Under the pieces are notes generated by a model. The model worked only from the letters and a program-made list of their open reading frames with translations. It was not told where the DNA came from and ran no database searches. The translations under genes and the position numbers were made by a program. A DNA stretch of 64,000 nucleotides from Clostridia bacterium. GTDB lineage: Bacteria; Bacillota; Clostridia; UMGS1810. The number at the start of each line of letters is the position of its first letter. Positions within the stretch are counted from its first letter, which is position 1. The stretch lies in contig JAFQBA010000100.1 in NCBI GenBank assembly GCA_017416845.1, positions 8,968 through 72,967 on the forward strand, written 5' to 3'. Shown in pieces: positions 1 through 64,000 of the stretch.

Positions 1-46
1 ATAACAAACGATAAAACTACACATAAAAATTTTTTCACTGTCATTT

Positions 47-1630
47 TTATTCCTCCTCATAAATAATAGTTTTGTGAATTGAACTTCTCTGACTCCAGTT
101 ACTGATTATAAATGCACACGGAGTGCATTCTCCAACTTCAACAGCCGGTGTAACAATATCCTGTGTTCCCACAATCTTTGTTTCGGGAGAAGACACCAGC
201 GAACATATTCGTCCGTCACTGTCTATAAGTCCCATAACAAGTGTTGCGCTCTCCCCTTTGGAAAGAGGATATTTCATGCTTGCCACGGCATATGCCTGTG
301 TACCCTCTTTAATAATTTTAAAATCCACAACCTCAAGCTTAAGTCTTTCAATTTTGTAATACGAATATATGTCGTTTACTTCGTCACACAAAACAAGCAC
401 ATAACCAAATTTAAGACTGTCACATTCTTTTGAAAATGTATCGTCTGAATAGAAACGGTAATTTGTTGCATTTGTTTCAATTTTTGACATAACATCTTCA
501 AGAGTTAATACATTTTCAGGATTAACCACAATAGAATCCGATTCTACAGCCACATCCGAATCAACAGGTGTAACACTTATCCTTTCAAAGGGTTTGAAAT
601 ATCCCCTGTTTATCTTCAGATTGTCAAAAGCTGCCGTTCCTCCGGTCTGATAGGTTGAACTTGCCACTCCGAATCTGAGTTCTGAAAGAGTGGAGGACGT
701 AAGGTCTCCGGCGTAGGGAAGCTGTTCACCGTCAAAGTAATAAATTAATCTGTTTCCTGCATAGTCATATGTAATTGCAACATTATGCCAGTAAGACATA
801 TCATCGCAAACCTTGACTTCCACATTTTTTTGTTTATCATAGCAGTAATATTTCATCATGCCGTCTGAAGTAAGCTTAAACAAGTCATATCCGCCGTTTC
901 TCTGAAGACTTGCCACTACATCACCTGTAATTCGGATTGAAAACTGAAGTGTAATTACTGTTTTGGGAGAATTAAGGCTTGCAATATCCCTGTTGTCGGC
1001 ACGAAGCGGATTACCGCTGCTAAGCGTTTTTTCCGGATTTACCGTAAATACAAGTGCACAGTCATCACTTGCCTTACCGCCAAGTCCCGGAACATCTCTT
1101 TTAATCGAAGTACCGGAAGGGGCATTCTTCCAGTCCTTGCCTATGCCTGTTTCGTCATAATTTGCCAACAAAACAGTATCAACAACCGGTATTTCATATG
1201 TTACACCATCTCTGGTTGCCACAATCTTGCTGCCACCGTCTGCAATGCTGCCTTTGTCATCTATGCCGTCTGAATTAAAGCAGGCAATGTGATATCCGCT
1301 TTCCGTTACGGCTTCCTCATTCGAAAGATTTATATTGTCCGAATTAAGCAGTGCAGACACTGCAGAGCTTGTTGTAATTCTGTAGTATGGATTCCACGGA
1401 CTTGAGAATATACCAATTGAATCTCCCAAATTAATAATCTGAGTATTCGTGATTGTGGATTGACCGGAAGTTCCCTCGGCACCATCCAGTTTTATAATTT
1501 TGTGTGACGACAAATCAGATGCAATTCCGACCTCATCACACAAGGGTTGTACGGCAAAAGCACTTGTTGAAAACAGCGATAGTGAAAATATGGCAACCAC
1601 AAGCCACGCCGTAAATCTTTTATTCAACAT
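47..1630 (-). CDS. Secreted LamG/ConA-like domain protein; stand-alone paralogue of the N-terminal module of the adjacent lyase
   Basis: ORF 47..1672. Start moved to ATG at 1630 (MLNKRFTAWLVV...), with AGGGAGG 7 nt upstream, giving a signal peptide ending SAFA. The N-terminal ~350 aa align with the N-terminus of ORF 1669..5802 (VGIA.D.SSH..IKLDG, SSPWNPYYR, LRFG...FDNL). No lyase domain is present. Confidence 0.6.
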   Translation of the reverse strand: MLNKRFTAWLVVAIFSLSLFSTSAFAVQPLCDEVGIASDLSSHKIIKLDGAEGTSGQSTITNTQIINLGDSIGIFSSPWNPYYRITTSSAVSALLNSDNINLSNEEAVTESGYHIACFNSDGIDDKGSIADGGSKIVATRDGVTYEIPVVDTVLLANYDETGIGKDWKNAPSGTSIKRDVPGLGGKASDDCALVFTVNPEKTLSSGNPLRADNRDIASLNSPKTVITLQFSIRITGDVVASLQRNGGYDLFKLTSDGMMKYYCYDKQKNVEVKVCDDMSYWHNVAITYDYAGNRLIYYFDGEQLPYAGDLTSSTLSELRFGVASSTYQTGGTAAFDNLKINRGYFKPFERISVTPVDSDVAVESDSIVVNPENVLTLEDVMSKIETNATNYRFYSDDTFSKECDSLKFGYVLVLCDEVNDIYSYYKIERLKLEVVDFKIIKEGTQAYAVASMKYPLSKGESATLVMGLIDSDGRICSLVSSPETKIVGTQDIVTPAVEVGECTPCAFIISNWSQRSSIHKTIIYEEE

Positions 1631-1668
1631 ATACTCACCTCCCTTCAAAGTTAAAAATTTATAAATCT

Positions 1669-4600
1669 TCATAATATATAAATCACCTCCATAATGTTCT
1701 GCTTAATCAAAGACCACTGATTTATGCTTTTATCGTAATCAAATATACTGCTTCCCGAAATACCGTATGGAGTTAATTTTACCGTTATATTAACCGTATC
1801 GGTTCCGCGGGCTTTAATTATAATTCTGTTATGAGTGCCATAGTTGTCATTTTTTTCCACAGGACTTGTGGGAAGCGGAACACCTTTTGTAACCTCGATT
1901 GTTCCGTTGCCGTCTACCAGAAAATCAAGCCTTAGTTTTTTGCCGTTTTGGGTAAGAGTTGCACCGGTTTCATCAATTTGTACATCTGCTTTTGTCTGCA
2001 TAAACCAATATACATCCGATTCTTTTGTGAGATTAACCTCATCACGTATTACAAGGCTCTGACGGTTATCGGTAAACATATATCCTCTTTTTGCTGATGA
2101 AACATCATACAAAAGCTCTGTGGTATCAACTTCAACTATTGCGCCGTTCTCATCTGATGCCTTAAAGTCCACTGCAGCATAGGAATTCACTTTGTGGTCA
2201 GGCAAAAGAGAGGGATTAACAACAATTGTATTATGAGCCTCGGCACGGTTTAAAAATATCCGCCACCGTTGTCCGTTTTCGCCCGTATCCCAATATCCGG
2301 TCTGATTATAGTTTCCGGCTCCGGGATCTATAGCCCATCTGATGCCATCATAGTCATATACAAAGCTTGCTCCGTCAAGCTGAGAATGAGAAAGGTTGGT
2401 TTTGCCTGCATGAATGCCCACAAATCCGCCATTTTGATTACTCCAGCTTTCCCTGAGAGTTATCGTCTCCTCTGTGCTGTAGTATTTGTCTTTGGGTAGA
2501 TTTATCCCGGTTACGGAAGTATCAGAATCATACCACAAAAGTGCAAGTGTCAGATCTTCTCCTCCGCTAAAGCCTGTACCGGAAAGCTTCATAAACGCAG
2601 ATGATGTATCGGGTCGGTTATATTTTGACGCTACCCAGAGCATTTCGGGGACATACAGTTTAGCCTGAGTACCGTCACCGTAATTAAATATACCGTTTGA
2701 TGACTGCATATGCATCATATAATCCGCAGAGGAATCAAGTCCTTCAACGCATTCAAGTCCGAAAGCACCTCCAAGAGACGAATCAAGGCTTGAAATTAAT
2801 TTGGAGGTGTATTGCATTGCATACTCCCAATAATGAGGTCCTTCATAGTAAGCCCCCTCCGGTGCAAAGTGCTGAATGTTAAGCTCCGCAGCCCTCACGG
2901 CACATGAAACAAGAAAATATGTCTCTTTCGGAAAAACATCCATAACCGCAAGAGATGCCATGGCTATACCGCCGTTACACACAACATTATGATTGCCTTG
3001 ACCATATGCAATGGCACTCATGGGAGATGAAGATGTCTGATATGCCAGACTTGCTTCATACAAGCCTTTCTGATAGAGACCCTCTTCAATTATCTTTCTT
3101 TGTTCATCCGAAAATGCTTCATACATCCAGTCATAACCTATTGCAACAGCGGCACACATTTCTCCCGTGTCAATGTCGTGAGTCGGGTGCCAGTCATAAA
3201 ATTCTTCACACACTGCCTTAAGATCAAGCCACGCACGGTCAGCATATTTTTTGTCTTTTGTAAGCTGATATGCCATACCGAGAGTATACATATTATTTAA
3301 AGCTTCACGGGATACATAAAGAAGTCTCTGACCGTCTCTGAGTTCATATTTTATGGGAGAGGTTTTCAAAAGTTTGTCAGCCAGATTTAAGAGAGAGTTT
3401 TTCCACGTTCTCATATATGAATCGGAATTGGTGCTTTCTCTGATTCCTTCAAAATCCGAAGAGGTTGCCTGAAGCCTCGGATGAACTCCTTTGTTTGATG
3501 ACAAAGCGTAATTTTTTGCAACATCCTCGGGTGACGGTCTTAAATAAAACAAATAATCATTTAGCTCTTTTATCTCTTCTTCGCTTTCGGGGAGAGTATA
3601 TTTTTCTTTTCCCAAAATATATAAACCGCTGTTAATCTCACAAACTACCTTTGTCAGAGTTAACCCGTATTTTTTGGCAAAGGCGTCAATTGTGACATAA
3701 CCGTTTAACTCATTTGGTAATCCGTAAAATGATGCCAATTCATTTGCAGCGACATAGTCAGTTCCGCTGTCGGATATGGGCTTATCATTTAAAACTGTTT
3801 TGTTTCCGTTTGCAAATGCAACACCGCTTTTGGTGTGAACCGCAAAATAATCTTTTAAATTGTTTTTAAGATTAGTATCGCTTGGAAAAACTGTCTGACC
3901 TGTCAGTATGATTTTTTTCTCTGTTTCAACAACTTCATCCTTAAGTCCGGTTCCTTCATATATTCTGATATTATCTGCAAAAAACTTAACACTGTTATCT
4001 TCTGCTGCCGATGAAGGAGGAACATGAATCCTGAAAAGATTAATTCCGGAATCAACGGCAAAGCCGGAGTCAACCTCGGTTTCAGCAATTAACTTTCCGT
4101 CTGTGTAATACTCTATAATCCTGTCATAGGTATTTACCATCATACTTACCCTGTACCACTGATTTAAATTAAGGGTCTGCCACGTGTTGCCAAGCTTAAG
4201 AACACCTCCGGATAAAAGCTGAATATAGCAGTTTTCCACCGCTTTGGCATCTTTTATACATATATTCATTTTTGATGAGGGTTCAATGACTTTCAGATCA
4301 AACTCCATCACCATACAGTCACTCTGGGAATTGAATCCTGAAGCAGTAAGATGAAAATCATTGTCTGAAATTCTTTCAAAGAGCATAGCACGGTTTTCTT
4401 CGCTTTCATCCGTCTGTTCAAGTATGCTTCCGTTGGCATAACAGTTAAGCGGAACATATTTTTCAAAATCACAGTTTAATATCACATTGTCACCGATTTG
4501 AATGTCATCTGTTTGCCCTGTTAAATATTCAACGGGTGTAAGTAAATCTTTTTTTCTTACAAAAGCCTTGTATGCTTTTAAAGAATCATAATTAAGACTT

Positions 4601-5802
4601 ACACTGCAAATCCCGGGTGATTCAATTACTTTATAAGTAACATCTGTCATTTCGCAGCCTTCATACAGTGCCAGAATCAAAACATTGCCTGCTTCTTTGG
4701 AATTATACTGAGCACTGACTGTTCCCTGTCTGCATAATACACTGATCGGACTTTGCTCGCTTTTTTTATAATAACCACGGTAAACACTCAGATTATCAAA
4801 ACAGACACTGCCTCCCGACTCATATGTACCATTATCTATGCCGAACCTAAGCTCTGTCAAATCTTCAAAGGTCAGATCACCGGTGCACCCGAGTATCTCT
4901 CCGTCAAAATAATACAGAATTCTGTTACCCGCATAATCATAAGTAAACGCAATTTTGTGCCATAATGATGCATCTTTGCACACATCAATCTCCACATTAC
5001 CCTGATTATCATAACTGTAATATTTCAAAATTCCGTCTGAAGACAATTTGAAAATATTGTACCCGTTATTTCTGCGAACACTTGCAACTGCATCTCCTGT
5101 CACACGGATATCAAATTCAACCGTGATAACGGATTTTGGTGAATTCAGACTGCCGATACTCCGATTATCACATCTAAGCGGATTGGAAGAACTTATAACA
5201 GTTTCTCTATCCACATTTAATTGAAGGCACGTATCGCTTGATATTTTTCCGCCCATATTTTCGGCATATCGGTTAATGTAAGTGCCTGACGGTGAATTAC
5301 TCCAGTCTTTCCCTATTTCAGATCCATCAAAAAATTCAAGCTCTGAAAAGTCAACAACAGGGATTTTTATTGTTTCCGAATCTCTTACAGCCTCTATCCA
5401 TCCCCCTGCCTCAACGGTTTTGGAGGAATCGTGAATTCCGTTTGAATCAAAGTATTGCAAGCTGTAGCCCTCAGATGTAACCCGTTCATCTTCATCCAAA
5501 TTCAGCTTTTGAGAATTCAATATTGCCGACACACAGGAATCATGAGTTAGTCTGTAGTAGGGATTCCATGGGCTTGAAAACAAGCCAATGGAATCACCCA
5601 AATTAACTACCTGCGTATTTTCGATATTGGTCTGCAAAGCCGTTCCCATGTTGCCGTCAAGCTTAATTACACTGTGTGAAGACATATCCTCCGCTATTCC
5701 CACTTTGGAAAGCACTGACTGATTTGCATATGAGTTTAGCGAAAACACCGACATAGTAAGCATTGCAACAAGTAATACCGAAATCATTTTTTTCAAAAAC
5801 AT
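1669..5802 (-). CDS. Secreted heparinase II/III-like polysaccharide lyase with N-terminal LamG-like modules
   Basis: 1377-aa ORF with AGGAGA RBS and a signal peptide (..NSYA). Catalytic-region motifs typical of heparinase II/III-like and alginate-lyase-fold enzymes: DWHPTHDIDTGEMCAAVAIGYDWMY, GNHNVVCNGG, PEGAYYEGPHYWEYA, HAG..HSQLDGASF, RAEAHNT. Confidence 0.75.
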   Translation of the reverse strand: MFLKKMISVLLVAMLTMSVFSLNSYANQSVLSKVGIAEDMSSHSVIKLDGNMGTALQTNIENTQVVNLGDSIGLFSSPWNPYYRLTHDSCVSAILNSQKLNLDEDERVTSEGYSLQYFDSNGIHDSSKTVEAGGWIEAVRDSETIKIPVVDFSELEFFDGSEIGKDWSNSPSGTYINRYAENMGGKISSDTCLQLNVDRETVISSSNPLRCDNRSIGSLNSPKSVITVEFDIRVTGDAVASVRRNNGYNIFKLSSDGILKYYSYDNQGNVEIDVCKDASLWHKIAFTYDYAGNRILYYFDGEILGCTGDLTFEDLTELRFGIDNGTYESGGSVCFDNLSVYRGYYKKSEQSPISVLCRQGTVSAQYNSKEAGNVLILALYEGCEMTDVTYKVIESPGICSVSLNYDSLKAYKAFVRKKDLLTPVEYLTGQTDDIQIGDNVILNCDFEKYVPLNCYANGSILEQTDESEENRAMLFERISDNDFHLTASGFNSQSDCMVMEFDLKVIEPSSKMNICIKDAKAVENCYIQLLSGGVLKLGNTWQTLNLNQWYRVSMMVNTYDRIIEYYTDGKLIAETEVDSGFAVDSGINLFRIHVPPSSAAEDNSVKFFADNIRIYEGTGLKDEVVETEKKIILTGQTVFPSDTNLKNNLKDYFAVHTKSGVAFANGNKTVLNDKPISDSGTDYVAANELASFYGLPNELNGYVTIDAFAKKYGLTLTKVVCEINSGLYILGKEKYTLPESEEEIKELNDYLFYLRPSPEDVAKNYALSSNKGVHPRLQATSSDFEGIRESTNSDSYMRTWKNSLLNLADKLLKTSPIKYELRDGQRLLYVSREALNNMYTLGMAYQLTKDKKYADRAWLDLKAVCEEFYDWHPTHDIDTGEMCAAVAIGYDWMYEAFSDEQRKIIEEGLYQKGLYEASLAYQTSSSPMSAIAYGQGNHNVVCNGGIAMASLAVMDVFPKETYFLVSCAVRAAELNIQHFAPEGAYYEGPHYWEYAMQYTSKLISSLDSSLGGAFGLECVEGLDSSADYMMHMQSSNGIFNYGDGTQAKLYVPEMLWVASKYNRPDTSSAFMKLSGTGFSGGEDLTLALLWYDSDTSVTGINLPKDKYYSTEETITLRESWSNQNGGFVGIHAGKTNLSHSQLDGASFVYDYDGIRWAIDPGAGNYNQTGYWDTGENGQRWRIFLNRAEAHNTIVVNPSLLPDHKVNSYAAVDFKASDENGAIVEVDTTELLYDVSSAKRGYMFTDNRQSLVIRDEVNLTKESDVYWFMQTKADVQIDETGATLTQNGKKLRLDFLVDGNGTIEVTKGVPLPTSPVEKNDNYGTHNRIIIKARGTDTVNITVKLTPYGISGSSIFDYDKSINQWSLIKQNIMEVIYIL

Positions 5803-5815
5803 TTTTATTCTCCTG

Positions 5816-8800
5816 TTACTTGTTTTGTATGATTACAATTTCCGAGATGCTGTTCCATGTTGAATTGGAAGCACCGTCACACACGAATCTTACATAACGG
5901 GCATCCTTATGCTTCAGATCGTAGAACTCAAAGTCATTGGTTGTACCGCTTGTTTCACCTTTAAAAACATCTTCAAACTCATAACCGTCTTTTGATACCT
6001 GAATTGTAATTTTTGTTGTTCTTGAATTTCCGAGATACATCGAAAGGGCAACCTTGTCAAGAACTTTTATTTCGCCAATATCAAGAGTGATGGTTTGACC
6101 TGCTCCTTCTGCCGACCATCTGGTGTCAAGACTTGTGTCAATAACATTCAAAGCTCCGTTTTCGGGTTGAGGTTCACTGCTTGCTTCAACCTTGACAACC
6201 GGCACCGAATTCATACCCTCAAACTCTTTTGGTTTTTTAAGCATATTAAAGTAAATATTATACACATTTTTGTTTGACATATCATTTTTGTCTGTAACAA
6301 TAATCTTTGATGGCTCATAAAGGCTTGAAGCTTTTTGAACTTCCACAAGATGCTTATCTGATATACCGACTATTTCAGGAACCTGACCAAGAGATCCCTC
6401 CACATAATTGTATACTATATTTTCGGTTTCAACTGTCATATCCACTCCGTTTACTTTGACAGAATCCAAAACGGGTTTTTCGGGAATTGCTCCATCGGGA
6501 ACATACCATTCGTCAATGCTTTTGTCATAGTCCGTTACATCTGTCGAATTAATATCAAAGGGAGTGAGTTTAACTGTTGTGTTTACCATGCCGCTTCCGT
6601 GGGACTTAATAATAATTCTGTTAAAATTACCGTAAGTGTCGTTTTCCTCCACAGGACTTGTGGGAAGCGGAACACCTTTTGTAACCTCAATTGTTGCACT
6701 TGCGTTTGATACAAAATCAAGTCTCAGCTTTTTACCGTCACTTACAAGAGTTGCTCCTTTTTCATCAAGCTGTACATCTGCTTTTGTCTGCATAAACCAA
6801 TATACATCCGATTCTTTTGTGAGATTAACCTCGTCACGTATTACAAGGCTCTGACGGTTGTCGGTAAACATATATCCTCTTTTTGCCGATGAAACATCAT
6901 ACAAAAGCTCTGTGGTATCAACTTCAACTATTGCGCCTCGCTCTTTAAGAGACTTTATATTCATTTTTGCATAGGATTTAACCTTGTGGTCAGGCAAGCT
7001 TGAAGGATTAACAACTACCGTGTTATGAGCTTCTGCACGGCTTAAGAATATTTTCCATCTTTGTCCGTCTTCGCCACTGTCCCAGTATCCTGTCTGATTG
7101 TAATTTCCGGCACCCGGATCTATAGCCCAGCGAACACCGTCATTGTCATATATAAAGCTTGCACCGTCAAGCTGAGAATGAGCAATATTTGTTGTTCCTG
7201 CGTGAATTCCCACAAAAGCGCCGTCTTTATCTGTCCAGCTTTCCCTGAGCGAAATTGTATCTTCGCCTTTATAGTAGCTGTCCTTTTTCAGCTCGGAAAC
7301 ATTGTTTGTCATGGCGGTATCATACCACAAAAGTGCAAGTGCCAGGTCTTCACCACCCGAGAAATTACCATCTGTTATTGACATTACAATGGAACCGGTG
7401 TCCATACGGTTATATTTACCCGAAAGCCAGAGCATTTCAGGAACATATACCTTTGCCTGAGTTCCGTCACCATAATTATATATACCATTTGAAGATTGCA
7501 TATAAATCATAAAATCTGCCGCAGTGTCCAGACCTTCTATACAATCAAGTCCGAAGCTGTTTCCCAAAACAGAATCAAGAGATGAAATCAGTTTTGAAGC
7601 ATACTGCATTGCATATTCCCAGTAGTGGGGACCTTCATAGTAGGCACCGTCGGGAGCAAAATGCTGAATGTTTAACTCTGCAGCCCTTGCGGCACATGAA
7701 GCAAGGAAATATGCTTCCTCGGGGAATACATCCATAACGGCAAGTGCCGCCATTGTTATGCCACCGTTACAAACAACATTGTGGTTAGCTTCGCCATATG
7801 CAATGCCACTCATCGCAGCGGACGACGACTGATATGCAAGACTTGCTTCATATAAGCCTTTCTGATAGAGACCCTCTTCAATTATTTTTCTCTGCTCATC
7901 GCTGAACGCATCATACATCCAGTCATATCCGATTGCAACTGCGGCACACATTTCGCCTGTGTCAATGTCGTGAGTGGGATGCCAGTCAAAGAACTCTTTA
8001 CACACTGCATTAAGGTCAAGCCATGCACGGTCGGCATATTCTGTGTTACCTGTTAACTGATATGCCATACCCAGAGTATACATATTGGTCAGAACATCTC
8101 TGCAGACATACAAAAGTCTTATACCGTCACGAAGTTCATATTCAACGGGTCCTGTGGTAAGCAAGGTATCGGCTCCGCGTATAACCCTGTCGCTCCAATG
8201 CTTCATCTGAGCATTTGTTTCAATCTGTTCCCTGATGCGTGCAAAATCTTCGGGTGCTGCCTGAATTCTTGGGTGAACACCCTTTAACGGAGATGAATTA
8301 TAAATCTCTTTAACCTGCTCCGGTGAAGGTCTCAGATATAACATATAATCATTGAGTTTTTTCAGCTCGTCACTATCTCCGGGAACTTTAAATGCCTTTG
8401 TTCCAAGAACATACAAACCACTGTTTTTGTCAATATCAACTTTTGTTACAACCAAAGAATGATTTTTTGCAAAATCGTCTATTGCAACATATCCGGCATC
8501 TTTGTTTTCCAGTCCGAATGCCTGTGAGAGTTCATTTGAATCAATAAATATTTTACCGTCTTTTTCGTAAGGTTTATTATCGCAAAGACTCTTTTGTCCG
8601 TTTGCAAAAACAACACCGCTTCTTGAATGAATACCATAGTATCCCTCAAGGCTTTTTATTACAGATGAGTCACTCGGGAAAACGGTTTTTCCGTTTAAAA
8701 CAATTTCGTTTTTCACTTCGCCAAGTTCAGAAACAGGCTCTGCCGCCTCATAAACCCTCAGATTATCAACAAAAAATCTGACCGAATTATCCCCGTCGGA

Positions 8801-9979
8801 ATTTGAAGGCGGAACATGAACTCTGAAAAGATCAACTCCCGAGCTCTGGGCAAAGCTTTTGTTTATTAAACAAGATGATTTTTTCTCACCGTTTAAATAA
8901 AAGTCGATCACTCTGTCGTAGGTGTTTATCATCATTGCCACACGGTACCAGTCACCGATTGCAAGAGATACGTTGTCATTGCCAAGTCTCAGTGCACCAC
9001 CGTTTGATAGCTGAACATAACAGTTTTCCCTGCCATCGGCGTCTTTAATACTCACATTAAACCGTGACGCAAGATTTAAAACCTTCAAATCAAATTCCAT
9101 AACCATACAGTCTGTCTGCATGTTATAGCCTGAGGATGTCATATGAAAATCATTATCTTTTTTTCGCTCAAAAAGCATAACCGTGTTGCCTTCATCTTCC
9201 TGAACCTGCTCGATAACACTGCCGTTTTCATATACATTCATGGGAACATTTTTCTCAAAATCACAATTTACAATTACTCTGCTTCCCACTTTAACTCCAT
9301 AATGAAAATCAGGTTTTTCATACACTTCTTCGTTATATTCCGATGACGGAAATTTTGTTATAATTTTATCGGAGTTTTTTGCATAAACATTATCAACTAT
9401 AATCCCGTTTCCCGGCTCTTCACTCCTGCAGGATATTGTGAGAGTGTCAAGGGATTTTAAAACGGGGCTTGATGCCATACGCTCTTGCGAAATCAATTTC
9501 CCGTTTCGGTATATCCTGCATTCGCCACTTTTGGTGTTATACAGTATTCCGACCCCGGTCATGTTTTTTGCACCGTATCCGAAAAGAGGTTTACCGTTAT
9601 ATGCATCAATTCTGTGATTTTTGTCAAAATGCAGAATTTCTATAGATTCGTTTCCGCCCGATATTTTCACAGTGCCGTCCACTGCATCATTTAAACAGGC
9701 AATATCAAAATGAAGAAAAAAATCACCCGTCACCGAAACATCAAACTGAAGCAATGAATCGCTTTTGTCAGCCATAACTGCAACAGCCTTATTTTTTTCA
9801 GAAAACTCTGTTATGTAATAATTGTCCGTACTTACATTGATTTCTGAAGGCGAATCATTTGTTGCATATTCATCAAATGTCTCATAAAAGTATTTTTCGT
9901 CAGCAAACGAATTAACGCCTGCGAGAGGAAACATTGCTGCACAGATTACTACTGCTATTATTCGTTTTATGGTTTTCAT
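5816..9979 (-). CDS. Secreted heparinase II/III-like polysaccharide lyase with C-terminal F5/8 type C (discoidin/CBM32-like) domain
   Basis: 1387-aa ORF with GGAGGA RBS and a signal peptide. Same lyase motifs as ORF 1669..5802. The C-terminal ~140 aa carry TRWSAEGAGQ..ITLDIGE..ARYVRF, a discoidin-type pattern. Confidence 0.75.
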   Translation of the reverse strand: MKTIKRIIAVVICAAMFPLAGVNSFADEKYFYETFDEYATNDSPSEINVSTDNYYITEFSEKNKAVAVMADKSDSLLQFDVSVTGDFFLHFDIACLNDAVDGTVKISGGNESIEILHFDKNHRIDAYNGKPLFGYGAKNMTGVGILYNTKSGECRIYRNGKLISQERMASSPVLKSLDTLTISCRSEEPGNGIIVDNVYAKNSDKIITKFPSSEYNEEVYEKPDFHYGVKVGSRVIVNCDFEKNVPMNVYENGSVIEQVQEDEGNTVMLFERKKDNDFHMTSSGYNMQTDCMVMEFDLKVLNLASRFNVSIKDADGRENCYVQLSNGGALRLGNDNVSLAIGDWYRVAMMINTYDRVIDFYLNGEKKSSCLINKSFAQSSGVDLFRVHVPPSNSDGDNSVRFFVDNLRVYEAAEPVSELGEVKNEIVLNGKTVFPSDSSVIKSLEGYYGIHSRSGVVFANGQKSLCDNKPYEKDGKIFIDSNELSQAFGLENKDAGYVAIDDFAKNHSLVVTKVDIDKNSGLYVLGTKAFKVPGDSDELKKLNDYMLYLRPSPEQVKEIYNSSPLKGVHPRIQAAPEDFARIREQIETNAQMKHWSDRVIRGADTLLTTGPVEYELRDGIRLLYVCRDVLTNMYTLGMAYQLTGNTEYADRAWLDLNAVCKEFFDWHPTHDIDTGEMCAAVAIGYDWMYDAFSDEQRKIIEEGLYQKGLYEASLAYQSSSAAMSGIAYGEANHNVVCNGGITMAALAVMDVFPEEAYFLASCAARAAELNIQHFAPDGAYYEGPHYWEYAMQYASKLISSLDSVLGNSFGLDCIEGLDTAADFMIYMQSSNGIYNYGDGTQAKVYVPEMLWLSGKYNRMDTGSIVMSITDGNFSGGEDLALALLWYDTAMTNNVSELKKDSYYKGEDTISLRESWTDKDGAFVGIHAGTTNIAHSQLDGASFIYDNDGVRWAIDPGAGNYNQTGYWDSGEDGQRWKIFLSRAEAHNTVVVNPSSLPDHKVKSYAKMNIKSLKERGAIVEVDTTELLYDVSSAKRGYMFTDNRQSLVIRDEVNLTKESDVYWFMQTKADVQLDEKGATLVSDGKKLRLDFVSNASATIEVTKGVPLPTSPVEENDTYGNFNRIIIKSHGSGMVNTTVKLTPFDINSTDVTDYDKSIDEWYVPDGAIPEKPVLDSVKVNGVDMTVETENIVYNYVEGSLGQVPEIVGISDKHLVEVQKASSLYEPSKIIVTDKNDMSNKNVYNIYFNMLKKPKEFEGMNSVPVVKVEASSEPQPENGALNVIDTSLDTRWSAEGAGQTITLDIGEIKVLDKVALSMYLGNSRTTKITIQVSKDGYEFEDVFKGETSGTTNDFEFYDLKHKDARYVRFVCDGASNSTWNSISEIVIIQNK

Positions 9980-9993
9980 AATAGTCCTCCTCT

Positions 9994-12606
9994 CTATTTA
10001 TACAAAATGATATCCTTTATAGTTCCCTCATATGTTTTTATAATTATTTTGCTGCAATCAGAAGGGGACTGAAGATAAGTTTTTATCTCACTTATTGAAC
10101 CCTGATAAATTTCTTCGTATTTACTGTCATAAACGGTAATTGAAGAACTGATATTAAATCTGTATCTGCAAGAAGGCTCCGTCAGCCCCGAAGTTACTCC
10201 TGAAACGCTCTCAGGAACAAGGCTTATAAGATTGCCGTCTCTGTCGTAAACAATACCGTGATAATATGTTACTCTGTCAAGATGATTGATAAAATCAACA
10301 CTTACCTTACCCTCTTTACTGTCATAATCTTTGGACAGAGCATTTATATATCCTCTTGCGTCAAGATTATATCTGATATAATCACCGGGATTAACAGGAA
10401 TATTGTCAAAAGATGCATTTGTATCAATAGCCTTCAATACATCCTCGCTTTCAAGGAACAGTCTTTTATATGTACCTTTCAGATATACAACGATTGAAAC
10501 GGCTGTGGAATCATCCGGTGAAAGAGCCTGATTTGCAGAATACACCAAACCGTATGAAGAATCAGACGAAACCTTTTCTACACTTGAACCCGTTTTCACA
10601 ATAATGGCACCAACCTCACCGGTTTCAGTTACATCATACGCAAAAAGCTTTGATGGAGCAATGCTTTTGTTGGAGTCAAAATACGATGAGCCAACATATC
10701 TGTATCTTTGTGATTCTTCTACTCTGTCATCATCCACAATGGCAAAAACCTTTGTTTGGGGACTTATTTTAAAGTATGGATGAATCATTCTTGTCTCGGG
10801 TATATACCAGATTGTTGAATAAATATGCTGAGTCGGAAATTCATACAGGGTGAGATAGTTATTTTCCTGATTACCGTCTTCAAGAACACCGTTTTTAACA
10901 TCGTATACGATGCTCTTAATCTTTTTATCTGTTTTTATAGTATATCTGACAATTGTCTCACCGGTATTTTCCAGTTTTGAAAAAGCCTGTGCTTTGGACA
11001 TTGACTCTCCGTTTATAAAAACATTGTCGCAAAGCTCATATGCATCCGCTTTTCCGGAATCATCCAAAAGCTTGACATATACTGCGTCTGATAGTCCCGA
11101 ATCTTTTTTTACGGCAATGTAGTAGCCGTATTTTGATTTTGTTTCTCCCTTGATTGCTGTTCCGATTTCATTTGAACTTGATAATATTACCGTTATTTCA
11201 GAGCCCAATGAATAAAACATCAGTTCATTTTCTTCAAAAAACTTACTGTATTTATAGGCTACATCATTAATGTATAATTTTCTGTTTGCTTTATCTATGC
11301 CGGTGATTTTACCGTTTATTCTCTTGGCATCAATAACTCTTATGTATACAATATCTTTATTTCCGAGGGCAATTTGGACTTCTATTACATCAGATGAGAC
11401 AATGTCTGACAGCAGACATTCTGTGACCGACTTTTCTATACGGTATCTGCCATCTTCACTGCTTAAATCTATAATAGTTTTATCTTCGCAAAGAATCGTG
11501 TTGTCATATATATTAACTTCATTCACAACAAATAACCTTGCGTCTGATATACACACGACTTCATATTTGTTATCGTCATTATTATCAATAAAAGTGATTT
11601 TTCCCGAAACTGACAAAATGTCACTTAGTTTAAAATCAGACTCTGCACAGTTGTTAAATATAAATGCCGGGGATTTTATTAAACTTATACGCTTTTTGGA
11701 CCTGTCTTCATAGTATTCCACCTCTGCGTCATATATGTCCGAAACATCCTCGGCAGATATTGAAACCGAATTATTACCGGATTCATCGAGTGCCAGTATT
11801 TCATCAAAACCGCCACCCTTTTTGTAATAAACATCAACACATTTGCCGAGAAGATTAATATCTCTGCCGTTAAATTTATATGTAACATAATCTATGTCTA
11901 TATAGCCCTTATCACAAGCACTTGCCTGTTCATAAAGTCCGCTTAGCTGTGTTGCAGTTACTGTTGCATTTTCTTTAAACTCAATATTATGATATAGCTT
12001 TAAAACATTATCACCTATATCATATACAGTTTCATAATCATCGGAAGCATTTATTTTGATGGGTACACGGGTGTGAGCGTGCATAAAATTATATATAAGC
12101 TCCATTGCACCCTCATAAGAAAGTACCTCTGAAGATTCAACACCCATCAGCAAATCATTTCTCGTTGCAGCTATGTAATATCCGTTTGGATATCCCCCAT
12201 TTGCTATGGCATAATAATCAAGCCCCAGTGAAGAAACTGTAAGCTTACAGGCTTCATTAAATTTTATGGCACTGCCGGGATTAAACAAAGAAGCTTTTGA
12301 GATGATTTTCTGATTAAGCAAATAAACCAGTGCACCGTTATAATAGCTATCAGGTGAAACATCTTCAAACACCGCATCAGATGATGCTTCTCCTCTGTAT
12401 CCGATAAGCTGTGCAATAATGTAGGCAAACTCAGCCCTTGACAAATAATCAGTATTTTCAGATACAACATCTATACCGATTGAGTTTAAAATTTCTGCAG
12501 TTTTATGATCGTTTTGATAATCCTCATCCGATGCGTAAACACTGTTTATTAACATACAATTCATCATAATTACCGCAACACATATAAAGCTTAGTATTTT
12601 TTTCAA
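9994..12606 (-). CDS. Large secreted protein with one N-terminal SLH-like domain (paralogue of 37117..39696)
   Basis: ORF 9994..12630. The in-frame TTG at 12606 lies 9 nt after AGGAGG and gives MKKILSFICVAV..., a signal peptide. SLH-like stretch SRAEFAYIIAQLIGY...FEDVSPDSYY. Shares GGYPNGYYIAATRNDL with the 864-aa paralogue. Confidence 0.6.
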   Translation of the reverse strand: MKKILSFICVAVIMMNCMLINSVYASDEDYQNDHKTAEILNSIGIDVVSENTDYLSRAEFAYIIAQLIGYRGEASSDAVFEDVSPDSYYNGALVYLLNQKIISKASLFNPGSAIKFNEACKLTVSSLGLDYYAIANGGYPNGYYIAATRNDLLMGVESSEVLSYEGAMELIYNFMHAHTRVPIKINASDDYETVYDIGDNVLKLYHNIEFKENATVTATQLSGLYEQASACDKGYIDIDYVTYKFNGRDINLLGKCVDVYYKKGGGFDEILALDESGNNSVSISAEDVSDIYDAEVEYYEDRSKKRISLIKSPAFIFNNCAESDFKLSDILSVSGKITFIDNNDDNKYEVVCISDARLFVVNEVNIYDNTILCEDKTIIDLSSEDGRYRIEKSVTECLLSDIVSSDVIEVQIALGNKDIVYIRVIDAKRINGKITGIDKANRKLYINDVAYKYSKFFEENELMFYSLGSEITVILSSSNEIGTAIKGETKSKYGYYIAVKKDSGLSDAVYVKLLDDSGKADAYELCDNVFINGESMSKAQAFSKLENTGETIVRYTIKTDKKIKSIVYDVKNGVLEDGNQENNYLTLYEFPTQHIYSTIWYIPETRMIHPYFKISPQTKVFAIVDDDRVEESQRYRYVGSSYFDSNKSIAPSKLFAYDVTETGEVGAIIVKTGSSVEKVSSDSSYGLVYSANQALSPDDSTAVSIVVYLKGTYKRLFLESEDVLKAIDTNASFDNIPVNPGDYIRYNLDARGYINALSKDYDSKEGKVSVDFINHLDRVTYYHGIVYDRDGNLISLVPESVSGVTSGLTEPSCRYRFNISSSITVYDSKYEEIYQGSISEIKTYLQSPSDCSKIIIKTYEGTIKDIILYK

Positions 12607-12619
12607 TTCAACTCGCCTC

Positions 12620-14272
12620 CTATGCCACATTTAAAAGCTCCAAAAGACGGGCAATAACGGCTGCCGCCTCACCTCTTGTCATATTGTCAAGAGGTCGGAA
12701 ATAGCCTTCATATCCGTTTACTATTCCCTTGTTACTTGTATTTTTAACCGCTTCCCGTGCATAATCTGATATTAAATCGCCGTCATTATATGTTAATTCC
12801 CGGCTACTTGGCGAACCGCCTTCTTTCATAATTATGTTATTGATAATTACACATACATCCTGACGTGTTATGTTGTTTGCGGGATTAAAATAACCGTTAT
12901 ATCCTGAAACATATCCCTCTGACGCAGATGCAGCAACCGCATTATAAAACCAGTCTGAACCAGAGACATCTTCAAAAGCAATGTGTGAGCTTTGCGTGTT
13001 TAGTTTTAAAGCTTTTGAAATCATTGAAACAAATTCGGCTCTTGTTACAAATTTATCAGGTCTAAACGAATTGTCTTCATAGCCACTTATTATGTTTAAT
13101 GCCGCCATTTCCATAACATAGCTTTCGGAAAAATGTCCCGAAATATCTGTAAAAGTTATCTGCACTTCGCTTTTATTCTCGTTTTCTTCCGGTGTCTTAT
13201 TCAAAAAGCTGTTTGGTACAGTTACCGGATTTGATTTTGATGAGGATGATCCTCCACCGCCGGAAGATCCGGGATTGTCATTTATCTTGTCAAGAATCTT
13301 TTTAACCGCTCTGTCAAAAGCTTTTTTGAAATCACTGTATGATTTAATATCATCTTTTTTATCGAACAATTCAACAAAAACCTCATACTGTCGCTTGGAA
13401 GGAATATCTTCAAATTTTGAACTTTTGCCAACGTCTATGCCAATATCATCAGCTTTCAGCAGTGCATAATTTTTTATATCATTCCATGTCCCGGCACTTG
13501 TAAGCGATGCAACAGCCAGACATTCTGTAATTACATCATCAATTGATGCATCTTCGTTAGTGCTTTCCTCAATAAGTTTTTTGAACTGCCTGTCCAGATC
13601 ATCAGATATATCCGTAAGTATGTCCTCGTCAATATTTAACACATCATTATATTCGGCTATTACTTCTTCGGTATTCTCTCCGTTTATAAGCAGTGCATAT
13701 GCAGTTGACATTTTAGAACATTTAGCAATATTCAAAGGGGATTTGTCAGAACTGCGTGAAATTTCGTGATACAAAGCTTTGACAATCTCTTCTATATTAT
13801 TGCTGACCGATTCACTCTCTGCATCAATCCCCAGATGATTTGCATTACTTACGGCAAAATTCACAAATTCATCTTTATCGGATATTTTACATAATTCATC
13901 GCATATATCAATAGTTTCCTGCGATTTTATATTATGTATATAAACCTCAAGGCAATAGTGCTGTGATGATGTGTCGATGTAAACATAATTCCTCCCGCTT
14001 TCCAGATCCACGGGAAGCTTAATATCAACATCGAATATGTTATCATCGGGCATTTCATAGACCCATGCAAATTCAGGACAATTATCAAAAGAGAGTTTCC
14101 CGTCTTCATCAACAGAAACGGTAACAAGCTCATCCCCGGTTTCGCCCGCATCCAATTTCAAATTCAAAGACAAATCATCAGCTTTGAAGTTTGCAACAGG
14201 CTCTGCCGAAACAACGGTACAAATCAATGATATTATAATACCCGTTAACAGCATCACTATTTTTTTACACAT
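12620..14272 (-). CDS. S-layer homology (3x SLH) domain protein (paralogue of 39712..41397)
   Basis: Signal peptide, then a Gly/Ser linker (PGSSGGGGSSSSKS), then three C-terminal SLH repeats (FTDISGHFSESYV..., FEDVSGSDWFYNAV..., ISDYAREAVKNTSNKGIVNGY...TRGEAAAVIARLL). Confidence 0.8.
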   Translation of the reverse strand: MCKKIVMLLTGIIISLICTVVSAEPVANFKADDLSLNLKLDAGETGDELVTVSVDEDGKLSFDNCPEFAWVYEMPDDNIFDVDIKLPVDLESGRNYVYIDTSSQHYCLEVYIHNIKSQETIDICDELCKISDKDEFVNFAVSNANHLGIDAESESVSNNIEEIVKALYHEISRSSDKSPLNIAKCSKMSTAYALLINGENTEEVIAEYNDVLNIDEDILTDISDDLDRQFKKLIEESTNEDASIDDVITECLAVASLTSAGTWNDIKNYALLKADDIGIDVGKSSKFEDIPSKRQYEVFVELFDKKDDIKSYSDFKKAFDRAVKKILDKINDNPGSSGGGGSSSSKSNPVTVPNSFLNKTPEENENKSEVQITFTDISGHFSESYVMEMAALNIISGYEDNSFRPDKFVTRAEFVSMISKALKLNTQSSHIAFEDVSGSDWFYNAVAASASEGYVSGYNGYFNPANNITRQDVCVIINNIIMKEGGSPSSRELTYNDGDLISDYAREAVKNTSNKGIVNGYEGYFRPLDNMTRGEAAAVIARLLELLNVA

Positions 14273-14292
14273 ATCATTATCATCCTCTCATA

Positions 14293-16182
14293 TTATTTTT
14301 GCAGCCATATTGCCTGATAGCCGCATATCCGTGGTATATTTATTTTCGTTTTACCGTTCACAGCCTCGGTTTCAAGTTCCCGACGGCACGGTATTGCAAC
14401 GGCATTTTTAAATTCACCGTCAAGAATAATTTCAACATCTTTGGAAACGCTGTGTTCATTAATAACACCTATGCTTCCATGGTGTTCAGGATATGTTGTT
14501 TTAATATGTAATATGGTTCCGTTTTCTTTTTCCATCATTGTTATGCGAGAGGAATTCGGCAGATTGGTACTATCAACAAGTCTTTGCGGCAACAGTTTTT
14601 CTAAAACATATTCAACGAGTTCCCTGTGAAAAGCAGCCCCATATTTAAGATATGCCTCAAAAACATTAAATCCAATGTGTGCATGATTGTTTTTAAGTGC
14701 AACAGAACAATAGCCTTCACATTCTTTGTAGGGAATATATGCATAACCGTGAATTCCGTCATAATGACGATTAAAATACGGTTCAATATAATCACATACA
14801 CCAAAGGAACTTTTCATCTTTATACCGTTTGAGTACTGGGCATATACATCACCGTTAAACGAATAGAATCCGTCGGTATTCGTATCGTCGGTATATTCAT
14901 CTATATAATCCCATGTTTTACTCTTTGAAATGCTTTTGCCTGTTGAGAGAATTTTTCCGTCGTATGCATCAAGCTTTTTTTTAAGTGTTTCGGTTATAAG
15001 AATATTATCAGGCAAAACGATGAGCTTATATTTATTTAAATCCATATCTTCATTTACAATATCATAACAAATTTTAAATTCCGAAAGCATTCTTGCGGCG
15101 CCCTTATCAGAATCCGAAATTTGCTTCAGATAATTGTTATATGTAATTTTGTTTCTGACAATTGCCGCCTCTGTTACAGGAGTTGCATTTTGTGTCCATT
15201 CTTCCATCGAAGCAACAAATTCATATATTTCCGATACTGTTTTATATAAATTGTCATTCAATCCAAATCGGGGATGCATATGATCGCCCACCGAAGGAAC
15301 ATATCCGTACATCAATGCATCATACACATCATTTTCAATTGCAGTCCTGCTCTTAATGCCTCCGATGTCGCCCCATGTCTTAATAAATCTTCCGCACATA
15401 TAGATGTGGTCCCCTTCAAAATTCCTGTAATACGGAGCTGATGCGGCTATAAAATCATATCCCCACCATTGGCTATCTGTTGTTAAACACTCAAGTTCAA
15501 CATGGGTCAAACAATCATATATATCATCACAAGGATGACCGTTAAAAAACAGTCTTTTATCTGCAGGTACAACATCCCTTATGTCTTTAATGATATCTTT
15601 CAAAACAGAATGTGCAAACTTCAAAACATCTTCATCATTATCCACATCAAATCCCTGCTCTTTCATTTTGCTGACACACACAGGACAGTAACAGGGATTA
15701 ACTTTCATGCAGTCACAAAATATACCGTCGGGTTCTTTTTCAAGAATTTCCTTTATTTCGTCTAATAAATATCGTCTGTAACCCGAATTATAGCAGGGGG
15801 TTCTGAAGTAATTATCATTTACTCTGTCAGCTCCGTACACTGTTCCGTCTTTTTTTACAGACAAAAACTGGGGATTGTCCACAAGAGCCTGATGGTTAAG
15901 ACCACCATTCAGATATGCGGTAACACCAATATTTCTTTTATGACATTCATCAATCAAGTCACCGAGCAAATCCGTTTTCATATCCGGATAAGGTGTTCCT
16001 ATTTTCGTCGGATAATATGAAAATCCAATATTACATCTTGCACATACATTCACATAATCCACGTGTGCATCTTTTAACTTCCCGGCAACATCTGATGCCG
16101 AAAAAGAAAGTCCGAAATCGTCAATTCCCGGCAGTGTATGAAAATCGATATGAACAGCTCTTTTAATTTTGGTTGTAAACAT
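14293..16182 (-). CDS. Cytoplasmic glycoside-hydrolase-like protein (GHL6/GH42-like TIM-barrel type)
   Basis: ORF 14293..16239. Start moved to ATG at 16182 (MFTTKIK), with GAGAGGAA upstream. The N-terminal pattern HIDFHT..., YVNVCARCN.GFSYYPT, HKRNIGVTAYLN resembles putative glycosyl-hydrolase-like family 6 / beta-galactosidase-type proteins. The assignment is tentative. Confidence 0.4.
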   Translation of the reverse strand: MFTTKIKRAVHIDFHTLPGIDDFGLSFSASDVAGKLKDAHVDYVNVCARCNIGFSYYPTKIGTPYPDMKTDLLGDLIDECHKRNIGVTAYLNGGLNHQALVDNPQFLSVKKDGTVYGADRVNDNYFRTPCYNSGYRRYLLDEIKEILEKEPDGIFCDCMKVNPCYCPVCVSKMKEQGFDVDNDEDVLKFAHSVLKDIIKDIRDVVPADKRLFFNGHPCDDIYDCLTHVELECLTTDSQWWGYDFIAASAPYYRNFEGDHIYMCGRFIKTWGDIGGIKSRTAIENDVYDALMYGYVPSVGDHMHPRFGLNDNLYKTVSEIYEFVASMEEWTQNATPVTEAAIVRNKITYNNYLKQISDSDKGAARMLSEFKICYDIVNEDMDLNKYKLIVLPDNILITETLKKKLDAYDGKILSTGKSISKSKTWDYIDEYTDDTNTDGFYSFNGDVYAQYSNGIKMKSSFGVCDYIEPYFNRHYDGIHGYAYIPYKECEGYCSVALKNNHAHIGFNVFEAYLKYGAAFHRELVEYVLEKLLPQRLVDSTNLPNSSRITMMEKENGTILHIKTTYPEHHGSIGVINEHSVSKDVEIILDGEFKNAVAIPCRRELETEAVNGKTKINIPRICGYQAIWLQK

Positions 16183-16210
16183 ACTTGAATTCCTCTCTGT
16201 ATAAATTAAA

Positions 16211-16239
16211 TTGACAAAAGCTCCTATCAATGCTATCAT
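16211..16239 (+). promoter_or_regulatory. Candidate sigma-A promoter for the AraC-family gene
   Basis: TTGACA (16211-16216), exact 17-nt spacer, TATCAT (16234-16239), 124 nt upstream of the ATG at 16363. Confidence 0.4.
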
Positions 16240-16362
16240 TAGTTATAATCATATACCATCGTAATATAATTCTACTGTAATTATAAAACAACCATAGCCT
16301 TGTTATCAATGGTAACAATTAGTAGTTTACTGTTCAAAATCGACTTTATATGAGGTGAATTT

Positions 16363-17118
16363 ATGATCCGGATAAAAAATATTAACTGGTACGGAAGACA
16401 AACTGTAAAAAAAGACTGGATATCAACAAACTGCATTACAAACAAAATATATTATATTCACGGTGGCAATTGCACATATACTGAAATCGGTGTGAAAAAA
16501 CAATTTGAAAAAAATTCCCTGTATCTTATTCCGTTTATGGCTGATTTCCATCCATTCAGTGATGAAAAAGATCCGCTGGATCACAGTTTTGTGGATTTTG
16601 ATATAATTCCTCCGATTATGTCAAAATCAATATACAAGTTAGATTTCACATCAAATTTCTTTATAAAATCAAGTGTTGAATATTTTCTGAACATAGTCGG
16701 AAGCAGCAAGGAGGTTACATATTATCCATTGAATTTTAAAGACGATGTAATGAGTATTCTTTTCCCTCTTGTCACATTGTTAACCAATACATTTATAAAT
16801 TCTAATAACATTCCCCTTACTGACAACAAACTTGCCATATTGGTTATGAATGATTTACTGGAGAATATCAATCAGGACATAAGTATAAATGATATTGCAA
16901 AAAAATATTATACATCTCCGGATGTAATAATCCGTTCCTTCAAAAGAAGCTTCAACACTACTCCATACGCATATCTTAAAGAACTTCGTTTGAAAATAGC
17001 CAAACAACTTTTGCAATCCGGAGAAAAATTCAATTATGTTGCCCAAGCTATAAACTATTCGGACACTTCAACATTGGCACATGCACTAAAAAAAGATAAA
17101 ACAAAAAATAACACTTGA
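16363..17118 (+). CDS. AraC family transcriptional regulator
   Basis: C-terminal double HTH pattern (INDIAKKYYTSPDVIIRSFKRSFNTTPYAYLKELRLKIAKQLL...AQAINYSDTSTLAHALKK). Divergent from the hydrolase operon. Confidence 0.8.
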   Translation: MIRIKNINWYGRQTVKKDWISTNCITNKIYYIHGGNCTYTEIGVKKQFEKNSLYLIPFMADFHPFSDEKDPLDHSFVDFDIIPPIMSKSIYKLDFTSNFFIKSSVEYFLNIVGSSKEVTYYPLNFKDDVMSILFPLVTLLTNTFINSNNIPLTDNKLAILVMNDLLENINQDISINDIAKKYYTSPDVIIRSFKRSFNTTPYAYLKELRLKIAKQLLQSGEKFNYVAQAINYSDTSTLAHALKKDKTKNNT

Positions 17119-17204
17119 AAAATACGCCATGTAATCTGATAATATAATCAATGATGTTTTACTATTTTTATATAAATATAAAGACCAAAAATGTAATTTA
17201 TGTA

Positions 17205-17237
17205 TTAACAATAGTCGCACCGATCAAAAACCGACCA
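17205..17237. repeat. Short repeat pair (TTAACAATAGTC + CAAAAACCGACCA), left copy
   Basis: The 12-mer at 17205-17216 and the 13-mer at 17225-17237 recur exactly at 17770-17781 and 17741-17753, on the same strand but in swapped order. Confidence 0.6.
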
Positions 17238-17296
17238 AATAAATTGGAATAGATCCGTCTGGTTCGGTATCAAATGACCGTTTTTTGGACATGACA

Positions 17297-17329
17297 AAAG
17301 CCTTGCCGTTATTAAAACGACAAGGCTTT
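17297..17329 (-). terminator. Stem-loop directly following a 10-nt tRNA 3'-end-like sequence
   Basis: AAAGCCTTGCCGTT / ACGACAAGGCTTT hairpin. On the minus strand it follows CCTGCACCCA and is followed by TTTTG. The arms are homologous to the hairpin at 34563-34603. Confidence 0.5.
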
Positions 17330-17334
17330 CCTTG

Positions 17335-17603
17335 TGGGTGCAGGATTGCCTTCTTCCGACTTTAAATACCCAATTTCAAACTTTTGCTCTTCGCCAAATC
17401 AACGACCTTTCGGGTTGCGGTTCTCGAATCAAGGCACTCACCCTCACAGGGTGTATGCCTTATCTTCGACCGCTGCCCCTTTTGTGCCTCCCTTCATCTT
17501 CCGCCGGAAGCGGTCGGCACAAAACAAGTTATTCGCCCGCCGTCGGGCTCAAATACCCGGAGCGTGGCGGTTACTCCAAAACTCCGACACTTGCATGCAA
17601 CAA
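17335..17603. ncRNA. GC-rich, highly structured ~270-nt segment of unknown class (candidate ncRNA or relic of an older integrated element)
   Basis: Much more GC-rich than its surroundings and open in five reading frames in the ORF track. Bracketed by two terminator hairpins. Local stems: 17433-17459, 17498-17510, 17535-17548. Crossing complementarity: CGACCGC 17467-73 / GCGGTCG 17510-16, and GTGCC 17484-88 / GGCAC 17516-20. Confidence 0.35.
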
Positions 17604-17638
17604 AAAATTCCTCGGTCTTTTGACCAAGGAATTTTTTT
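17602..17638. terminator. Bidirectional rho-independent terminator
   Basis: AAAAAATTCCTCGGTC-TTTT-GACCAAGGAATTTTTTT, an A-run and T-run flanking an 11-bp stem. On the minus strand it lies immediately 3' of the tRNA fragment. Confidence 0.7.
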
Positions 17639-17683
17639 GGGTGCAGGGGCCGGATTTGAACCAACGACCTCCGGGTTATGAGC
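17638..17683 (-). pseudogene. Truncated initiator tRNA-Met (CAU) 3' half; probable att-site remnant
   Basis: The minus strand reads GCTCATAACCCGGAGGTCGTTGGTTCAAATCCGGCCCCTGCACCCA. This covers the anticodon loop CTCATAA, the CCC side of the initiator-type anticodon stem, the T-arm, an acceptor 3' strand ending in A72, and CCA. It is nearly identical to the 3' half of E. coli and B. subtilis tRNA-fMet as I remember them. The upstream 33 nt cannot form an acceptor or D-arm. Confidence 0.75.
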
Positions 17684-17740
17684 TGATAGAATAAACCCGC
17701 TCTTAAAATCGATGTACTGGACAAAACGGATATCGATATT

Positions 17741-17781
17741 CAAAAACCGACCATAAAACCGACCAATCATTAACAATAGTC
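17741..17781. repeat. Short repeat pair, right copy, with an extra AAACCGACCA
   Basis: CAAAAACCGACCA at 17741-17753, AAACCGACCA again at 17756-17765, and TTAACAATAGTC at 17770-17781. These are possible arm-type integrase sites. Confidence 0.5.
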
Positions 17782-17932
17782 AAGCATATAAATTTAGTTT
17801 GGGGTGTGTGACAGAGATGGTAAAACAAGCTTTGTTGTTACGGACAAGTGAAACTTTTTTTGATTTTCCGACAAGAAAATGGAGCATAAAATTATGCCCC
17901 TAATTTGTTTTTTACTATTCTTTTGCTTTCGA

Positions 17933-18703
17933 TTAATTTATAGTACCATTCTTTATATGATATGCTATATTGTGTTTTTCGCAGAAATCAACAACCACGT
18001 TAGCCGTTTTGTTAAAGAACTCTTTATGTCTCTTATATTCCGAAGCTTTTTTATTGTAATGAATTCTCCCAAAAATTATTTTATCACAAAAACTAACAGC
18101 CTCAAGGATATCGTTAATATTTTGATCTATAAAATTCGGAGTTGGATATGGTTCTATGCTTACCCAGGTCTTGCATCCAAATTCATGTAAAGTTCTTAAT
18201 GCCTGAATCCTTTCATCAAAGGGTACCGAATTAGGCTCATACTCTTTTCTGAATTCTTCATTTAAAGAAATTAAAGTTATCCCATATTCGTTATCTGAAG
18301 ATAATTTCATAAGTTCTTCAGGTAAAATACCTTTAGTTAAAACTGTACACTTTATCCCTGCAGTGTTAAGCTTTTGGATGGCCTTGATGCTCATCTTAGA
18401 TATCTCATCATATCCATACATAAACGGATCCGTAGTGAAACATAGATGAACTGATTTGATTTTATCTTTCAGTTTAGGAATTTCTTTATCTAACAGCTCT
18501 AATGTATTTGAAACCAAATATGGTTCTATCCAATCCTCATAGCAACCGACTTGACCAAAACGTTTTTTTTGCAAATATGCATAACATGGAAATTTACAGC
18601 CATGTGCACAACCCAAAACATGGTTCATAGTATAATCCCCATATTCTACACCTGTAACATAAAGCATGGTCTTTCGCTCTATATATCCTTTGACCTGTTT
18701 CAC
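17933..18703 (-). CDS. Radical-SAM/SPL-like protein with atypical CX3CX3C motif (three-Cys-motif partner of TcmP)
   Basis: GTG start 7 nt after GGAGGTG, overlapping the TcmP stop (GTGA). Motif GCAHGCKFPCYAY. Downstream pattern resembles SplB-type TIM-barrel radical SAM proteins (LCFTTDPF, TVLTKG, YEPNSVPFDERIQALRTLHEFGC, SIEPYP). Confidence 0.55.
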   Translation of the reverse strand: MKQVKGYIERKTMLYVTGVEYGDYTMNHVLGCAHGCKFPCYAYLQKKRFGQVGCYEDWIEPYLVSNTLELLDKEIPKLKDKIKSVHLCFTTDPFMYGYDEISKMSIKAIQKLNTAGIKCTVLTKGILPEELMKLSSDNEYGITLISLNEEFRKEYEPNSVPFDERIQALRTLHEFGCKTWVSIEPYPTPNFIDQNINDILEAVSFCDKIIFGRIHYNKKASEYKRHKEFFNKTANVVVDFCEKHNIAYHIKNGTIN

Positions 18704-19950
18704 GCTTTACACCTCCTCAATGTAATGGTCTTATCTTTACATTCTTCCCAAAATGCAGATTTTTTTCCGTTTTTTCTATGAGCAGGATTTCGCAAAATTT
18801 GCAGTTCTTTTTTTTGTTCTAAAATAGTTAAACTATCATATATCATTTTAAAATCACAGATTAGTCCGTACTCATTAACAAAAGATGCTATATATTCCGT
18901 TAATCCAATTTCGTTATAACCTTTAAGATGCTGCGAAACCTTTTCGGCAATTTCTTCTATTGTTATCAAATCACCTTCCCCAGTAGAAGAACATCCTGTT
19001 AGCATATCAAAAATTGTAAATTGTCCATCTTGTTGAATATTTAAAAACAATTCTTCTTTTCGCTTCTGCATATTTTGAGCCATCAAAAAGCAACCATCCC
19101 TATGGTTACAAACATGCATCATTCGATATTTAGGTCTTTGTCCTTCCTTTAAGCGAATAGGCAAATCAAGAACATATGAAAAAAATTTTTTTAATTGTTG
19201 TTTATACCTTTCAGATAATATTTGTTCAGCTTTATAACCATCAAACTTACCAGCTTTATAATCTTTTACAATATCTTTCCAATAATCTCCACCAGCTATT
19301 GAATTTAACAATACTTCTGATTGAGCATTTGTGTCAACAGTCATAGGGTCATATTCAATCAAATCTTCCAATGAATTCAAAGCTGCATCATTACTATAAT
19401 TAACCCTCATAACTCTGCATGCATCGCGGAAAAAGCCAAAAGAATTGAAGTTTATTAACATTTCAAATGAATTAAACCCTAATGTTTTGAACTTTTTGAA
19501 CAATTCAAAATTTAGTGCTTTTATTCCGTATGGATCTATGTAAAGAAAAACATTATAATTATCTTTATCTGAAAGGCACTTTAAAATTGTTTCTTCATAT
19601 TTACCGGATATTATATTGGCATCTCCATAATTAGAAATGAAGGTGGCAACGTTTTGTTGCAATTCGACGGCATGATCTGACTCAATAAAACAAGGTTGTA
19701 TAGCACCATTCTTAAAGGAAATATTAGCTCTTTTTAAGCAATCTTCTCTAACTTTTAATGCAATCAGAGGTGAACCATCATTGCCATCTTCAAATTTTCC
19801 TTTTCCAGCAAAACAATCTACATAATATATGGGTTTCTTTGTCATAAGAACTTTTTGAAAATATGGTGATAAATAGCAACCCAAAAGTTTATCTTTTATA
19901 ACAGACCAATCGTTTTTCTCTTTAAAGAAATCAGAATTATTTTTTGACAT
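18700..19950 (-). CDS. tcmP: Three-Cys-motif partner protein TcmP-like (methyltransferase-fold N-terminus)
   Basis: The N-terminal pattern W..IK...L..YL..Y......K.IYYVDCFAGKGKF.DG..GSPLIAL matches my recollection of the TcmP family, with a D.FAG.G SAM-motif-I-like element. TAGGAG RBS. Translationally coupled to the CX3CX3C gene. Confidence 0.55.
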   Translation of the reverse strand: MSKNNSDFFKEKNDWSVIKDKLLGCYLSPYFQKVLMTKKPIYYVDCFAGKGKFEDGNDGSPLIALKVREDCLKRANISFKNGAIQPCFIESDHAVELQQNVATFISNYGDANIISGKYEETILKCLSDKDNYNVFLYIDPYGIKALNFELFKKFKTLGFNSFEMLINFNSFGFFRDACRVMRVNYSNDAALNSLEDLIEYDPMTVDTNAQSEVLLNSIAGGDYWKDIVKDYKAGKFDGYKAEQILSERYKQQLKKFFSYVLDLPIRLKEGQRPKYRMMHVCNHRDGCFLMAQNMQKRKEELFLNIQQDGQFTIFDMLTGCSSTGEGDLITIEEIAEKVSQHLKGYNEIGLTEYIASFVNEYGLICDFKMIYDSLTILEQKKELQILRNPAHRKNGKKSAFWEECKDKTITLRRCKA

Positions 19951-20259
19951 TAATAATCAACTCCTACATTAATTTATCTCAATATCATCAATCACTAAAC
20001 ACCTTATCAATGACATCACAAATATTACAATAGATATGATACAACAGCGAAGACTAAATTTATTCAAATTAAAGTTTACCATTTCCATCAATAATTTTCA
20101 TCATCACAGAAATTTACGATTTCAATAACTAATCAGCAAGATACTTCATCGTATCTGATTAAATCACCTTCAAGTTCCGTAAGCGATTCGTCAAAATCGG
20201 CATATTTATAAACTCGCTTATATTATGTGCCAACTTGATTTTTCTGTTTTATCAGGTTA

Positions 20260-20772
20260 TTATAGTTTAATCTTTCCTGCATCGTTTGATATATCTTGAT
20301 ATGGTTCCCCAGGCTGCTCCGACCAAAATTTATTTATATCAAATTCATGCTCCTCTAACTTACTATGTAAATTTGTGATACGGATAAGATCACTTTTATA
20401 GTCTCTTGCTGAGCGACTATTTAGTAATTCTGTAATTTGTCTTATGTTACAGCTTCTTACTAATTCACCTTCTAAGTTTGGTACCTGCGGGATCGTAATT
20501 ACACTAGATATATAAGAACAATCTTTTAATTTTTTCATATTTCTTTTTAAGATTTCTACATTGTTTGTATCAGTATCAAATATTAATACAACAATAGTTC
20601 CCTGCTTTAAAGGTCTTAGGTGCGCATCTTTAATCAGTTCTTGTAACACATTTAGTTTTTGTAATTTTCCCGGAGCTATAACTTTCATAGTATTTTTAAG
20701 GGTGTCAACAAGTTTTTTCTCATCTTCCCCTTCAACATAATACTGAACTATTTGTTTCTTCATTAGTGTCAC
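20260..20772 (-). CDS. Small Toprim-like protein (RloB/DUF4276-type), partner of the upstream ATPase
   Basis: Conserved acidic pattern YYVEGEDEKKLV then VLIFDTDTNN (E ... DxD, Toprim-like). The start overlaps the ATPase stop (GTGA; an alternative ATG lies 9 nt downstream). Confidence 0.45.
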   Translation of the reverse strand: MTLMKKQIVQYYVEGEDEKKLVDTLKNTMKVIAPGKLQKLNVLQELIKDAHLRPLKQGTIVVLIFDTDTNNVEILKRNMKKLKDCSYISSVITIPQVPNLEGELVRSCNIRQITELLNSRSARDYKSDLIRITNLHSKLEEHEFDINKFWSEQPGEPYQDISNDAGKIKL

Positions 20773-21893
20773 CCCTCATCATCTGTATTAATAATATCAT
20801 AAATAAGCTCCAGAGCAGGTGATACTGAAAATGCATCATTTTCTACAGCATTTCTTAAGGAATCAGTATTACGCTTCAGATAAGAAGAAGCATTTACAGG
20901 TTTGATTGTAGTCTCAGGATCTGTAACATCTTTACGTAAAAATGTAAATGTGTGCTTAGGAAGATTCATATCTAAAACATCTGTATTGTGAGTTGTAAAG
21001 AACAGTTGATCGTTTTCGCCTACATATTCAATCATCACAGATAAGATAGCTTTTTCTATGTCACTATGAATATATGAAAATTTTTCATCACAGTAATAAA
21101 AATGATAGTCTTTCTGAATCAAAGATGAAAGCATTGTAGACACTTCAATCCCAGCCTTCGTTCCACTAGAAAGAAAATCTGTAGTTAATAAGTCTCCATC
21201 CTGAATTACAATGGACTTATTTTGGAGATGTATTACGTATGCGTTATCAACATCTTGTGATATCTTAACTTCCTTGATAGATGGATCCAAAGCTTTTAAT
21301 ACATTTTCAAGAACTTGACGAAATTTCTCATCTTTATTTGGCAATTTTAATTTATTCGGGTGATCTTCCGGATACTGAAAAAACCACGATAATTCTTCAA
21401 TCTTTTCAAGCTCGTCTACATAGTTTTCTGACGAATAAAAATCTTTGTTTTCTATTCTTTCTACGCAAGATTCGTAGCTGTCTTTGACTCTAATATTTTC
21501 CTGAATTATCTGTACTTTAATATGACTAGATTGGTAATTTCCATCTGCACATGGTTCTACTACACATATTACCCTATAAAAAACTTGACTGTTTGAAGCA
21601 AGGTCTAAGGTAAATGAAGCTTCCTTGCTAGTATCACAAATTACCGAGGTGATATAACTGTAATTTTTTTGGCTGATGAAATTAAAAATTTTCATCAAAA
21701 TTCGTCCAAAAGTCGTTTTCCCGGATGCATTAGCACCAAAAAACACATTGACTTTTTTGTATCTGAAATTACTGCGTCCTGCTAAATGTTCATCCTGTAT
21801 ATATGATCCTACGATCTTTTTAGGATACGTTAAATTCATTTGAAAGTTTCTAAATGCATAAAAATTATCTAAACACACATTCAATACAACCAT
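20769..21893 (-). CDS. AAA_21/ABC-type ATPase of a split OLD/AbiL/PARIS-like pair
   Basis: ORF 20769..21929. Start moved to ATG at 21893, after AAGGAGG. Walker A is GANASGKTT. Walker B / D-loop-like element is YYCDEKFSYIH. The C-terminal FFTTHNTDVL is typical of this ATPase group. Confidence 0.6.
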   Translation of the reverse strand: MVVLNVCLDNFYAFRNFQMNLTYPKKIVGSYIQDEHLAGRSNFRYKKVNVFFGANASGKTTFGRILMKIFNFISQKNYSYITSVICDTSKEASFTLDLASNSQVFYRVICVVEPCADGNYQSSHIKVQIIQENIRVKDSYESCVERIENKDFYSSENYVDELEKIEELSWFFQYPEDHPNKLKLPNKDEKFRQVLENVLKALDPSIKEVKISQDVDNAYVIHLQNKSIVIQDGDLLTTDFLSSGTKAGIEVSTMLSSLIQKDYHFYYCDEKFSYIHSDIEKAILSVMIEYVGENDQLFFTTHNTDVLDMNLPKHTFTFLRKDVTDPETTIKPVNASSYLKRNTDSLRNAVENDAFSVSPALELIYDIINTDDEG

Positions 21894-22261
21894 TTTGTGC
21901 CTCCTTCGATTTATTTCTTCGTGTTTCACGAAATAATCTCCTTTCTGTTATTCTACATTAAATATTTAAAAAATGCAATACTATATTTAAATTTATTTCC
22001 ATTTTTCTTTAATTTATATATATAATATCCCTTTAGGTATTCATTTATTATTAATAATGATAATAAATATGATTATTTGATGTCATGCATTCTTCGTTTT
22101 AGTATATACAATTAAATTATACACTAAAACTAAAAATATAACTCCTATAAATTTAACAAAAACGAACGCATCCCAATCACTTGTCACAGCTATATTTGAC
22201 CCATATTCCAGGTGAAAAACCAAGTAATATAGCCTAAAATTAATTTTTACAATTTAGTTAC

Positions 22262-22303
22262 AAAAAAGACAACCGATAGTAGCTTATGTATGCTACTATC
22301 GGT
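22262..22303 (-). terminator. Rho-independent terminator of the integrase gene
   Basis: Perfect 12-bp stem ACCGATAGTAGC / GCTACTATCGGT with an 8-nt loop, followed on the minus strand by TCTTTTTTG. It lies 35 nt downstream of the int stop. Confidence 0.75.
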
Positions 22304-22337
22304 CTCTTCATGTTTTGTTGACTATTGAATTTTAAAC

Positions 22338-23474
22338 TTACGCTCTATGCAGAACTATTGAATCAAGCTTTGCCGCAGCTTCCTCATCCATCTCAGGTAA
22401 TACATGTGTGTAAGTATTAAGGGTTATATTTACATCTGAGTGTCCTAATCTTTGCTGAACCACTCTTGGGTTAACGCCTGCCTGGATAAGTGCCGTTGCA
22501 TTACTATGACGAAGATCGTGCAAACGTATTCTTGGCAATCCCCTACTTTCAAGGAATCTTGTCCATTTTCTTGTCATTGAATCGGGTTTAAGGGGAGAAC
22601 CGTCTTCCTGACGTATAACAAATCCAAGGTTCTGAAATCCAACTCCATAAGACAACATATCTTTTGTATATTCTTTCTTGGCAAGTTCCAATTCCTTCAT
22701 AACATCATCACCAAGATGGATGTCACGTATACCCGACTCTGTTTTGGGTGCTTTAATGATGAATCCTTTTTCGCCACGCACCATATTTCTTCTTACTTTG
22801 AGGATATTCTTTTTAAAATCAATATCCTCCCAACGCAGTGCAAGAAGTTCTCCTCGTCTTAAGCCTACAGTTAATAATATTAAAATTGGCAAATACATAT
22901 CTGTACCTTTGGCTTCGTCAAGCAAGCTATACATCATTTTCGGGGAGTATACTTCCGCTTTGTATCTCTTTCTTTTTGGAAGAGATACGCCTTCACATGG
23001 ATTGTAAGGAATGAGTCGTATCTTTACAGCAAGCTTCATCGCCGCATTGACATTATTGAATGTATCCCTAATATTTTTGGGAGATAAGCCTTTAGCAATC
23101 ATTTCATTAACCATCCCTTGAACATGTTCAGCTCTTAATGCCTGTATCAGAATATCACCAATGGCGGGTTTAATGTAACATCTTATCTTACTCTTATACC
23201 CTACTCTTGTTGTTTCTTCTACATTGGAAAGGTATGAATCAACCCACTCATCCATCCATTGACCTATAGTCTTGTCTGTTCTCTTTGTAGTTATTCCTTG
23301 TTCCATTTCTGTAATCATTTTGTGCATTACAGACTTAGCTTCTTTCTTACTACCTTTAACCGTCTTGTATGCTCTGATACGTTTGCCGGTTAATTCATCA
23401 TAGCCACCCTCTACAGTAACTTGATAACTAATACCCGATTTTGTTCTCTTCTCTCTTATGTTACCTGTTGCCAT
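22338..23474 (-). CDS. int: Tyrosine-type site-specific integrase with N-terminal arm-binding domain
   Basis: C-terminal catalytic pattern HDLRHSNATALIQAGVNPRVVQQRLGHSDVNITLNTYTH. R in LRRGELLAL. N-terminal KSGISYQVTVEGGYD..TGKRIR resembles an AP2-like arm-binding domain. AAAGGAG RBS. Confidence 0.9.
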   Translation of the reverse strand: MATGNIREKRTKSGISYQVTVEGGYDELTGKRIRAYKTVKGSKKEAKSVMHKMITEMEQGITTKRTDKTIGQWMDEWVDSYLSNVEETTRVGYKSKIRCYIKPAIGDILIQALRAEHVQGMVNEMIAKGLSPKNIRDTFNNVNAAMKLAVKIRLIPYNPCEGVSLPKRKRYKAEVYSPKMMYSLLDEAKGTDMYLPILILLTVGLRRGELLALRWEDIDFKKNILKVRRNMVRGEKGFIIKAPKTESGIRDIHLGDDVMKELELAKKEYTKDMLSYGVGFQNLGFVIRQEDGSPLKPDSMTRKWTRFLESRGLPRIRLHDLRHSNATALIQAGVNPRVVQQRLGHSDVNITLNTYTHVLPEMDEEAAAKLDSIVLHRA

Positions 23475-23479
23475 ATTTT

Positions 23480-23698
23480 CTATCTCCTTTCTACTATTTG
23501 ATATACAGGTCTTTGTTTCAACTTTTTCTTTACCGATTTTGACGGATACAGCACTTCGTTAAGCTTGCTTTCAAGAACTCTGTACTGCCTACCTACGGTA
23601 ACATACTCAACCTTGTCCTTAACAAAGTTTAAAGCAGTATCATAGGATACCTTTAGTAGTTCTGCTACTTCACTTACTGTTAAATATCTATCTTTCAT
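23480..23698 (-). CDS. Excisionase-family helix-turn-helix DNA-binding protein
   Basis: 72 aa, YLTVSEVAELLKVSYDTALNFVK...GRQYRV, immediately upstream of int. GAGGAG RBS. Confidence 0.65.
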   Translation of the reverse strand: MKDRYLTVSEVAELLKVSYDTALNFVKDKVEYVTVGRQYRVLESKLNEVLYPSKSVKKKLKQRPVYQIVERR

Positions 23699-23761
23699 AA
23701 TTCATACTCCTCTCTCAAAATTATAATATATATCTGAATTTTAGTGGTTTTCGAAATTGGT

Positions 23762-23828
23762 GTTACCTGCCACTAAATACCTTTCTCTTTTGAAAAACAA
23801 GGAAAAAGATAATCAGGTGGCAGGTGAC
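23762..23828. repeat. 67-bp inverted-repeat module, copy 1
   Basis: GTTACCTGCCAC at 23762-73 and GTGGCAGGTGAC at 23817-28, arm starts 55 bp apart. It lies 21 nt downstream of the stop of ORF 23849..24499 and 64 nt upstream of the xis-like start. Confidence 0.7.
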
Positions 23829-23848
23829 AAATATTTACAAATTAAAAA

Positions 23849-24499
23849 TTACCAATCATAACTGTAGTCATATTCTTCATCTTCACAAGAATTATTTTTT
23901 GTCTCTTCTTGGAATAATTCCTTTTTATCGATCATTTCTTTTCTTTTCATATTAGCGCAGTAATCAATATACTCTTCCCACGTTATGGGAGTACGTTTAC
24001 AGAATCCTCCAATCTTGCTATTCTCATAATTGAGAGCAACATACTCAGTAGCACCTACAATTTCTTTGACTTTAAATTTTTCCTTACTAAGAAAAACTTT
24101 CATTGAATAAGTAAGATTTTCATAAAACGTTGAACCTATAGGATATACCTGAATTATATGATAAAATCTTACATCGTCGTCAGATATTTTTCCTATAGCA
24201 AGATGATAACAATCCGGATAGGGAATAATCTCATAGTAAACTTTGACGACATCTTTTCCGAATGTTCTTCTTTCATACTCTGCATGTATAATTTCAGAAA
24301 AATACCAGCCGGAAGGTACGTCCTCATAGTTAGGAAATTTATATCCATGGAGTCCATTGCTTTCCATTTCATAGTCCTGAGAAATATCTTTTGTTCTGTC
24401 TACCGTCGTTTTACGAGTTGAGCAAATCAGCTTACCATCTTGATAAGTTGCTCTGTTCGTATAACAAACATTAGTATTTTTTGCATTATTTGTTAACAT
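23849..24499 (-). CDS. Hypothetical protein, paralogue family A (possibly DUF669/phage SSB-like) with acidic C-terminal tail
   Basis: AAGGAGG RBS. Shares VP.G.Y.S.... G.D...V.YEI and Q.YP.GS.F..N...M and G.TE.V.L.Y.N..IGG...R.P with ORF 24651..25283. The tail reads CEDEEYDYSYDW. Confidence 0.6.
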   Translation of the reverse strand: MLTNNAKNTNVCYTNRATYQDGKLICSTRKTTVDRTKDISQDYEMESNGLHGYKFPNYEDVPSGWYFSEIIHAEYERRTFGKDVVKVYYEIIPYPDCYHLAIGKISDDDVRFYHIIQVYPIGSTFYENLTYSMKVFLSKEKFKVKEIVGATEYVALNYENSKIGGFCKRTPITWEEYIDYCANMKRKEMIDKKELFQEETKNNSCEDEEYDYSYDW

Positions 24500-24569
24500 A
24501 ATATCATCCTCCTTTTTGAGCTTTCAGTTTATAATCAACACTTTCAATGGATTCCTGTTTTTATGTTTT

Positions 24570-24632
24570 CCGCCTGTCACAAAATATGTATTTCATTGAC
24601 ATATATTCAAAGCAAAAATTCGTGACAGGCGG
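24570..24632. repeat. Inverted-repeat module, copy 2
   Basis: CCGCCTGTCAC at 24570-80 and GTGACAGGCGG at 24622-32 are perfect complements, 52 bp start to start. It lies 19 nt downstream of the stop of ORF 24651..25283. Confidence 0.7.
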
Positions 24633-24650
24633 CATAAATATCATTCCGTT

Positions 24651-25283
24651 TTATTCGTCATCTTCTTCAAGAAAATCATCAAACTCATCATCTTCATCAA
24701 TTGTAATTTTATTTTCAAGCAAGTCCTTTCCTTTGTATTCATGCTTGATATCATTACCATCAGCTTCTTCCTGATTCTCTAGCAGATTAACCTTTGTCAG
24801 TTTCGGTTTTCTGAAAATCCTATCATACTTTTCAGGTTCTAAAGGATGACGTCCAATATAACCGCCAATAGTGGCGTTACCGTAATCTAATGTAACATGC
24901 TCTGTAACGCCAATGGTATCATCAAGATCCATCTCATCAATACCAACCGCTTCAGCCATTGCTTCACAATAATTGTCAAAGAACGATGTCCCTAAAGGGT
25001 AGATCTGACGTATATTATATGTAGGAATATTTGTGTTTGAAGAAAGCTTGCCATTAAGTATCTTTTCACAAATAGAGGCCTCTTTGATTTCATAACAAAC
25101 TTCAATTGCGTCATTACCTGACTTGGTTATAGTTTCTTTTGCAGATACAACTCTTGATATATAATCTCCGGCAGGCACCTGATTTGGGTATGGGAGATTA
25201 AAATTGTTTGCTTTTTTTCTGGTAAGTTTAAACGAAGTTTTGGAGCCTAAATAATTTCTGGTTTTTACATTTTTGGAATTCAT
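24651..25283 (-). CDS. Hypothetical protein, paralogue family A, with long acidic C-terminal tail
   Basis: AAGGAGG RBS. Paralogous to 23849..24499. The tail reads IDEDDEFDDFLEEDDE. Confidence 0.6.
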   Translation of the reverse strand: MNSKNVKTRNYLGSKTSFKLTRKKANNFNLPYPNQVPAGDYISRVVSAKETITKSGNDAIEVCYEIKEASICEKILNGKLSSNTNIPTYNIRQIYPLGTSFFDNYCEAMAEAVGIDEMDLDDTIGVTEHVTLDYGNATIGGYIGRHPLEPEKYDRIFRKPKLTKVNLLENQEEADGNDIKHEYKGKDLLENKITIDEDDEFDDFLEEDDE

Positions 25284-25319
25284 AAAAATTCCTCCTTTTC
25301 TTTAAATATTTTTTATTTT

Positions 25320-25386
25320 GTCACCTGCCACGAATCATATTTTTCGCTTGTTATACAAGTAAAAACTGATACTTGTGGCAGGTGCA
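25320..25386. repeat. Inverted-repeat module, copy 3
   Basis: GTCACCTGCCAC at 25320-31 and GTGGCAGGTGCA at 25375-86, 55-bp spacing. It lies 5 nt downstream of the stop of ORF 25391..25600. Confidence 0.7.
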
Positions 25387-25390
25387 AGTT

Positions 25391-25600
25391 TTAATTTTTG
25401 TTTTTTATAATTTTAATATAGAATACATCTATAGCTTCTTCATTATTTTTTGTAGTTGTTTCTTGTCCCTTTATAACTTCTGATATGTAGTAATCTGGTG
25501 GTACAACATCTATAGAGGGATATTTGTAATTGAAATAATCAAAAGAAAATCCTCTTAGAGTAAAGCCTACGTTTTTTGTACTTTCATTTGTTGTATTCAT
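25391..25600 (-). CDS. Truncated paralogue of family A (N-terminal segment only)
   Basis: 69 aa with AAGGAGG RBS. YPSIDVVPPDYYISEVIKGQETTTKNNEEAIDVFY aligns with the N-terminal core of the two longer paralogues. Confidence 0.5.
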   Translation of the reverse strand: MNTTNESTKNVGFTLRGFSFDYFNYKYPSIDVVPPDYYISEVIKGQETTTKNNEEAIDVFYIKIIKNKN

Positions 25601-25642
25601 TTTTGAATACCTCCTTTTACATTTTTATAGTTGATATTTTGT

Positions 25643-25709
25643 GTCACCTGTCGCAAGGTATGATTTTCCCATGACAAACTGGAGGAAAGATGCGAGTGCG
25701 ACAGGCGAC
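25643..25709. repeat. Inverted-repeat module, copy 4
   Basis: GTCACCTGTCGC at 25643-54 and GCGACAGGCGAC at 25698-709, 55-bp spacing. It lies 12 nt downstream of the stop of ORF 25721..27142. Confidence 0.7.
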
Positions 25710-25720
25710 AATTATATTTA

Positions 25721-27142
25721 CTATTTTTTTATAACTGAAATTTTAGTGCCTTTCGATCCCGTGGGATCAATGTTGACACGATATCCTGAGTTTAGAATCT
25801 TGTTGAATTCTTTATCAAGTTTTTGGCTGAAGTGAGCTGCTGAGCCGGGAAGTAAAGATTTGTCACCAGAAAAATTATCAAATACCTCGTTGTAAAATTT
25901 AGTGGAGTACATCTCGATTTTTTGGCAAGAAAATTTTTTCATATACTCTTTTACAGCAGTAACAACAGGAGAACTCTCACGTGCTATTTTCAGCTGTTCT
26001 TGATTTTTGTTATATATTTCACGAAATTTTTCTTCGGAAATATCAAGTGCCCTAGCAATAGCTAGCATTTCAATGAACGCGTCGGTCATTCTGGGGAGAT
26101 TTTCTTTACTTACATTGTTTATTTCATTCAGTGCACGCGACAGAGTGTTGAAAATCGAACCTAAGATTTCCGGCAACGCTTTTTCAAACTCTACCCACAT
26201 CTCTTTTTCGGATTTTAACGCCGTAGAATCTAGCTTTTTCAAGTGCATCAATATCATCCTTTCTGCGATATCATCACGTTCGGGGTAGTAGCTGATGCCG
26301 TTTAAAACCAGCGTATTGTGTAGTGTGCAGACATCGATGTCGCAGTTGGTGTACAGCGAGCGTTTAACAACAGATGTACCAGTTACTGCTCCGCAAAATA
26401 GATCCGATACATCGTTAGAAACGGAAGCATGGCTAAGATTATCAAAGCAACATAGGTGGGTGCTATTCAGAAGGACACATAGATCACTTTTTTTGTCAGG
26501 TATTGTTGTTACGCTAAACTTGCAGGGGTCCACAATTCTTTTGATAATTTTCGAAAGCGTTGTCTTTCCACTGCCCCTGTCTGCAAGCAACCAAAGGATA
26601 AAGTGACTACCATGCAGGAAGGCCTGGATTACCCACACGACGAGCAGAATGTACGAATCACCAAAAATGTTTATAAAACCTTGAAGAAGATTTAGGGGTG
26701 ATTTTTTTGTTTTCACAGGCTCAACTTGTGGTTGGCTTGCTTTTGATGTGACAAATTTTCTTTTTTTAGGGACTATATCCCAGCCTTCTTGTGTGATGAC
26801 TACGGATTTTTGGTCATCACTTTGCAAGTCATATTCTATGAAGTCTGTTAAATTACCTGATATTCTGACATTTACGTCAATATCCTGGAATTTTTTATAG
26901 TACAACAGGAGACATCTAACCGCTTTGATACTTTCATTAGGATCTAAAGCTTCTTTATATTCATCAATATAATCGAACGATTTTACAAGCAAAAAGCTCT
27001 TGAAACCTTCAGAATCCAAAGATTCAAAGGTTAATTCACCGTTGCAGTTTTCGAATTCTGCATAAAACATATCAGTGTCGTTGATGTCGCGATAAAACAC
27101 AACATCTTTAATAACATCAAAAAGAACTTCTGAAACTTTCAT
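25721..27142 (-). CDS. P-loop NTPase, probable SF3/VirE-type replication helicase of the element
   Basis: 473 aa with AAAGGAG RBS. Walker A is ADRGSGKTT. Walker-B-like element is HLCCFDN. Size and position next to int/xis fit primase-helicase-type replication proteins. The family was not confirmed. Confidence 0.45.
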   Translation of the reverse strand: MKVSEVLFDVIKDVVFYRDINDTDMFYAEFENCNGELTFESLDSEGFKSFLLVKSFDYIDEYKEALDPNESIKAVRCLLLYYKKFQDIDVNVRISGNLTDFIEYDLQSDDQKSVVITQEGWDIVPKKRKFVTSKASQPQVEPVKTKKSPLNLLQGFINIFGDSYILLVVWVIQAFLHGSHFILWLLADRGSGKTTLSKIIKRIVDPCKFSVTTIPDKKSDLCVLLNSTHLCCFDNLSHASVSNDVSDLFCGAVTGTSVVKRSLYTNCDIDVCTLHNTLVLNGISYYPERDDIAERMILMHLKKLDSTALKSEKEMWVEFEKALPEILGSIFNTLSRALNEINNVSKENLPRMTDAFIEMLAIARALDISEEKFREIYNKNQEQLKIARESSPVVTAVKEYMKKFSCQKIEMYSTKFYNEVFDNFSGDKSLLPGSAAHFSQKLDKEFNKILNSGYRVNIDPTGSKGTKISVIKK

Positions 27143-27237
27143 GTGTTTTTCACTCCTTTAATTTTTTTCTTTTTATATTGTAAAAATTCGTTTGGTTGAA
27201 ACTGGATATTATTCTAAAAAAACAGGGGTTCTGTTCT

Positions 27238-27465
27238 TTATTGTGATTCACAAAGCTTGCACACACCCCAGAATCTGTCAAAATCATCGGTATCAACGCA
27301 TGTATATTCACAATCAAAATCATCATATATTCTACTAATAATATTCTTATACGCATCCGAACCTACTTCATATATTTCCGTGATAAGAAATCGGTTTTGA
27401 CCATATTTCAAGTGTGTTCCAGTTAATTTTGGTTGGACTACCCGGAAGAATCTTGCACTTGCCAC
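27238..27465 (-). CDS. Small Cys-rich ORF overlapping the 3' end of 27368..27748 in another frame (start uncertain)
   Basis: GTG-initiated 75-aa ORF ending in CEYTCVDTDDFDRFWGVCKLC (Cys pairs, zinc-binding-like). No convincing RBS. It may be the shifted continuation of the upstream ORF. Confidence 0.25.
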   Translation of the reverse strand: MASARFFRVVQPKLTGTHLKYGQNRFLITEIYEVGSDAYKNIISRIYDDFDCEYTCVDTDDFDRFWGVCKLCESQ

Positions 27466-27748
27466 TAAAATCTTCTAGGTCTTGTAAGACCACAGTTAAG
27501 ACTTTAACGTCATCAAAATACAATCGGCAAAGTACGTCAACATACTCTCGACTTCCAACCCTTAAGTTCTCCAATATGTGAAATGTAAAGTCTGCATCTT
27601 CATCATGCAATTTAAAAAGCAATTTTAGCTCGTTTCCGCCATTGGTATAACAGGCAGCTGCTACTCTTATATCATATAATTTTTCACTGTTTCTTAGTTC
27701 TTGGTTTCTTAAAACCACTATGTCGTCAGGAATAATAATTTTAGTCAT
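27368..27748 (-). CDS. Hypothetical protein
   Basis: ORF 27368..27760. The ATG at 27748 (MTKIIIPDD) lies 8 nt after AAAGGTGG. Confidence 0.5.
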   Translation of the reverse strand: MTKIIIPDDIVVLRNQELRNSEKLYDIRVAAACYTNGGNELKLLFKLHDEDADFTFHILENLRVGSREYVDVLCRLYFDDVKVLTVVLQDLEDFSGKCKILPGSPTKINWNTLEIWSKPISYHGNI

Positions 27749-28066
27749 TTGATAGACCACCTTTCAAAATTTTTCTTACTTATATATGGAAAACGTATGC
27801 CGAACGTATTAATATTAGCGCTCAGTCGGCATCCGTGAATTTTTGTTACTTCGATATGTTAATTGTACTGCATTATAATTGAAAATGTGAGAATTTGCAT
27901 TTACCTAAACTTTATGATTTATGATTTTAAAATGCAGTCATGTGAACGTATTTTTCACCTTTATAGACCATACTTTTACTTTATAAAAATGAAATTTTAG
28001 TATTTTACCTGCTGATAGTATACATCATAATATATAAAAAAGCGGGAATTTGTAATTACCCAAAAG

Positions 28067-28105
28067 AAAAAACCTTTATGCGAATTAATCACATAAAGGT
28101 TTTTA
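28067..28105 (-). terminator. Rho-independent terminator
   Basis: AACCTTTATG / CATAAAGGTT stem followed on the minus strand by TTTTTTCTTTTG, 14 nt downstream of ORF 28119..28781. Confidence 0.75.
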
Positions 28106-28118
28106 ACTTGGTTGTTAT

Positions 28119-28781
28119 TTAATTATCTTTAATGTTATTGATGAATTCCACCAGTGCCCTTGATTCAAGGTCACGTTTATAGCGTTTGAGCAACTGAGGT
28201 AATCTCATATAATCGAGCAAAATAAGATCACGTTTAGTAATGAACTTTTGTGGTTCTCTGGGTTCTTCCTTATAACAGTGATAGACTTTTTCTACAAAGA
28301 AATCAATATCATCATAGGAAATGATTCCGCTAAGGAATGAGAATTTGAAATCACGAAATCCGTATGCATACTTTGTTTCATTACGAATAGTTTCGAGCAT
28401 GCTGTCAAATATTTCACTTTTTAGCTTTTCAATTTTTGATTTTACTTTTTTAAATGTCTCATCATCAAAATTATCTTCTGAGAATTGCTTGGTAATTTTC
28501 AACAAATCATCTAAAATTTCTGACGGGTGAATAAAAGCATTATGAATATCCTCGTAATTTGGCAGAGTGCCACTTTTTATACCCTTTTTTATGTAGTCGC
28601 ATATCTCTTCATTGAGTTTGTATTTTTTTCCCTTGGTATAATCAGACAAATTAATATCAAACTCATTGAAAGCTCTCTTGAGAAAGCTTTCAATAATTTT
28701 TTTATTATTATCCATATGGTGAACGATGTCATGTCCGGAAATCTCTTTTGCAAGTTCGGTTATAGATTTAAATTTTTTCAT
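28119..28781 (-). CDS. Hypothetical protein
   Basis: 220 aa with AAGGAGG RBS. The start overlaps the stop of ORF 28778..28990 by 4 nt. Confidence 0.5.
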   Translation of the reverse strand: MKKFKSITELAKEISGHDIVHHMDNNKKIIESFLKRAFNEFDINLSDYTKGKKYKLNEEICDYIKKGIKSGTLPNYEDIHNAFIHPSEILDDLLKITKQFSEDNFDDETFKKVKSKIEKLKSEIFDSMLETIRNETKYAYGFRDFKFSFLSGIISYDDIDFFVEKVYHCYKEEPREPQKFITKRDLILLDYMRLPQLLKRYKRDLESRALVEFINNIKDN

Positions 28782-28990
28782 AACAATCCTCCTTGAAAAT
28801 AATATAGCTTCCTAAAAAGATTTTTAACATCACTTGTCGCAGATAGGTATTTGATCGTGTATCCATCATTACTTAAATAAATGGTGTAAATTTCGCCATT
28901 TTGATCACGAAAAAACTCGCAGTGATTTGCAACTACGTTAAAAATGACATCAGAAGTTCTTTTTGTCACGTTGATTGGTTTTAATTTCAT
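28778..28990 (-). CDS. Hypothetical small protein
   Basis: 70 aa with AAAGGA upstream. Translationally coupled to the downstream ORF. Confidence 0.4.
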   Translation of the reverse strand: MKLKPINVTKRTSDVIFNVVANHCEFFRDQNGEIYTIYLSNDGYTIKYLSATSDVKNLFRKLYYFQGGLL

Positions 28991-29552
28991 ATTGTACCAT
29001 CCTTTTTATTTAGTTTTCAATGTACTCAAGGTGCAATTGTTACACCTCTATGTTTCAAATATTAATGAATATTTTGGAAATCCCATAAAAAATTGCATCA
29101 AAAAAAGACTATGCAAACGCATAATTAAAACAAACTATTCATTTTGTTACAACAATTCTTTGGGTTGAGGATTTTGATACTTTTGATAAAAATGATACTG
29201 TACTCTTCCTTATTGAGAGCCCGTGGTAACCAACCACTTTTGAAAATTAAAAAAATAAATTAAACTGTTCTAGTGTCTTAGAAATAATAAAAATAAAGTT
29301 CCTGTAAAATAAGTCATAAAAATCATCATTCAATACTCAGTTGCATCATGCATAATTAAAATTTGGCGCCATACATTCTGTAACATCAATTGAATATATT
29401 TATATTATATCATATCACTTTCAAAATATCAAGAATTTTTTTATTTTGAGGTTCCATTTTGAGTTTCCATAAGTTTACGTAGAGTTAAAAAAGGGAAAAA
29501 ACATCGTCATTATCAATGCTACTGTCGAATCCAGAATAGTTTACACCGAAGT

Positions 29553-29618
29553 GTCACCTGTCACCAGGTGCCGTTTTCCCTTGTATAGAGCCAAAAACCA
29601 CAATTTTGGGCAGGTGAC
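29553..29618. repeat. Inverted-repeat module, copy 5 (inside an ~880-bp non-coding region)
   Basis: GTCACCTGTCAC at 29553-64 and GGGCAGGTGAC at 29608-18, 55-bp spacing. The left arm is part of the local palindrome CACCTGTCACCAGGTG. Confidence 0.65.
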
Positions 29619-29874
29619 AAATTTTAACATTTCATATGACGATACTAGGAATTCAATATTATACGCGTGATATCAGACAAATCAACGACGCCATGAGCCT
29701 AACACCTCATATACGATATCAGATGTGTCGATACTGTCGATATAGATGCATAATAAAAAAATAACACCCTTACAAATATGTAAGAAGTGTTTATACTACG
29801 GAACATAGGTTTTCCCTATGTTTTTGTATGCTCCCACACGAACCCATGTGGGAGCATTTGTTTTCATGCGTCTT

Positions 29875-30399
29875 TCATTCTGGTATAGTGCATTTTTCCA
29901 GAAGCCATTGACTCCGGATGCTTGGTGTAAGCGGATGAAGTCCATTTCTTTCCCCATCAGACAGAACATACAGCTTGTCTTTATATTCCTTAATCGTATT
30001 CAATACCTCTATAGCTCTTTCCTCGATTCTTGCATTGGTATTTGCAGCCTTACCCCATGCAAGTATTGTTTTTGATGTAGATTCAACTGATTTCAAAATA
30101 TATGAATCATTTTCTTCACAGTTCAATTCATCATCACTTTCACTGAATCTTAGCTTGTTTGTCAGCTTTGAATACAAGTTCAATACTTCAACTCCACCAT
30201 ATTCACCAAGGTTTGCTACGTTATTCACAACAAGATATGTAGTAGTATCGGTAATGATATTATCTGCCTGACTGGGATTAAGCATTATTACAGATATCAG
30301 TGGTTTATCCTTGTCCCATACTCTTTTCCACAAATACCTGTGTGTTCTGTCATCATTAAATATTGATTCGCATTTTATAGTGTCTTTTTCAGTTATCAT
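29875..30399 (-). CDS. DUF1643 domain-containing protein
   Basis: RTHRYLWKRVWDKDKPLISVIMLNPSQAD matches the R.Y.L.R.W ... MLNPS.AD signature I associate with DUF1643. GGAGGAAAA RBS. Confidence 0.65.
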   Translation of the reverse strand: MITEKDTIKCESIFNDDRTHRYLWKRVWDKDKPLISVIMLNPSQADNIITDTTTYLVVNNVANLGEYGGVEVLNLYSKLTNKLRFSESDDELNCEENDSYILKSVESTSKTILAWGKAANTNARIEERAIEVLNTIKEYKDKLYVLSDGERNGLHPLTPSIRSQWLLEKCTIPE

Positions 30400-30568
30400 C
30401 GTTTTCCTCCATAATAGTAAATTTTACATCTTCAAAGTTATCTGCACTCAAAACAATATCGCTGTTGTTGTACATTTGCTTTGCCATACCTATAGCTTCA
30501 TTTTCATTATCAGCTTCTATATCTATAGTAGCTTTCAATATTTCGGATATATCAACCTTGAATTTCAT
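30389..30568 (-). CDS. DpnD/PcfM-like small protein
   Basis: ORF 30389..30595. The ATG at 30568 lies 7 nt after AAAGGAG. MKFKVDISEILKATIDIEADNENEAIGMAKQMYNNSDIVLSADNFEDVKF resembles the DpnD/PcfM family of conjugative elements. Confidence 0.45.
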   Translation of the reverse strand: MKFKVDISEILKATIDIEADNENEAIGMAKQMYNNSDIVLSADNFEDVKFTIMEENDDN

Positions 30569-30905
30569 CTGTAATCTCCTTTGGCGTATCGGCAAGTGCA
30601 GTAAATATAACTATGCCATAGTCATCGCTTATCAAATACAACGAACAGCAATACTCGGGCTCCGAATCTATATGGTCCACATACTCCGGAACATATTCTT
30701 CATAATCAAACCACGACAGAATCTCTGTATCCTTTGTTCCGGGTTCCGCATACAAAACATAACCGCCATTGTTTTTGTCAATATCTCTGTCACTACCATA
30801 ATTATCATCCAGAATTTCAAGATTTTCTGATATCCTTTCACGTATTTTTTCGTCCATAGATGGCAGCTTGTTTAACTCCGATAAAGTACCTATTTTATAT
30901 ACCAT
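30552..30905 (-). CDS. Hypothetical acidic protein
   Basis: ORF 30552..30989. The ATG at 30905 (MVYKIG) lies 7 nt after GGAGGTG. Confidence 0.5.
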   Translation of the reverse strand: MVYKIGTLSELNKLPSMDEKIRERISENLEILDDNYGSDRDIDKNNGGYVLYAEPGTKDTEILSWFDYEEYVPEYVDHIDSEPEYCCSLYLISDDYGIVIFTALADTPKEITDEIQG

Positions 30906-30909
30906 ACTC

Positions 30910-31305
30910 TTACACCTCCCAATCCGTAAAAATATTAAACGACATTGCCTTATCAACATCATTCGAAGTAAGTTCTTCCGGAGTAGCAAAGTAATTTGAG
31001 TAGTATTCTATGAACTTCTCAGGCAATGATGTCAAATTACCATCATCATCCTCGCCAACAACATAAAAAACACCGCAAATCACATCGTTATAAAACCTTC
31101 TGTTCGGCTCGAGATTTATAAGCTTGCCTTCCTCGTTGCAAAGAATACAAACATTATCATCAATACCGATAATCTCAATATACCCTACACTTTCAGCACC
31201 AATTGATACCGCTTCCTGTAACGAATGCAGCTCATTTTTGATAGTAGTGACAGCAGGTGCTTTGCCCGGCTCTACCATTAAGACTTTGATATCTTTTTCT
31301 TTCAT
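30910..31305 (-). CDS. DUF3846 domain-containing protein
   Basis: ORF 30910..31353. ATG at 31305 after GGGAGG. IKVLMVEPGKAP...LQEAV...CNEEGKL...GVFYVVG matches the DUF3846 pattern as I remember it. Confidence 0.6.
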   Translation of the reverse strand: MKEKDIKVLMVEPGKAPAVTTIKNELHSLQEAVSIGAESVGYIEIIGIDDNVCILCNEEGKLINLEPNRRFYNDVICGVFYVVGEDDDGNLTSLPEKFIEYYSNYFATPEELTSNDVDKAMSFNIFTDWEV

Positions 31306-31392
31306 AATATATAACCTCCCAAAAAATAAAATGTCCATAGTAGCCTTTGCCACTATGGATTACATTCATAATATATATTTATATCTTGTAAC

Positions 31393-31422
31393 TTTACATA
31401 TTGCCTTTTCGGACACTAAAAT
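31393..31422 (+). promoter_or_regulatory. Candidate sigma-A promoter of the plus-strand module
   Basis: TTTACA (31393-98), 18-nt spacer, TAAAAT (31417-22), 77 nt upstream of the ATG at 31499, in the divergent intergenic region. Confidence 0.4.
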
Positions 31423-31498
31423 ACTAACAAATAATTAAAGGGATATTTCTGTGTTCCTTAACATATTAAAATAAACAAATGAATAGAGGTGAATCAAA

Positions 31499-31846
31499 AT
31501 GCCTAAGCCGCGGCGCAAATATAAACTGGCTGACATCAACTACAGAAATGTAGACCTGAGAATGTATTCAAAACTTATCATAGATAATATTAACAGCACA
31601 GTACCGGGTAAGAATCCCCAAGTCTTTGAATCATATTTCTCAACAGATTTACTTACTCAAAGTGAATCGGTATTAATCGGAAGAGCCTTAGCTAAGCTCG
31701 AAGAATTAAAGCCTTACGGTAAAACAATTACAATATTCAGACTGTTTGACGGTAAAGCCTATGCCGGTGAAGAATCAAATGTTCCCATCAAAAAGAAAGA
31801 AACGGTTATAAAAGCAACAACCATCAAAGGAGGTAGAGTACGATAG
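31499..31846 (+). CDS. Hypothetical protein
   Basis: 115 aa with AGAGGTG RBS. Confidence 0.5.
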   Translation: MPKPRRKYKLADINYRNVDLRMYSKLIIDNINSTVPGKNPQVFESYFSTDLLTQSESVLIGRALAKLEELKPYGKTITIFRLFDGKAYAGEESNVPIKKKETVIKATTIKGGRVR

Positions 31847-32040
31847 AAAAGTTTACAAGAAAATACTTAAATATTGATGATATTCAAAAAGAATACCTGC
31901 CGGTGAGCAAAAAGAGAATAAGATGTTTTGTGAAAAAGTATCTTAACTATAATATTATCGGCGGCAGAATTTTTGTTGAAAGACAAGCCTTGGAAGATAT
32001 GCTGTCAGATCCCGACAGAGACTCCTTTCCACTGACATAA
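31843..32040 (+). CDS. Excisionase/MerR-like HTH small protein with no canonical start (ATA at 31843?)
   Basis: Open frame from 31837 to TAA at 32038-40, encoding ..KYLNIDDIQKEYLPVSKKRIRCFVKKYLNYNIIGGRIFVERQALEDML... AAGGAGG at 31827-33 sits 9 nt before the in-frame ATA. The first in-frame canonical start is a GTG at 31903, which would cut into the HTH. Confidence 0.35.
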   Translation: MEKFTRKYLNIDDIQKEYLPVSKKRIRCFVKKYLNYNIIGGRIFVERQALEDMLSDPDRDSFPLT

Positions 32041-32067
32041 TTGACGTTACATAAGGAGGTAATAACA

Positions 32068-32397
32068 GTGGAATATATACTTATAAACGGATTGATAGTA
32101 GAACCCAACGAATGTCCCTATGATATAACTTTGATAAACGATAAAGATTTTATAGAGTTTCACTTACTTGAATTCCCTGATGATGAGTGTAGTACAAAAA
32201 TAATAAAAATAGCAGATGATGCCTGCATCATTTACAACAGCCTTGCCAAAACCCTTAACAGAATAGTATACGGCAAAATCATATACGGTAATTTCTATAT
32301 AGTTGGTGTTGACAAAAATAAAACGTTGGTATCGTTATCAGATAACGCCAAGATAATGTACACTCAAATGTTCGGATACGGAATGTTGCTTGTATAA
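32068..32397 (+). CDS. Divergent DUF3846-like protein
   Basis: GTG at 32068, 8 nt after AAGGAGG. IVEPNECPYDITL ... GNFYIVG ... SLS resembles the protein encoded at 30910..31305. Confidence 0.45.
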   Translation: MEYILINGLIVEPNECPYDITLINDKDFIEFHLLEFPDDECSTKIIKIADDACIIYNSLAKTLNRIVYGKIIYGNFYIVGVDKNKTLVSLSDNAKIMYTQMFGYGMLLV

Positions 32398-32493
32398 TCG
32401 TAAACTTCTATAAAATAACTATATATTATATTTATGAAGCCTATAGTAGCCAAGTGCTACTATAGGTATTTTATTTTTTGGGAGGAATATATA

Positions 32494-33600
32494 ATGAACA
32501 AAGAAAAATTCTGTAATGAATGTGGCATAGCACTTACAGAGCAAAACACAATGGAATTTAACGGCAACGCTATGTGTCAGGATTGCTATGATCGTCTGAC
32601 GATAAGTTGCGACAATTGCGGAGAACGAATATGGGCATCAGATGCCGAGGGTAACGGTAATGTAACAGTATGTATCCACTGTTATGATAACTACTATACT
32701 CACTGCGAAAACTGTGGGATATTGATACACTGCGATAGTGCTTTCTATGAAGACAATTCCGATTATCCATATTGCGAACATTGCTATAACGCAAGAATGG
32801 AAGCACCAATCAAGCCATACAATCATAAACCTTGTCCTGTCTTTCATGGTTCGGGAACTCTTTATATGGGTGTAGAGCTTGAAATTGACAAAGGTGGAGA
32901 AATATCCGAGAATGCCGAAGCTATCATTGACATAGCAAATACAGATAATAATCATATATACTGCAAGCACGACGGAAGTATTGATGATGGATTTGAAATG
33001 GTAAGCCATCCTATGACACTTGAATATCATACTAAGGGTATGAATTGGCGCGAAGTATTTGAACAAGCAGTCAGCATGGGATATCGTTCTCATCAGACGA
33101 CCACATGTGGACTACATATACACGTCAACCGTTCAGCCTTTGGCGAAAGTATTGATGAACAGGAGGATACAATATCAAAAATAATATATCTTGTAGAAAA
33201 CCACTGGAATGAACTGGTAAGATTTTCAAGAAGAACCGAAATGAGTCTTACTCGTTGGGCAAACAGATACGGAATACTGACAACTGCCAAAGAAACCTAC
33301 AAAAGTGCAAAAGGAAAACACTATGGACGTTATGTTGCAGTAAATCTTGAAAATGATAATACTATAGAATTCCGTCTATTCAGAGGTACCCTGAATTATG
33401 ACACTTTCCTTGCCACATTGCAACTTATTGATGAGATATGTAATCTTGCAATACATAGTGATGACAAAGATATAGAATCACTATCATGGAGTTTGTTTGT
33501 ATCTGCTATAGATACTGACAAGAAACCGGAGCTGATTCAATATCTCAAAGACAAACGTCTATATGTAAATGAAAGTACAAACGAAAGAGAGGAAATGTAA
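32494..33600 (+). CDS. Amidoligase-family enzyme (GS-like) with three N-terminal zinc-ribbon repeats
   Basis: ATG at 32494 after GGGAGGAA. Three repeats of C..CG...C..CY (CNECG/CQDCYD, CDNCGE/CIHCYD, CENCG/CEHCYN). Then GVELEID, HDGSIDDGFEMVSHP, GLHIHVNR and NTIEFRLFRGT, the putative amidoligase signature. Confidence 0.65.
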   Translation: MNKEKFCNECGIALTEQNTMEFNGNAMCQDCYDRLTISCDNCGERIWASDAEGNGNVTVCIHCYDNYYTHCENCGILIHCDSAFYEDNSDYPYCEHCYNARMEAPIKPYNHKPCPVFHGSGTLYMGVELEIDKGGEISENAEAIIDIANTDNNHIYCKHDGSIDDGFEMVSHPMTLEYHTKGMNWREVFEQAVSMGYRSHQTTTCGLHIHVNRSAFGESIDEQEDTISKIIYLVENHWNELVRFSRRTEMSLTRWANRYGILTTAKETYKSAKGKHYGRYVAVNLENDNTIEFRLFRGTLNYDTFLATLQLIDEICNLAIHSDDKDIESLSWSLFVSAIDTDKKPELIQYLKDKRLYVNESTNEREEM

Positions 33601-33602
33601 AT

Positions 33603-34517
33603 ATGTGTTGCTTATTCGGATTTTATAACTATAGCGGGAAGCCTATTAAGGACATCTCTGATTTAACAAACAGTCTGGCACAGCAAGCCACTATTAGAGG
33701 AACCGATGCTGCCGGTATTGCCTATGTAAACAAAAACAAGATAACCGTCTATAAAGAAGGAAAGTCTGCTCACCTTATCGACTTTAAACATTCTAACGAT
33801 GTTGTCAGTGTTTTAGGTCATACTCGCCATTCAACGCAGGGAAGTCACAAGAAAAACTTTAATAATCATCCATTTATAGGGAAATGCAACAATGTAGACT
33901 TTGCCCTTGCACACAACGGAGTGATTATGAACGATAAAGAACTGAGAAAGAAATACAAGTTACCGGAACCCAAAATTGAAACCGACAGTTATATTGCAGT
34001 TCAGTTGCTTGAAAAAGAAAAGGAGCTTAATGTTCAAAACATAAGCCAAATGTCCGAAAATGTGGAAGGAAGTTTTGCTTTTTCAATTCTTGATTCAAAC
34101 AACGAGCTTTGGCTTATACGCGGTGATAGTCCTTTGTCGCTTATACACTTGCCTAACTATATGCTGTATGTGTATGCATCAACAGATGAAATTCTTTTTA
34201 AATCGCTCGTAGACACAAATCTTTTTGATGAAGTAAAGAAAGGAAATATGGAAGAATTTGATATTAAATCCAGTGATATTCTGAAAATAACTACAGATGG
34301 TTCAATAACTACAGACAAATTCAAATATTCAAGTTATAGTTCATATGGTAAATATGATTGGTGGAGATATGGAATATCAAGCAGTCTTGATGATGATACA
34401 TATATCGCAGACTTAAAGACCGTTGCAGCATATCAAGGATATTCTCCGGATATGATTGATGAGCTATTGGAAAACGGATTTTCACCCGAAGAAATTGAGG
34501 ATTATATTTATTTTTGA
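33603..34517 (+). CDS. Class II (Ntn) glutamine amidotransferase domain protein
   Basis: Starts MCCLFGF (Cys2 nucleophile). RGTDAAG, GHTRHSTQG, HPF and AHNG are typical of GATase type 2. The start is 3 nt after the amidoligase stop. Confidence 0.65.
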   Translation: MCCLFGFYNYSGKPIKDISDLTNSLAQQATIRGTDAAGIAYVNKNKITVYKEGKSAHLIDFKHSNDVVSVLGHTRHSTQGSHKKNFNNHPFIGKCNNVDFALAHNGVIMNDKELRKKYKLPEPKIETDSYIAVQLLEKEKELNVQNISQMSENVEGSFAFSILDSNNELWLIRGDSPLSLIHLPNYMLYVYASTDEILFKSLVDTNLFDEVKKGNMEEFDIKSSDILKITTDGSITTDKFKYSSYSSYGKYDWWRYGISSSLDDDTYIADLKTVAAYQGYSPDMIDELLENGFSPEEIEDYIYF

Positions 34518-34562
34518 TGGCTGTTGTAACCACTTTCTGGTTTAACCTTACACAAAGGAAAA

Positions 34563-34613
34563 AGCCTTGCCGTTCAATTCAAACTGAAAAGAATGACAAG
34601 GCTATATTTTTTT
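34563..34613. terminator. Bidirectional terminator hairpin at the right edge of the element
   Basis: AGCCTTGCCGTTC / GAATGACAAGGCT stem, preceded by AAAAA and followed by ATATTTTTTT. The arms are homologous to the hairpin at 17297-17329. Confidence 0.6.
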
Positions 34614-34738
34614 GCTACCACAAGAATCAAATGTGCATACTTTAATTGTTTTTCTCACCCATAGTAATAAATCTATATATTACCATAGCAGACTCAACTA
34701 AGATTAGTCAGCAACAGAAAAATAGTGTTTTCTGCTCT

Positions 34739-35857
34739 TTATAATTCATATATTACATAGTGAAAATCTGTGCGATGAGTGGAAGGACCACTATAGAAAT
34801 AAACCCACAAAGAACCATCACTCATAACCTTGAGATAGGGATGTCCCACGGAAAAAAGAGCCATCTGCGCCCATGCATCGTTCATTCCTGCATTCGATTT
34901 TCCCTGAATCTCTTTTTCATATTCATAGACAGTATCCACATCTGTCCAGGTTTTGCCTCCGTCTGTGCTTTGTGCAAGCTTTATGACAGGCAGAGAATCT
35001 CTGTTGATATACACAGTTACAAGAGAACCGTTTTTGCCGTCAACAACATTGCCCGGCTGACCGGAAAGCCCGGTGTCACAAAGCGAGCTGAACGAACGAC
35101 CGTTGTCTTTGCTCGAGCAATAGTGAATGTTGATATAGTCACCTTTGTTTCTGTCAAAGGTCCAGAATATATCTGCCATGGTTCCGTCGTTTAACACATT
35201 GAGTCGCTGATCCCAATAATAAATCATCGGGTCATCTGTTACAATCACCTCATTTCCCCAGGTGTAGCCTCCGTCTTCGGAGTATACAATCACACTGTGG
35301 TGTGTCCAGTATTCGGTTTCATAGTATGGTTTGTTCACCTCAAACTGGACAGCTATGCGACCATCTGCAGTTATGCACGGCGAACCCGTGAGGGGAAGCG
35401 GAATATCTCTGAATGATTCCACCTGAATACGTTCGGGCTTGGTCCATGTTTTTCCTTTGTCGCCCGAATGTGCAACCATTATGTAGGTATCTTTGAGACC
35501 TTCGGTTTCTTCGTTATAATACACAAGATCTTCCATTGTTGCATCAACTGCATTGAAAACTGCCACAAGGTTGTCGGGTGAGTGCTCCACAAAATACAAA
35601 AGCCTTATTGTGGTGGGTTTTCCGTCTACAACGGGCGGTTTGAAAAACTCAATGGGTTCACTCCAACTTTCGCCCATATCTTTTGAGATGCAAGTTACTC
35701 CATGATCGGTTTTGTTGTAAGGACCTTTTGTTTCGGCACCCTTGAAGGATGCAAATATTGTTCCGTCATTAAGCTGACAAAGCCCCGGAAAGGCACAACT
35801 CGAAAGTGCGGGATTATCTTTGCCCGAATATACGATTCCTGATTTTATTCTTTTCAT
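34739..35857 (-). CDS. BNR/Asp-box repeat beta-propeller protein (sialidase-fold), cytoplasmic
   Basis: Five S.D.G.(T/S)(W/F) Asp-boxes (SKDMGESW, SGDKGKTW, SEDGGYTW, SKDNGRSF, STDGGKTW). No signal peptide and no FRIP motif seen. Confidence 0.6.
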   Translation of the reverse strand: MKRIKSGIVYSGKDNPALSSCAFPGLCQLNDGTIFASFKGAETKGPYNKTDHGVTCISKDMGESWSEPIEFFKPPVVDGKPTTIRLLYFVEHSPDNLVAVFNAVDATMEDLVYYNEETEGLKDTYIMVAHSGDKGKTWTKPERIQVESFRDIPLPLTGSPCITADGRIAVQFEVNKPYYETEYWTHHSVIVYSEDGGYTWGNEVIVTDDPMIYYWDQRLNVLNDGTMADIFWTFDRNKGDYINIHYCSSKDNGRSFSSLCDTGLSGQPGNVVDGKNGSLVTVYINRDSLPVIKLAQSTDGGKTWTDVDTVYEYEKEIQGKSNAGMNDAWAQMALFSVGHPYLKVMSDGSLWVYFYSGPSTHRTDFHYVIYEL

Positions 35858-35870
35858 ACAAACCTCTTTA

Positions 35871-37028
35871 TTACCAATATTTTTTCCAGTCAGGATTCAA
35901 AAATCTCATAAGAGCTTCCATATAGAAATAGTCTCCCCAAATGCAGCACTCGTCAATACCGAGATTACCTGCATAATAGTATGTACCGTGCTTTAAAAGA
36001 CCGTTTGATTTTTCATCATCTTTGGTGGTATAGCCGTCTATGAGAGAATTCATAATTTTTTCAGCTGTTTCCATGTATATTTTTCTTCTCTCATCATCTA
36101 TAGGCATTGATTTGCACGCCTCCAAAATACCGCAAACCGCAATTGATGCCGCCGAGCTGTCACGGGGTTCGTCGCCGCTTGTGAAGGAAAGATCCCAATA
36201 TGCAACATAATCATCAGGAAGATGATTAATGTAATAATCAACTATGGAGCAATAATTTTTCATTATGCTGTCTGCTTTGCAATGAGAATATGCAAATGCA
36301 GGTCCAGTAACACCCCATGCTTGACCTCTTGACCAAGCGCTTGAATCATTGAGCCCTTGCTTTGTTCCGCCACCGAGTCTCTCACCGGTTTTCTGATCGA
36401 AATAGAAATTTTGGAATGTTGAGCCGTCATCTCTCACAACAGTTTCAAGAGTTGTGTTCACATGAGCAAGTGCTTTTCGTATAAATTCAGCGTCTCCGCT
36501 CTCTTCGCCTGCCCAGAAAAGCAGTTGGGTGTTCATGAGACAGTCGATAATGAGTCTGTAGAGGGCAGGTATCTCGCAATCAGCATCCCCTGCTATCTGA
36601 ATAAACTGACCTTTTTCTCTGAAACGGTCGCCGAGAACCTTTGCCGCATCAAGAGCTTTTTGTTTCATGGTTTCGTCGCCTGTTATTTTATAACCTGCAA
36701 CCATTGAAAGAGTAAAAATAAAGCCTATATCATGGTCGCCCATGCCAATCATGTTGTCAACACGATTGGCAAAGCTATCTAAAAGCCCCTCTGCGGTTTT
36801 TCTGTAGATTTCTTCACCTGTTTGCTCATAGGCAAGCCACAGAATGCCTGTCCAGAAGCTCTGAGTCCAACCAACCATGTTTTCATCTTTCTCATACACC
36901 CCGTCAACCGATGATGACGTGGGAAAACAATCGGAAAAATCAGGAATTGTTTTCTTGATTTTTGCTAGGGCATCACCAAGTGCCAATTCAAGCTTGGAGC
37001 GTGTTAAAATCGAATAATTACCTGTCAT
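35871..37028 (-). CDS. ugl: GH88 unsaturated glucuronyl hydrolase
   Basis: GDHDIGFIF and SAWSRGQAWGV motifs, an (alpha/alpha)6-type sequence of ~385 aa, and no signal peptide. Confidence 0.8.
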   Translation of the reverse strand: MTGNYSILTRSKLELALGDALAKIKKTIPDFSDCFPTSSSVDGVYEKDENMVGWTQSFWTGILWLAYEQTGEEIYRKTAEGLLDSFANRVDNMIGMGDHDIGFIFTLSMVAGYKITGDETMKQKALDAAKVLGDRFREKGQFIQIAGDADCEIPALYRLIIDCLMNTQLLFWAGEESGDAEFIRKALAHVNTTLETVVRDDGSTFQNFYFDQKTGERLGGGTKQGLNDSSAWSRGQAWGVTGPAFAYSHCKADSIMKNYCSIVDYYINHLPDDYVAYWDLSFTSGDEPRDSSAASIAVCGILEACKSMPIDDERRKIYMETAEKIMNSLIDGYTTKDDEKSNGLLKHGTYYYAGNLGIDECCIWGDYFYMEALMRFLNPDWKKYW

Positions 37029-37116
37029 ACATAGTCATTCCTTTCAATAATTGCATTAAAGTTATTGAACTGATGATAGTCCGAAAAACTGCAGTTGTCA
37101 AGTTTGCATGATAAAA

Positions 37117-39696
37117 CTATTTGTATATAACCGTTGAATTTACCGTTGAATATCTGCACTTCACAAGAATCGTGCAAGCATCATCCCCCACCTGCAAATA
37201 GCTTGCAAGCACACTTTTGGGAGCGGTATACACATCATTGGTGTCAACTACACACACATTGCCGATGGCAACCGGCAGATAAACAAGATTGTCGTCATCA
37301 CCTAAAACCGCAACCGAGGAAGTCCCCAATGCATATAGTTTTCCGTAATAATAGTGAACTTCCTGATTGTCTCCGGAAGTATTAATGAGTCTGCGTGCCT
37401 TTCCGTCAAAATCCTTTACTGCATTAACGATGTATTCACCAGATGCGCTGTAACGAATAAGGTCTCCGCGGTTAAATGGAACATCACCGGCGGCAAGGTT
37501 CATTTTTTCAACAAAGGCTTCGTCATTACGGATATAATAGGTGGTGTATTTATCATTTAGGTACAAACTTGTTTTATACATCGGCTCTCCGTCTTCATCC
37601 AATGTGCGGGTGCAACTTGCCACAACACCCGATGGGGCATTATCACCAAAGGTGTTATTCGACACAATATCAGGTGCTTTGTAAAGCAGAACCTCTGCAC
37701 AGCCCGAATAGCTCACATTATATGGTCTGACACTTGAACAGGGAATGCGCTCATCGTTTTGCAGAAAATCAAGATTGCCTATTGAAAACTTGTCTTCGTC
37801 ATCTGTAGCATTTTCGGATACACAGAAAATTACCGTGCTGTTATCTATGATAAAATGAGGAACAAAATATCCTGTTTTCTTGTAGTACATCAGGTTTTGG
37901 GTTTCGTCATTGGGGAAACGATATCTTTTTATTGTGTTATAGCCGTCGGACGTGGGGTTATATATTCCCTCCGAATCAGCCACGGTGATAACAGATGAAA
38001 CATACCCCTCGGAATTTTCTTGATACCTTATGACACTGCCGGTATTTCGCGACAAAACGGCATATGCCTCGGCAGATGAATGGGTTTTATCGTCAATTCT
38101 CACCTTATCGGACAATTGCAATTTTTCAATTTCTCCGTTTTCGGTAAAAAGCTTAACCATAACTTTGCTCGCAAGATCAGTGGTTTTTATGATTACATCA
38201 AAATATGCAAATTTAAAACCGGATCTTCCAAAGCTTTTTACGGCAACAATTGCTCCGTCGTCATTAACTGCCAACGAGTATTTTTTGCCAATTTCAACAT
38301 TTCGGCGAAAGAATTCCTCAAAATAAGGAGTGGTAATGTATGCCATATCGTCAACAAAGATTTTTGAATCAGATCCAAATCCCGTAACCGTGCCCGACAG
38401 TGAGCCTGATACAACATTCATCTTCACATATTTTTTGTCTTTAGAAATGAACACTTCAAGCACATTGCCCTGCGAAACAGAGTCGATATCAATTGCGGAA
38501 TCAAAATATATATCATCATCGCCAAGATAAACATTTGTTTTGTATTTTGAATCATAAATAACACCGCTGTAGCTGTCGGCATATGCCACTTCAATATATT
38601 CGCTTTCCCAAACGGAAAACACGTCAACAACGCCGTCTTCGTTGTTGTCAATTGCTTCGATGCGTCCCGATTTAATTGAAAAATCGGAATCGGTGCAATA
38701 GCCATACGCTCTGCCATTGTAGAGTACAGCTCTTTCGGGTGAGGATTTCAGTTTTTTCATTTTGCCCGAAGCATCAACATACGACAGTGTGCCATTCGAA
38801 AACTCAGGAGAATCAAGGCTTGAAATCACGATTGTTTTGTTGCCGAAATCTGTAGCAAACACAACCTCACCTTTTGTTTCGGTCAGATTTTTCACATAAG
38901 CCTTTACTCTCATGCCAAGCGGACAATAAACGCCCGAAGCCACTTTGTAAACTGCATTATCTATGGATACACTGTTTTTTTCGAATTCTGATTTATAATC
39001 ATAAAGATAACCGCCGTTTGCCGCATCAACAATGCCTTCCACCACGGTGATATCGTGATATGCTTTGAGAACGGTTTCGCCCTCTGCGACTCTGTAATGA
39101 AGCTGACCGTCGGCGTAGCTGTATGACGTGATGGCATATACGGGAGTTTCTGCAAAATTTGCAAGCATGATATACATATCTGCATTGGTGAGATATTCTG
39201 CTCCCGAAAGCCCCACATTCAAATCGTTGGCGGAAGCAACCATCGTATATCCGTAGGGATAGCCTCCACGGCTTGCGGCATCGGGACCTCTGCCGAGAGC
39301 CTCAACCATCATTTTGCATGCCGCGGGATATTCCACATTGCCGCTTGGATAAAACTTTTGTGCCTTTGATATAATCCCCAGTGCCATTGCATAATTAGTT
39401 ACCGAGGCAAGCTCGCTGTTTGCAGGCACATCTTCATATGCACTCTGACCGTACGCAGCAGGAACGTTGAGATTAATGAGACCCATAAGAAGTGTCAAAA
39501 ACTGCTCTCTTGTTGCCGGTGCGGTCATGTCACAATAAGCACGGTTGTCAATGCCAAGTGCCATAAAAAGTTCTCTGGCAGCATTGGCATCGGGTTCGCC
39601 CGCTTCATTTGCCACAGCATATGAAACCGTCGCCGAATTGACAAACACAAACACGCACGTCAACAGCAATATTAAAAATCTACATGTTTTATTCAT
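37117..39696 (-). CDS. Large secreted protein with N-terminal SLH-like domain (paralogue of 9994..12606)
   Basis: ORF 37117..39711. The ATG at 39696 (MNKTCRFLILLL) lies 6 nt after GAGGTGG. TREQFLTLLMGLI...YEDVPANSELASV and GGYPYGYTMVASANDL. Confidence 0.6.
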   Translation of the reverse strand: MNKTCRFLILLLTCVFVFVNSATVSYAVANEAGEPDANAARELFMALGIDNRAYCDMTAPATREQFLTLLMGLINLNVPAAYGQSAYEDVPANSELASVTNYAMALGIISKAQKFYPSGNVEYPAACKMMVEALGRGPDAASRGGYPYGYTMVASANDLNVGLSGAEYLTNADMYIMLANFAETPVYAITSYSYADGQLHYRVAEGETVLKAYHDITVVEGIVDAANGGYLYDYKSEFEKNSVSIDNAVYKVASGVYCPLGMRVKAYVKNLTETKGEVVFATDFGNKTIVISSLDSPEFSNGTLSYVDASGKMKKLKSSPERAVLYNGRAYGYCTDSDFSIKSGRIEAIDNNEDGVVDVFSVWESEYIEVAYADSYSGVIYDSKYKTNVYLGDDDIYFDSAIDIDSVSQGNVLEVFISKDKKYVKMNVVSGSLSGTVTGFGSDSKIFVDDMAYITTPYFEEFFRRNVEIGKKYSLAVNDDGAIVAVKSFGRSGFKFAYFDVIIKTTDLASKVMVKLFTENGEIEKLQLSDKVRIDDKTHSSAEAYAVLSRNTGSVIRYQENSEGYVSSVITVADSEGIYNPTSDGYNTIKRYRFPNDETQNLMYYKKTGYFVPHFIIDNSTVIFCVSENATDDEDKFSIGNLDFLQNDERIPCSSVRPYNVSYSGCAEVLLYKAPDIVSNNTFGDNAPSGVVASCTRTLDEDGEPMYKTSLYLNDKYTTYYIRNDEAFVEKMNLAAGDVPFNRGDLIRYSASGEYIVNAVKDFDGKARRLINTSGDNQEVHYYYGKLYALGTSSVAVLGDDDNLVYLPVAIGNVCVVDTNDVYTAPKSVLASYLQVGDDACTILVKCRYSTVNSTVIYK

Positions 39697-39711
39697 TGTT
39701 ATCCACCTCAC

Positions 39712-41397
39712 TTATGCACCAATCAATCTGTACAAAAGAACTGCCGCCTCAGCTCTCGAAAGTGAGCTGAGCGGTCTGAATCCTTGCTCGTCGCCTTTGA
39801 TAATTCCGTTTGCCGCAAGTGCTTCGACGCTCTCTCTTGCATAAGACGCAATGTCTGAAGAATCGGCAAATGATTTTGTGCCCTCATAGGTTTTTCCAAT
39901 TATGCCAAGTGCATTATACAAAATTACGGTGGCATCCTGTCTTGTTATCGTGTCGTTAGGCCTGAAGTTGTTGCCGTCACCCGTAACAATATTATTTGAT
40001 GACAAAATATCCACATATTCTCTGAACCATTCACCTACACCGACATCAGCAAATGCTTTTGAAACTCCGCCCGATTTCAAATCAAATGCAAGGGCAACCA
40101 ATTTGACAAATTGTGCTCTGGTAACAGGACTATCCGGTTGAAATGTTCCGTCTTCAAAGCCTGAAATAATTCCCTTTTGAGCCAAAGATTTAATTTCTTC
40201 CTCTGCAAAGTGTCCTTTGGTGTCAATATAGTCCACAGTTGGCTTGGAATCGTTAGATTGATTAACATCAGTACCGGGAGTCACAACAGACTGTGATGGC
40301 GTGATTACAGAAACATCGACAGGATAAACCTTTGACGAAGTACCGCTACCACTTCCGCCGGAAGATGTATTTTTTCTGTCCGATTCCTCACGGAGTAGTT
40401 TTCTTACTGCATTGTCAAATGACGACTCAACATCTTCAAAAGATGCATATTCCACGCGATCTGCAAACATTTTGCTGAAAACCTTTGTACGGTTGTTAGC
40501 ACTGAGCTTTTTATAATCTCCGTCCAAATCAATGCCCGTAAAACTGTCAATATTGTCGGTTACAGTATCTTTAAGCTCACCGTAGCTCTCAGAGCCAATG
40601 ATACTTGCAAGAAGTGACACATTTTCAAAACTTAAAAATTCTTTTTCAAGCTCCATACGCATGAGGAGAGAATCAAATGCATCTTTTACATTGGAATCAA
40701 GAGACATATAAACCATGTAATCTGTTTCAAGAATATCTGCATAAAGTTTCATAACGCTATCAACGGATACACCGCTCTTTATCATCAGAACTGCCTGACC
40801 AACTCTGAATGCACGGTTAAAGCTTGCATAATCAAAATTCCCATCTGATTTTTTCAGCGAAAAAACAGTTTTGCACACAGCATCCATATTGTCTACCATG
40901 TCGGTATCTATGCCGAGATAAACTGCATACTCTTTTACCGAAGCAGTGAGAGCAGATGCAGTGGTTGAAGCGTTAATCAAATCCAGTGCTTCAGCGGTCT
41001 CGGCACTGTTTTTATCGAAAACCAAAACCTTTGCAGCGTAGGCAGTATCAAGCTGCTGTGCGCCAATGTATACTGTATATTTACCATCCTTGAAGCTGTC
41101 AGGAAGGGAGATGTCAAAGTTAAGAATTCCGTTTTCCCCGGCAAAATATATTCTCGAAATCACCGGAAGATTGGAATTTGAAATCGGTTCGATTCCCGAT
41201 ACAATGTTTACAGCTACGGCACTACCTGCCGACAGGGAAAGTGAACCATCAATTTTTATTGAATCGGTGAAAACATCATATGAAACACCGAGCGATTTAG
41301 AATATGAGGCAAGGACTGTCGAAGCCCACCCGGAAGCAACAAGGCATGTACAAAGACAAGCGGAGATTAATTTTTTTGCTTTATTTTTAATTTTCAT
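39712..41397 (-). CDS. S-layer homology (3x SLH) domain protein (paralogue of 12620..14272)
   Basis: Signal peptide, a Gly/Ser linker (SSGGSGSGTSS), and three SLH repeats (YIDTKGHFAEEEIKSLAQKGIISGF..., FADVGVGEWFREYV..., IASYARESVEALAANGIIKGD...SRAEAAVLLYRL). Confidence 0.8.
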   Translation of the reverse strand: MKIKNKAKKLISACLCTCLVASGWASTVLASYSKSLGVSYDVFTDSIKIDGSLSLSAGSAVAVNIVSGIEPISNSNLPVISRIYFAGENGILNFDISLPDSFKDGKYTVYIGAQQLDTAYAAKVLVFDKNSAETAEALDLINASTTASALTASVKEYAVYLGIDTDMVDNMDAVCKTVFSLKKSDGNFDYASFNRAFRVGQAVLMIKSGVSVDSVMKLYADILETDYMVYMSLDSNVKDAFDSLLMRMELEKEFLSFENVSLLASIIGSESYGELKDTVTDNIDSFTGIDLDGDYKKLSANNRTKVFSKMFADRVEYASFEDVESSFDNAVRKLLREESDRKNTSSGGSGSGTSSKVYPVDVSVITPSQSVVTPGTDVNQSNDSKPTVDYIDTKGHFAEEEIKSLAQKGIISGFEDGTFQPDSPVTRAQFVKLVALAFDLKSGGVSKAFADVGVGEWFREYVDILSSNNIVTGDGNNFRPNDTITRQDATVILYNALGIIGKTYEGTKSFADSSDIASYARESVEALAANGIIKGDEQGFRPLSSLSRAEAAVLLYRLIGA

Positions 41398-41552
41398 CTA
41401 TATATACCTCAATTTCTTATAAGAGAAATTTGTCAAATTACCAAACGTTTTTAGGATTTGGGCATCTGCGGAAAATCTCATATCAGGGATTTTCCGCAAA
41501 CAATACCCAACATAAATTTTCTAATATTGAAAACCTTTCAATATTAATTTAA

Positions 41553-44500
41553 TTATTCAAAATCAATAGGTTTACAAACAGGAATAACAGATGTCATACC
41601 ATCCCAAAGCATTACTTTGATTTTTTGACCGGCACTGACATTGCCAACTTCAATTTTGTTGCCGATTGCAACCGCACCGCCCTCTGTAAAGGCTACGGGT
41701 GCCGTTTTAAGACATACAAGTTCGTTGCCCTCATACACTGCAACAATTATATCTGCAAAAGATTCGCTTCCGTTGCATGTAGTAACAGTGCTGACAACAA
41801 GATCACCATCTACAACAGATTCAGTAAAGCTACCATTGATTACAAGTTTCGCCTCTGCAAGCTTATATTCAAAAGCTGACACACTTCTCTCCGAAACCTT
41901 GAAATTATCCACATATATTGTACCAACTGTACGCTTGTTTGAAATTGCAAGTCTTACAATTTTACCTGCCGATGCCTTTTTATAAGAATCCTTTTGTTCT
42001 CTTAAAACATGAACATTGTCAATATACACATCTACAATACCGTTTACTGTATCTGCAACAAATCTTAAATTATACCATTTGTTTGTAACATATTTGCCGA
42101 TTTTAATCGAGCCATATGCAAAATTACCATTTTCATCGGTATATATTGAATTATATACCCAACCATTGTGTACAAGTGCAAATGCCTGTTTTTCGCCATA
42201 GGTATCAGTTGCAAAATCTATTGACACATCAACAATATCCGCACCGCTGTTAATTCCAAAATTGTTAAGCTGACATTCCGGAGTAACAGAATTTACCATA
42301 ATACCTTTACCGTTGTTTCCGTTATCTACTGTCGTGATTGCACCAACTGTAATTGAATTTCCGTTATCGGCAGCACCGATGTGACCATTCAATGTTGAAC
42401 CATTAGAAGCTTTTAAAACACTACCATCTTTTGCAAATCCGACATTCGGGAGACTGTTATTATTTGCGGTAACACCTTCGAAATCTTCATCCCAAATCTG
42501 AGCAGTTGTTCCAAGGTTTTTGCCATATGCTGTGAATGGGTCTGACTCTACAATCACAACGCCCTCTGCATCGAGCGCCTGAACCTTGTATTGCATTGGC
42601 CAAGGTTTGAGTTCAATTTCAAATCTTGCATCGGTTGATGATTTAACCTCACCAATTGTCGCATTTTCATATATCTGAACAAGTTTTAATGATGCAACAT
42701 TGTCTATATATGCAGTCTTTGCATTCACAGAAATTTTTGTGCCCGCCACAAGAGCATGGTCATAGTCATTGTAGTCCACTGTTACCGCCGGAGTAGGACG
42801 AGTGTATTGTACATTGAACACTTTAAAGTTATCAATATAAGTTGCGCCTTTTACTTTTTCATCAGTAACTGAAAGTCTTCCGACACTACCTATCGTTGAT
42901 AATTTGTAAGAACTGCTCTGTTCGCTCATAACATGCAAATTATCAATATATGTGTTAAGAACTCCGTTTGTTGTATCAACAACAAATCTCAGATTATACC
43001 ATTTGTTTGTAACATATTTGCCAACAGGGGTACCCTTATATGTAAACTCACCGGATGCATTGGTATATATGGGAGGAAATCTCCAGCCTCCATTACCATC
43101 TACAATTGCGAACGCTTGTTTTAAGCCATAGCTATCGGTAGCAAAATCAACGGACACATCAACAATAGCACCATTACTGTTGATACCAAAATTGTTGAGC
43201 TGACATTTGGCACTATCATCATTGTTTTTAAGAATGATACAATCTCCATTTATGCCGCTTTCCACATCTGTTGCAGTGCCTATTGTAATGGAGTTGCCGG
43301 CAGCACCTGTATGACCTGCCACACCTGCACCTGTTGAACTTTTAAGCGCTGAACCGTTACGTGAGAAAGAAACACTTACCCCGCTTGTTGTCGCGGTTGC
43401 ACCTTCAAAGTTTTCATTCCATATTGTAGACAATACTGTTTCATCATACCCGATTAATTCAATTGCATCGGACTGTGCAATCACTTCACCATCGGAATCT
43501 TTAACAACTGCTTTGTAGGAGAAAACACCTTGGGGAAGTGCACATTCAAAACACATTCCTTCGGCATAGTCTGCTGATGCAACCTGATTGCCGGTCTTTA
43601 CATCTACAAGATTTACAACAGAACCCGCAGGAATGAAATTCGCAGATACGGTTATTTTGGCTTTTGCTCCTTCAGGAATGCAAGAGTTTGCCGCATAGGA
43701 TTCTATGGAAATTGCCGGAATCGGATCTATAACGTTTGCATTGTATGCTGAAACATTATCAATGTAGAATCCACAGGGAGTAACATCGGGTTCGGTTGTT
43801 GTTGAAGTAGATACAGAAAGCTTATGTGACTTCTCTGCATCAAAGCTCAACTTTGCAAAATGCACAAGTTTATTGTCAATATATGTATAGCAATAGTCTG
43901 ATGCCAGATCTACATATTGCGATAAATGATACCATACATTTGGTTCACATTTACCTACCACTTCACCTGACACGGTAAAATCACCATTGGTGGTTGTAGA
44001 GAGAACAGGAGTCCACTGATAGCTTGATGCTCCAATGGGATAAAATGCTCCCGAAAGTGCGCTATAATACATATTCAGATTTTGAGCACAAAAATCGAGT
44101 TCATAAACTACAGTGCCTGATGAGAATATTGCTCCCATTTCATTTGCCTGTACTTTAGCGGTAGCATCATTGGCAATAAAATGAAGACTTTTTCCCATTT
44201 CATTGTTTTGGGGATTTTCTTCAATCTTAATTTCATTTGTGGCATTCCCTGCGTGAAGATATGCCCCCATTGAAGCTCCATTTTTTGTAAGCGTGTAGCT
44301 TGGAGCACTTACGTTAAGTCCATAGCTGTCTTCAAAGTCTATGTTGTCATATTTTGTGCTGATTACTTCAACAGCCGCACCTCTGATTGTGATTGTTCCC
44401 GATGCAACAGCATCACCGTTGTCATTTTGAGCTTCAACAACATATTTGGTGATTCCATCAACAACAGTTACATTAATCGAAGTAGCGCCATTCGTTGCAT

Positions 44501-44729
44501 CAGCCGATGCAACTGTGGCATCACCGTTTTTGATTACCACTTTTGATGCATCAGATGGCACATTAGCCACATCTACAGCGACGATTTTACCTGTCGGCAC
44601 AGGAATTCCCGCTGCAATTGACGTTACAGTAAGCTCAGATGTTGTTGTAGCACCTGCAGTCACTGCAAAACCGCTAAGCATTGCAATTGTAAGAACAATC
44701 GCAATAAATTTGTTACAAATTTTTCTCAT
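41553..44729 (-). CDS. Secreted protein with Ig-like domains and three LamG/ConA-like modules
   Basis: 1058 aa with GGAGG RBS and a signal peptide. Two ~309-aa internal repeats (IWNENFEG... and IWDEDFEG..., both containing KYVTNKWYNLRFV.DT.NG....YIDN.HV) plus a more divergent first copy. Confidence 0.6.
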   Translation of the reverse strand: MRKICNKFIAIVLTIAMLSGFAVTAGATTTSELTVTSIAAGIPVPTGKIVAVDVANVPSDASKVVIKNGDATVASADATNGATSINVTVVDGITKYVVEAQNDNGDAVASGTITIRGAAVEVISTKYDNIDFEDSYGLNVSAPSYTLTKNGASMGAYLHAGNATNEIKIEENPQNNEMGKSLHFIANDATAKVQANEMGAIFSSGTVVYELDFCAQNLNMYYSALSGAFYPIGASSYQWTPVLSTTTNGDFTVSGEVVGKCEPNVWYHLSQYVDLASDYCYTYIDNKLVHFAKLSFDAEKSHKLSVSTSTTTEPDVTPCGFYIDNVSAYNANVIDPIPAISIESYAANSCIPEGAKAKITVSANFIPAGSVVNLVDVKTGNQVASADYAEGMCFECALPQGVFSYKAVVKDSDGEVIAQSDAIELIGYDETVLSTIWNENFEGATATTSGVSVSFSRNGSALKSSTGAGVAGHTGAAGNSITIGTATDVESGINGDCIILKNNDDSAKCQLNNFGINSNGAIVDVSVDFATDSYGLKQAFAIVDGNGGWRFPPIYTNASGEFTYKGTPVGKYVTNKWYNLRFVVDTTNGVLNTYIDNLHVMSEQSSSYKLSTIGSVGRLSVTDEKVKGATYIDNFKVFNVQYTRPTPAVTVDYNDYDHALVAGTKISVNAKTAYIDNVASLKLVQIYENATIGEVKSSTDARFEIELKPWPMQYKVQALDAEGVVIVESDPFTAYGKNLGTTAQIWDEDFEGVTANNNSLPNVGFAKDGSVLKASNGSTLNGHIGAADNGNSITVGAITTVDNGNNGKGIMVNSVTPECQLNNFGINSGADIVDVSIDFATDTYGEKQAFALVHNGWVYNSIYTDENGNFAYGSIKIGKYVTNKWYNLRFVADTVNGIVDVYIDNVHVLREQKDSYKKASAGKIVRLAISNKRTVGTIYVDNFKVSERSVSAFEYKLAEAKLVINGSFTESVVDGDLVVSTVTTCNGSESFADIIVAVYEGNELVCLKTAPVAFTEGGAVAIGNKIEVGNVSAGQKIKVMLWDGMTSVIPVCKPIDFE

Positions 44730-44758
44730 AACTTTTTACCTCCATTTTTTTATTTAAT

Positions 44759-46084
44759 TTATTTTGACAAATAAATTACATCCTTAAAGGGTTTAACACC
44801 CGTCCAGTCAGTGAGGAAAAACACCTCAGCGCTGACTGCTTCATCACTGTAAGCCGACGCAAAAATCATACCGCCATTTACAAGGGCAGTTTCTCCCGAA
44901 CAGCCTACAGCCACAACCTGATTTTTATCATTGATGAGTGACATAATCATTATAATATTTTTGTTTTCGTTATTTACATTGTTACACATACATTCCGCGG
45001 AATAATAACCATCATTTTCAGAAATATACACGCTATATACATCTGTATCCGCAGGAGAAGTCTCCATATCAGCGCAAATCGTTGCACCCTTATATATAAA
45101 ATTGAGAGTAAGTTTGACCCCGGTGGGAATTGTCAATTCTGAAAAAAATCTGACAGTGTTTTCTTGAGCTGTATTTTCGCAATTATTAAAAATGACAGCT
45201 GCTTCTCCGAAGAGTGCAGAAAAGTTTGACACTTTACCTTCCGAAATAAAATACTGTGCATCAATAGCTTCGGAAAAAGTGACATCAATATAATTTTCAC
45301 TTGCTGTTGCATCAACTATTGAAGGAAGCTTTTCAAGTTCATATGCCTTGATATTGTCATACCACACCTCACTTGGCGCTCCTCTTGTTGACATGGAGAG
45401 TTTGTGCATACCGTAGATTGTGTCGGTGGAGCTGATTGAAGCCTCACCAATCAGATTACCATCAATATAGCACATTTGCTTTCTTCCCGAAAGATCGTTG
45501 TATATGGTAAAGGTGTACCACGTATTTTCGGAAAGTGCTACCGATTTTCCGCCAAATGTTGCACTTTTACTTGTTGTTATGGTAAGCGGATTTGTCCATA
45601 TTCGATTTTCAGTGGTTGGACTATTTTTATAGTACAATGGAGTTATTGTAGTTGTGGCATCAAAATCGCTTGCACAAAAATCAAATTCATATGCAAATAT
45701 TTTCTCTGTACCCACAGTTGAAGTAAGCAGATTGTTCCACTGAACCTGGTCGGTTGAATTTGCGACTTCCATACGCACACTCACACCGTTATCTCTGTTT
45801 ACAGCATTAACATTTTCCTCAAGAGTTATTGTGCTGTTGACAGAACCGCTGTGCGCTCCGAGATAATCTGCACCATGACGATATTGTTTGCCGTTTGCAT
45901 CGGCAAAAATAAATGATGGTGATGAATTCAAGATTGTTGAATCGTTGAAATCAATATCCCAAATTGTGTTAACAGCAACATATTGTTTGCTATCAATCTC
46001 TGCAGTAATTGTGTCTGCAAAAACATTGGTTGGCAAAAACACAATAAGCATTACAGCAATAAGTGCCAAAATTCTTTTTGACAT
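44759..46084 (-). CDS. Secreted LamG/ConA-like domain protein
   Basis: ORF 44759..46120. The ATG at 46084 (MSKRILALIAV) lies 9 nt after AAAGGAG. NTIWDIDFND... and ENTWYTFTIYNDL... match the LamG pattern of the neighbouring genes. Confidence 0.55.
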   Translation of the reverse strand: MSKRILALIAVMLIVFLPTNVFADTITAEIDSKQYVAVNTIWDIDFNDSTILNSSPSFIFADANGKQYRHGADYLGAHSGSVNSTITLEENVNAVNRDNGVSVRMEVANSTDQVQWNNLLTSTVGTEKIFAYEFDFCASDFDATTTITPLYYKNSPTTENRIWTNPLTITTSKSATFGGKSVALSENTWYTFTIYNDLSGRKQMCYIDGNLIGEASISSTDTIYGMHKLSMSTRGAPSEVWYDNIKAYELEKLPSIVDATASENYIDVTFSEAIDAQYFISEGKVSNFSALFGEAAVIFNNCENTAQENTVRFFSELTIPTGVKLTLNFIYKGATICADMETSPADTDVYSVYISENDGYYSAECMCNNVNNENKNIIMIMSLINDKNQVVAVGCSGETALVNGGMIFASAYSDEAVSAEVFFLTDWTGVKPFKDVIYLSK

Positions 46085-46107
46085 TGTTATCATCTCCTTT
46101 AAAAATA

Positions 46108-49100
46108 TTAAAACGTCCATTGGCTGATGGGTTTATCATAATCGGAAATTAACGAACCGTTAACATTGCATGGAGTAAATTTCACAGTGATACTTACCGA
46201 ATCTGTTGCTTTAGCTTTTAGCATAATCCGTGTTGTCCCCACAGTTGATTTAATGCCTTCCGGCGAAGGTGATGTCGGCAAAGGAACAGCATCACCCTTT
46301 GTGAGCACGAACTCTGCATCACACGCAAATTCTACTTTTAATGTTTTTGATGAATTATTACTATCTATCAGTGTAACAATATTTTCGTTTATAAGCACAT
46401 TGTGCTCAGTTTGCAAAAAGAAATAAATATCAGAATGCTCAGATACCGTAACTTCATCCCTCACAACAAGACTTTGTCTGTTGTCTGTTAAGAAATAACC
46501 CCTTTTGGCACTTTGTGCCTTTCCGTTATGAACAGCGGTCATATCAAGAACCGCTATAACTCCCGTATCATTAGAAGTATATGATGTAAATTCTGCCATG
46601 GCGAGGGGGTCATATTCTCCATATTGGTCGGGATTGATAATCAGACAATTGTGAGCCTCGGCTCTGTTTGCAAAATACCTCCATCTTGCCCCTTCTCGGG
46701 TGCCCCCCTGCCAGAAATCGGGTAAGTTATAATCCTCGGTACCATTGTCACATAACCAACTGACACCATCAGAGAAAAAGGAGAATGTGCCCATATCCAT
46801 ATGCCCATGAGCATCGGCAGCAAAACCACCCTTTGCTCCGAAGAATGTTGGAGAATTATCCGTCCATGAATCACGTGCAGTGACAATTTCATTTTCGCTA
46901 TACAAAACATCCTTCGGAAGTGTTATTTCAGCTCCGAGACTTTGAGGGTTATAATACATAAGGCAACTTGCATATCCTCTTGCAGTTTCACCCACTCTGT
47001 AGAAATCGTGCCAGTGACTTGTGACATCGGGAGCATTGAAATACTCTGCAAACCAAAGTGCGCCCGAATGCCATTGCAGGGATGTTGAGGAACCATCATA
47101 AAATGCAAAAGCACCTGTCGGACACTGCATGTTTAATGCATAATGAGCCGCTTTGTCCATTCCCTCGGATGCATCTAAACCATAGGTTGTTCCCAAAACG
47201 GTATCCAGTGAAGAAAGCTGCAATGACAAATATTCCAATGTCATGAGGCCATAGCCTACACCCTCATGCCAGGAACCGTCCGGATAGAAATTGGGAACGG
47301 TATTCTCAGTTGCTCGAACAGAGTTTGAAATAAAATAAGCACCAAGCTCGGGATATACATCCATAAAGCTTAAAGCACACATTGTGATGCCCGAATTCAT
47401 AACCGAATTGTGATTATTTGCTGAAATCACACCTGATTTCATATCATCGGAATTGTCTGTGAAAGCTTTATAATATTCTTTGTAGCATAGGTTGTATACT
47501 GCAGCCTCATATTTTTTTCGTTGATTTTCGGAAAGTGAATCATAGAGCCAGTCATATCCTATTGCAAACCCAACGGCAAGACCACCTACATCTATATGAT
47601 GCTCCGGATGCCAGTTTGGAAAAGCAGCTACAGAATCCATTTCGGCAACACATTTATCAAAATAGGCTTTGTTTCCGGTGAGCTTGTAGGCAAAAGCAAG
47701 AGACATAACCCTGTCCATAAAGTCCATAGACACATACCACAGCCTCACCCCGTCACGAAGCTCATATATAAGCTCGTCTTTTTTGAGAAAACTGTCGGCA
47801 TACGCAATCACACGATTTCGTACAGATACAAACTTAGGTTCGGTTTCGTTTTTGACACGCTCAAAATCAGCATCGGTCATTATTACTCTGGGGTGAACTC
47901 CCTTGAGAGATGATGCGTTATAATCCGCCAAAACTTTTTCTTTGTTCGGTCGTTCAAAAAGCATATAATAATTAAGCTTTTGAATGTCTGCACTGCCGGG
48001 ATTAAATTCCCTGTCCGATATGATAACAGCACCGTCATTTATTCCGCCTTGCGTGGTGAATACCGACTTATCAGACACAAATCTCAAAACACTTTTAAAC
48101 GGAACATAAAAGGTGTCATCTTTGGTATAACACACCGCGTCAAGACTATAATCCTCGCCGCCTATATTACCGATATCTTTTCCGGTATACAAAACCATGT
48201 TACCGATCGTGGCACAAAATGCGGCTATATTTATATCTGTTGCAATTCCAAGCTTTTCGAAGAGAACTGCGGGAACCATTAGAATATCTCCACAATACTC
48301 ACCTTTAATCCCGGTATTTTCCTTTTTGCCGTCTTCGAGCCACATTCCCGAATCAGGATGATAGCCGATGTTTGACGAAAGAAGTGCCTTTTGGACTTCT
48401 TCACTTTCGAATATTGTTTTTTCATTGTCGATATCCAACATTTCTTCACCTCCGAGGGCATCCATTGTTACAGTTGCAGATATAGGTCTTGGAAACGCTT
48501 TTGAATCAAGCAAGAAAAGTTTCACCTTTGATGAATAGTCGGCATACCCGAGATACTGAGGAGATATAACCGTGTTTGTTGAAACAGCGGAGACCGCATT
48601 CTTCACAAGTTTCACTGCAACAAGTTCATTTCCTTTATAGTGAGCCAGAACACAATCCACATCGGAAAGTCTCTCGGAAAGCACCGCACCAACACAAAGT
48701 TCACCTTCACGTATTGCAGTGGCTTTTTGACCATCTATATATACATCGAGCGAAGCAAATGGGGTATTAATTCCTTCATATACATATATATCGTCCAAAT
48801 AGAGCTTTGAAGGATGAGTAACATCATAGCTACATGGTTTTATAGACACTCTCTGTGTGGACACAATGGGGTTCCCGAGTTTGCCCACAGCAATTTCAAC
48901 TCCGTCTATACGATATGAAAAATCTCCATCGGAAATACGAATTCGTGCATCTATATTGTACCATGTGTTTTTTTTGCACTCAAAAGCCGTGATATGGTCA
49001 ATTGTTGCTTTATCAGTACCTTTTGCAACAGATATAACCGAAGTATCTCCTATTGATTTATTCATAACAATACTCGGAGACCAATAAGTATTGTTGTCAT

Positions 49101-50271
49101 TTGAAACATATATTTGACGGAACAGATATTTTAATGAGTTGAAATCATCAACTTTTATTTTATATTTATACACCGCCACGTTTTCGGTGACAGTGGCGTA
49201 AAATCCGTTGGTCTGAACCTTATCGGTAGTTTTGTTTTGTTCGTCAAAATTGCCCGGTTCAAAGACCAACGAACCCTCTTCTACGCTTAAGGAACTTTTG
49301 GTGCCATCGCCCACATGACAGAAGAAAGAATCTCCCCGTGAACTTTTCAGGGCATTACCATTAGCATCACAAACAGTAACATATGGCAATGATGCTGTAT
49401 TAAGTGTTTCATCTTCAAAATCAATGTCCCATATAACATTTTTGCTTACTGTATATTCATCAAGACTATTAATCCCTTCATATACATATATATCATCCAA
49501 ATAGAGCTTTGAAGGATGAGTAACATCATAACTGCAAGGTTTTACAGACACTCTCTGCGTGGATACAATGTTTTTTCCAAGCTTGCCGGCAGCAATCTCA
49601 AACCCGTCTATACGATAGGAGAAAAATCCATCGGCAATTCGAATTCGCACATCAACATTGTACCATGTATTTGTTTGACACTCAAAGTCTGTGATATGGT
49701 CGATTGTTGCTTTATCTGTGCCGTTTGCAACAGATATAACCGAAGAGTCATCTGTTGATTTATTCATAACAATACTTGGGGACCAATAAGTATTGTTGTC
49801 ATTTGAAACATATATTTGACGAAACAGATATTTCATGGAGTTAAAATCATCAACTTTTATCTTATATTTATACACCGCCACATTCTCGGTGACAGTAGCA
49901 TAAAATTCGTTGGTCTGAACCTTATCGGTAGTTTTGTTTTGTTCGTCAAAATTGCCCGGTTCAAAAACCAATGAACCATCCTCTATGCTCAAGGAGCTTT
50001 TGGTACCGTCACCCACATGACAGGAGAAAGAATCACCTCGTGAGTTTTTCAGGGCATTGCCCTTGGCATCGCAAACAGTAACGCGGGGCAATGACGCTGT
50101 GTTTAGTGTTTCGTCTTCAAAATCAATGTCCCATATGACATTTTTGATTGCTGTATATTCATCAAGAGAGGCTGCATTTGCAGAGGAAAATAATGGAAAT
50201 GATGTTATTGACAATACCAAAGAAAGTAGTGTTGATATTATTTTGATAACAATATTATTAAATTGTCTCAT
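46108..50271 (-). CDS. Secreted heparinase II/III-like polysaccharide lyase with tandemly duplicated N-terminal module
   Basis: 1387 aa with a signal peptide. NWHPEHHIDVGGLAVGFAIGYDWLY, NNHNSVMNSG, PDGSWHEGVGY, HGHMDMGTFSF and RAEAHNC. Confidence 0.75.
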   Translation of the reverse strand: MRQFNNIVIKIISTLLSLVLSITSFPLFSSANAASLDEYTAIKNVIWDIDFEDETLNTASLPRVTVCDAKGNALKNSRGDSFSCHVGDGTKSSLSIEDGSLVFEPGNFDEQNKTTDKVQTNEFYATVTENVAVYKYKIKVDDFNSMKYLFRQIYVSNDNNTYWSPSIVMNKSTDDSSVISVANGTDKATIDHITDFECQTNTWYNVDVRIRIADGFFSYRIDGFEIAAGKLGKNIVSTQRVSVKPCSYDVTHPSKLYLDDIYVYEGINSLDEYTVSKNVIWDIDFEDETLNTASLPYVTVCDANGNALKSSRGDSFFCHVGDGTKSSLSVEEGSLVFEPGNFDEQNKTTDKVQTNGFYATVTENVAVYKYKIKVDDFNSLKYLFRQIYVSNDNNTYWSPSIVMNKSIGDTSVISVAKGTDKATIDHITAFECKKNTWYNIDARIRISDGDFSYRIDGVEIAVGKLGNPIVSTQRVSIKPCSYDVTHPSKLYLDDIYVYEGINTPFASLDVYIDGQKATAIREGELCVGAVLSERLSDVDCVLAHYKGNELVAVKLVKNAVSAVSTNTVISPQYLGYADYSSKVKLFLLDSKAFPRPISATVTMDALGGEEMLDIDNEKTIFESEEVQKALLSSNIGYHPDSGMWLEDGKKENTGIKGEYCGDILMVPAVLFEKLGIATDINIAAFCATIGNMVLYTGKDIGNIGGEDYSLDAVCYTKDDTFYVPFKSVLRFVSDKSVFTTQGGINDGAVIISDREFNPGSADIQKLNYYMLFERPNKEKVLADYNASSLKGVHPRVIMTDADFERVKNETEPKFVSVRNRVIAYADSFLKKDELIYELRDGVRLWYVSMDFMDRVMSLAFAYKLTGNKAYFDKCVAEMDSVAAFPNWHPEHHIDVGGLAVGFAIGYDWLYDSLSENQRKKYEAAVYNLCYKEYYKAFTDNSDDMKSGVISANNHNSVMNSGITMCALSFMDVYPELGAYFISNSVRATENTVPNFYPDGSWHEGVGYGLMTLEYLSLQLSSLDTVLGTTYGLDASEGMDKAAHYALNMQCPTGAFAFYDGSSTSLQWHSGALWFAEYFNAPDVTSHWHDFYRVGETARGYASCLMYYNPQSLGAEITLPKDVLYSENEIVTARDSWTDNSPTFFGAKGGFAADAHGHMDMGTFSFFSDGVSWLCDNGTEDYNLPDFWQGGTREGARWRYFANRAEAHNCLIINPDQYGEYDPLAMAEFTSYTSNDTGVIAVLDMTAVHNGKAQSAKRGYFLTDNRQSLVVRDEVTVSEHSDIYFFLQTEHNVLINENIVTLIDSNNSSKTLKVEFACDAEFVLTKGDAVPLPTSPSPEGIKSTVGTTRIMLKAKATDSVSITVKFTPCNVNGSLISDYDKPISQWTF
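48766..50169. repeat. Tandem 702-bp (234-codon) in-frame duplication inside the lyase gene
   Basis: ATTAAT(T/C)CCTTCATATACATATATATC at 48766 and 49468 sets the period at exactly 702 bp. The two encoded modules are roughly 90 percent identical by eye. Confidence 0.85.
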
Positions 50272-50338
50272 GTATTCAACTCACTTTCTGCATATATTTT
50301 TCATGACAAATCTCAATTTATCACACGAACCGACCGAT

Positions 50339-50419
50339 TGTCATTCTGAGCAAAGCATCAGCGGAGCCGAAGAATCTAAAAGCATATGTTTCGACTCGCT
50401 TTGCTCGCTCAACATGACA
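50339..50419. repeat. REP-like extragenic palindromic element
   Basis: TGTCATTCTGAGCAAAGC at 50339-56 pairs imperfectly with GCTTTGCTCGCTCAACATGACA at 50398-419. The sequence type (GTCATTCTGAGC.AAGC...GAAGAATC) resembles a repeat common in gut anaerobe genomes. It lies between two lyase genes. Confidence 0.5.
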
Positions 50420-50458
50420 TATTAGTTAGTTTGATGTCAACTTGACAAATCCTTCCGA

Positions 50459-53400
50459 CTATTTTGCTTTTGCAATAGATACCTCAGTCCAACTGTTCCA
50501 TGTGCCGGGGACACCGCCATTACTGCTGTAATATCCGTTGCCGTCTATTTTGACATATCTTGCACTCTGAAGTCCTATATCAAAGATTTCATAATCCGAA
50601 GACTTTCCGCTCGATGTGCCATTAAATACCTCGGTGTATTCTATATTATCTGCAGATACAGATATTCTGAGGCTATAATTACGAGAGTCCCCACTCATGA
50701 ATGACATAATAACCTTGTCAAACTCTGTCACCTTACCAAGGTCAACAATAATGTACTGTGCCCCTTCAGCCGACCAACGAGTAGCAAGATTTCTGTCAAT
50801 AAGCGAAGATGCCGGATTTTCTGCCTGAGGTTCTGAACTTGGTTCAAGCTTCACAATTTCACATTCTGTAACATTGTCCACAGGCAACTGTTTCATTTTG
50901 TTATAGTATATTTTGTAGATTGTTTTTCTGGTTGGTTCGTTTTTATCGGAAACAATAACCAACGTACAACCATCAAGGTCCGCCGCTTTATTTATGCTTA
51001 CATTATACTTTGTGCTTTCAGCAATCACATCAGGCACGCTTGTTGCAGAAGATGGTAAAATATGATTTATCAGAGTCTGCAGATTATTATATGTAACACC
51101 GCCTACAGAAATTCTGTCAAGCACAGGTCGTTCAGGAATTTCGCCATCAGCAATTGTCCAGGAAGCAATCGGCATATCGAAAGCATTGACATCTGCTCCG
51201 TCTTCCACTGTGCAAGGAGTAAACTTGGCTGTTATGTTGACATTTCCCGAAGCGGTGAGTTCAAGACGAATAGTTGTTTTTCGTGTATCATCTGCTATTC
51301 CATCGGGATGCGGACTTGTGGGAAGCGGTTCACACGGAACTACGCTCAATCTGAAGTTCTGATTTGACACAAAATCAATTGTGATATAATTATTCGGATT
51401 GAGCGGATCCGAAACCTTAACACTCTTACCATCAGCATTTACCTCTGCCTTTTTATCGGTTATCATGTGCCAATATACTTTGCTGTTGTCATTGGTAAGC
51501 TCTATTTCGTCACGAAGAACAATACTTCGTCGGTCATCTGTCATCTGCATTGCTCTTTCAGCTTTTTTTGCCTTGCCCAAATGCGTATCTGTCATATCAA
51601 GCACCGCAATAGCGCCTCTCGGCTTTGATTCAAAGCGTGTCATCATTGCCTTTACATTCGGGTCATACTCGCCATATTCATCAGGATTTATGAAAATTGT
51701 ACTGTGAGCTTCTGCTCTCATACGATAGTATGACCAACGAGGACTGGCTTCATCGGCATCACTGAAATAATTGGGAAGATTGTAGTTGTCAGAACTAAGT
51801 TCAAGAGTCCACTGTATTCCATTGGCATAGAAATCAAACTTGCCGACATCCATATGTCCATGTGCAGCACCCGGAGTACCACCCTTTAATCCGGCAAGCA
51901 CGGTGTGCTTTTCTCTATCCCAGCTGTCTCTCATGCTGACAAGCTGCTGATCGCTGTATATGTGATCAAGACTAAGTTCCATATCACCGCTGAGTTGTTC
52001 CGGTCTATACCACAACATGCCTCTTACACTGAGTGGGAAATCGAACATTTTGCTGAGAGCAGAAATGGTTTCATGCTCACCATAATGATCACAGAGCCAC
52101 ATTGCCATCGGATCGAAAGCTACTGCCTGACTGCTGCCATCGGCATATGCAATACAACCCATGGAGCTTTGCATATAAAGATAGAACTGTGAAACCTTAT
52201 CAAGTCCATCAGTTGCATCCATTGAATATACAGTATTGAGTACTTTTTTGATTGAAGCCAGCTGATAGCTGAGATATTCAAGAGACATTGAGCCATATCC
52301 CATGCCCTCATACCATGAACCTTCGGGTGCATATCCTTTGATTGCATATTCGACACATCTTAAAGATTCCGCAACACAATATGCCGCTTCTCTGGGGTAT
52401 ATATCCATAAAAGCAAGAGCCAGTGTTGCACCGCCTGCATTCATTACCTGATTGTGGTTTGCGGTGTTTGTAATACCACCCGACATTAGCGAGCTTCTGC
52501 CTTGATATCCTTCAACATAGTCAAAAAATCCGTTTTGGTAGGCACCTTTTTCAATAATCGCTCTCTGCTCGGGAGTAAATGCATCATACATCCAGTCATA
52601 GCCAATTGCAACACCAACAGCAAGACCGCCCACATCTATGTGATGCTCAGGATGCCATGATGGGAAGTTGGATACCGATTCAAGATCTATCCATGCACGG
52701 TCAGCATATTTTTTATCTCCGGTAAGCTGATAAGCCATACCGAGAACTGTCATGTTCCTTATCATGTCAAGTGATACATACCACAGTCTCACCCCATCGC
52801 GGAGCTCATATACAAGAGGTGTGGTATCTTTTAAATAACCATCGGCAGAATTTATCATTCCCTTTGCCCATTTTTTCATGGTTTCGTCGGTATTCATTAA
52901 TGCTTTTATTCTGTCAAAATCAGATTTGTCTGCCATCACTCTGGGATGAACACCTTTAAGTGCCGATGCATTATAATCAGCAGTAATCTTTTCGGAAGTG
53001 GGTCTTTCATAAAGAGCAAAGTCATTTAGGCGTTGAAGTTCATCACCCTCGGGCAAGATTATCTTTTTGTCGGACATAAGAATCATACCGCCGCTTATGG
53101 TTGAATTGTCATATACAAATTCTTTGCCAAGACCTTCGGTAGCAACGGCACGAAGCGGAACATACAACTCTGAGCCCAAAAGCTTTGCGGGTGCAGGAAG
53201 GATTTGTTCCTTGCCGGATACATCCATCTTATCGGAATATGCCATAAATGTAACGCCATCTATTGAGCCCTTGTTTGTTATGCTGTCAAAGTTTATGTCA
53301 CTTCCAAATGCAGTTTTGAAAAACATGAGCGGAACCATTGTAGTACCATTTTCGATAACAGGTTTAATTATTGTTTTTTCACCGTTTGCATAAAGCAGAC

Positions 53401-54751
53401 CACTTCTGGTGTGATATGAAACCTTGTCTGTCAAATAAGCAATCGTTTTGTCATCGCTCGGGTGTGCACTTTGGTCATCTTCAATCGCGAGCACTGCTCC
53501 GCCTGACACTTCGAGATTTTCTTTTGGTTCAACGCCACCATATACCACCATGTTATCAACATGGAATTCATCATCACCCGCCATGCGGTCGACATGAATA
53601 CGCCATGTCATAGCCTCATCGTGACGGTATCTGTAGTCCACCGGAAGTTCCTTTGCAATAAGCTCATAGTTAAGATACACATCATATGTGGAATCAATCA
53701 CATTATAAACAGTGGAAATTGTTTGCCACTCATCAACCGGAAGTTTGATTCTTGAATTTCCTGCTGTAAGAGTCCCGTTCACAACGGAAAAATGGCGAAA
53801 ATAATTGGAAGTTTTACTTTTGATTGTAGATATGAATTGCACATCAGAACTTTTCAACTTAACATCAAACTCATAAACAAGAGAATCCGATGTATAGCTT
53901 TGAGTATTCATATCAAGATGAAAATCTTGTGCCCCCTTACGCTTAAAGAGACATACACCCTCTCCGGTTTCGTCATTATACTGTTGAAGAATGTTGTCTT
54001 TATATTGATAAGCACCTGCTACACGTTTTCCTTCGGTAAAATCGGTTAGTGTATATACTTTGTCGGTTACACCGTGGGATTTTTCAGAATACTCCGTAAC
54101 AGAAGGGTCATAGAGAGCTTTAGGATATGAGCTCATTGCTTTTCCCTTACCGATATTGATATTGTCAAGAAGTGCCGTACCCCCAACAGAAGAGCTAAGC
54201 TCAAAAAGGACTGAGGTGGGCTCTTTTACTGCAAAACTGGCAACATAATAGTTATTTTTCATGCATTTGCCGCCAACATAGAGGCTGTATCTTGATTTAT
54301 CAACATTAAATTCAATTGTGACATTTTGCATATTTTTGTTTATTCCGGTAACCTCACTGCCATTGTGAGTACAAAGCATACCTTTTGCAAACTGCAATAC
54401 CGAAAATTCACCACCGGATGAATTTTTCAACTTAACTCCACCGTTAAGCTTGCCTGTAGAACTAATGTCAAATGATATGAAAAATTTACCACTAAGAGGA
54501 ACTGAAACCTCGGCCATCTGCAAACCGCCGGTCAGTTCAAAGCGCAGAGCCTTTTCTTCCATATCATACTCAGCCACTCTTGCTCCTCTGCCTACTACAC
54601 TGATATTTGCGGGCACCTCATTGGTTGAAGTTGAGTTAAATGACTGATTATATAACAGTTCGCTATTTTCGGCAGCAAAAGCCGGCAAGGATGATACAAT
54701 CATACCAGCTGACAACATACCGGACAAAAACTTTTTGAAAATTTTGTTCAT
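50459..54751 (-). CDS. Secreted heparinase II/III-like polysaccharide lyase with C-terminal F5/8 type C domain
   Basis: 1430 aa with a signal peptide (..PAFA). SWHPEHHIDVGGLAVGVAIGYDWMY, ANHNQVMNAGG, PEGSWYEGMGYG, HGHMDVGKFDF and RAEAHST. The C-terminus has TRWSAEGAQYIIVDLG...ARYVKI. Confidence 0.75.
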   Translation of the reverse strand: MNKIFKKFLSGMLSAGMIVSSLPAFAAENSELLYNQSFNSTSTNEVPANISVVGRGARVAEYDMEEKALRFELTGGLQMAEVSVPLSGKFFISFDISSTGKLNGGVKLKNSSGGEFSVLQFAKGMLCTHNGSEVTGINKNMQNVTIEFNVDKSRYSLYVGGKCMKNNYYVASFAVKEPTSVLFELSSSVGGTALLDNINIGKGKAMSSYPKALYDPSVTEYSEKSHGVTDKVYTLTDFTEGKRVAGAYQYKDNILQQYNDETGEGVCLFKRKGAQDFHLDMNTQSYTSDSLVYEFDVKLKSSDVQFISTIKSKTSNYFRHFSVVNGTLTAGNSRIKLPVDEWQTISTVYNVIDSTYDVYLNYELIAKELPVDYRYRHDEAMTWRIHVDRMAGDDEFHVDNMVVYGGVEPKENLEVSGGAVLAIEDDQSAHPSDDKTIAYLTDKVSYHTRSGLLYANGEKTIIKPVIENGTTMVPLMFFKTAFGSDINFDSITNKGSIDGVTFMAYSDKMDVSGKEQILPAPAKLLGSELYVPLRAVATEGLGKEFVYDNSTISGGMILMSDKKIILPEGDELQRLNDFALYERPTSEKITADYNASALKGVHPRVMADKSDFDRIKALMNTDETMKKWAKGMINSADGYLKDTTPLVYELRDGVRLWYVSLDMIRNMTVLGMAYQLTGDKKYADRAWIDLESVSNFPSWHPEHHIDVGGLAVGVAIGYDWMYDAFTPEQRAIIEKGAYQNGFFDYVEGYQGRSSLMSGGITNTANHNQVMNAGGATLALAFMDIYPREAAYCVAESLRCVEYAIKGYAPEGSWYEGMGYGSMSLEYLSYQLASIKKVLNTVYSMDATDGLDKVSQFYLYMQSSMGCIAYADGSSQAVAFDPMAMWLCDHYGEHETISALSKMFDFPLSVRGMLWYRPEQLSGDMELSLDHIYSDQQLVSMRDSWDREKHTVLAGLKGGTPGAAHGHMDVGKFDFYANGIQWTLELSSDNYNLPNYFSDADEASPRWSYYRMRAEAHSTIFINPDEYGEYDPNVKAMMTRFESKPRGAIAVLDMTDTHLGKAKKAERAMQMTDDRRSIVLRDEIELTNDNSKVYWHMITDKKAEVNADGKSVKVSDPLNPNNYITIDFVSNQNFRLSVVPCEPLPTSPHPDGIADDTRKTTIRLELTASGNVNITAKFTPCTVEDGADVNAFDMPIASWTIADGEIPERPVLDRISVGGVTYNNLQTLINHILPSSATSVPDVIAESTKYNVSINKAADLDGCTLVIVSDKNEPTRKTIYKIYYNKMKQLPVDNVTECEIVKLEPSSEPQAENPASSLIDRNLATRWSAEGAQYIIVDLGKVTEFDKVIMSFMSGDSRNYSLRISVSADNIEYTEVFNGTSSGKSSDYEIFDIGLQSARYVKIDGNGYYSSNGGVPGTWNSWTEVSIAKAK

Positions 54752-54786
54752 AAGTCAAACCTCATTTCTCTGGTGTTGTTCTTCAC

Positions 54787-56652
54787 CTACATAGCTGTCT
54801 TTGACACAAGCTTTACTCTGTCAGACAAAAATTCTATCTCATCTTCTCCTGCTGCCTCATATGCGATATTCACAATCTTTTTGTCGGGATACGGATTTGT
54901 ATACACAGCTTTGTAATACAACTTTCCGTCTATAACAATTGGCTTGCTTGCTCCCAAAAGTCGGCTATAGTCTTCGCTGCCTTTTTCAAGGTTACAGTTT
55001 GCAATGTTAAAGCCGTATCTTACCTGAAGAAGAGTGTCGGAACCATCAGAATATGTAACACGGTAGTGACCGAGAATCCAGTCTTCATCATAAATATATT
55101 TTCCGCACCAAAAATAACCATCTTGTCTTTGTGTATCTGTTGTGTGAATAATTTCAATATAGTCATCAGAAACAAAGTTATTGATATATCTCGAATGAAG
55201 TTCTGTTTCGGTATTAGCAAGAAGCTCTGCCATATTATCAATAGTATAAGTGTTACTCCAAAGAACATATGCAGTTGTTACGAGAGCATAGTTCTGCTGA
55301 TTCCTTTGCATATACTCTTCCTCGCTGTAGCCCCAGTTTGAGCAAAAAGCACCTTTTACACTTTGAGAAACTTCGCGATAATTTTGATGCTCAATAGCAA
55401 CGTAATTGCCATATACCATTTCAAATCCAAGGCTATCGGTAAGATATTTTTGGTCATCCGGATCACAAAGAGACCAATACCAATTGAGAAGTATTATGTC
55501 ATTTGGAAGTTTTTCTCTGGAAGGGTACATCTCGGGTATGCCGAATTCTTCTCTGTAGGAACCGCCTACGGGAATTCCGTCAACATATGCATGAAGCAAT
55601 TTATCACACCACATCATTGCCCTTACACCCTTGGTGTGCAGATAATCGTTTATTTTAACTATATCACCTACAAAAAGCTCAACGGGATCTTTTCCCGTAC
55701 ATTTGTCACATAAAGCTATTGTATAGACCTCATCATGTCCAATGTTAAGATACTCCGGTTGGAAAACATCAACAACTTCATCTATAATATCAAAAACGAT
55801 TTCATATGATTTTGGGTTAGACGGACAATATGTATCCGGATATTGGTCGTATACTCTTTCGTTCAAATCGGGATGTGCCATAACAATGTAGTCGGAATGG
55901 CTTAAGGAAGGAACTTCGGGGATAACGGTGATTTCACGTTCCTTACAATATTTTACAATTCGTCTTACATCATCCTGAGAAATATAGCTACCGCCTCCGT
56001 TTTCGGAATGGATGGAGTCTTTTGCGTATTGCATTTGAGGAGTTTCACGCTGAATACGGTTGGCTTCGCCGGGTATGGAATTGACATGTGTACAAAACTC
56101 AACCCACTTTTCATTAATTTCCGGGTGGCGTTTATATTCCATAGCACCACCAACTTCCATTATGACACTGTTATATTTATAATACACAAGAGTGTCTATC
56201 ATTGCTTCAAAGGCATCAAGACTTTCCTTGCCGGGCAAATAGACTCTGTAGCCGCGAACCGCCTTGTCGGGAGCATCAAACAAAAGCATTTCCTTGATGT
56301 TGTCCGAATCAATAAGCTGTTTTAAAGTGGATACTCCATAAATAAGACCACGTGTGCCCGATGAGCAAATGTTAATGCTGTCAGATTTAATATCAATCAC
56401 ATATGCCTCATCACATTCTATATAGGCATCTCCTATTTGACTTTTCAAATCATCACTCACGCCCAAAGAAAGTTTAACAACGATCTTTTTACCATTATCA
56501 AAGCATTTTGAGACAACTTTTTGAGCGTATTTTACTGCATAGCAATCAAGTTCAGATACAACAGTAGAATCGTTGCCAATCTTAAATGAACTGTCATCTT
56601 CTTTAGTATTAATATAATTATATTCAAAGAACATATTTTTTAATTTAGTCAT
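54787..56652 (-). CDS. GH20-like beta-N-acetylhexosaminidase family protein (variant GHDE motif), cytoplasmic
   Basis: 621 aa with GAGGTG RBS and no signal peptide. VRGYRVYLPG..., VIMEVGG and YLNIGHDEVY occupy the position of the GH20 H.GGDE motif. Confidence 0.5.
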   Translation of the reverse strand: MTKLKNMFFEYNYINTKEDDSSFKIGNDSTVVSELDCYAVKYAQKVVSKCFDNGKKIVVKLSLGVSDDLKSQIGDAYIECDEAYVIDIKSDSINICSSGTRGLIYGVSTLKQLIDSDNIKEMLLFDAPDKAVRGYRVYLPGKESLDAFEAMIDTLVYYKYNSVIMEVGGAMEYKRHPEINEKWVEFCTHVNSIPGEANRIQRETPQMQYAKDSIHSENGGGSYISQDDVRRIVKYCKEREITVIPEVPSLSHSDYIVMAHPDLNERVYDQYPDTYCPSNPKSYEIVFDIIDEVVDVFQPEYLNIGHDEVYTIALCDKCTGKDPVELFVGDIVKINDYLHTKGVRAMMWCDKLLHAYVDGIPVGGSYREEFGIPEMYPSREKLPNDIILLNWYWSLCDPDDQKYLTDSLGFEMVYGNYVAIEHQNYREVSQSVKGAFCSNWGYSEEEYMQRNQQNYALVTTAYVLWSNTYTIDNMAELLANTETELHSRYINNFVSDDYIEIIHTTDTQRQDGYFWCGKYIYDEDWILGHYRVTYSDGSDTLLQVRYGFNIANCNLEKGSEDYSRLLGASKPIVIDGKLYYKAVYTNPYPDKKIVNIAYEAAGEDEIEFLSDRVKLVSKTAM

Positions 56653-56665
56653 GATTTACACCTCA

Positions 56666-57754
56666 TCATTTAAATATTTTTGTTACAAACAGTGAATTAT
56701 CACTACCAAACTTATCACAGCCTACCGGTTGCATCCATTCGGTAACGGTAATCAGCGCACAATCTTCATTTACCTGTGTTACACCAAAATTACCAAGTCT
56801 TGCTCCACGCTCAGGCACCACAATCTGTTCTGTATGACGGAGAATCCTCATTGTGTCGGTGTCCACCTCTGCCATAAAGAGCGGCGCACGATTGCGGAAC
56901 ACATGATCATTGTTCCCGGCTTTTCTGGTATATACAAGATAAAGTTTGCCACCACATTTCAGCCAGTGTGACTGGGTATTGTAGGTTGGTAGAATGTCGT
57001 CGGTGTCCCAACGCCAGATTTCGGGATCGGAAAAGTTTTTACAATCATCACTCACACTGTAGAGACCATAGCGGTCATTACGCATTGTAAGATAATATTT
57101 TCCGTTATAATATGTAACCGATGGTTCACAAAGCCCTCTGTCAATGTTAAAGGAGAGTTCGTTACTCATTTCTTTAAATTTCACATCAATGCCATCAAAA
57201 GAACATCTCATAACAGCAGAATAATAATATGGACCGCGGGGAATGTACACCGGAACAAGCAAATCACCATTCTCTGCTTCTGCAAGCTGAGAACAACCGG
57301 TGCCACATCCAACGGGATATACATCGCGGGGAGTATCAATAATTTTCATGGTTCTGTACTGTTCTTTTTCTATATCATAGGTAGCATACCATGTATCAGC
57401 TCTGGCTCCGCGCATGGGAGCAAGGTCGTCACCCTTGTAGCTCACAGTGTGCCCGAGAACTATGGGAGTGTTTGTGGCAGCATGCAAAATATGAGTTCCG
57501 TCACAGCCAAGAGTTCGGATGTTATTTTCGTCAATTTCAGTGGTGAAAGCACTATCCTGAGCAGGCTCTGTCCATGTTTTGCCACCGTCTGTGCTTTTGA
57601 GAACATATAGAGGCGAAAAAAGATCATCGCCATACACGTTCAGTTTTTGCGTGGTCAAAATCATGTTGTCATTGTCAAGTGCACAGGCACGGGCGTGAAC
57701 AAAACATTCTTTACCGTCGTAACCAAGCGGAATTTGATTTATTGAAAATTCCAT
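56666..57754 (-). CDS. Sialidase-fold/BNR-like beta-propeller protein (tentative)
   Basis: 362 aa with one clear Asp-box (STDGGKTWTEP) and no signal peptide. Confidence 0.35.
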   Translation of the reverse strand: MEFSINQIPLGYDGKECFVHARACALDNDNMILTTQKLNVYGDDLFSPLYVLKSTDGGKTWTEPAQDSAFTTEIDENNIRTLGCDGTHILHAATNTPIVLGHTVSYKGDDLAPMRGARADTWYATYDIEKEQYRTMKIIDTPRDVYPVGCGTGCSQLAEAENGDLLVPVYIPRGPYYYSAVMRCSFDGIDVKFKEMSNELSFNIDRGLCEPSVTYYNGKYYLTMRNDRYGLYSVSDDCKNFSDPEIWRWDTDDILPTYNTQSHWLKCGGKLYLVYTRKAGNNDHVFRNRAPLFMAEVDTDTMRILRHTEQIVVPERGARLGNFGVTQVNEDCALITVTEWMQPVGCDKFGSDNSLFVTKIFK

Positions 57755-57774
57755 ATATTTTCTTCCTTTCTATA

Positions 57775-58812
57775 TCATATATAGCCTATATCCATTTCTA
57801 ATGTATCGCTTTTTATTTCATCTTTTCCGAAGTATGCCTCAAAAACTGCTTCGGCAATATCATATCGGGCATTACCCCATCCCGAATTTGACATAACAAT
57901 AATATCAAAATCGTCTTCGGGAATCTGCATATGTAGTGTTCTGAATCCCTCATGACCGCCGTTATGGGTAATGCGTTTTTTACCGTGCCACATATTCACG
58001 CTACATCCCATGCCCATTGAGCTTACGGGAGATGGAGTCAAAATCTCATCCCAGGTTTGGGGTTTGAGAAGCATTTTATTTTTTATTGCAAGGTTAAGGC
58101 AATAGACATCATCAACAGTACCGATTATATCACCCGCACCAAGCATCCAGTCGGCACATCGGCAAGCAGGCACAACTTTATCACCTTCAAGTTTATAGCC
58201 TGTTACTCGGTTTGCCACATTCAGATTTATGTCATCAACAAACGCCGTTGCCATGCCCAAGGGAGAAAAAACTTCTTTTTGCATATAATCGGCATATTTC
58301 ATGCCGGTTATATTTTCTATTGCAAGTGCACAAGGTATCATGTTTACATTGGCATACATACCTTGCGTTCCCGGTTCAAATAATTGCGGATATTCCGAAA
58401 GCTCTTTTAAATGCTCTCGCATATGCATTGGCAACCCACAAGTATATTTTTTGTCAAATTCGGCTGTCTGAACAAAATCTGGCAAACCGCTGATGTGGTG
58501 AAGCATGTGGCGAATTGTAACTCTCTGGTCAAAACCTTTTGCTTCGGGCACATATTTGCTCGGGTGACAATCTATATCAATGAGATTTTTATCCTTAAGT
58601 TTCAAAAGACCAATCACCAGAAACGGCTTGGACAAAGAGTAAAATGTAAACATTGATTTCGGACTAAACTCTGTTTTATCTTCAATATTTGCAAAACCGA
58701 TATATCTTTCGTAAATCACTTCACCTTTGGAAGTAACTCTTATTATTCCGGAATTTCTGTTGTTTTTGTAGTACTCGTCCAAATAAGCATTCATTTGGTC
58801 ACAAAATCCCAT
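57775..58812 (-). CDS. Beta-lactamase-related serine hydrolase
   Basis: ORF 57775..58824. ATG at 58812 after AAGGTGG. S-x-x-K motif (YSLSKPF) and Y-x-N motif (YANVN). Confidence 0.65.
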   Translation of the reverse strand: MGFCDQMNAYLDEYYKNNRNSGIIRVTSKGEVIYERYIGFANIEDKTEFSPKSMFTFYSLSKPFLVIGLLKLKDKNLIDIDCHPSKYVPEAKGFDQRVTIRHMLHHISGLPDFVQTAEFDKKYTCGLPMHMREHLKELSEYPQLFEPGTQGMYANVNMIPCALAIENITGMKYADYMQKEVFSPLGMATAFVDDINLNVANRVTGYKLEGDKVVPACRCADWMLGAGDIIGTVDDVYCLNLAIKNKMLLKPQTWDEILTPSPVSSMGMGCSVNMWHGKKRITHNGGHEGFRTLHMQIPEDDFDIIVMSNSGWGNARYDIAEAVFEAYFGKDEIKSDTLEMDIGYI

Positions 58813-58834
58813 GGCACACACCACCTTACAACAT

Positions 58835-60277
58835 TTATCTATCTTGAATTAATCTTGATGCAATTGTAGTCAACCTGATGTGTCTGAAAAGATATGTATC
58901 ATCATCAACCACACGTCTTATGTTCCATACTCTTTCACACATTGCCGCAAGATTTTCCATAATAAAGTTAATCTCTTGCTCATAGGTCAGTGTCCATGCA
59001 CAAACCATGCCACCAAGAACTTTGTCTGTGGGAGCGACAGTGATTGGATTAAGACAGGCTTCAGACTTCGGCCACCAGTGTTGCCAGTTGTATACATTCC
59101 ATTTCAAAATATCTCTGGGATCCCAACGCTCTCTGTAGTGAGAAACGATGTAGAGAGGTTGCCACGAACAGTTGATAATCGAAAAACCTTCCTCCAGAAG
59201 TTCACCGGGAAGATGATAACGTGTTTCCCACGAGATAACAATAACATCCTTCGATATGTGGTGTGCCCCCTCTTTGGGAAATCCTTCCCACACAAGGGGA
59301 GTTTTGCCAAGAGACAACACATAATCGGTAACACGGCCAATATATTCACAGAACAATTCTTTTTCGTCGGCAATGCCGTGCTCGTTCATATATTCTTTGC
59401 AAACTGTGCAATTATTCCACTGCTTAATGTTGACCTCATCACCGCCGATGTTTATGTAAGGACTCTCGGGGAACATATCACAAATCTCTTTGAGCAATGT
59501 TTTTGTCGCTTCCCAGGTCACTTCGCTCCCTGCACAGAGGACATTGCTTGTATCAAGATACACTCCTCTTTCGGTGACAATTCCCTCTGTTTGTGTTTCA
59601 AGCTTATCAGCAAACACCTCGGGATAGGTTTTAACAAGCACGGGGCAATGGCCGGGACATTCAAATTCGGGAACGATGATTATGCCGCAAGATTCCGCAT
59701 AGTCATTCAAGAATTCTATCTGCTCGCGAGTGTAACTTCTGTTTGGCTTTGCAAGCTTTGGAAATGCAGTGGACGGCAAGGTGTAGAGCACGCTGTCAAT
59801 GAAATGCAGGTGCAAATATTTCACCTTATACAAAAAACAAATATCAATATATCTCAAAAGCTTATCAAAGGGATGCCATTTACGAGAAAGATCCACCATC
59901 AATGAACGGTATTCTTTGTCGCCGTAGTCCTCAATGAACACCTCTGCACATTCAATTCCGTTATCGGTGCTTTCTAAAATCTGTAAAACCGTTGCCATTG
60001 CAAAAAGCATACCATCTTTGTCGGGGGCATAAACTTTCAGTACATTGTCTTCTGTTTTTATGGCATAGTGAGCTTTTTCAAGGCTATTGTCACGATAAAA
60101 TTCTATGCCGCCTCTTTCAAGTTTGAGTTCGCTTTCATATATTCTTTCAAATGCATCTGAAAAGTAGCCAAAACTCTTTTCAAATTCACCATTATCAAAA
60201 TATACACAGGTTTTCAGCAAAAAAACTTTATCTTCATCTATTTCCATTTTTTTTGGAGTTGGTATTACACTAATCAT
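58835..60277 (-). CDS. GH20 beta-N-acetylhexosaminidase family protein
   Basis: ORF 58835..60298. The ATG at 60277 lies 6 nt after AAGGAGA. RSLMVDLSRKW, YLHLHFIDS and YINIGGDEV (GH20 catalytic D-E motif). Confidence 0.65.
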   Translation of the reverse strand: MISVIPTPKKMEIDEDKVFLLKTCVYFDNGEFEKSFGYFSDAFERIYESELKLERGGIEFYRDNSLEKAHYAIKTEDNVLKVYAPDKDGMLFAMATVLQILESTDNGIECAEVFIEDYGDKEYRSLMVDLSRKWHPFDKLLRYIDICFLYKVKYLHLHFIDSVLYTLPSTAFPKLAKPNRSYTREQIEFLNDYAESCGIIIVPEFECPGHCPVLVKTYPEVFADKLETQTEGIVTERGVYLDTSNVLCAGSEVTWEATKTLLKEICDMFPESPYINIGGDEVNIKQWNNCTVCKEYMNEHGIADEKELFCEYIGRVTDYVLSLGKTPLVWEGFPKEGAHHISKDVIVISWETRYHLPGELLEEGFSIINCSWQPLYIVSHYRERWDPRDILKWNVYNWQHWWPKSEACLNPITVAPTDKVLGGMVCAWTLTYEQEINFIMENLAAMCERVWNIRRVVDDDTYLFRHIRLTTIASRLIQDR

Positions 60278-60513
60278 CACATATCTCCTTGCAAGCAACC
60301 GTTCGCGTTACTATAAAATAATTTTTTATAATTATATCACAAAATCACATTTAATTAATAGCAAAATATGTCCAAAATAAATCAAACTATATTCCAAGCA
60401 TGTTTATGTCATCTCGTCCAAAAGTGCTATAAATTTCCATTCGATACCTTTTTCTTCTTCCGTTAAGATGCATTACGCCTATATTACGACGGATAATTGG
60501 AATTTGAGTTAAG

Positions 60514-60542
60514 TTGACAAAATAAAATAAAGGTGTTAAAAT
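60514..60542 (+). promoter_or_regulatory. Near-consensus extended -10 sigma-A promoter of the acetyltransferase gene
   Basis: TTGACA (60514-19), 17-nt spacer ending TGT, TAAAAT (60537-42), 32 nt upstream of the ATG at 60574. Confidence 0.6.
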
Positions 60543-60573
60543 GTAGTCGAATTTTTTAACGGCGGGTGAAAAA

Positions 60574-61359
60574 ATGTATACACAAAAGGATTTAGAGAAA
60601 GATATTTGTCAAATTGGCATAAATCATACCGATGTGCTGACAGTACATACTTCTTTGAAAGCTATCGGAGAAATAAGCAGTACGCACAAAAGCGGTGCAG
60701 AGGTGCTTATTGATGCCATGAAAAATTGCGTACCGAATGGTATTTTAATGATTCCTGCTCATACCTATGCTAACATTAGAGAAACACCAATTTTTGATAT
60801 CCGAAACACAATGCCTTGTATCGGAACATTGCCTCGTATTGCCGTAGAACTAGCTAATCAGGCTTATGATAACAACGATAGAACTTGTGTACGCTCTATG
60901 CAAGTGTCTCATTCGGTAGTGGCTTTTGGCAAAAATGCTTACGAATTTACAGAATGTGATCGAGCAACAAAAACCAGAACACCAATGTCGGGCTGCTACG
61001 GAAATTTATATAGACAAAACGGCAAAATCTTGTTGCTTGGTGTAGGGTTACACAGCAATACATACATCCATATGATTGATGAGTATTTAGATTATGACTG
61101 CAGTGGTGTAACTCCTTCCGAACAACAATGGATTCATGTGATTGATTATGATGGTGCTGAGCGGGAACAAGAACGACTGCTCACTATCGGACCGGCAGCG
61201 CACACTTTTGAGCGTTATACAAATGCATTGAATCAATCCGTTGCAATGACTTACGGTAAAGTCGGTAATGCCGACGCAATATTAATAGATGCACGCAAGT
61301 GTTTTGATGTAGTGACAAGCATCCGAAAAAGCGAACAAAAGATTTTTCCTATCGAATAG
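60574..61359 (+). CDS. Aminoglycoside N(3)-acetyltransferase (AAC(3)) family protein
   Basis: LTVHTSLKAIGEI...GAEVLIDAM...GILMIPAHT is typical of the AAC(3)/Antibiotic_NAT family. Length 261 aa. Confidence 0.75.
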   Translation: MYTQKDLEKDICQIGINHTDVLTVHTSLKAIGEISSTHKSGAEVLIDAMKNCVPNGILMIPAHTYANIRETPIFDIRNTMPCIGTLPRIAVELANQAYDNNDRTCVRSMQVSHSVVAFGKNAYEFTECDRATKTRTPMSGCYGNLYRQNGKILLLGVGLHSNTYIHMIDEYLDYDCSGVTPSEQQWIHVIDYDGAEREQERLLTIGPAAHTFERYTNALNQSVAMTYGKVGNADAILIDARKCFDVVTSIRKSEQKIFPIE

Positions 61360-61399
61360 TTTGGCACAATATGATATAATACTTGTACATAAAACAACA

Positions 61400-61452
61400 C
61401 CCTCAGCCGACTTAAAACCTTAAATGATTTAAGTCGGCTGAGGGAATTTTTA
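61400..61452. terminator. Bidirectional rho-independent terminator
   Basis: 17-bp stem CCCTCAGCCGACTTAAA / TTTAAGTCGGCTGAGGG followed by AATTTTTAT, between convergent genes. Confidence 0.8.
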
Positions 61453-61497
61453 TCTTCCAACGCTACCGAATGTTATATACTTCCAAACCAATACATA

Positions 61498-62712
61498 TTA
61501 TTCCAATGAAAAAACACGCTTGAAAAAATCTAAAGAAACCTCTTTTCTGAATGAATGATCCGGTGCATCACAATTGCAAAACAAACTATACTCTTCAGCT
61601 GTCAAACCATATAGAGGCGGTTCATACAGCTTTGAACGACTTTCTTCATCTTTATATTTAGGATAATGTGAAATCACCAAATTATCTTTTGCATCACACA
61701 AATTGTATGCACTGATAATCTTGTCAAGAAAATACTGTGCACCACCTTCTGTAAGCGCAAGCGGCAAAGGAGCTAAAGCACTCAGCAAATCGGGGCGTGC
61801 AAAATATTGAAAAAGTCCGGGAATCTCATGCCAGTTACCTGCATTGTTGCGCATGAAATCTTCTTCGGATTCTGTAGTGGCACAATATCTTTGCCGCTGG
61901 TCACATATAAAGTCATTAAATACTACAGCACTGATATCGTCACAAAGCAAGCCCAACAAAACAGCATCGGTTGCACCAAGAGAATGCGACGCCACACCTA
62001 TTTTTTTCTGATCCACAAAATCAAGTGTTTTTAAAAACTTCATAAATACCAGCTTTTGGAAAACAGAGATGCCGGGATAACAAAAGCCACTTTGAATATA
62101 GCCGTGACACAGTTGCGCTCTTGTATAACCCCAGTTTTCTTTATCTATTTCAAGTCCGCACTCAGCTATTTCAAGAGGATCAAAAGCAAATGCAACCATA
62201 CCCGCTTGTACCATATAAAGAGCCATTCTGTTTCGTTCGGGATATTTTACATACCTGCATCCCATATTTTCAAGCATGGGTTCTCCCGCCAAAAACTCTT
62301 TACTGTATGTAGAACCGGGAAAACACAGCACTCCCGGAGCAGGATTTTCTTTTGTGACACCATCGGGAATGAGCATAAGAAACGGTACTGCCGTATAGTC
62401 ATCAGGATAAAACTCCCATTTTTCAACTGTATATGTGTCGCGTTTTACACTGCTTATCATTTTCGGTTCCGGTTGTTTTGTGAATTCGGGAAGCAAAAGC
62501 AATTCATTAACTTTATTTCTTACATCCTTTTTCCATGTCAAAAATTCTTCTTTTGTGAATTTGTCGGAAAAAGCAAGCTTGGGTTTCAAATCACGAAGAA
62601 AAGCCATGTGCGCAGCCATAGAACTTGTATGTCTGTCATCTTCTCTCTTAGATTTATAATGTGTTTCATAGGTTATTCTCAATATAATCCACTCCTCATA
62701 TAATATTATCAT
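61498..62712 (-). CDS. Alpha/beta hydrolase (esterase-like)
   Basis: 404-aa ORF with nucleophile-elbow-like GVASHSLGA. The start is uncertain: the ATG at 62712 has almost no spacing to GAGGA, and the TTG at 62682 lies 9 nt after GAGGAG. Confidence 0.45.
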   Translation of the reverse strand: MIILYEEWIILRITYETHYKSKREDDRHTSSMAAHMAFLRDLKPKLAFSDKFTKEEFLTWKKDVRNKVNELLLLPEFTKQPEPKMISSVKRDTYTVEKWEFYPDDYTAVPFLMLIPDGVTKENPAPGVLCFPGSTYSKEFLAGEPMLENMGCRYVKYPERNRMALYMVQAGMVAFAFDPLEIAECGLEIDKENWGYTRAQLCHGYIQSGFCYPGISVFQKLVFMKFLKTLDFVDQKKIGVASHSLGATDAVLLGLLCDDISAVVFNDFICDQRQRYCATTESEEDFMRNNAGNWHEIPGLFQYFARPDLLSALAPLPLALTEGGAQYFLDKIISAYNLCDAKDNLVISHYPKYKDEESRSKLYEPPLYGLTAEEYSLFCNCDAPDHSFRKEVSLDFFKRVFSLE

Positions 62713-62761
62713 TCCTCAACATTTCAAATAAAGATATTTTTTACATATTAAGATGCTCCTT

Positions 62762-63631
62762 TCATAATCGCTGTGTTTGTATATTTATTTTATTCTTTTT
62801 TACATACTGCACAAACATCTCTGCTGCCCACGATGCCATTTGAGGATTATATGCTATTCCGAGAGTTCTTGAAAGTTTTGGTTCAAGTTGAAGTGTTCGT
62901 ATCCCATTTACAGGGTTCTTCATCATAACTCCGGGCATTACTGTTATTCCGATATTATTTTTAACCAGTGACACAGCAGAATTGTTTTCTACTGATTTAA
63001 GCATAATTATGTCATCAAAATATGAATATGTAAAATATTTATCAATTACCATATCATCAACACAGATATACGGATATTTATACATTTCGTCTCTCGAAAT
63101 GCTGATTGCATCTGAAAAATCTGTTTCCGGAACAACAGCAACATATTCATCATCCATAATAGGAATCCAATTTGGAATATTGTCCGGACAACAATCCGCA
63201 AAGATTATATCTGAATTCCCATATTTATTTGACATATCGGCAACTTCATTTTCAACAACTATAGAAATTTTTATGGACTGATATTCATTCTTAAACCCCT
63301 GCAATATTTCAGGCAACACATAGGTAGCGATGCTCGAATATGTCAGAATTTTAAGTTCCAGGGTGTTTCCTTTTGTAATTTCACCTGCTGCCGATTTCAA
63401 CTTTTCATATGCTTCAAAAAGTTCTTCAAATAAACCATGCAAATTTTTTGCACCATTCGTCAGAACAACACCCCTGTTACTTCTTCGAAAAAGTTGAACT
63501 CCAAGCTCTTTTTCTAAGGCATTTGCCATATGCAAAACTGCCGACGGCGTGTATGACAATTTTTCAGCAATTTTTGAAAAACTGCCGTATTCTTCAACCA
63601 TCAAAAAAATTTTCACTTTGTTGATATCCAT
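62762..63631 (-). CDS. LysR family transcriptional regulator
   Basis: N-terminal HTH FLMVEEYGSFSKIAEKLSYTPSAVLHMANALEKELGVQLFRR followed by a substrate-binding domain. The ATG at 63631 lies 7 nt after GGGAGA. Confidence 0.8.
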   Translation of the reverse strand: MDINKVKIFLMVEEYGSFSKIAEKLSYTPSAVLHMANALEKELGVQLFRRSNRGVVLTNGAKNLHGLFEELFEAYEKLKSAAGEITKGNTLELKILTYSSIATYVLPEILQGFKNEYQSIKISIVVENEVADMSNKYGNSDIIFADCCPDNIPNWIPIMDDEYVAVVPETDFSDAISISRDEMYKYPYICVDDMVIDKYFTYSYFDDIIMLKSVENNSAVSLVKNNIGITVMPGVMMKNPVNGIRTLQLEPKLSRTLGIAYNPQMASWAAEMFVQYVKKNKINIQTQRL

Positions 63632-63740
63632 TTTCATATCTCCCGGCTATAAAATTTTTTCACAGCACAATTACAAACTTTACCTTCCGCATGCCATTAG
63701 CTTATGATACAATGTTATAAATTGAAAGCGAGGTATTTAT

Positions 63741-64000
63741 ATGAATCTTGATAAAAAGTTAAAAAAAGAACTGCATGCATCAATTACTATGTTATTAGCA
63801 GCCATGTTTTCGTTTGTCTCTCTTTATGTTTTGGTGCTCCCCGCCGGTTTTGCACCAAGCGGTGTTGACGGAATAAGCACCCTGCTGTATGAGATCACCG
63901 GCATTAACATTGGTTGGTTCAAACTTCTCATTAACATACCACTGATGATTCTTGCCCTTATTTATCTGAAAAAACGCTATGTATTATATGTAATTATATT
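63741..64000 (+). CDS. YitT-family membrane protein, 5' partial (runs off the window)
   Basis: ATG at 63741 after GAGGT. The hydrophobic N-terminus LVLPAGFAPSGVDGISTLLYEITGINIGWFKLLINIPLMIL is typical of YitT/DUF2179 proteins. No stop occurs before 64000. Confidence 0.55.
   Translation, partial: MNLDKKLKKELHASITMLLAAMFSFVSLYVLVLPAGFAPSGVDGISTLLYEITGINIGWFKLLINIPLMILALIYLKKRYVLYVII

Follow-up and report, generated by a model that had tools for sequence, protein, structure and literature searches.

Proteobacteria and streptococci are well-studied sources of dispersed structured repeats; to our knowledge such repeats have hardly been catalogued in the abundant and mostly uncultured Clostridia of the gut and the rumen. 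The repeat analyzed here, family A, is an uncatalogued interspersed repeat of about 130 nt in Oscillospiraceae-type Clostridia and their phages, and a literature search found no description of it. Like the REP, BIME and REPIN elements of E. coli and Pseudomonas it is GC-rich, folded and intergenic, reaches tens of copies per replicon, usually lacks a target-site duplication and forms mosaics with small palindromes. BLAST places it at 27 positions in the 861-kb replicon of Vescimonas fastidiosa, which is chromosome-like in that it carries dnaA, gyrB and tRNA synthetase genes, and in this organism copies are nested among hairpins of the GTAGGGGCGGAC type. However, REPs are simple imperfect palindromes of 20-40 nt and REPINs are inverted doublets, whereas family A is a non-palindromic fold of two domains with conserved internal loops that also occurs inside phage genomes; hence it agrees with the REP/REPIN class in its high copy number and departs from it in its unit. 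The ERIC/IRU elements of enterobacteria and the BOX, RUP and SPRITE elements of Streptococcus pneumoniae, which are intergenic, about 100-300 nt long and co-transcribed with their neighbors with effects of orientation, share with family A both stable folding and modularity. Nevertheless, there is no sequence relation, and these elements are long imperfect palindromes or box modules, whereas the helices of family A are kept by covariation across species and phages, and its transcription is something that we infer.

Family A also resembles the Correia and NEMIS MITEs in being small, non-coding and multi-copy, in its presence/absence differences between close relatives and in that it may sit in transcripts. 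Unlike these, its dispersed copies show neither of the hallmarks of a MITE, i.e. terminal inverted repeats and a target-site duplication of fixed length, and the direct repeats at its tRNA-linked copies are 10-30-nt pieces of the tRNA itself. The PATEs of the IS200/IS605 elements and the TnpB omega-RNAs are structured, multi-copy non-coding modules of about 100-150 nt without target duplication, and, as in these, the conservation of family A stops abruptly at a fixed 3' boundary (ACCGCAA-S-R-G-G). Yet family A yields no Rfam match to IS605-orfB or HEARO, its orientation seems to track transcription somewhat better than replication, and the ORF lists around the examined copies, which carry no domain assignments, contain no recurring large ORF adjoining them. 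Lastly, tyrosine integrases reportedly leave scars and tandem islets in tRNA genes, with sublocations in the anticodon loop and the T loop, as Williams is said to have described in 2002. The flanks of our copy are of this kind, with a 46-nt 3' half of a tRNA after an integrase and its cargo, a further decayed 3' half downstream, and a repeat whose length varies by species, each version matching the host's own tRNA. Ordinary integration scars, in contrast, lack both a conserved, covarying 130-nt fold that recurs at non-tRNA sites and an antisense copy of the anticodon arm.

The window, i.e. the whole 64-kb stretch of DNA that was analyzed, contains family A within a GC-rich stretch at 17335-17603, which the earlier note had taken for a single structured segment of about 270 nt. 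GC-rich and structured it is, but it is a composite and not one RNA gene, comprising a 133-nt repeat copy and tRNA-derived flanks. Its parts and surroundings, in window coordinates, are:

17297-17329, minus strand: terminator-type hairpin, a 14-bp stem followed by UUUUGU (inverted repeat I13, fold and sequence)
17335-17344, minus strand: CCTGCACCCA, the last 10 nt of the tRNA-fMet of the clade (direct repeat D11)
17345-17396, minus strand: AT-richer insert of 52 nt in the duplicated tRNA half, in place of its T loop and T-stem 3' strand
17397-17416, minus strand: AACCCGAAAGGTCGTTGATT, tRNA-fMet positions 37-56 in decayed sense form (aligned locally with tRNA-fMet of L010)
17409-17541, minus strand: family A repeat copy of 133 nt (covariance model R1, 89.2 bits, E = 7e-22, a score that follows in part from construction, the copy being among the 17 seed sequences of the model)
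17535-17548, minus strand: P1 hairpin of family A, straddling the 5' edge of the repeat copy
17516-17524 with 17480-17488, minus strand: family A helix P2
17498-17510, minus strand: P3 hairpin of family A
17469-17473 with 17417-17421, minus strand: family A helix P4
17465-17468 with 17425-17428, minus strand: family A helix P5
17429-17464, minus strand: variable tip of family A
17541-17562, minus strand: CTCCGGGTATTTGAGCCCGACG, antisense copy of the tRNA-fMet anticodon arm and D-stem junction (aligned locally with the tRNA's reverse complement)
17563-17601, minus strand: antisense pseudo-tRNA possibly continuing here into its T arm and acceptor part (by eye, weak similarity)
17602-17638, no strand assigned: bidirectional intrinsic terminator, a 16-bp stem with an A tract before and a T tract after it (inverted repeat I7 and fold)
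17638-17683, minus strand: 3' half of an initiator tRNA-Met, from the anticodon loop to CCA (BLAST to annotated tRNA-Met genes)
17743-17781, no strand assigned: repeated motifs AAAACCGACCA(T/A), twice, and ATTAACAATAGTC (direct repeats D3, D6 and D10)
17933-23698, minus strand: near end of a genomic island (Pfam and PADLOC scans)
22338-23474, minus strand: tyrosine integrase gene of the island
23480-23698, minus strand: HTH_17 excisionase-like gene of the island

Several properties that the earlier note had read from the letters are borne out. The GC content is 0.49-0.57 in 200-nt segments over 17300-17699 against a mean of 0.378 for the window, and the seven most GC-rich 250-nt segments of the entire 64 kb all fall in this region. 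For 17290-17650 the minus strand has a folding energy of -150.2 kcal/mol as compared to -109.2 +/- 5.3 for shuffled sequences (z = -7.8) and the plus strand gives z = -5.9, both values taking in the two terminator hairpins, which indeed bracket the stretch as the note had it. ORFs cross it in three plus and two minus frames, matching the claimed openness in five frames; the three local helices that it named are P1 (17535-17548), P3 (17498-17510) and a hairpin in the variable tip (17433-17459) of the family model; and the 10 nt that it saw shared with the tRNA fragment (TGGGTGCAGG) occur in the window only at 17335 and 17638. Metagenome contigs end at both edges of a block at approximately 17257-17695, as expected where the block is a repeat.

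The absence of tmRNA, RNase P, SRP RNA and T-box signatures was likewise upheld. ARAGORN finds no tRNA gene and no tmRNA in the 64-kb window, and Rfam 15, whose scope includes RNase P, SRP, 6S, T-box, riboswitches, group I and II introns, known ribozymes, HEARO, IS605-orfB and ROOL/GOLLD, yields no match at the gathering score in the window and chance matches only at E<=10 around the region; its tmRNA model gives only a 6-bit chance match elsewhere. Rfam was equally silent on ten loci with canonical copies, and on a canonical copy with permissive filters. The stretch is tmRNA-like in being non-coding, beside a tRNA site and ending in a tRNA-like CCA, but it has no acceptor stem, T arm or tag ORF: its 5' end cannot pair with CCUGCA, the 52-nt insert takes the place of the T arm, and the CCA end belongs to a decayed tRNA-fMet duplicate. 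A tRNA-like RNA or an intron-bearing tRNA-fMet was also rejected, since no acceptor or T stem is possible, the 5' piece is antisense and most copies have no nearby tRNA; 17638-17683 and 17335-17416 are tRNA fragments that form no complete cloverleaf. The same goes for a primer-binding site antisense to a tRNA 3' end, as the duplicates are sense and no adjoining reverse transcriptase was seen in the lists of neighboring ORFs.

Model R1 matches the window once, at 17409-17541 on the minus strand, over its full length and with all helices intact. What defines the family is a P2 containing tandem G.A pairs, a P3 of 5 bp closed by a triloop, GCGGU...ACCGCAA carrying a 3-nt bulge, and a tip that varies. 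Searches for relatives, which the earlier note had called for, recovered copies in other Clostridia MAGs, in Vescimonas and in phage contigs, those of L018, L123, L127 and L130 having first been found independently by nhmmer. R1 gives 32 further matches in the 29 sources searched, 6 more in Vescimonas and 5 more in phage contigs, and a degenerate structural pattern matches 15 IMG/VR stretches. Most copies lie far from any tRNA; clusters of copies occur at integration hot spots beside tRNA genes. Between species with divergent tRNA T arms the core shares identical blocks of 32-42 nt. In some cases a copy lies inside the loop of another GC-rich palindrome, others stand in tandem (L123 and L160), and in some domain 1 is found alone or with another second domain; the L125 copy is visibly degenerate (37.6 bits). 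A copy is present in five related phage stretches (L166-L170), while the same place holds a different insert in L171 and no insert in L172, with neighboring proteins that are 94% and 82% identical in this comparison. GenBank phages contain no family A copy; a similarity search of phage and plasmid collections with the window sequence matched the tRNA half alone; exact 18-21-mers gave nothing or chance coding matches in IMG/VR, and a 20-mer gave no match in the JGI metagenomes. Relatives of the integrase in IMG/VR and metagenomes are all <=36% identical and none comes with the element.

The core is an unclassified structured element with strong covariation. Examination of the fold shows that: 1) Domain 1 is a helix that contains an interruption of tandem G.A pairs and ends in a triloop hairpin of 5 bp. 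2) Domain 2 consists of an invariant GCGGU/ACCGC helix, a 3-nt bulge, a helix of 4-10 bp and a variable tip, which measures 36, 28, 22, 18 or 20 nt. 3) Conserved unpaired nucleotides occupy a CA/AA internal loop, a GGY bulge, the tandem G.A and an NGY triloop. 4) RNAalifold on a plain MAFFT alignment, i.e. one made from sequence only, predicts 25 pairs, 13 of which show compensatory changes. In that alignment 96.0% of the cells pair, against 80% with shuffled partners and 35-55% with slid partners, and the covariation score is 0.42 versus 0.13. 5) In a model-fitted alignment of 26 distinct copies 95.8% of the cells are paired and 18 of the 25 pairs are double-changed. 6) The helix cells contain 9 G.U as against 4 A.C. 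The crossing complementarities which the earlier note had offered as pseudoknots or alternative folds fare differently: 17484-88 with 17516-20 lies in helix P2 and is conserved in the family, whereas 17467-73 with 17510-16 is present in this copy but not conserved in the family. A pseudoknot from the latter is not supported, because GCGGU pairs with the downstream ACCGC (17417-21) in every member and the upstream partner is absent in half of them. As a separate matter, compensatory changes in hairpins could also arise by template switching at the DNA level in quasi-palindromes, without selection on RNA.

All copies are intergenic, and approximately 19 of 21 distinct loci have the copy in the same orientation as its neighbors. 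In the annotated Vescimonas genome six of the seven full copies run with the genes beside them, and two of the six oppose the direction of replication; near the origin, orientation agrees with transcription in 6/7 and with replication in about 5/7, and seven copies are too few to separate the two. The same orientation prevails among phage and tRNA-linked copies, the exceptions numbering two in all. The neighbors are diverse (gyrB, glyQS, ferredoxin, dnaD, phage genes, tRNAs), with no common gene class, and ORF lists within 3.5 kb of the examined copies, taken without domain assignments, show no recurring large neighbor. Expression of the window copy would need read-through from the tRNA fragment, since a strong terminator, with no promoter-like site, stands directly upstream; moreover, the island has cut the tRNA fragment off from its own promoter side. 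No transposase, terminal inverted repeat or target-site duplication was found at the dispersed copies. A flanking direct repeat of at least 9 nt is absent at four of the seven full Vescimonas copies and at most phage copies, two of the remaining three Vescimonas repeats are 9 nt long and no better than shuffles, and the alignments of copies contain no terminal inverted repeat. For this reason mobility is deduced only from the presence/absence differences and the tandem copies.

The flanks have a different origin. At two related loci (L018 and L010) intact tRNA-Leu and tRNA-Met(CAT) genes are followed by a terminator and then by the repeat; in the window the fragment at 17638-17683 is identical to the 3' half of the intact L010 gene, and the terminator at 17602-17638 travels with the repeat unit, being conserved in L010, L011 and L018. 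A decayed direct duplicate of the 3' half of the tRNA terminates in the sequence at 17335-17344. This duplicated 3' end amounts to 10 nt in the window (a flanking repeat as long appears in 1 of 100 shuffles); L018 has 23 nt, L123 30 nt and L127 16 nt, in every case without a mismatch to the tRNA-fMet of the locus. Thus the flanks display what defines an att scar, namely inserted DNA bounded by a direct repeat that copies the 3' portion of the targeted tRNA and matches the host's own. The piece at 17397-17416, which corresponds to the anticodon stem (3' strand), the variable loop and the T stem (5' strand), shares sequence with the repeat copy at the latter's 3' end, and 3 of 200 shuffles score equally in its alignment; in the second L127 copy the T loop is interrupted by an insert of about 62 nt, analogous to the 52-nt one. 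None of 200 shuffles equals the antisense match at 17541-17562, and an antisense copy of the anticodon arm is present in every family copy at tRNA-fMet loci, reaching 58 nt in L130. Together with the tRNA fragment, 17563-17601 would possibly make a large imperfect palindrome centered on the terminator, as it appears from comparing the letters; in L130 the palindrome is explicit, with 27 nt exact. The order of CCA and then terminator recurs in other copies. The hairpin at 17297-17329 closes the unit and resembles the terminator found 3' of the tRNA 3' end at related loci.

The 46-nt tRNA half comes after the integrase in eight islands (L123, L125, L127, L130, L135, L140, L141 and L143), and the order of integrase, cargo and tRNA half is common to the relatives. 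Besides the integrase and the excisionase-like gene, the near end of the window island encodes a radical-SAM protein with a PDC-M30/M41-like protein and an AbiL-like ATPase pair; the neighboring ORFs of 416 and 256 aa were considered as istA/istB of IS21 and turned out, by Pfam and PADLOC, to be the radical-SAM defense-type pair. The repeat unit lies outside the island. In L127, where the island is bounded by an intact tRNA (2367-2442) and the tRNA half (11258-11302), it sits outside the attL/attR pair, beyond attR, which eliminates the unit as island cargo or as a part of attP. A mini integrative element moved by the island integrase is also unlikely, as the flanking repeats in L123 lack the anticodon-loop core. 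In the same slot two loci (L130 and L141) have an unrelated GC-rich filler, 'family B', and in three more (L135, L140 and L143) it is empty. The motifs AAAACCGACCA(T/A) and ATTAACAATAGTC recur at 17204-17238, GGTCGG-type motifs occupy matching positions in L123, L125, L127 and L135, and the motifs at 17743-17781 are candidate arm-type binding sites of the integrase. AAAAGCCTTGCCGTT occurs at 17296 and 34560, as a candidate mark of the island ends.

The data directly show the membership in the family, its fold, its copy number and its bias of orientation, as well as the tRNA origin of the flanks and the location of the unit outside the island. We consider it probable, though with moderate confidence, that the core of this composite stretch is a dispersed folded repeat of the REP/ERIC/BOX kind, co-transcribed with its neighbors, and that its tRNA-fMet flanks are scars. 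The repeat would not be an independent gene but would ride in sense orientation in host and phage transcripts, as REP/BIME, ERIC and BOX do, and would spread and reshuffle as a discrete DNA module. Probably it acts, if at all, as a passive structured module in RNA stability, processing or insulation. Against passivity it may be observed that the conserved unpaired nucleotides exceed the needs of a passive hairpin and hint at a specific partner or activity. The window copy would belong to a subfamily that directly follows the initiator tRNA gene with its terminator. Originally the elements would have stood in the order tRNA-Leu, tRNA-fMet, terminator, repeat, decayed second copy of the tRNA 3' half and a further terminator. 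The two tRNA flanks, antisense on one side and sense on the other, would then be scars of recombination or duplication at a heavily used integration site. An island of about 17 kb with integrase and defense cargo may later have entered the anticodon loop of tRNA-fMet, leaving the 3' tRNA half and the repeat unit on its attR side. In the window, ARAGORN detects no complete tRNA-fMet where the far end of the island would lie, and the history of this locus is consequently not fully reconstructed.

It is rather unlikely, though worth keeping in view, that family A represents a novel functional class of structured RNA, perhaps one that processes itself or recruits a protein, or the RNA or single-stranded DNA form of a new kind of non-autonomous mobile element, spread among Oscillospiraceae genomes by phages and tRNA-targeting islands. 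Were this so, the antisense copies of the anticodon arm in all members linked to tRNA-fMet would stem from a genuine interaction with the gene of the initiator tRNA or with its att site. The former version specifically, a functional RNA class with a partner or an activity (a protein-binding scaffold, a processing signal or a new self-cleaving ribozyme) that is multi-copy because it is useful and not selfish, we regard as unlikely. The strong covariation and invariant unpaired nucleotides, the sense orientation, the lack of a matching Rfam family and the copies between phage structural genes, a distribution typical of small ribozymes, would all suit it; yet the neighbors belong to no common gene class, close phage relatives manage without a copy, domain 1 can stand alone or with a different second domain, and there are some 27 places in 861 kb.

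Quite unlikely, in our estimate, is action as DNA, with the repeat, as a folded single strand or as duplex, serving as a substrate of recombination or transposition (the end of a non-autonomous IS200/IS605-like element, a site resembling attC, or a Y1 transposase target of the REPIN kind) and the apparent RNA fold being that of single-stranded DNA. The scarcity of target-site duplications at dispersed copies, as in IS200/IS605 and REPs, is what such an element would show, and so are the nesting in palindromes, the polymorphism with its different insert at one spot in a related phage, and the clustering at tRNA-side hot spots; the excess of G.U over A.C is small, and G.T is tolerated in single-stranded DNA. 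On the other hand, orientation agrees slightly more often with transcription than with replication in the few copies near the Vescimonas origin, no large ORF recurs in the lists mentioned above, and the two domains are unlike each other, unlike the left-end and right-end hairpins of IS200/605.

That the whole 270 nt is a decaying, functionless scar of older islands and tRNA duplicates with chance structure is very improbable. The decayed tRNA-fMet pieces in both orientations with their odd insertions, the family B filler, the empty slots and the degenerate L125 copy speak for decay, whereas the identical core blocks between species with differing T arms, the many copies far from tRNAs and the helices kept through compensatory changes do not; this explanation is largely refuted for the core and stands for 17335-17408 and 17542-17601. 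The two options of the earlier note are thus each half right: the element is structured and unclassified, having covariation and no Rfam match, though as a dispersed family it is no single-copy gene tied to a tRNA integration site, and 'relic of an older element' fits the outer parts and not the conserved, covarying core. Coding sequence, be it decayed, spurious or a gene for a small protein, is hardly credible even though ORFs of 75-120 aa cross the stretch and one phage copy has an ATG-initiated frame of 33 codons with a CxxC motif running into the element, for the five ORFs have no Pfam match (best E = 0.044, below the family cut-off), so that the refuting match to a known gene was not found, gene callers annotate nothing at the stretch in public contigs, stem variation is compensatory and the tip lengths differ by non-multiples of three.

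Among dispersed structured repeats family A stands out by its unusually clean covariation, its conserved non-helical nucleotides, its copies in both hosts and phages and its lack of an Rfam entry. A model of the family would remove recurrent spurious ORFs and contig breaks in metagenome assemblies. The locus itself illustrates how an initiator-tRNA hot spot gathers islands with swappable defense cargo, tRNA fragments in two orientations and small GC-rich fillers. As at least one host, Vescimonas fastidiosa MM35, is cultured, it can be tested whether such repeats act as RNA.

The stretch at 17335-17603 has a GC content of 0.49-0.57 in 200-nt windows against an average of 0.378 for the window, and the seven 250-nt windows with the highest GC content in the 64 kb all lie within it. 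Three plus and two minus frames are open across it, and the minus strand of 17290-17650 folds with an MFE of -150.2 kcal/mol, where dinucleotide shuffles give -109.2 +/- 5.3 (z = -7.8; plus strand z = -5.9). A hairpin with A and T tracts lies on either side, and the window has TGGGTGCAGG at just two positions, 17335 and 17638. The earlier note had thus read the sequence correctly in describing a heavily structured segment, far more GC-rich than its surroundings, open in five frames, bracketed by two terminators and ending on the minus strand in the same 10 nt as the tRNA-fMet fragment. It had also found no signature of tmRNA, RNase P, SRP RNA or T-box, and with this the database searches of the window agree: ARAGORN detected neither tRNA nor tmRNA, and Rfam 15 returned nothing at the gathering score and chance matches only at E<=10. 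The features on which the argument draws are these:

17297-17329: hairpin with flanking A and T tracts
17397-17416: AACCCGAAAGGTCGTTGATT, matching tRNA-fMet positions 37-56, on the 3' side of the repeat copy
17409-17541, minus strand: copy of a structured repeat, here termed family A
17516-24/17480-88: helix P2 of this copy
17498-17510: helix P3
17469-73/17417-21: helix P4
17465-68/17425-28: helix P5
17429-64: variable tip
17541-17562: CTCCGGGTATTTGAGCCCGACG, matching the reverse complement of the anticodon arm and D-stem junction, on the 5' side (0 of 200 shuffles score as well)
17602-17638: hairpin with flanking A and T tracts
17638-17683, minus strand: initiator tRNA-Met half, from anticodon loop to CCA
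17933-19950: radical-SAM and PDC-M30/M41-like gene pair, defence-type cargo between integrase and tRNA half
20260-21929: AbiL-like ATPase pair, defence-type cargo in the same interval
22338-23474: tyrosine integrase with arm-binding domain, in the integrated element right of the stretch
23480-23698: HTH_17 excisionase-like gene

Relatives of the core, which the earlier note had suggested seeking, were recovered from Clostridia MAGs, IMG/VR stretches and Vescimonas fastidiosa. A 19-mer of the core searched in species-representative genomes led to two Clostridia MAGs; a degenerate pattern drawn from both conserved termini of domain 2 (AGCGGTCRAA, 22-44 nt, TTYGGGYACCGCAA) retrieved 15 IMG/VR stretches; and BLAST with three diverged cores hit 27 places in one PLSDB record, V. 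fastidiosa pMM35_01. This 861-kb record is chromosome-like, as it carries dnaA, dnaN, gyrB/A, rpmH-rnpA and many tRNA synthetase genes. A covariance model of the family, R1, gave 33 matches in the first 29 sources, with a single one in the window (89.2 bits, E = 7e-22), and further matches in 150 kb of Vescimonas (6) and in phage contigs (5). The census is based on about 30 distinct copies. Family A is in no Rfam 15 family, no canonical copy matches any Rfam family, and literature searches found no description of it. Two repeat-carrying IMG/VR contigs do contain Rfam matches elsewhere, namely pemK RNA (L155 5484-5547, 72.8 bits) and DUF3800-VIII RNA (L148 7078-7143, 47.2 bits). Vescimonas and related phage DNA is also rich in other small GC-rich palindromes (such as GTAGGGGCGGAC...GTCCGCCCCTAC and GGGGCCGATG...CATCGGCCCC; L162 30000-30500 and 36100-36400; L153), and two family A copies are located within the loop of such a hairpin.

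The copies share a fold of two domains. In domain 1, P2 (3-14 bp) is followed by a tandem G.A/A.G step, 2-3 more pairs and an internal loop (1 x 5) rich in purines, and is capped by P3, a hairpin of 5 bp and an NGY triloop. Domain 2 comprises a covarying S-S pair, a CA/AA internal loop, an invariant GCGGU/ACCGC helix, a 3-nt GGY bulge, helix P5 (4-10 bp) and a variable tip. Covariation analysis, likewise proposed in the earlier note, supports this fold: from 17 diverse copies aligned by plain MAFFT, RNAalifold predicted 25 pairs, and compensatory changes occur in 13 of these. The crossing pairing of 17467-73 with 17510-16 that the note had envisaged is unsupported, since its GCGGU pairs with ACCGC in every member and in half of the family the upstream partner is GAAGCG.

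Support for the family A fold in three alignments (cells paired; cells paired with shuffled partners; with slid partners; pairs double-changed; covariation score against shuffled)
MAFFT, 17 diverse copies: 96.0%; 80.1%; 35-55%; 13/25; 0.42 vs 0.13
Model-fitted, 26 distinct copies, biased to structure by construction: 95.8%; 78.2%; 36-56%; 18/25; 0.39 vs 0.12
Hand-made, 6 copies, biased to structure by construction: 99.5%; 81.2%; 37-52%; 16/37; 0.39 vs 0.12

The related loci place the element outside the island. In one MAG (L018) the order is tRNA-Leu, tRNA-Met(CAT), terminator, element, a perfect 23-nt repeat of the tRNA 3' end and a terminator; its core shares identical blocks of 32 and 42 nt with that of the window, one hairpin being entirely replaced. 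In the other, L010 shows tRNA-Leu, tRNA-Met, terminator and element, the contig terminating within the element, and a second copy (L011) adjoins a truncated relative of the window integrase. Islands retrieved via close integrase homologues (67-97% identical) all have the order int, optional cargo, 46-nt tRNA-fMet half, and diverged elements lie beyond the tRNA half in L125 and L130, in L123 (as two units in tandem) and in L127 (as two copies separated by 9 kb). L127 has both island ends: its intact tRNA-Met (2367-2442) is followed by its own terminator with no element, and the element is located beyond the tRNA half (11258-11302). Hence the element is chromosomal, downstream of the original tRNA gene, and not part of the island. 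Downstream of the L127 unit (11610-11700) there is a series of short GC hairpins with ATGAAGC or ATGAAAC in front of each (for example, ATGAAGCGCACCTTGCGGTGC and ATGAAGCCGCCCTGCGGGCT). A second GC-rich element unrelated to family A, family B, occupies the same slot after tRNA-fMet and terminator (L130 7390-7590; L141 8340-8540); it starts with an antisense copy of the host tRNA CCGRAGGTCATG, following the host G/A difference, and ends in a T loop-to-CCA copy in L130 and in a shorter piece resembling the T loop in L141. Initiator tRNA in this clade has the 3' end ...CCCUGCA-C-CCA, with U69 and discriminator C (L010 172-248; L018 5459-5534; window 17638-17683); the usual CCCCGCA-A-CCA is present in Monoglobus (L005) and L127.

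The flanks of the window copy are tRNA-fMet debris. On the 3' side, AACCCGAAAGGTCGTTGATT is followed by 52 unrelated nt in place of the T loop and then by the last 10 nt of the tRNA. On the 5' side, the antisense piece CTCCGGGTATTTGAGCCCGACG has a counterpart in every tRNA-fMet-linked copy; in L130 this spans 58 nt (27 nt exact) and forms a large palindrome with the shared bidirectional terminator at its centre. Partially duplicated pieces of other tRNAs lie on either side of further copies (L160, tRNA-Pro 5' half; L161, tRNA-Leu 5' 22 nt; L158, tRNA-Trp T loop). As no flanking direct repeats were found at most dispersed copies, such repeats reflect events at tRNA integration sites rather than the insertion chemistry of the family itself.

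The element behaves as an exchangeable module. Five related phage contigs carry a copy between the same gene pair, and two relatives lack it there: L171 (neighbour protein 94% identical) has a different insert of ~330 nt at its position, and L172 (82% identical) has no insert. A 17-22-nt repeat, GCTTCGCGGCTGCGCCG, flanks the phage inserts. It is single in the empty-site phage and brackets both differing inserts at one intergenic spot (L166 1880-2330 vs L171, L172; phage-locus alignment A6), perhaps a small cassette site or hot spot for recombination. Copies are in tandem in L123 and L160, and domain 1 is found with other partners too.

The core belongs to an interspersed family of structured intergenic repeats, most likely of the REP/ERIC/BOX kind, as copy number, the lack of a common neighbour gene class, presence or absence in close relatives and modularity indicate. 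The alternatives offered in the earlier note, an unclassified structured RNA or a relic, each hold in part: the core is a covarying fold without an Rfam family and the flanks are tRNA-fMet debris, and a dedicated RNA gene is disfavoured. Among known kinds, the core comes closest to REP/BIME/REPIN, ERIC, BOX and Correia-type repeats, and the flanks to the integrase scar at tRNA genes. Unlike simple palindromic repeats, family A has a non-palindromic two-domain fold with compensatory changes across species and phages, and unlike MITEs it has neither TIRs nor target-site duplications.

With 9 G.U against 4 A.C helix cells there is a mild preference for the minus strand of the window. In annotated Vescimonas, 6/7 full copies run in the direction of the relevant flanking gene or of both, with two on the strand opposing replication direction (right replichore), and the copy at L164 19291-19428 runs against its neighbours. 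Co-orientation also holds for the three phage contexts, for five of six tRNA contexts and for the copies linked to integrases, making about 19/21 distinct loci by our own count, several via our own ORF calls. Orientation bias and covariation together suggest relevance as part of sense transcripts; the element would be carried in these, may affect RNA stability or processing, and would spread or be reshuffled as a DNA module. The conserved unpaired nucleotides hint at a possible, more specific role in protein binding, processing or catalysis, and the lack of target duplications, together with the nesting inside other palindromes, would also be compatible with a mechanism at the DNA level. The window copy itself may be silent, because it has a strong terminator directly upstream without a promoter-like site and the island separates it from the tRNA promoter.

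The integrated element also has DUF669-like and DUF1643 genes. Its interval from integrase to tRNA half on the attR side is a swappable cargo slot (window 17933-23698; L125, L130, L140, L143), filled in relatives by AAA_14/DUF4143, Abi_2 with HTH, or type I restriction-modification N6_Mtase with Methylase_S, or empty. Left of the stretch lie an AraC-type regulator and SLH/glycoside-hydrolase genes. The chromosomal flanks (1-16239 and 34739-60298) are long series of very large genes, of which the few scanned include genes for an SLH-domain protein and for GHL6, GH88 and BNR-repeat proteins; they resemble cell-surface polysaccharide-degrading loci of Monoglobus-like Clostridia. ARAGORN found no intact tRNA-fMet, expected at the far island end, in the window. 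Public metagenome contigs with the left flank end at 17286 or 17311 and those with the island at 17641 or 17666; by our own arithmetic these breakpoints, at k = 31 and k ~55, would fit a single repeated block at ~17257-17695. A 15-nt direct repeat, AAAAGCCTTGCCGTT, occurs at 17296-17310, inside a hairpin at the unit's left edge, and at 34560-34574, inside a similar hairpin just beyond the final island-like genes. Two motifs, ATTAACAATAGTC and AAAACCGACCAA, lie on both sides of the tRNA half/terminator/repeat block (17204-17238, 17743-17781) in swapped order and look like candidate arm-type integrase sites. If they are such sites, an attP-like arrangement would have been kept here, with the repeat unit inserted into it.

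Follow-up and report, generated by a model that had tools for sequence, protein, structure and literature searches.

A cargo islet in a Clostridia integrative element probably comprises two independent two-gene modules, one of them a defence-linked TcmP-radical-SAM cassette

We analyzed a 64,000-nt stretch of DNA from a Clostridia bacterium (the window; GenBank assembly GCA_017416845.1, contig JAFQBA010000100.1, positions 8,968 to 72,967) and found that four cargo genes of a small integrative element, located at its integrase-proximal end, probably constitute two modules of two genes each that function independently and move separately: an ABC-type ATPase with a small, putatively Toprim-like partner (module 1), and TcmP with a radical-SAM protein (module 2). 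The most plausible function of module 2 is a defence-linked, SAM-dependent modification of nucleic acid.

The independence of the two pairs emerged from a survey of TcmP in 80 species-level loci with 9-kb flanks, 19 viral loci and 8 further lineages. The radical-SAM partner directly follows TcmP in 74 of the 80 species-level loci, and the TcmP stop codon typically overlaps the start codon of the partner. The ATPase and small protein were present in none of these 80 loci, in none of the 19 viral loci, and beside TcmP in none of the 8 other lineages, where the neighbours are different genes. Module 1 in turn occurs elsewhere without TcmP (next to a serine recombinase, as a moron in a phage, and adjoining the integrase of a prophage), and in the other loci inspected its small protein always adjoins the ATPase. 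In the closest relatives of the window's TcmP (80-83% identity), homology stops about 30 nt upstream of the TcmP ATG, at the ribosome-binding site, and the upstream genes are unrelated to those of the window.

Gene layout and host element

The islet consists of four real, co-directional minus-strand ORFs (ORF calls on the window), and hundreds of conserved homologues exist for each of the four proteins; both of the tight junctions described in the original prediction were confirmed, as were all of its quoted motifs (GANASGKTT, DEKFSYIH, TTHNTDVL, E...DxD, VDCFAGKG and GCAHGCKFPCY). In module 1, the ATPase gene (20769..21893, minus strand) likely starts at the ATG at 21893, which is preceded by an AGGAGG ribosome-binding site; the ORF as called spans 20769..21929, with a GTG at 21929 as its upstream limit, and the resulting length of 374 aa agrees with independent gene calls. 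The ATPase stop lies 5 nt from the start of the small-protein gene (20260..20763, minus strand), a spacing that is identical in homologous loci; the called ORF here is 20260..20772, and the ATG at 20763 is the likely start, giving 167 aa. In module 2, the TGA stop of TcmP (18700..19950, minus strand; a long form of 416 aa) is overlapped, as GTGA, by the GTG start of the radical-SAM gene (17933..18703, minus strand; 256 aa), and a consensus scan placed a terminator-like hairpin 3' of the latter, at the end of the module (17881..17900, minus strand). The modules are separated by a 310-nt spacer (19951..20259, minus strand) in which six-frame translation revealed no ORF, and hence no HTH regulator gene, and in which the consensus scan revealed no terminator-like site, so co-transcription of the two pairs in the window is possible.

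Directly upstream of the islet are an excisionase-like gene and the tyrosine integrase of the element (22338..23474, minus strand; Pfam Phage_integrase 4.5e-27, further domains Phage_int_SAM_3 and Arm-DNA-bind_4; phrog_1 5e-79), confirming the islet as cargo beside an integrase. We also read from the sequence the 3' half of a tRNA-Met(CAT)-like gene (17639..17685, minus strand), which keeps the anticodon loop, T-arm, acceptor and CCA, is followed by a terminator, and is probably an att remnant marking the element end. The proposed att end is supported to that extent, but the half is unique in the window, where we found neither a second copy of the repeat nor, using ARAGORN, an intact tRNA.

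The ATPase and its small partner

The ATPase matches the PADLOC AbiLi model PDLC02335 (1.2e-29), with AriA and mad3 matches in addition, as well as Pfam AAA_15 (4.4e-9), AAA_21 (4.4e-7) and phrog_5836 (1.3e-46), in agreement with its earlier reading as an ABC-ATPase of the AbiL/OLD/PARIS type. Homologous ATPases are encoded by phage NatCom_17901 (42% identity) and by Acinetobacter prophage Ab105-3phi, in the latter adjoining the prophage integrase.

The small protein is probably a Toprim-like nuclease partner of this ATPase, judging from its sequence and predicted fold, in which weak Toprim matches converge with a matching topology. Across its family of 320 homologues, YxVEG, FDxD and PQ..LE.EL are invariant, and in the AF2 model (pLDDT 95.8) E11 follows strand 1 and D63/D65 follow strand 3. 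Sub-threshold Pfam matches in the family were to OLD-like_TOPRIM_1 (16/37), DUF3226 (8/37) and Toprim_2 (5/37), and Foldseek returned only weak Toprim/primase matches (3.2-4.2 Å), none of them significant (best E 0.011). The protein matches phrog_10204 (2.8e-14) and none of the PADLOC AbiLii, AriB or GajA models. The acidic motifs, the topology and the consistency of the Toprim matches favour the Toprim partner originally proposed, but all of these matches are below threshold; the partner is indeed unusually small at 167 aa. By analogy with OLD, PARIS and AbiL, the ATPase would probably sense, or be licensed by, an infection cue and control the small, metal-dependent Toprim-like nuclease, which would cut nucleic acid and thereby provide abortive-infection-style defence.

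The TcmP-radical-SAM cassette

TcmP is identified by its match to NCBIfam TIGR04474 tcm_partner (2.3e-30), also matches PADLOC PDC-M30A (1.9e-14) and PDC-M41A (5.7e-5), and belongs to a family of 2992 clusters (50% identity) at E<=1e-3. Its AF2 model (pLDDT 83.9) has a class I SAM-methyltransferase fold, every top Foldseek PDB match being a class I SAM methyltransferase (e.g., 1jqe, 6.9e-4, probability 1.0), and YxDCFAGxG and IDPYG are invariant, bearing out the methyltransferase-type motif noticed earlier. Methyl transfer is nevertheless uncertain, because motif IV reads DPYG in place of the canonical DPPY and has an aromatic residue that distant TcmPs do not conserve. The long form has an additional C-terminal domain, whose winged-helix-like topology in the model suggests polymer binding.

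Its partner is a radical-SAM protein (Pfam PF04055, 1.6e-14; phrog_13321, 4.9e-22) in which the predicted CX3CX3C cluster motif (C32, C36 and C40) is real and lies within GC[AS]HGC[KR][FY]PCYA, invariant across lineages. The motif differs from the canonical CX3CX2C by the insertion of a single proline, which could alter or abolish canonical SAM-cluster binding; a haloarchaeal TcmP-linked radical-SAM protein with the canonical GCRHGCKFCY is 26% identical to the window's (7e-12). The best NCBIfam matches are to SplB-like PA0069/Rv2578c (1.4e-10 and 9e-9), both sub-threshold (40.8 vs. a family cut-off of 360 bits), and there is a further sub-threshold match to rSAM mobile-pair B. Since no sequence relative of the family was detectable among solved structures, its assignment as SPL-like, which was part of the original prediction, draws on these weak NCBIfam matches and the published superfamily map; radical-SAM membership and the SplB-like direction of the best matches hold, but those matches fall far below cut-offs.

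Neighbourhood tabulation bore out the expected location of such pairs in defence islands. DNA methyltransferases (Types I, II and III) and ResIII are abundant within two genes downstream of the cassette, with methyltransferases at no fewer than 16 of 90 genes in these positions vs. 2 of 135 upstream, and such genes show a strong downstream bias (Fisher p 1e-5 to 4e-8). BREX, GmrSD, Mrr, SRA, TIR and SIR2 genes are also neighbours, GmrSD often following the cassette, and in S. meliloti TcmP adjoins the Hna defence gene (PMC12445080). Among nine Pfam-annotated lineages, five have TcmP and the radical-SAM gene as the first genes of operons that continue, across overlapping stop/start codons or <80 nt, into Type III Mod/Res, Dcm with SacI-like, a C5/Eco57I-type fusion, or BREX. 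In three of the nine no R-M genes adjoin, so the R-M link may reflect defence-island clustering alone. Regulators in other genomes are of the Xre-type HTH or M78-peptidase kind, NUDIX or flavin-reductase genes occasionally lie nearby, and carriers include integrative elements, plasmids and phages. A TcmP homologue is annotated as a methyltransferase in Gordonia phages, and the lysogeny cassette of Gordonia phage Fairfaxidum encodes a distant TcmP after the immunity repressor; cassettes expressed during lysogeny are a frequent site of prophage-expressed defence genes. We found no functional paper on the pair in the searchable literature, consistent with the claim that it has no assigned function, and PADLOC lists related pairs as unvalidated candidates.

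We propose that module 2 acts as an autonomous cassette, for which we infer Fe-S/SAM chemistry, DNA as the substrate and a defence phenotype. TcmP would bind SAM and most likely the DNA substrate, possibly with a SAM-dependent transfer step, and the radical-SAM protein, a putative [4Fe-4S]/SAM radical enzyme distantly akin to the spore-photoproduct-lyase group, would most likely perform radical chemistry on a nucleobase. In combination, the two proteins would most likely introduce or change a covalent modification of nucleic acid with a role in defence.

It is possible, if doubtful, that the cassette is instead an accessory of methylation-based immunity whose copy in the window has been separated from the partner it normally accompanies; such an accessory could contribute a second epigenetic mark, target phage DNA that gets past R-M/BREX (cf. 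GmrSD/BrxU), or serve under anoxia to repair damage from off-target methylation. Its frequent place, in other anaerobes, at the head of R-M/BREX operons, the downstream excess of methyltransferases and the frequency of downstream GmrSD argue for such a role, but some copies, that in the window included, either have at most an HTH gene for company or adjoin genes that are not R-M, and the R-M partners found downstream belong to unrelated types, a pattern as compatible with island clustering as with functional coupling. That the cassette is an orphan DNA-modification module shielding the element's own DNA from restriction seems unlikely: mobile carriers, the methyltransferase fold and the Gordonia annotation are compatible with anti-restriction, but the cassette frequently heads chromosomal restriction operons, occurs next to Type IV enzymes, whose target is modified DNA, and, in Fairfaxidum, lies in a lysogeny-expressed cassette. 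Still less probable is synthesis of a small-molecule antiviral or signal, such as a modified nucleotide, in place of DNA modification; viperins and Ophion offer precedent and the occasional NUDIX and flavin-reductase neighbours would fit, but the nearest radical-SAM families are PA0069/Rv2578c (SplB-like) and DUF5131 and not viperins, the winged-helix-like domain points to a polymer, and the cassette has no conserved partner of the kinase or nucleotide-salvage type. Finally, comparative genomics has already largely refuted the single four-gene system of the original prediction, in which TcmP and the radical-SAM protein mark DNA and the ATPase/Toprim pair is the cognate nuclease effector, and we consider it very improbable: two further contigs from this lineage, like the window, carry the four genes adjacent and co-directional, no terminator-like site parts the pairs, and modification-plus-nuclease logic is common among defence systems, but the surveyed neighbourhoods never unite the pairs, either pair is found alone, homology among close TcmP relatives ends between the pairs, and 310 nt separate them.

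Comparison with known systems

Module 1 resembles AbiL, OLD, PARIS and Gabija in its tightly coupled AAA_15/AAA_21 ABC-type ATPase and partner and in the partner's E...DxD on a predicted Toprim-like beta-alpha core, and, as in the AbiL class, it is carried, at sites typical of cargo, by phages and by integrative elements. Its partner differs from those of the AbiL class in size, in lacking matches to their models, and in forming a family of its own with sub-threshold Toprim matches.

The independent TcmP-radical-SAM cassette is closest to PADLOC's unvalidated PDC-M30/PDC-M41 candidates (TcmP with DUF5131/Gp37-Gp68), which likewise are two-gene pairs on mobile elements and phages with TcmP as the A component and a three-cysteine, Fe-S-type partner. 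Their B models are DUF5131-type with CX6CX2C, whereas the window's partner is PF04055-type with CX3CX3C and matches them (E 1e-3 to 1e-5) in the N-terminal Cys region only, with profile-profile similarity confined to 39 columns; its TcmP also differs in being the long form. PADLOC would not call the pair in the window. Within RadicalSAM.org megacluster 5, the DUF5131 subgroup borders that of spore photoproduct lyase (PMC9477430), and the latter's group, which shares a superfamily and the best NCBIfam matches with the window's protein, provides a DNA-acting precedent; the window's protein differs from SplB-like enzymes in the additional proline of its cluster motif and in its obligate methyltransferase-fold partner. 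Radical-SAM enzymes already described in defence, namely prokaryotic viperins and Ophion (bioRxiv 10.1101/2025.09.30.679545), have a described or proposed action on nucleotides and the canonical cluster motif. The window's protein shares the defence setting but belongs to another clade than the viperin-related Ophion enzyme, and it is paired with a methyltransferase-fold protein, whereas the Ophion partners are PHP and PRTase.

The islet and the element that carries it

Within the window sequence, the islet consists of four ORFs that are all on the minus strand and co-directional, with tight junctions as originally described, and every motif that had been quoted was recovered from the window proteins. 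The ATPase ORF (20769-21929, minus strand) probably starts at an ATG at 21893 behind an AGGAGG site, yielding a 374-aa product that is the same as in independent gene calls on the source contigs. The ORF of its small partner (20260-20772, minus strand) encodes 170 aa, and homologues begin where the ATG at 20763 lies, which gives 167 aa and lies 5 nt past the ATPase stop, a spacing shared with other loci. These are followed by TcmP, the three-Cys-motif partner (18700-19950, minus strand), and by a gene for a radical-SAM protein (rSAM; 17933-18703, minus strand) whose GTG start overlaps the TGA stop of TcmP as GTGA. A scan of the window found terminator-like hairpins 3' of the integrase gene and of the rSAM gene, and none in the 310-nt gap between the two pairs; a promoter scan gave a signal no higher than shuffled background and was uninformative on separate transcripts for the pairs.

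A tyrosine integrase gene and an HTH_17 excisionase-like gene lie immediately upstream of the islet, the remainder of the element carries DUF1643, DUF3846, amidoligase and GATase genes, and host glycoside-hydrolase genes start again at ~34.7 kb. Megablast of the element against phages returned no match. The predicted att end was borne out in part: the 3' half of a tRNA-Met(CAT)-like gene with its own terminator (17639-17685, minus strand; ~250 nt past the rSAM stop) fits an att remnant by its sequence, with no intact tRNA and no second att or repeat copy found in the window by ARAGORN, Rfam, repeat and pattern searches. One 15-nt match, at 34560, was considered as a second copy but is only a similar terminator hairpin.

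Immediately downstream of the tRNA-Met fragment, we also observed ~280 nt that are rich in GC (17325-17605, minus strand; ~50% GC vs. 31-36% in the surroundings), with a terminator at 17272-17329, a predicted fold of -102 kcal/mol (z = -3.45) and no Rfam family match. This stretch ends in ...CCUGCACCCAC, a repeat of the 3' end of that fragment (TGGGTGCAGG, at 17335 and 17639), and could be a structured RNA of a new type or the relic of an older integration event. The short words TTAACAATAGTC and AAAAACCGACCA, noticed by eye on both sides of the tRNA-fragment/GC-rich block (17206-17245 and 17742-17785), could stem from att sites that were nested or in tandem. Towards the presumed far end, the opposite strand carries a gene pair for Amidoligase_2 and a class II glutamine-amidotransferase (32434-34517), with the DUF3846 and DUF1643 genes close by, and two paralogue-like acidic-tailed proteins of 216 and 210 aa (23849-24499 and 24651-25283) adjoin the excisionase-like gene; neither is assigned to a family, and one weakly matches an SSB phrog at 0.002.

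An AbiL-like ATPase and its small partner

The ATPase matches the PADLOC AbiLi model PDLC02335 (1.2e-29, residues 7-375), exceeds the Pfam cut-offs for AAA_15 and AAA_21, and also matches phrog_5836, with weaker PADLOC matches to AriA, mad3 and PtuA. Measured against AbiL as defined in PADLOC and DefenseFinder (AbiLi plus AbiLii), it is thus an AbiLi-type ABC/AAA_21 component, whereas its partner does not qualify as AbiLii: the window protein matched no PADLOC model, those for AbiLii included, at E ≤ 0.1, a homologue (P0124) had no PADLOC match, and 12 further family members had none at E ≤ 0.01. Sequence searches of PDB chains with all four islet proteins returned nothing meaningful.

The small partner instead constitutes its own family of 320 homologues, in which YxVEG, FDxD and PQ..LE.EL are invariant. 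In its AlphaFold2 (AF2) model (pLDDT 95.8), E11 follows strand 1 and D63/D65 follow strand 3, an order that corresponds to the Toprim arrangement. Pfam matches across 37 family members were to OLD-like_TOPRIM_1 (16/37, best 1.7e-4), DUF3226 (8/37) and Toprim_2 (5/37), all below the gathering score, and Foldseek of the model against PDB and BFVD gave no significant match (best E 0.011), the weak matches with low rmsd being primase or Toprim domains at 3.2-4.2 Å. Since the modelled arrangement and invariant E11/D63/D65 agree with the Toprim-like assignment while the Pfam matches stay below threshold and Foldseek falls short of significance, we rate a Toprim fold as probable.

Together, the ATPase and small partner make up a conserved autonomous unit across loci. 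In rumen and gut contigs the pair adjoins a serine recombinase, with TcmP absent nearby; in the human-gut phage NatCom_17901 it forms an opposite-strand moron between portal and terminase genes, and in the Acinetobacter prophage Ab105-3phi it adjoins the integrase, with the small partners of these two phages matching the family profile at 4e-45 and 2e-11, respectively. We place this pair in the known ATPase-plus-Toprim class, as a new member or a compact variant; by analogy with OLD, PARIS and AbiL, its ATPase would control a putative metal-dependent Toprim nuclease.

TcmP, its radical-SAM partner and their neighbourhoods

TcmP matches NCBIfam TIGR04474 at 106.4 bits (cut-off 53; E 2.3e-30) and belongs to a large family with 1452 close matches. 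At E ≤ 1e-3 this family comprises 2992 clusters (50% identity), 295 of them at E ≤ 1e-30; the long form amounts to ~300 such clusters and the superfamily to ~3000. The top 50 Foldseek matches of its AF2 model (pLDDT 83.9) are dominated by class I SAM-dependent transferases, both methyl- and aminopropyl- (probability up to 1.0), and include histamine N-MT, BamL, CurJ C-MT, RNMT and SpeE. Like class I SAM methyltransferases, it has a Rossmann-like fold and a glycine-rich motif I (YxDCFAGxG, invariant). Its putative catalytic motif IV (DPPY/NPPY or equivalent) reads IDPYG and is also invariant in the family; distant TcmPs carry DPTG, DPCG or DPFG in place of DPYG. Judging from the DSSP string of the model, the alpha-beta-alpha-alpha-beta-beta unit at residues ~330-413 appears to be winged-helix-like.

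The partner that TcmP's name calls for is the adjacent rSAM, which supplies C32/C36/C40. It scores 54.9 bits against Pfam PF04055 (gathering score 29.5; E 1.6e-14, residues 26-201), with far-sub-threshold matches to SplB-like PA0069 and Rv2578c, rSAM mobile-pair B and DUF5131, and a sequence search found no relative among solved structures. The predicted CX3CX3C cluster motif is real: GC[AS]HGC[KR][FY]PCYA is invariant in 38 family members. On a haloarchaeal plasmid, TcmP adjoins the closest TcmP-linked relative of this protein (26% identity, 7e-12), whose motif is the canonical GCRHGCKFCY, and the window motif is therefore the canonical one with one inserted proline. A different partner, DUF5131/Gp37-Gp68 with CX6CX2C, accompanies TcmP in Actinobacteria and in Gordonia phages; RadicalSAM.org assigns DUF5131 to megacluster 5-2, next to spore photoproduct lyase in 5-3 (PMC9477430). 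At one TcmP locus (L112, Haloarcula plasmid CP050016.1, 3316-5839), we additionally observed a single TcmP beside two canonical radical-SAM genes that are paralogues (347 and 362 aa), recalling the NCBIfam 'radical SAM mobile pair A/B' families, to which the window rSAM has weak matches as well.

We then compared 80 species-representative TcmP loci with 9-kb flanks and 19 IMG/VR loci. Pairing is obligate in character, with the rSAM partner found in 75 of the 80 species loci and adjacent in 74, stop and start codons typically overlapping, and TcmP and rSAM adjacent in 15 of the viral loci. The AbiL-like ATPase and 170-aa protein occurred in none of the 80 species loci within these flanks, and the ATPase pair in none of the 19 viral ones. 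The cassette is also mobile as a module: relatives at 80-83% TcmP identity have wholly different neighbours, one set with an SLFN-like helicase upstream and an OLD-like ATPase and reverse transcriptase downstream, another with Metallophos and flavin-reductase genes, and DNA similarity to them starts just ~30 nt before the TcmP ATG. The original prediction had joined the islet into one system, with TcmP-rSAM as modification module and the ATPase/Toprim pair as nuclease effector; by the sequence comparisons made here, the four genes do not form one system, and a lack of co-occurrence is what the prediction itself had named as refuting it. The individual gene annotations hold, Toprim at the grade of probable.

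In the closest species-level relative (L030, 7622-12302; 83% TcmP identity), a Metallophos phosphoesterase gene and a flavin-reductase-like gene lie immediately upstream, and the downstream gene encodes a 420-aa protein with no Pfam match; the flavin reductase could act as an electron donor to the Fe-S enzyme.

The expected defence context was found around TcmP-rSAM in other genomes. In the window, the order is integrase, AbiL-like pair, then TcmP-rSAM at the element end, with HTH absent; another lineage (P0004) has HTH_26 and the SLFN-like helicase upstream and an OLD-like ATPase and reverse transcriptase downstream. Elsewhere the cassette heads operons: HTH_26-TcmP-rSAM precedes Type III Mod/Res and then GmrSD in P0007, which has a variant with SRA/NUDIX/RT, while TcmP-rSAM heads Dcm with a SacI-like REase, HhH-GPD and GmrSD in P0066, an 840-aa C5/Eco57I-type methylase with TIR or SIR2 genes in P0016, and BREX (BrxC/PglY plus PglX) in P0087 and P0097. 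In P0045 and P0115 it stands alone. Within one sublineage (L006 and L008, 10033-14560), the Type III Res downstream of TcmP-rSAM-Mod is replaced by SRA (ScoMcrA-type), NUDIX and reverse transcriptase, an unusual Mod-linked mix.

Pooling the 80 loci, at least 16 (up to 22) of the 90 co-directional genes found up to two positions downstream encode DNA methyltransferases (Types I, II and III), compared with 2 of 135 on the upstream side (Fisher p 1e-5 to 4e-8), and in 32 of 72 loci a co-directional gene lies ≤100 nt from the rSAM stop. To our knowledge, this directional association with R-M and BREX operons is unreported. Upstream genes are often Xre-type HTH genes, or ImmA/IrrE M78 peptidase genes with zinc ribbons; Mrr, YhcG, Type I R and WYL genes are present too. 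A recurrent co-directional pair lies immediately upstream of TcmP-rSAM at eleven loci (L073-L076, L086, L102, L115, L116, L119, L121 and L124), comprising a ~479-aa M78 peptidase with a double zinc ribbon and a 110-146-aa zinc-ribbon protein, as identified by Pfam for L121 and by gene length for the others; it may serve the cassette as a dedicated sensor or regulator.

TcmP hosts are mostly Clostridia, and also Desulfovibrionaceae, Bacteroidota, Treponema, Actinomycetota, Synergistaceae, Verrucomicrobiota and a methanogen. By their record names they appear to come largely from gut and other anoxic habitats, which would agree with an oxygen-labile Fe-S enzyme. In the Gordonia phage Fairfaxidum, a distant TcmP comes right after the immunity repressor, between repressor and integrase, and in S. 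meliloti TcmP adjoins the Hna defence gene (PMC12445080).

Possible functions and comparison with known systems

We propose that TcmP would bind SAM and probably DNA, and that rSAM would bind a [4Fe-4S] cluster and SAM and then carry out radical chemistry on a nucleobase, the pair thereby installing or altering a covalent nucleic-acid modification that aids immunity, alone or as the first stage of R-M/BREX operons. That this amounts to a widespread immune module acting through undescribed radical-SAM chemistry, in which a methyltransferase-fold subunit targets DNA and a radical enzyme like spore photoproduct lyase carries a non-canonical CX3CX3C site, mostly in organisms of anoxic habitats, is a tentative proposal that we would not yet call likely. 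A role as accessory to methylation-based systems, set beside the methyltransferase genes downstream and the lineages in which the cassette stands alone, is likewise possible without being probable. Anti-restriction self-modification of the mobile element is improbable; carriage on phages, plasmids and integrative elements stands beside the cassettes that head chromosomal restriction operons. The synthesis of a small-molecule antiviral is more doubtful still. A housekeeping tRNA/rRNA modification enzyme was rejected on account of patchy distribution, mobile-element carriage and neighbour turnover at >80% identity.

Should TcmP-rSAM prove to be such a nucleic-acid-modifying immune module, no radical-SAM system for defence or epigenetics at the DNA level would precede it, and it would stand apart from viperins and Ophion. 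If the pair turns out to modify DNA or to block phage, radical-SAM biology would gain a new branch in immunity, and part of the way in which gut anaerobes layer restriction systems could be explained. An Ophion- or viperin-like identity for rSAM was rejected, as clade and partners differ: Ophion is a recently described, viperin-related radical-SAM defence system with partners other than those of the window pair (10.1101/2025.09.30.679545).

The nearest candidates are PDC-M30 and PDC-M41, two unvalidated PADLOC systems that combine TcmP (A) with a DUF5131-type protein (B). The window TcmP matches both A models (PDC-M30A 1.9e-14, PDC-M41A 5.7e-5), but rSAM matches PDC-M41B alone (3.7e-4, residues 17-112) and leaves PDC-M30B unmatched, whereas true DUF5131 partners score ~1e-105 to 1e-109 against the B models; hhalign of the rSAM family with DUF5131 likewise gave a probability of 25% over a 39-column local match around the cysteines. 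As rSAM touches a single B model marginally, and the B models of PADLOC 2.0 cover only the DUF5131 form, PADLOC would miss this subtype. In full-text searches of the literature, TcmP and Gp37/Gp68 came up only at annotation level, and no study of their function was found. We regard the TcmP-rSAM pair as an uncharacterised subtype in its own right among the TcmP pairs, an unvalidated candidate kind; it departs from the radical SAM superfamily in its GCAHGCKFPCY motif, CX3CX3C rather than the canonical CX3CX2C. The ATPase pair adds just a compact variant to a well-populated ATPase-plus-Toprim class, and the interesting part of the islet is TcmP-rSAM, a conserved, horizontally mobile methyltransferase-fold and radical-SAM pair with an invariant non-canonical Fe-S motif, no solved relative, and a strong directional link to R-M/BREX methyltransferase operons across many phyla of anaerobes.

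Follow-up and report, generated by a model that had tools for sequence, protein, structure and literature searches.

What are the five inverted-repeat modules that punctuate a gene array next to an integrase gene on a Clostridia contig (JAFQBA010000100.1), and what do they do? The window was the whole stretch of 64,000 nucleotides analysed from this contig. A sequence-only reading of it had described five modules, each with a 12-nt arm, a spacer and the reverse-complement arm, and had offered two explanations, paired operators or attC-like cassette boundaries. All five modules were located (Table 1), M2 with edges slightly outside those first drawn (24570–24632). Their regularity had been judged too strong for chance, and no shuffle reproduced the module architecture. 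The motif GTCACCTGYCAC, allowing ≤2 mismatches, matched 19 times against 4.25 ± 2.1 in shuffled sequence (0 of 100 shuffles reached 19), and the paired pattern CCTGYCRC-N38-48-GYGRCAGG matched 4 times against 0.00. Arm starts had been placed 55 nt apart in four copies and 52 nt in the other; 55 nt was measured in M1, M3 and M4 and ~52–53 nt in M2, but M5 measured 54 nt. On the gene strand (minus), M1–M4 lie 4–20 nt past the upstream stop codon and 36–70 nt ahead of the next ATG (5–21 and 37–71 as first counted). The shared spacer core was real and reads TTTTnCCTTG-N5-CAAGGnAAAA on the gene strand, T-rich/A-rich and itself palindromic. A covariance model built from 14 copies found no sixth module in the window. 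In M1, 2 + 2 inverted TGYCRC hexamers flank a 43-nt spacer; this copy follows the 216-aa SSB-like gene, 20 nt past the stop codon, with the xis promoter-like site directly downstream. M2 carries the variant arms CCGCCTGTCAC/GTGACAGGCGG, altered on both sides. M3 is 80–87 % identical to the module after rep in a related locus (L183), and M5, whose inner 5′ hexamer is degenerate, lies within an 880-nt non-coding stretch (28990–29875).

Table 1. Modules and neighbouring features of the island, in window coordinates (bit scores from the covariance model).
Feature	Position	Strand	Details
Module M1, 'x' position	23762..23828	-	74.7 bits
Module M2	24569..24633	-	68.7 bits; separates 210-aa and 216-aa SSB-like genes
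Module M3	25320..25386	-	76.7 bits; separates 69-aa chimeric ORF and 210-aa SSB-like gene
Module M4, 'p' position	25643..25709	-	73.3 bits; ~10 nt past rep stop codon
Module M5, 'd' position	29553..29618	-	59 bits; ~255 nt downstream of DUF1643 gene
rep, 473-aa orphan P-loop protein	25721..27142	-	model with pLDDT 87.9
210-aa SSB-like paralogue	24651..25283	-	OB-fold core, acidic C-terminal tail EDDEFDDFLEEDDE
216-aa SSB-like paralogue	23849..24499	-	30 % identical to 210-aa protein
69-aa ORF	25391..25600	-	SSB-like gene N-terminal fragment plus last codons of a rep gene
xis, HTH_17 excisionase-type	23480..23698	-	
int, tyrosine recombinase	22338..23474	-	Arm-DNA-bind_4, SAM_3 and catalytic domains
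att core	17637..17683	-	tRNA 3′ half, anticodon loop CTCATAA to CCA
Tandem AAAACCGACCA(T) x2	17743..17765	.	adjoins att; likely integrase arm-type sites
xis-int promoter-like site	23725..23754	-	TCGAAA-18-TATATT

Each 12-nt arm was resolved into a tandem of two direct hexamers, TGYCRC-C-TGYCRC, which had been overlooked before. A module thus consists of 2 + 2 inverted hexamers, spaced by 7 bp within each arm and flanking a 41–44-bp spacer. Across 39 modules from >15 islands, all four hexamers had a common profile (T, G, Y, C, R, C), with identical degeneracy at positions 3 and 5; the C/G linker between hexamers and the outer ends TGYCRCC ... GGYGRCA were invariant in 39/39 copies. Spacer length was 43 nt in 27 modules, 42 in 10, 41 in 1 and 44 in 1, and spacer sequence drifts. 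GC content was 0.36 in spacers and 0.62 in arms, the DNA around the modules in the window being at 0.31–0.36. Tandem protein-binding sites are favoured, because a plain stem gives no reason for the 7-nt internal periodicity.

The modules are the mark of a rare, undescribed family of small tRNA-integrating islands in gut Clostridia MAGs, for which >20 loci were read. The island backbone comprises DUF3846/DpnD-PcfM/DUF1643 genes, the gene for the 473-aa orphan protein (Rep), 0–3 variable genes, xis and int; defence-type cargo stands beside int (AAA_15/21 and DUF3226 here, Abi_2 or AIPR in other islands). Modules were confined to this family: all outside copies lay in same-family islands, and neither the rest of the 64-kb window nor 18 loci harbouring distant homologues of int yielded one. 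An identity as REP/BIME- or MITE-like dispersed repeats was rejected, as no copy lay outside the island in the window and those found elsewhere were in islands of this family. Each island carries 1–5 complete modules, scattered over 0.3–6 kb with genes in between. The end of the 473-aa gene was visible in 16 elements, and in 13 of them the first hexamer lay 3–10 nt past the stop codon; in L173 a weak copy overlaps the end of rep, and L034 and L180 have no module after rep. L181 and L182 show a compact form, with two complete modules 37 nt apart directly past rep and no gene between them. Modules distant from rep were found after DUF1643, beyond int (L176 and L180) and in a remnant without rep (L042). 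The copy after DUF1643 has a T-run behind it in L049 and L130, in the manner of an intrinsic terminator. In L179, modules are accompanied by just rep, an SSB-like gene, xis and int.

The metagenome pattern scan returned true copies (L074, L089, L130, L150 and L166) among the matches listed; its pattern permitted CGC in the arms and was swamped by GC-rich chance matches. Five matches in IMG/VR were rejected as unrelated iteron-like palindromes, located in replicons that are GC-rich or otherwise different, and a protein scan of IMG/VR found no relatives of Rep and Int relatives of 23–29 % identity, none with modules. Palindromes with similar arms in Bacteroidaceae were also set aside as unrelated, since their length and context differ (AAA_14/DUF4143, AMP-binding and others); within that palindrome family, a VapE-like helicase gene lies beside the L039 copy only. 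Two viral contigs (L002/L005) carry, 85 nt past a Prim-Pol/PriCT_2 gene, at least 7 CACCTGTCACC repeats, which form two inverted sets with an AT-rich core between them. They offer an analogy to the modules, and weak evidence, since they were found via a DNA pattern. Rep showed no homology beyond the Walker A motif to helicase or primase genes beside such look-alike palindromes (L002 and L039).

Rep carries no Pfam domain and had 36 relatives at E ≤ 1e-5 in a word-indexed search of a 5.8-billion-protein collection. Foldseek matched its model to D5/SF3 primase-helicases, including the SaPI5 primase-helicase 7ola (TMq 0.50, TMt 0.54), to AsfvPrimPol, NrS-1 and MPXV E5, and to phage helicases at TM 0.72–0.76. 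Rep is accordingly predicted from its modelled fold to be an SF3/D5-like self-loading helicase-initiator; the predicted H-E-H-H-H-E-E pattern of its last 80 residues may be read as winged-helix-like. The variable genes belong throughout to a single family, OB-fold SSB-like proteins with acidic tails. The 210-aa member matched DUF669 weakly and a PHROG SSB, as well as the structures of PrgE, PriB and SSBs. The 69-aa ORF is a scar left by illegitimate recombination. Conservation within the family is highest for Xis and Int (65–90 % identical), and the att core lies downstream of int in all related islands. The xis promoter-like site is kept in all of these islands, both in position (~62 nt from module to xis ATG) and in sequence (TTGAAA/CCGAAA ... 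TATATATTAT). By inspection, the TATATATTAT box showed no XerC-arm similarity; it was rejected as a dif/Xer-like site and read as a -10 region. Integrase arm sites were likewise rejected as an identity for the modules, with separate AAAACCGACCA repeats adjoining att and the modules >1 kb away from it.

The explanation that we favour, tentatively and a little short of calling it probable, is that the island's own replication initiator binds the modules as iteron-type sites and that at least the copy abutting rep serves as the origin from which the island replicates. M4 is the best candidate for the origin proper. Module anatomy, conservation and position were observed directly and the folds of both proteins were predicted; binding, melting and firing are what we infer from them. 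Besides the hexamer structure, the near-constant spacer length, the place directly past rep and the predicted fold of Rep, the following points this way: the modules match the published grammar of SaPI origins; their neighbours form a replication set, a helicase with OB-fold SSB-like proteins bearing acidic tails; and modules occur only in the island family, where L181 and L182 show the compact two-module form. Xis and Int would excise the island first. Rep would then recognise the hexamers through its winged-helix-like C-terminal domain and load itself as two rings, one per arm, with melting of the spacer, and the SSB-like proteins encoded between the modules would coat the unwound strands. 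The additional modules, which follow SSB-like genes and DUF1643 and precede xis, may serve as auxiliary Rep-binding sets, or may have been carried along when a unit of module plus SSB-like gene was duplicated or inserted into an ancestral two-module origin.

Several features count against an origin. Complete modules are scattered among genes, whereas known SaPI-type origins are single clusters, and some copies are found far from rep or, in L042, without it. The A+T content of the spacer is no higher than that of the DNA around it, and its centre is palindromic. Arm sequence stays unchanged while Rep diverges to 39 % identity, although SaPI Reps and iterons co-vary. Position 3 of the outer hexamer (10/75) covaries between arms (T-A 17, C-G 10; Fisher p = 6e-5), which independent binding sites do not predict. 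On the gene strand, arm mismatches were G·T in 41 cases and A·C in 13, and that strand folds as RNA 3.4 kcal/mol better than the other (p = 0.006); both observations hint at a constraint at the level of single strands or transcripts. Spacers of unrelated sequence (L130d and L150p) fold nonetheless. The covariation, the strand bias and the folding of divergent spacers speak for the main rival, which we consider unlikely: that the modules are RNA hairpins in a polycistronic rep/SSB-like mRNA, acting as RNase III-family processing sites or stability barriers and so uncoupling helicase levels from those of the SSB-like protein. Where a module follows rep or separates SSB-like genes, just 23–47 nt (RBS included) remain before the next ATG and no conserved promoter lies inside, so that these modules must be co-transcribed with their neighbours. 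Predicted energies of the RNA hairpins (-18 to -44 kcal/mol) and the T-run past the DUF1643 copy in L049 and L130 fit this account, as does ACCU/AGGU, the invariant centre of each arm, which could be a Mini-III-type site; in Firmicutes, ACC^U is the preferred dsRNA cleavage site of Mini-III RNases (PMC4357697, PMC5141509). That match is nevertheless a post-hoc 4-mer coincidence (about 2 %), and in Faecalibacterium, a relative of the likely hosts, UGCA is preferred over ACCU (PMC5141509). A stem does not account for arms made of two identically degenerate hexamers joined by an invariant linker. Of the three variable stem positions, two showed no covariation (17/68, p = 1; 19/66, p = 0.43), C·A mismatches at 17/68 were not depleted, and the strand bias could be mutational. 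Spacer folding was weak on average (mean z -1.4), equal between strands (p = 0.35) and missing from several copies, and the copy before xis stands upstream of that gene's own promoter-like site. Rfam 15 gave no match at gathering score in the window and, over the modules, just chance miRNA-like hairpins (E > 1); nothing was found for the modules or the att region in gathering or E-value mode. A bolder reading, in which the modules do more than act as origin repeats, is harder to credit, namely that they are hairpin units bounding mobile or re-orderable SSB-like genes of a Firmicutes island (cassettes independent of IntI) or dual-use sequences, helicase-loading as DNA and cleaved as RNA, in which a cut, for example at ACC^U by Mini-III, could set the ratio of helicase to SSB. 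If either form were true, genes would be embedded inside a distributed replication origin.

Paired operators bracketing each promoter had been the first proposal. The paired protein-binding arms survive, sharpened to hexamers, but the likeliest ligand is Rep, whose gene the first reading had not singled out, and not a regulator such as the Xis-like HTH protein, and the grammar of the module fits a replication origin instead of promoter bracketing. As had been noted, no conserved -35/-10 pair lies inside the modules: candidate pairs in M1–M3 are not conserved in M4, M5 or homologues and were rejected. Mimicry of SD or anti-SD sequences by the arms was also rejected, there being no start codon at a suitable distance. 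Control of read-through or of the xis promoter by an island regulator (the HTH_17 Xis, the second HTH_17, a Mor-like or a 115-aa protein) is distinctly unlikely, less so than the bolder reading above but more so than RNA processing. In its favour, the arms are inverted, conserved in sequence and fixed in spacing, as protein-binding sites are; the last module always precedes, by 8–10 nt, the conserved -35-like box in the promoter-like site of xis; the conservation of Xis and Int matches the invariant arms; and modules are retained beside xis-int in L042. Most modules, however, have no promoter within reach, the L179 copies have no neighbours but rep, an SSB-like gene, xis and int, the tightest positional rule is a place directly past the rep stop codon and not proximity to a promoter, and the island's divergent regulatory region (31353–31499) has no module. 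Recombination is very improbable as the role of the modules, whether as attC-like sites or as PeSL-like hot spots for gain, loss and reordering of SSB-like gene units. Cassette behaviour was looked for in relatives: number (0–3 genes between rep and xis, mostly one per module) and order do vary, and orthologous units are ordered differently in the window and L183, but all units belong to one SSB-like family and a breakpoint falls inside a gene. The point at which L177 and L178 become homologous again coincides with the 5′ edge of the last module, and the 69-aa ORF ends 4 nt ahead of a module; yet this chimera joins mid-gene to the 3′ end of rep and not module to module, the closest pair (L185 and the window, 98.5 % identical) breaks 76 nt past a module, and L183 modules are not clean 5′/3′ chimeras of those in the window. 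The attC proposal itself is not borne out: the modules have no RYYYAAC/GTTRRRY core, Int is of phage/ICE type (Arm-DNA-bind_4, Phage_int_SAM_3, Phage_integrase) and not of IntI type, and a hairpin, if formed, would be expected on the gene strand, opposite to attC. Given the minimal homology that RecA needs, arms of 12–13 bp are too short for efficient homologous exchange. Shuffling through conserved intergenic motifs has a precedent in the PeSLs of T4-like phages (PMC2839356). Least probable of all is a role as Frpo/ssi-type hairpin promoters or priming sites that would serve the island on entering a cell or replicating as ssDNA. The modules do fold as DNA hairpins (z -1.8 to -7.7), and the island has genes of leading-region type (DpnD/PcfM, DUF1643, DUF3846 and SSB-like). 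Repeated ssi/Frpo hairpins lie before ssb, psiB and ardA in F and ColIb-P9. Against this, the stem is imperfect, with ~30 base pairs, and offers no -35/-10 pair; pairing is better on the sense strand, whereas an ssDNA promoter needs the template strand; hexamer periodicity is left without an account; and the window island yielded no relaxase, oriT or T4SS gene.

Returning to iteron-type Rep-binding sites, the modules can be set beside several known systems. Like attC sites (57–141 nt), they are imperfect palindromes with conserved outer ends and a variable centre, placed after each of several short genes with a tyrosine recombinase gene nearby. Unlike attC, they have no R''/R' core; the integrase is an arm-binding enzyme acting on a tRNA att, the 'cassettes' are paralogous, breakpoints lie away from modules and strand polarity is opposite. 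For repeated intergenic palindromes beside an integrase, core sites and breakpoints should be checked before an integron-like reading is adopted. In P4 (ori and crr) and in iteron plasmids (inc), octamer or hexamer iterons bound by a D5-like initiator occur in at least two separate parts of the replicon. These are a precedent for iteron sets outside the origin proper, although P4 iterons form larger direct or inverted arrays and not intergenic 67-bp palindromes. PeSLs of T4-like phages are also short conserved intergenic stem-loop motifs in a variable gene region and possible patches for shuffling, but they carry a strong sigma-70 promoter and act as terminators (PMC2839356, PMC4122927); the modules have no conserved promoter, and no U-tract or T-run follows the copies in the window.

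Closer parallels are found in SCCmec and SaPI elements. In SCCmec, the repeats bound by Cch2, at a putative origin, lie between its own gene, which they closely follow, and the recombinase gene (PMC7581432). As in our islands, a helicase gene is followed by conserved inverted and direct repeats and then recombinase genes, the operon also encodes a small ssDNA-binding protein (pattern 1), and integration and excision are site-specific (PMC7581432). SCCmec differs in that direct and not inverted repeats are needed for Cch2 binding, and in having one site per element and serine recombinases (PMC7581432). The SaPI ori lies immediately downstream of rep and consists of penta- or hexanucleotide iterons, at least 2 per side and in opposite directions, around an AT-rich centre; the iterons are recognised by a C-terminal winged helix, and two hexamers load (PMC9371898). 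The island shares with SaPI/PICI elements a module right after the rep stop codon, at least 2 opposed hexanucleotide repeats per side, a centre richer in A+T than the repeats (though no richer than the DNA around the module), int and xis, and a non-DnaB SF3-like ring helicase initiator whose C-terminus is here predicted to be winged-helix-like. Rep had no detectable sequence similarity to SaPI Reps, the likeness being one of fold. It departs from PICIs in gene order and content, and neither a stl/str-like switch beside int nor packaging genes were found. Where SaPI/PICI origins have one cluster of 6–12 iterons, the islands have 1–5 compact 67-bp palindromes of exactly 2 + 2 hexamers, with a palindromic centre and SSB-like genes between units, and, unlike SaPI, with arms that are invariant across divergent Reps. 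The pattern TGYCRC-C-TGYCRC-N43-GYGRCA-G-GYGRCA or the covariance model R1 finds islands in metagenomes that annotation pipelines leave blank, and flags an undescribed family of small, presumably self-replicating, tRNA-integrating islands. If the modules are origins, they would provide a compact, four-hexamer minimal substrate of 67 bp for an SF3-type self-loading helicase and an unusual interleaving of complete origin units with diversifying SSB-like genes.

Five inverted-repeat modules (M1-M5) were found at the sites proposed by the sequence-only reading, and M1-M4 proved to be spaced as it had claimed, beginning 4-20 nt past one stop codon and ending 36-70 nt short of the next ATG (minus strand). 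All genes in the module region are oriented on the minus strand. Searching the window for GTCACCTGYCAC with up to 2 mismatches gave 19 matches vs 4.25 +/- 2.1 in shuffles, and the ten arms of the five modules made up 10 of the 19. The paired pattern CCTGYCRC-N38-48-GYGRCAGG was found 4 times in the window and 0 times in 100 shuffles. The modules share a spacer core, as had also been noticed, which reads TTTTnCCTTG-N5-CAAGGnAAAA and is palindromic in itself. No Rfam family was found for the modules, and a covariance model (14 copies) detected no copy in the window beyond the five.

Thirty-nine module copies were aligned on the gene strand. Each arm with its flanking T reads TGYCRC-C-TGYCRC; the base profile is the same for all four hexamers per module, varying only at Y (position 3) and R (position 5), and the linker C (G in the opposite arm) is invariant (39/39 copies). 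From the shared profile and invariant linker, the arms were defined as two direct, 7-bp-spaced hexamers per side, in opposite orientation. ACCU paired with AGGU forms the invariant arm centre in all modules (alignment columns 12-15 and 70-73). Spacers were 43 nt (n = 27), 42 nt (n = 10), 41 nt (n = 1) or 44 nt (n = 1) long, with a GC content of 0.36 vs 0.62 in the arms.

Scanning 185,579 species genomes for the module pattern returned 44 loci, several of which were discarded as chance matches or as a separate Bacteroidaceae palindrome family. Modules matching those of the window in arms, spacer length and spacer core were found on six Clostridia MAG contigs, and homologues of the window's genes were neighbours in every true module locus. 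Further islands were gathered via homologues of the 473-aa protein (Rep), a search that yielded just 36 relatives (E <= 1e-5), all lacking Pfam domains; loci L170-L185 stem from chicken and human gut cohorts. Modules were present in all islands gathered this way and in none of 18 loci with distant integrase homologues. The backbone order is DUF3846, sometimes a Mor-like gene, DpnD/PcfM, DUF1643, a variable stretch, the 473-aa gene, 0-3 variable genes, xis (HTH_17) and int (arm-binding, SAM-like and catalytic domains). The module is genuine, is conserved and had not been described before.

The Bacteroidaceae palindromes (54-58 nt, CCTGTCACC ... GGTGACAGG; MAG loci L008, L022, L032, L035, L038, L039 and L043) contain three tandem 7-mers in some cases. 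Two of them flank a VapE-like (D5-type) helicase gene in L039; elsewhere their neighbours are AAA_14/DUF4143 or unrelated genes. A look-alike palindrome in locus L063 (4191-4254) is probably an oriT, as a Mob_Pre relaxase gene follows 26 nt downstream; the search pattern also catches unrelated functional palindromes. In locus L042 (1076-1489, 1649-2887), an IS110-family transposase gene adjoins two modules, each with a decayed xis start behind it; these look like rep-less tandem remnants of earlier islands.

In 13 of 16 elements a module begins 3-10 nt past the stop codon of the 473-aa gene; in L173 a weak copy overlaps the gene end, and L034 and L180 have none directly after it. Most variable genes have one copy behind them, and the last module always precedes the xis ATG by ~62 nt, with a conserved promoter-like site (TTGAAA/CCGAAA ... 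TATATATTAT) shortly after it. In L181/L182, which lack a variable gene, two modules 37 nt apart directly follow the 473-aa gene. Extra copies were found after DUF1643 (M5, L049, L130, L183), beyond int (L176, L180) and before the 473-aa gene (L179). The 880-nt stretch around M5, in which ATGCATAATTAAAA occurs three times, is a candidate alternative regulatory region or origin.

The 473-aa protein, with K193 in its Walker A motif, was modelled at pLDDT 87.9. Its best PDB folds were D5/SF3 primase-helicases (AsfvPrimPol, NrS-1 C-terminal region, SaPI5 7ola, MPXV E5; TMq 0.50 and TMt 0.54 against 7ola), and among viral models it matched a phage 'ATP-binding protein' and a phage DNA helicase (TM 0.72-0.76). 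The last 80 residues are modelled in an H-E-H-H-H-E-E pattern, which may be read as a winged helix; TGTCACCTGTCAC is its candidate DNA partner. The 216-aa and 210-aa proteins are paralogues (30 % identical) with weak DUF669 and PHROG-SSB matches and a conserved acidic-aromatic tail (EDDEFDDFL). Their core (pLDDT about 90) best matched the OB-fold protein PrgE of pCF10 (E = 9e-4), followed by PriB and bacterial SSBs at weaker E-values. Nearly all variable genes between the 473-aa gene and xis in other islands match these two proteins by BLASTP, the exceptions encoding 189 aa (L166) and 232 aa (L180). Given the helicase and SSB-like matches, the region was interpreted as a replication set of initiator helicase and SSB-like proteins.

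Features of the island and its surroundings in the window
Feature	Position	Strand	Content
GC-richer segment	17219-17636		~420 nt, just outside att; 75 % identical to L042 479-900
AAAACCGACCA repeats	17743-17765; 17219-17239		tandem, beside att core
AAAAGCCTTGCCGTT repeat	17296-17310; 34560-34574		15-bp exact direct repeat
att core	17637-17683	-	3' half of tRNA, anticodon loop CTCATAA to CCA; conserved downstream of int in all related islands
Cargo between int and att	17933-21929	-	AAA_15/AAA_21 ATPase (386 aa), DUF3226 (170 aa), 416-aa protein, radical-SAM protein
int	22338-23474	-	
xis	23480-23698	-	
M1	23762-23828	-	
216-aa gene	23849-24499	-	SSB-like
M2	24569-24633	-	
210-aa gene	24651-25283	-	SSB-like
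M3	25320-25386	-	
69-aa ORF	25391-25600	-	chimera
M4	25643-25709	-	
473-aa gene (rep)	25721-27142	-	predicted helicase-initiator
A+T-rich stretch	28990-29875		880 nt, non-coding
Promoter-like site	29432-29404	-	near-consensus extended -10
ATTTTGAGGTTCC repeat	29443-29470		tandem, twice
M5	29553-29618	-	
Minus-strand set	29875-31353	-	DUF3846, 145-aa protein, DpnD/PcfM, DUF1643; diverges from plus-strand set
TTnCnTTCATAATATATA repeats	31296-31313; 31360-31377		second in switch region between diverging gene sets
Plus-strand set	31499-34517	+	115-aa protein, HTH_17 protein, DUF3846-like protein, amidoligase, class-II glutamine amidotransferase

The tRNA 3' half was assigned as the att core because it is conserved after int in every island. 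The AAAACCGACCA repeats look like integrase arm-type sites. Neither a complete tRNA nor the other end of the island was found in the window. The two AAAAGCCTTGCCGTT copies sit in terminator-like hairpins, one at either edge of the low-GC block; they may delimit the island or have arisen by chance (E = 0.04). In related islands the cargo position is taken by Abi_2, AIPR, DUF2971 or SMC-like ATPases, and with defence-type cargo thus recurring between int and att the site looks like a defence-gene hot spot. L178 has a second int 3' end and att copy behind its cargo genes (16795-17304 vs 13240-13600); at least there, the 'cargo' may be left over from a tandem integration. The GC-richer segment outside att had no Rfam match and may belong to an adjacent or tandem element or represent an unknown RNA.

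Most modules fold as long imperfect hairpins because the spacer core is itself palindromic (DNA folding z-scores -1.8 to -7.7, M5 weakest). Spacers alone folded modestly (mean z -1.4), similarly on both strands and in some copies not at all; those of L130 and L150, unrelated in sequence, nevertheless fold well. A role as mRNA hairpins is the main rival to an origin function, or a function added to it, and was considered unlikely. It draws on the outer hexamers, where position 3 covaries across arms (T-A 17 and C-G 10 vs T·G 3 and C·A 1; p = 6e-5), on the excess of G·T (41) over A·C (13) among gene-strand arm mismatches, and on RNA folding that is better for the sense strand by 3.4 kcal/mol (p = 0.006), the counts being phylogenetically non-independent. 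There is also no promoter room at modules after rep or between SSB-like genes, so these modules are transcribed and an RNA hairpin must form. As a post-hoc lead, Firmicutes Mini-III RNases prefer to cleave dsRNA at a site identical to the ACCU/AGGU core (PMC4357697, PMC5141509). Against this role, inner-hexamer positions show no covariation across arms (p = 1 and 0.43), and the strand asymmetry of arm mismatches possibly reflects mutational bias. A plain stem also gives no reason for hexamer periodicity, which, with its matching degeneracy, is therefore the strongest single argument for an origin.

That the modules are operators for another regulator was judged quite improbable. The sequence-only reading had also suggested cassette boundaries, and SSB-like units do vary in number and order between islands; between L177 and L178, one boundary of homology falls on the edge of a module. 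However, the units are all one family, the attC core and an IntI-type integrase are absent, and in the closest relative of the window's island, L185 (98.5 % identical), similarity is lost within a gene, 76 nt beyond M3. The 69-aa ORF joins an N-terminus homologous to the SSB-like family to the last codons of a rep gene (KIIKNKN*), which together with M3 match the rep 3' end and module of L183; the fusion therefore arose by illegitimate recombination, and not at a module. Recombination sites are thus very improbable, and single-strand signals were given just as little weight. A Frpo-type single-strand promoter was disfavoured by the short stem, the lack of a -35/-10 pair and better pairing on the sense strand. 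PeSLs (PMC2839356) offer a looser analogy, but they contain promoters and terminators; the modules have neither.

On IMG/VR contigs L002 (1283-1500) and L005, at least 7 CACCTGTCACC repeats are arranged as two inverted sets flanking an AT-rich core, 85 nt past the stop of a 736-aa Prim-Pol/PriCT_2 protein. This array looks like a textbook origin with almost the same repeat unit.

We tentatively favour, at slightly less than an even chance, a reading of the modules as iteron origins or putative Rep-binding units of integrative, self-replicating islands that form a new family. This reading leaves unexplained the dispersal of complete modules between genes (up to five per island), the outer-hexamer covariation and sense-strand G·T excess, the folding of the unrelated L130/L150 spacers despite modest spacer-only folding, and the promoterless gaps with their transcribed RNA hairpins. 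It is based on the module being the sole conserved repeated non-coding motif of these islands and on its fit to the origin grammar of SaPI and SCCmec, the spacer being A+T-rich relative to the arms but no more so than the surrounding DNA (GC 0.31-0.36). The SaPI ori lies directly downstream of rep, with at least 2 iterons per side of an AT-rich region, in opposite directions; the iterons are penta- or hexanucleotides recognised by the Rep C-terminal winged helix, and two hexamers probably load, one per side (PMC9371898). The nearest homologue of SaPI5 Rep is SCCmec Cch2, which binds repeats lying immediately past its own gene and ahead of the recombinase gene (PMC7581432). On the origin reading, the module would be a device of a known kind, though its modular, dispersed form is unusual.
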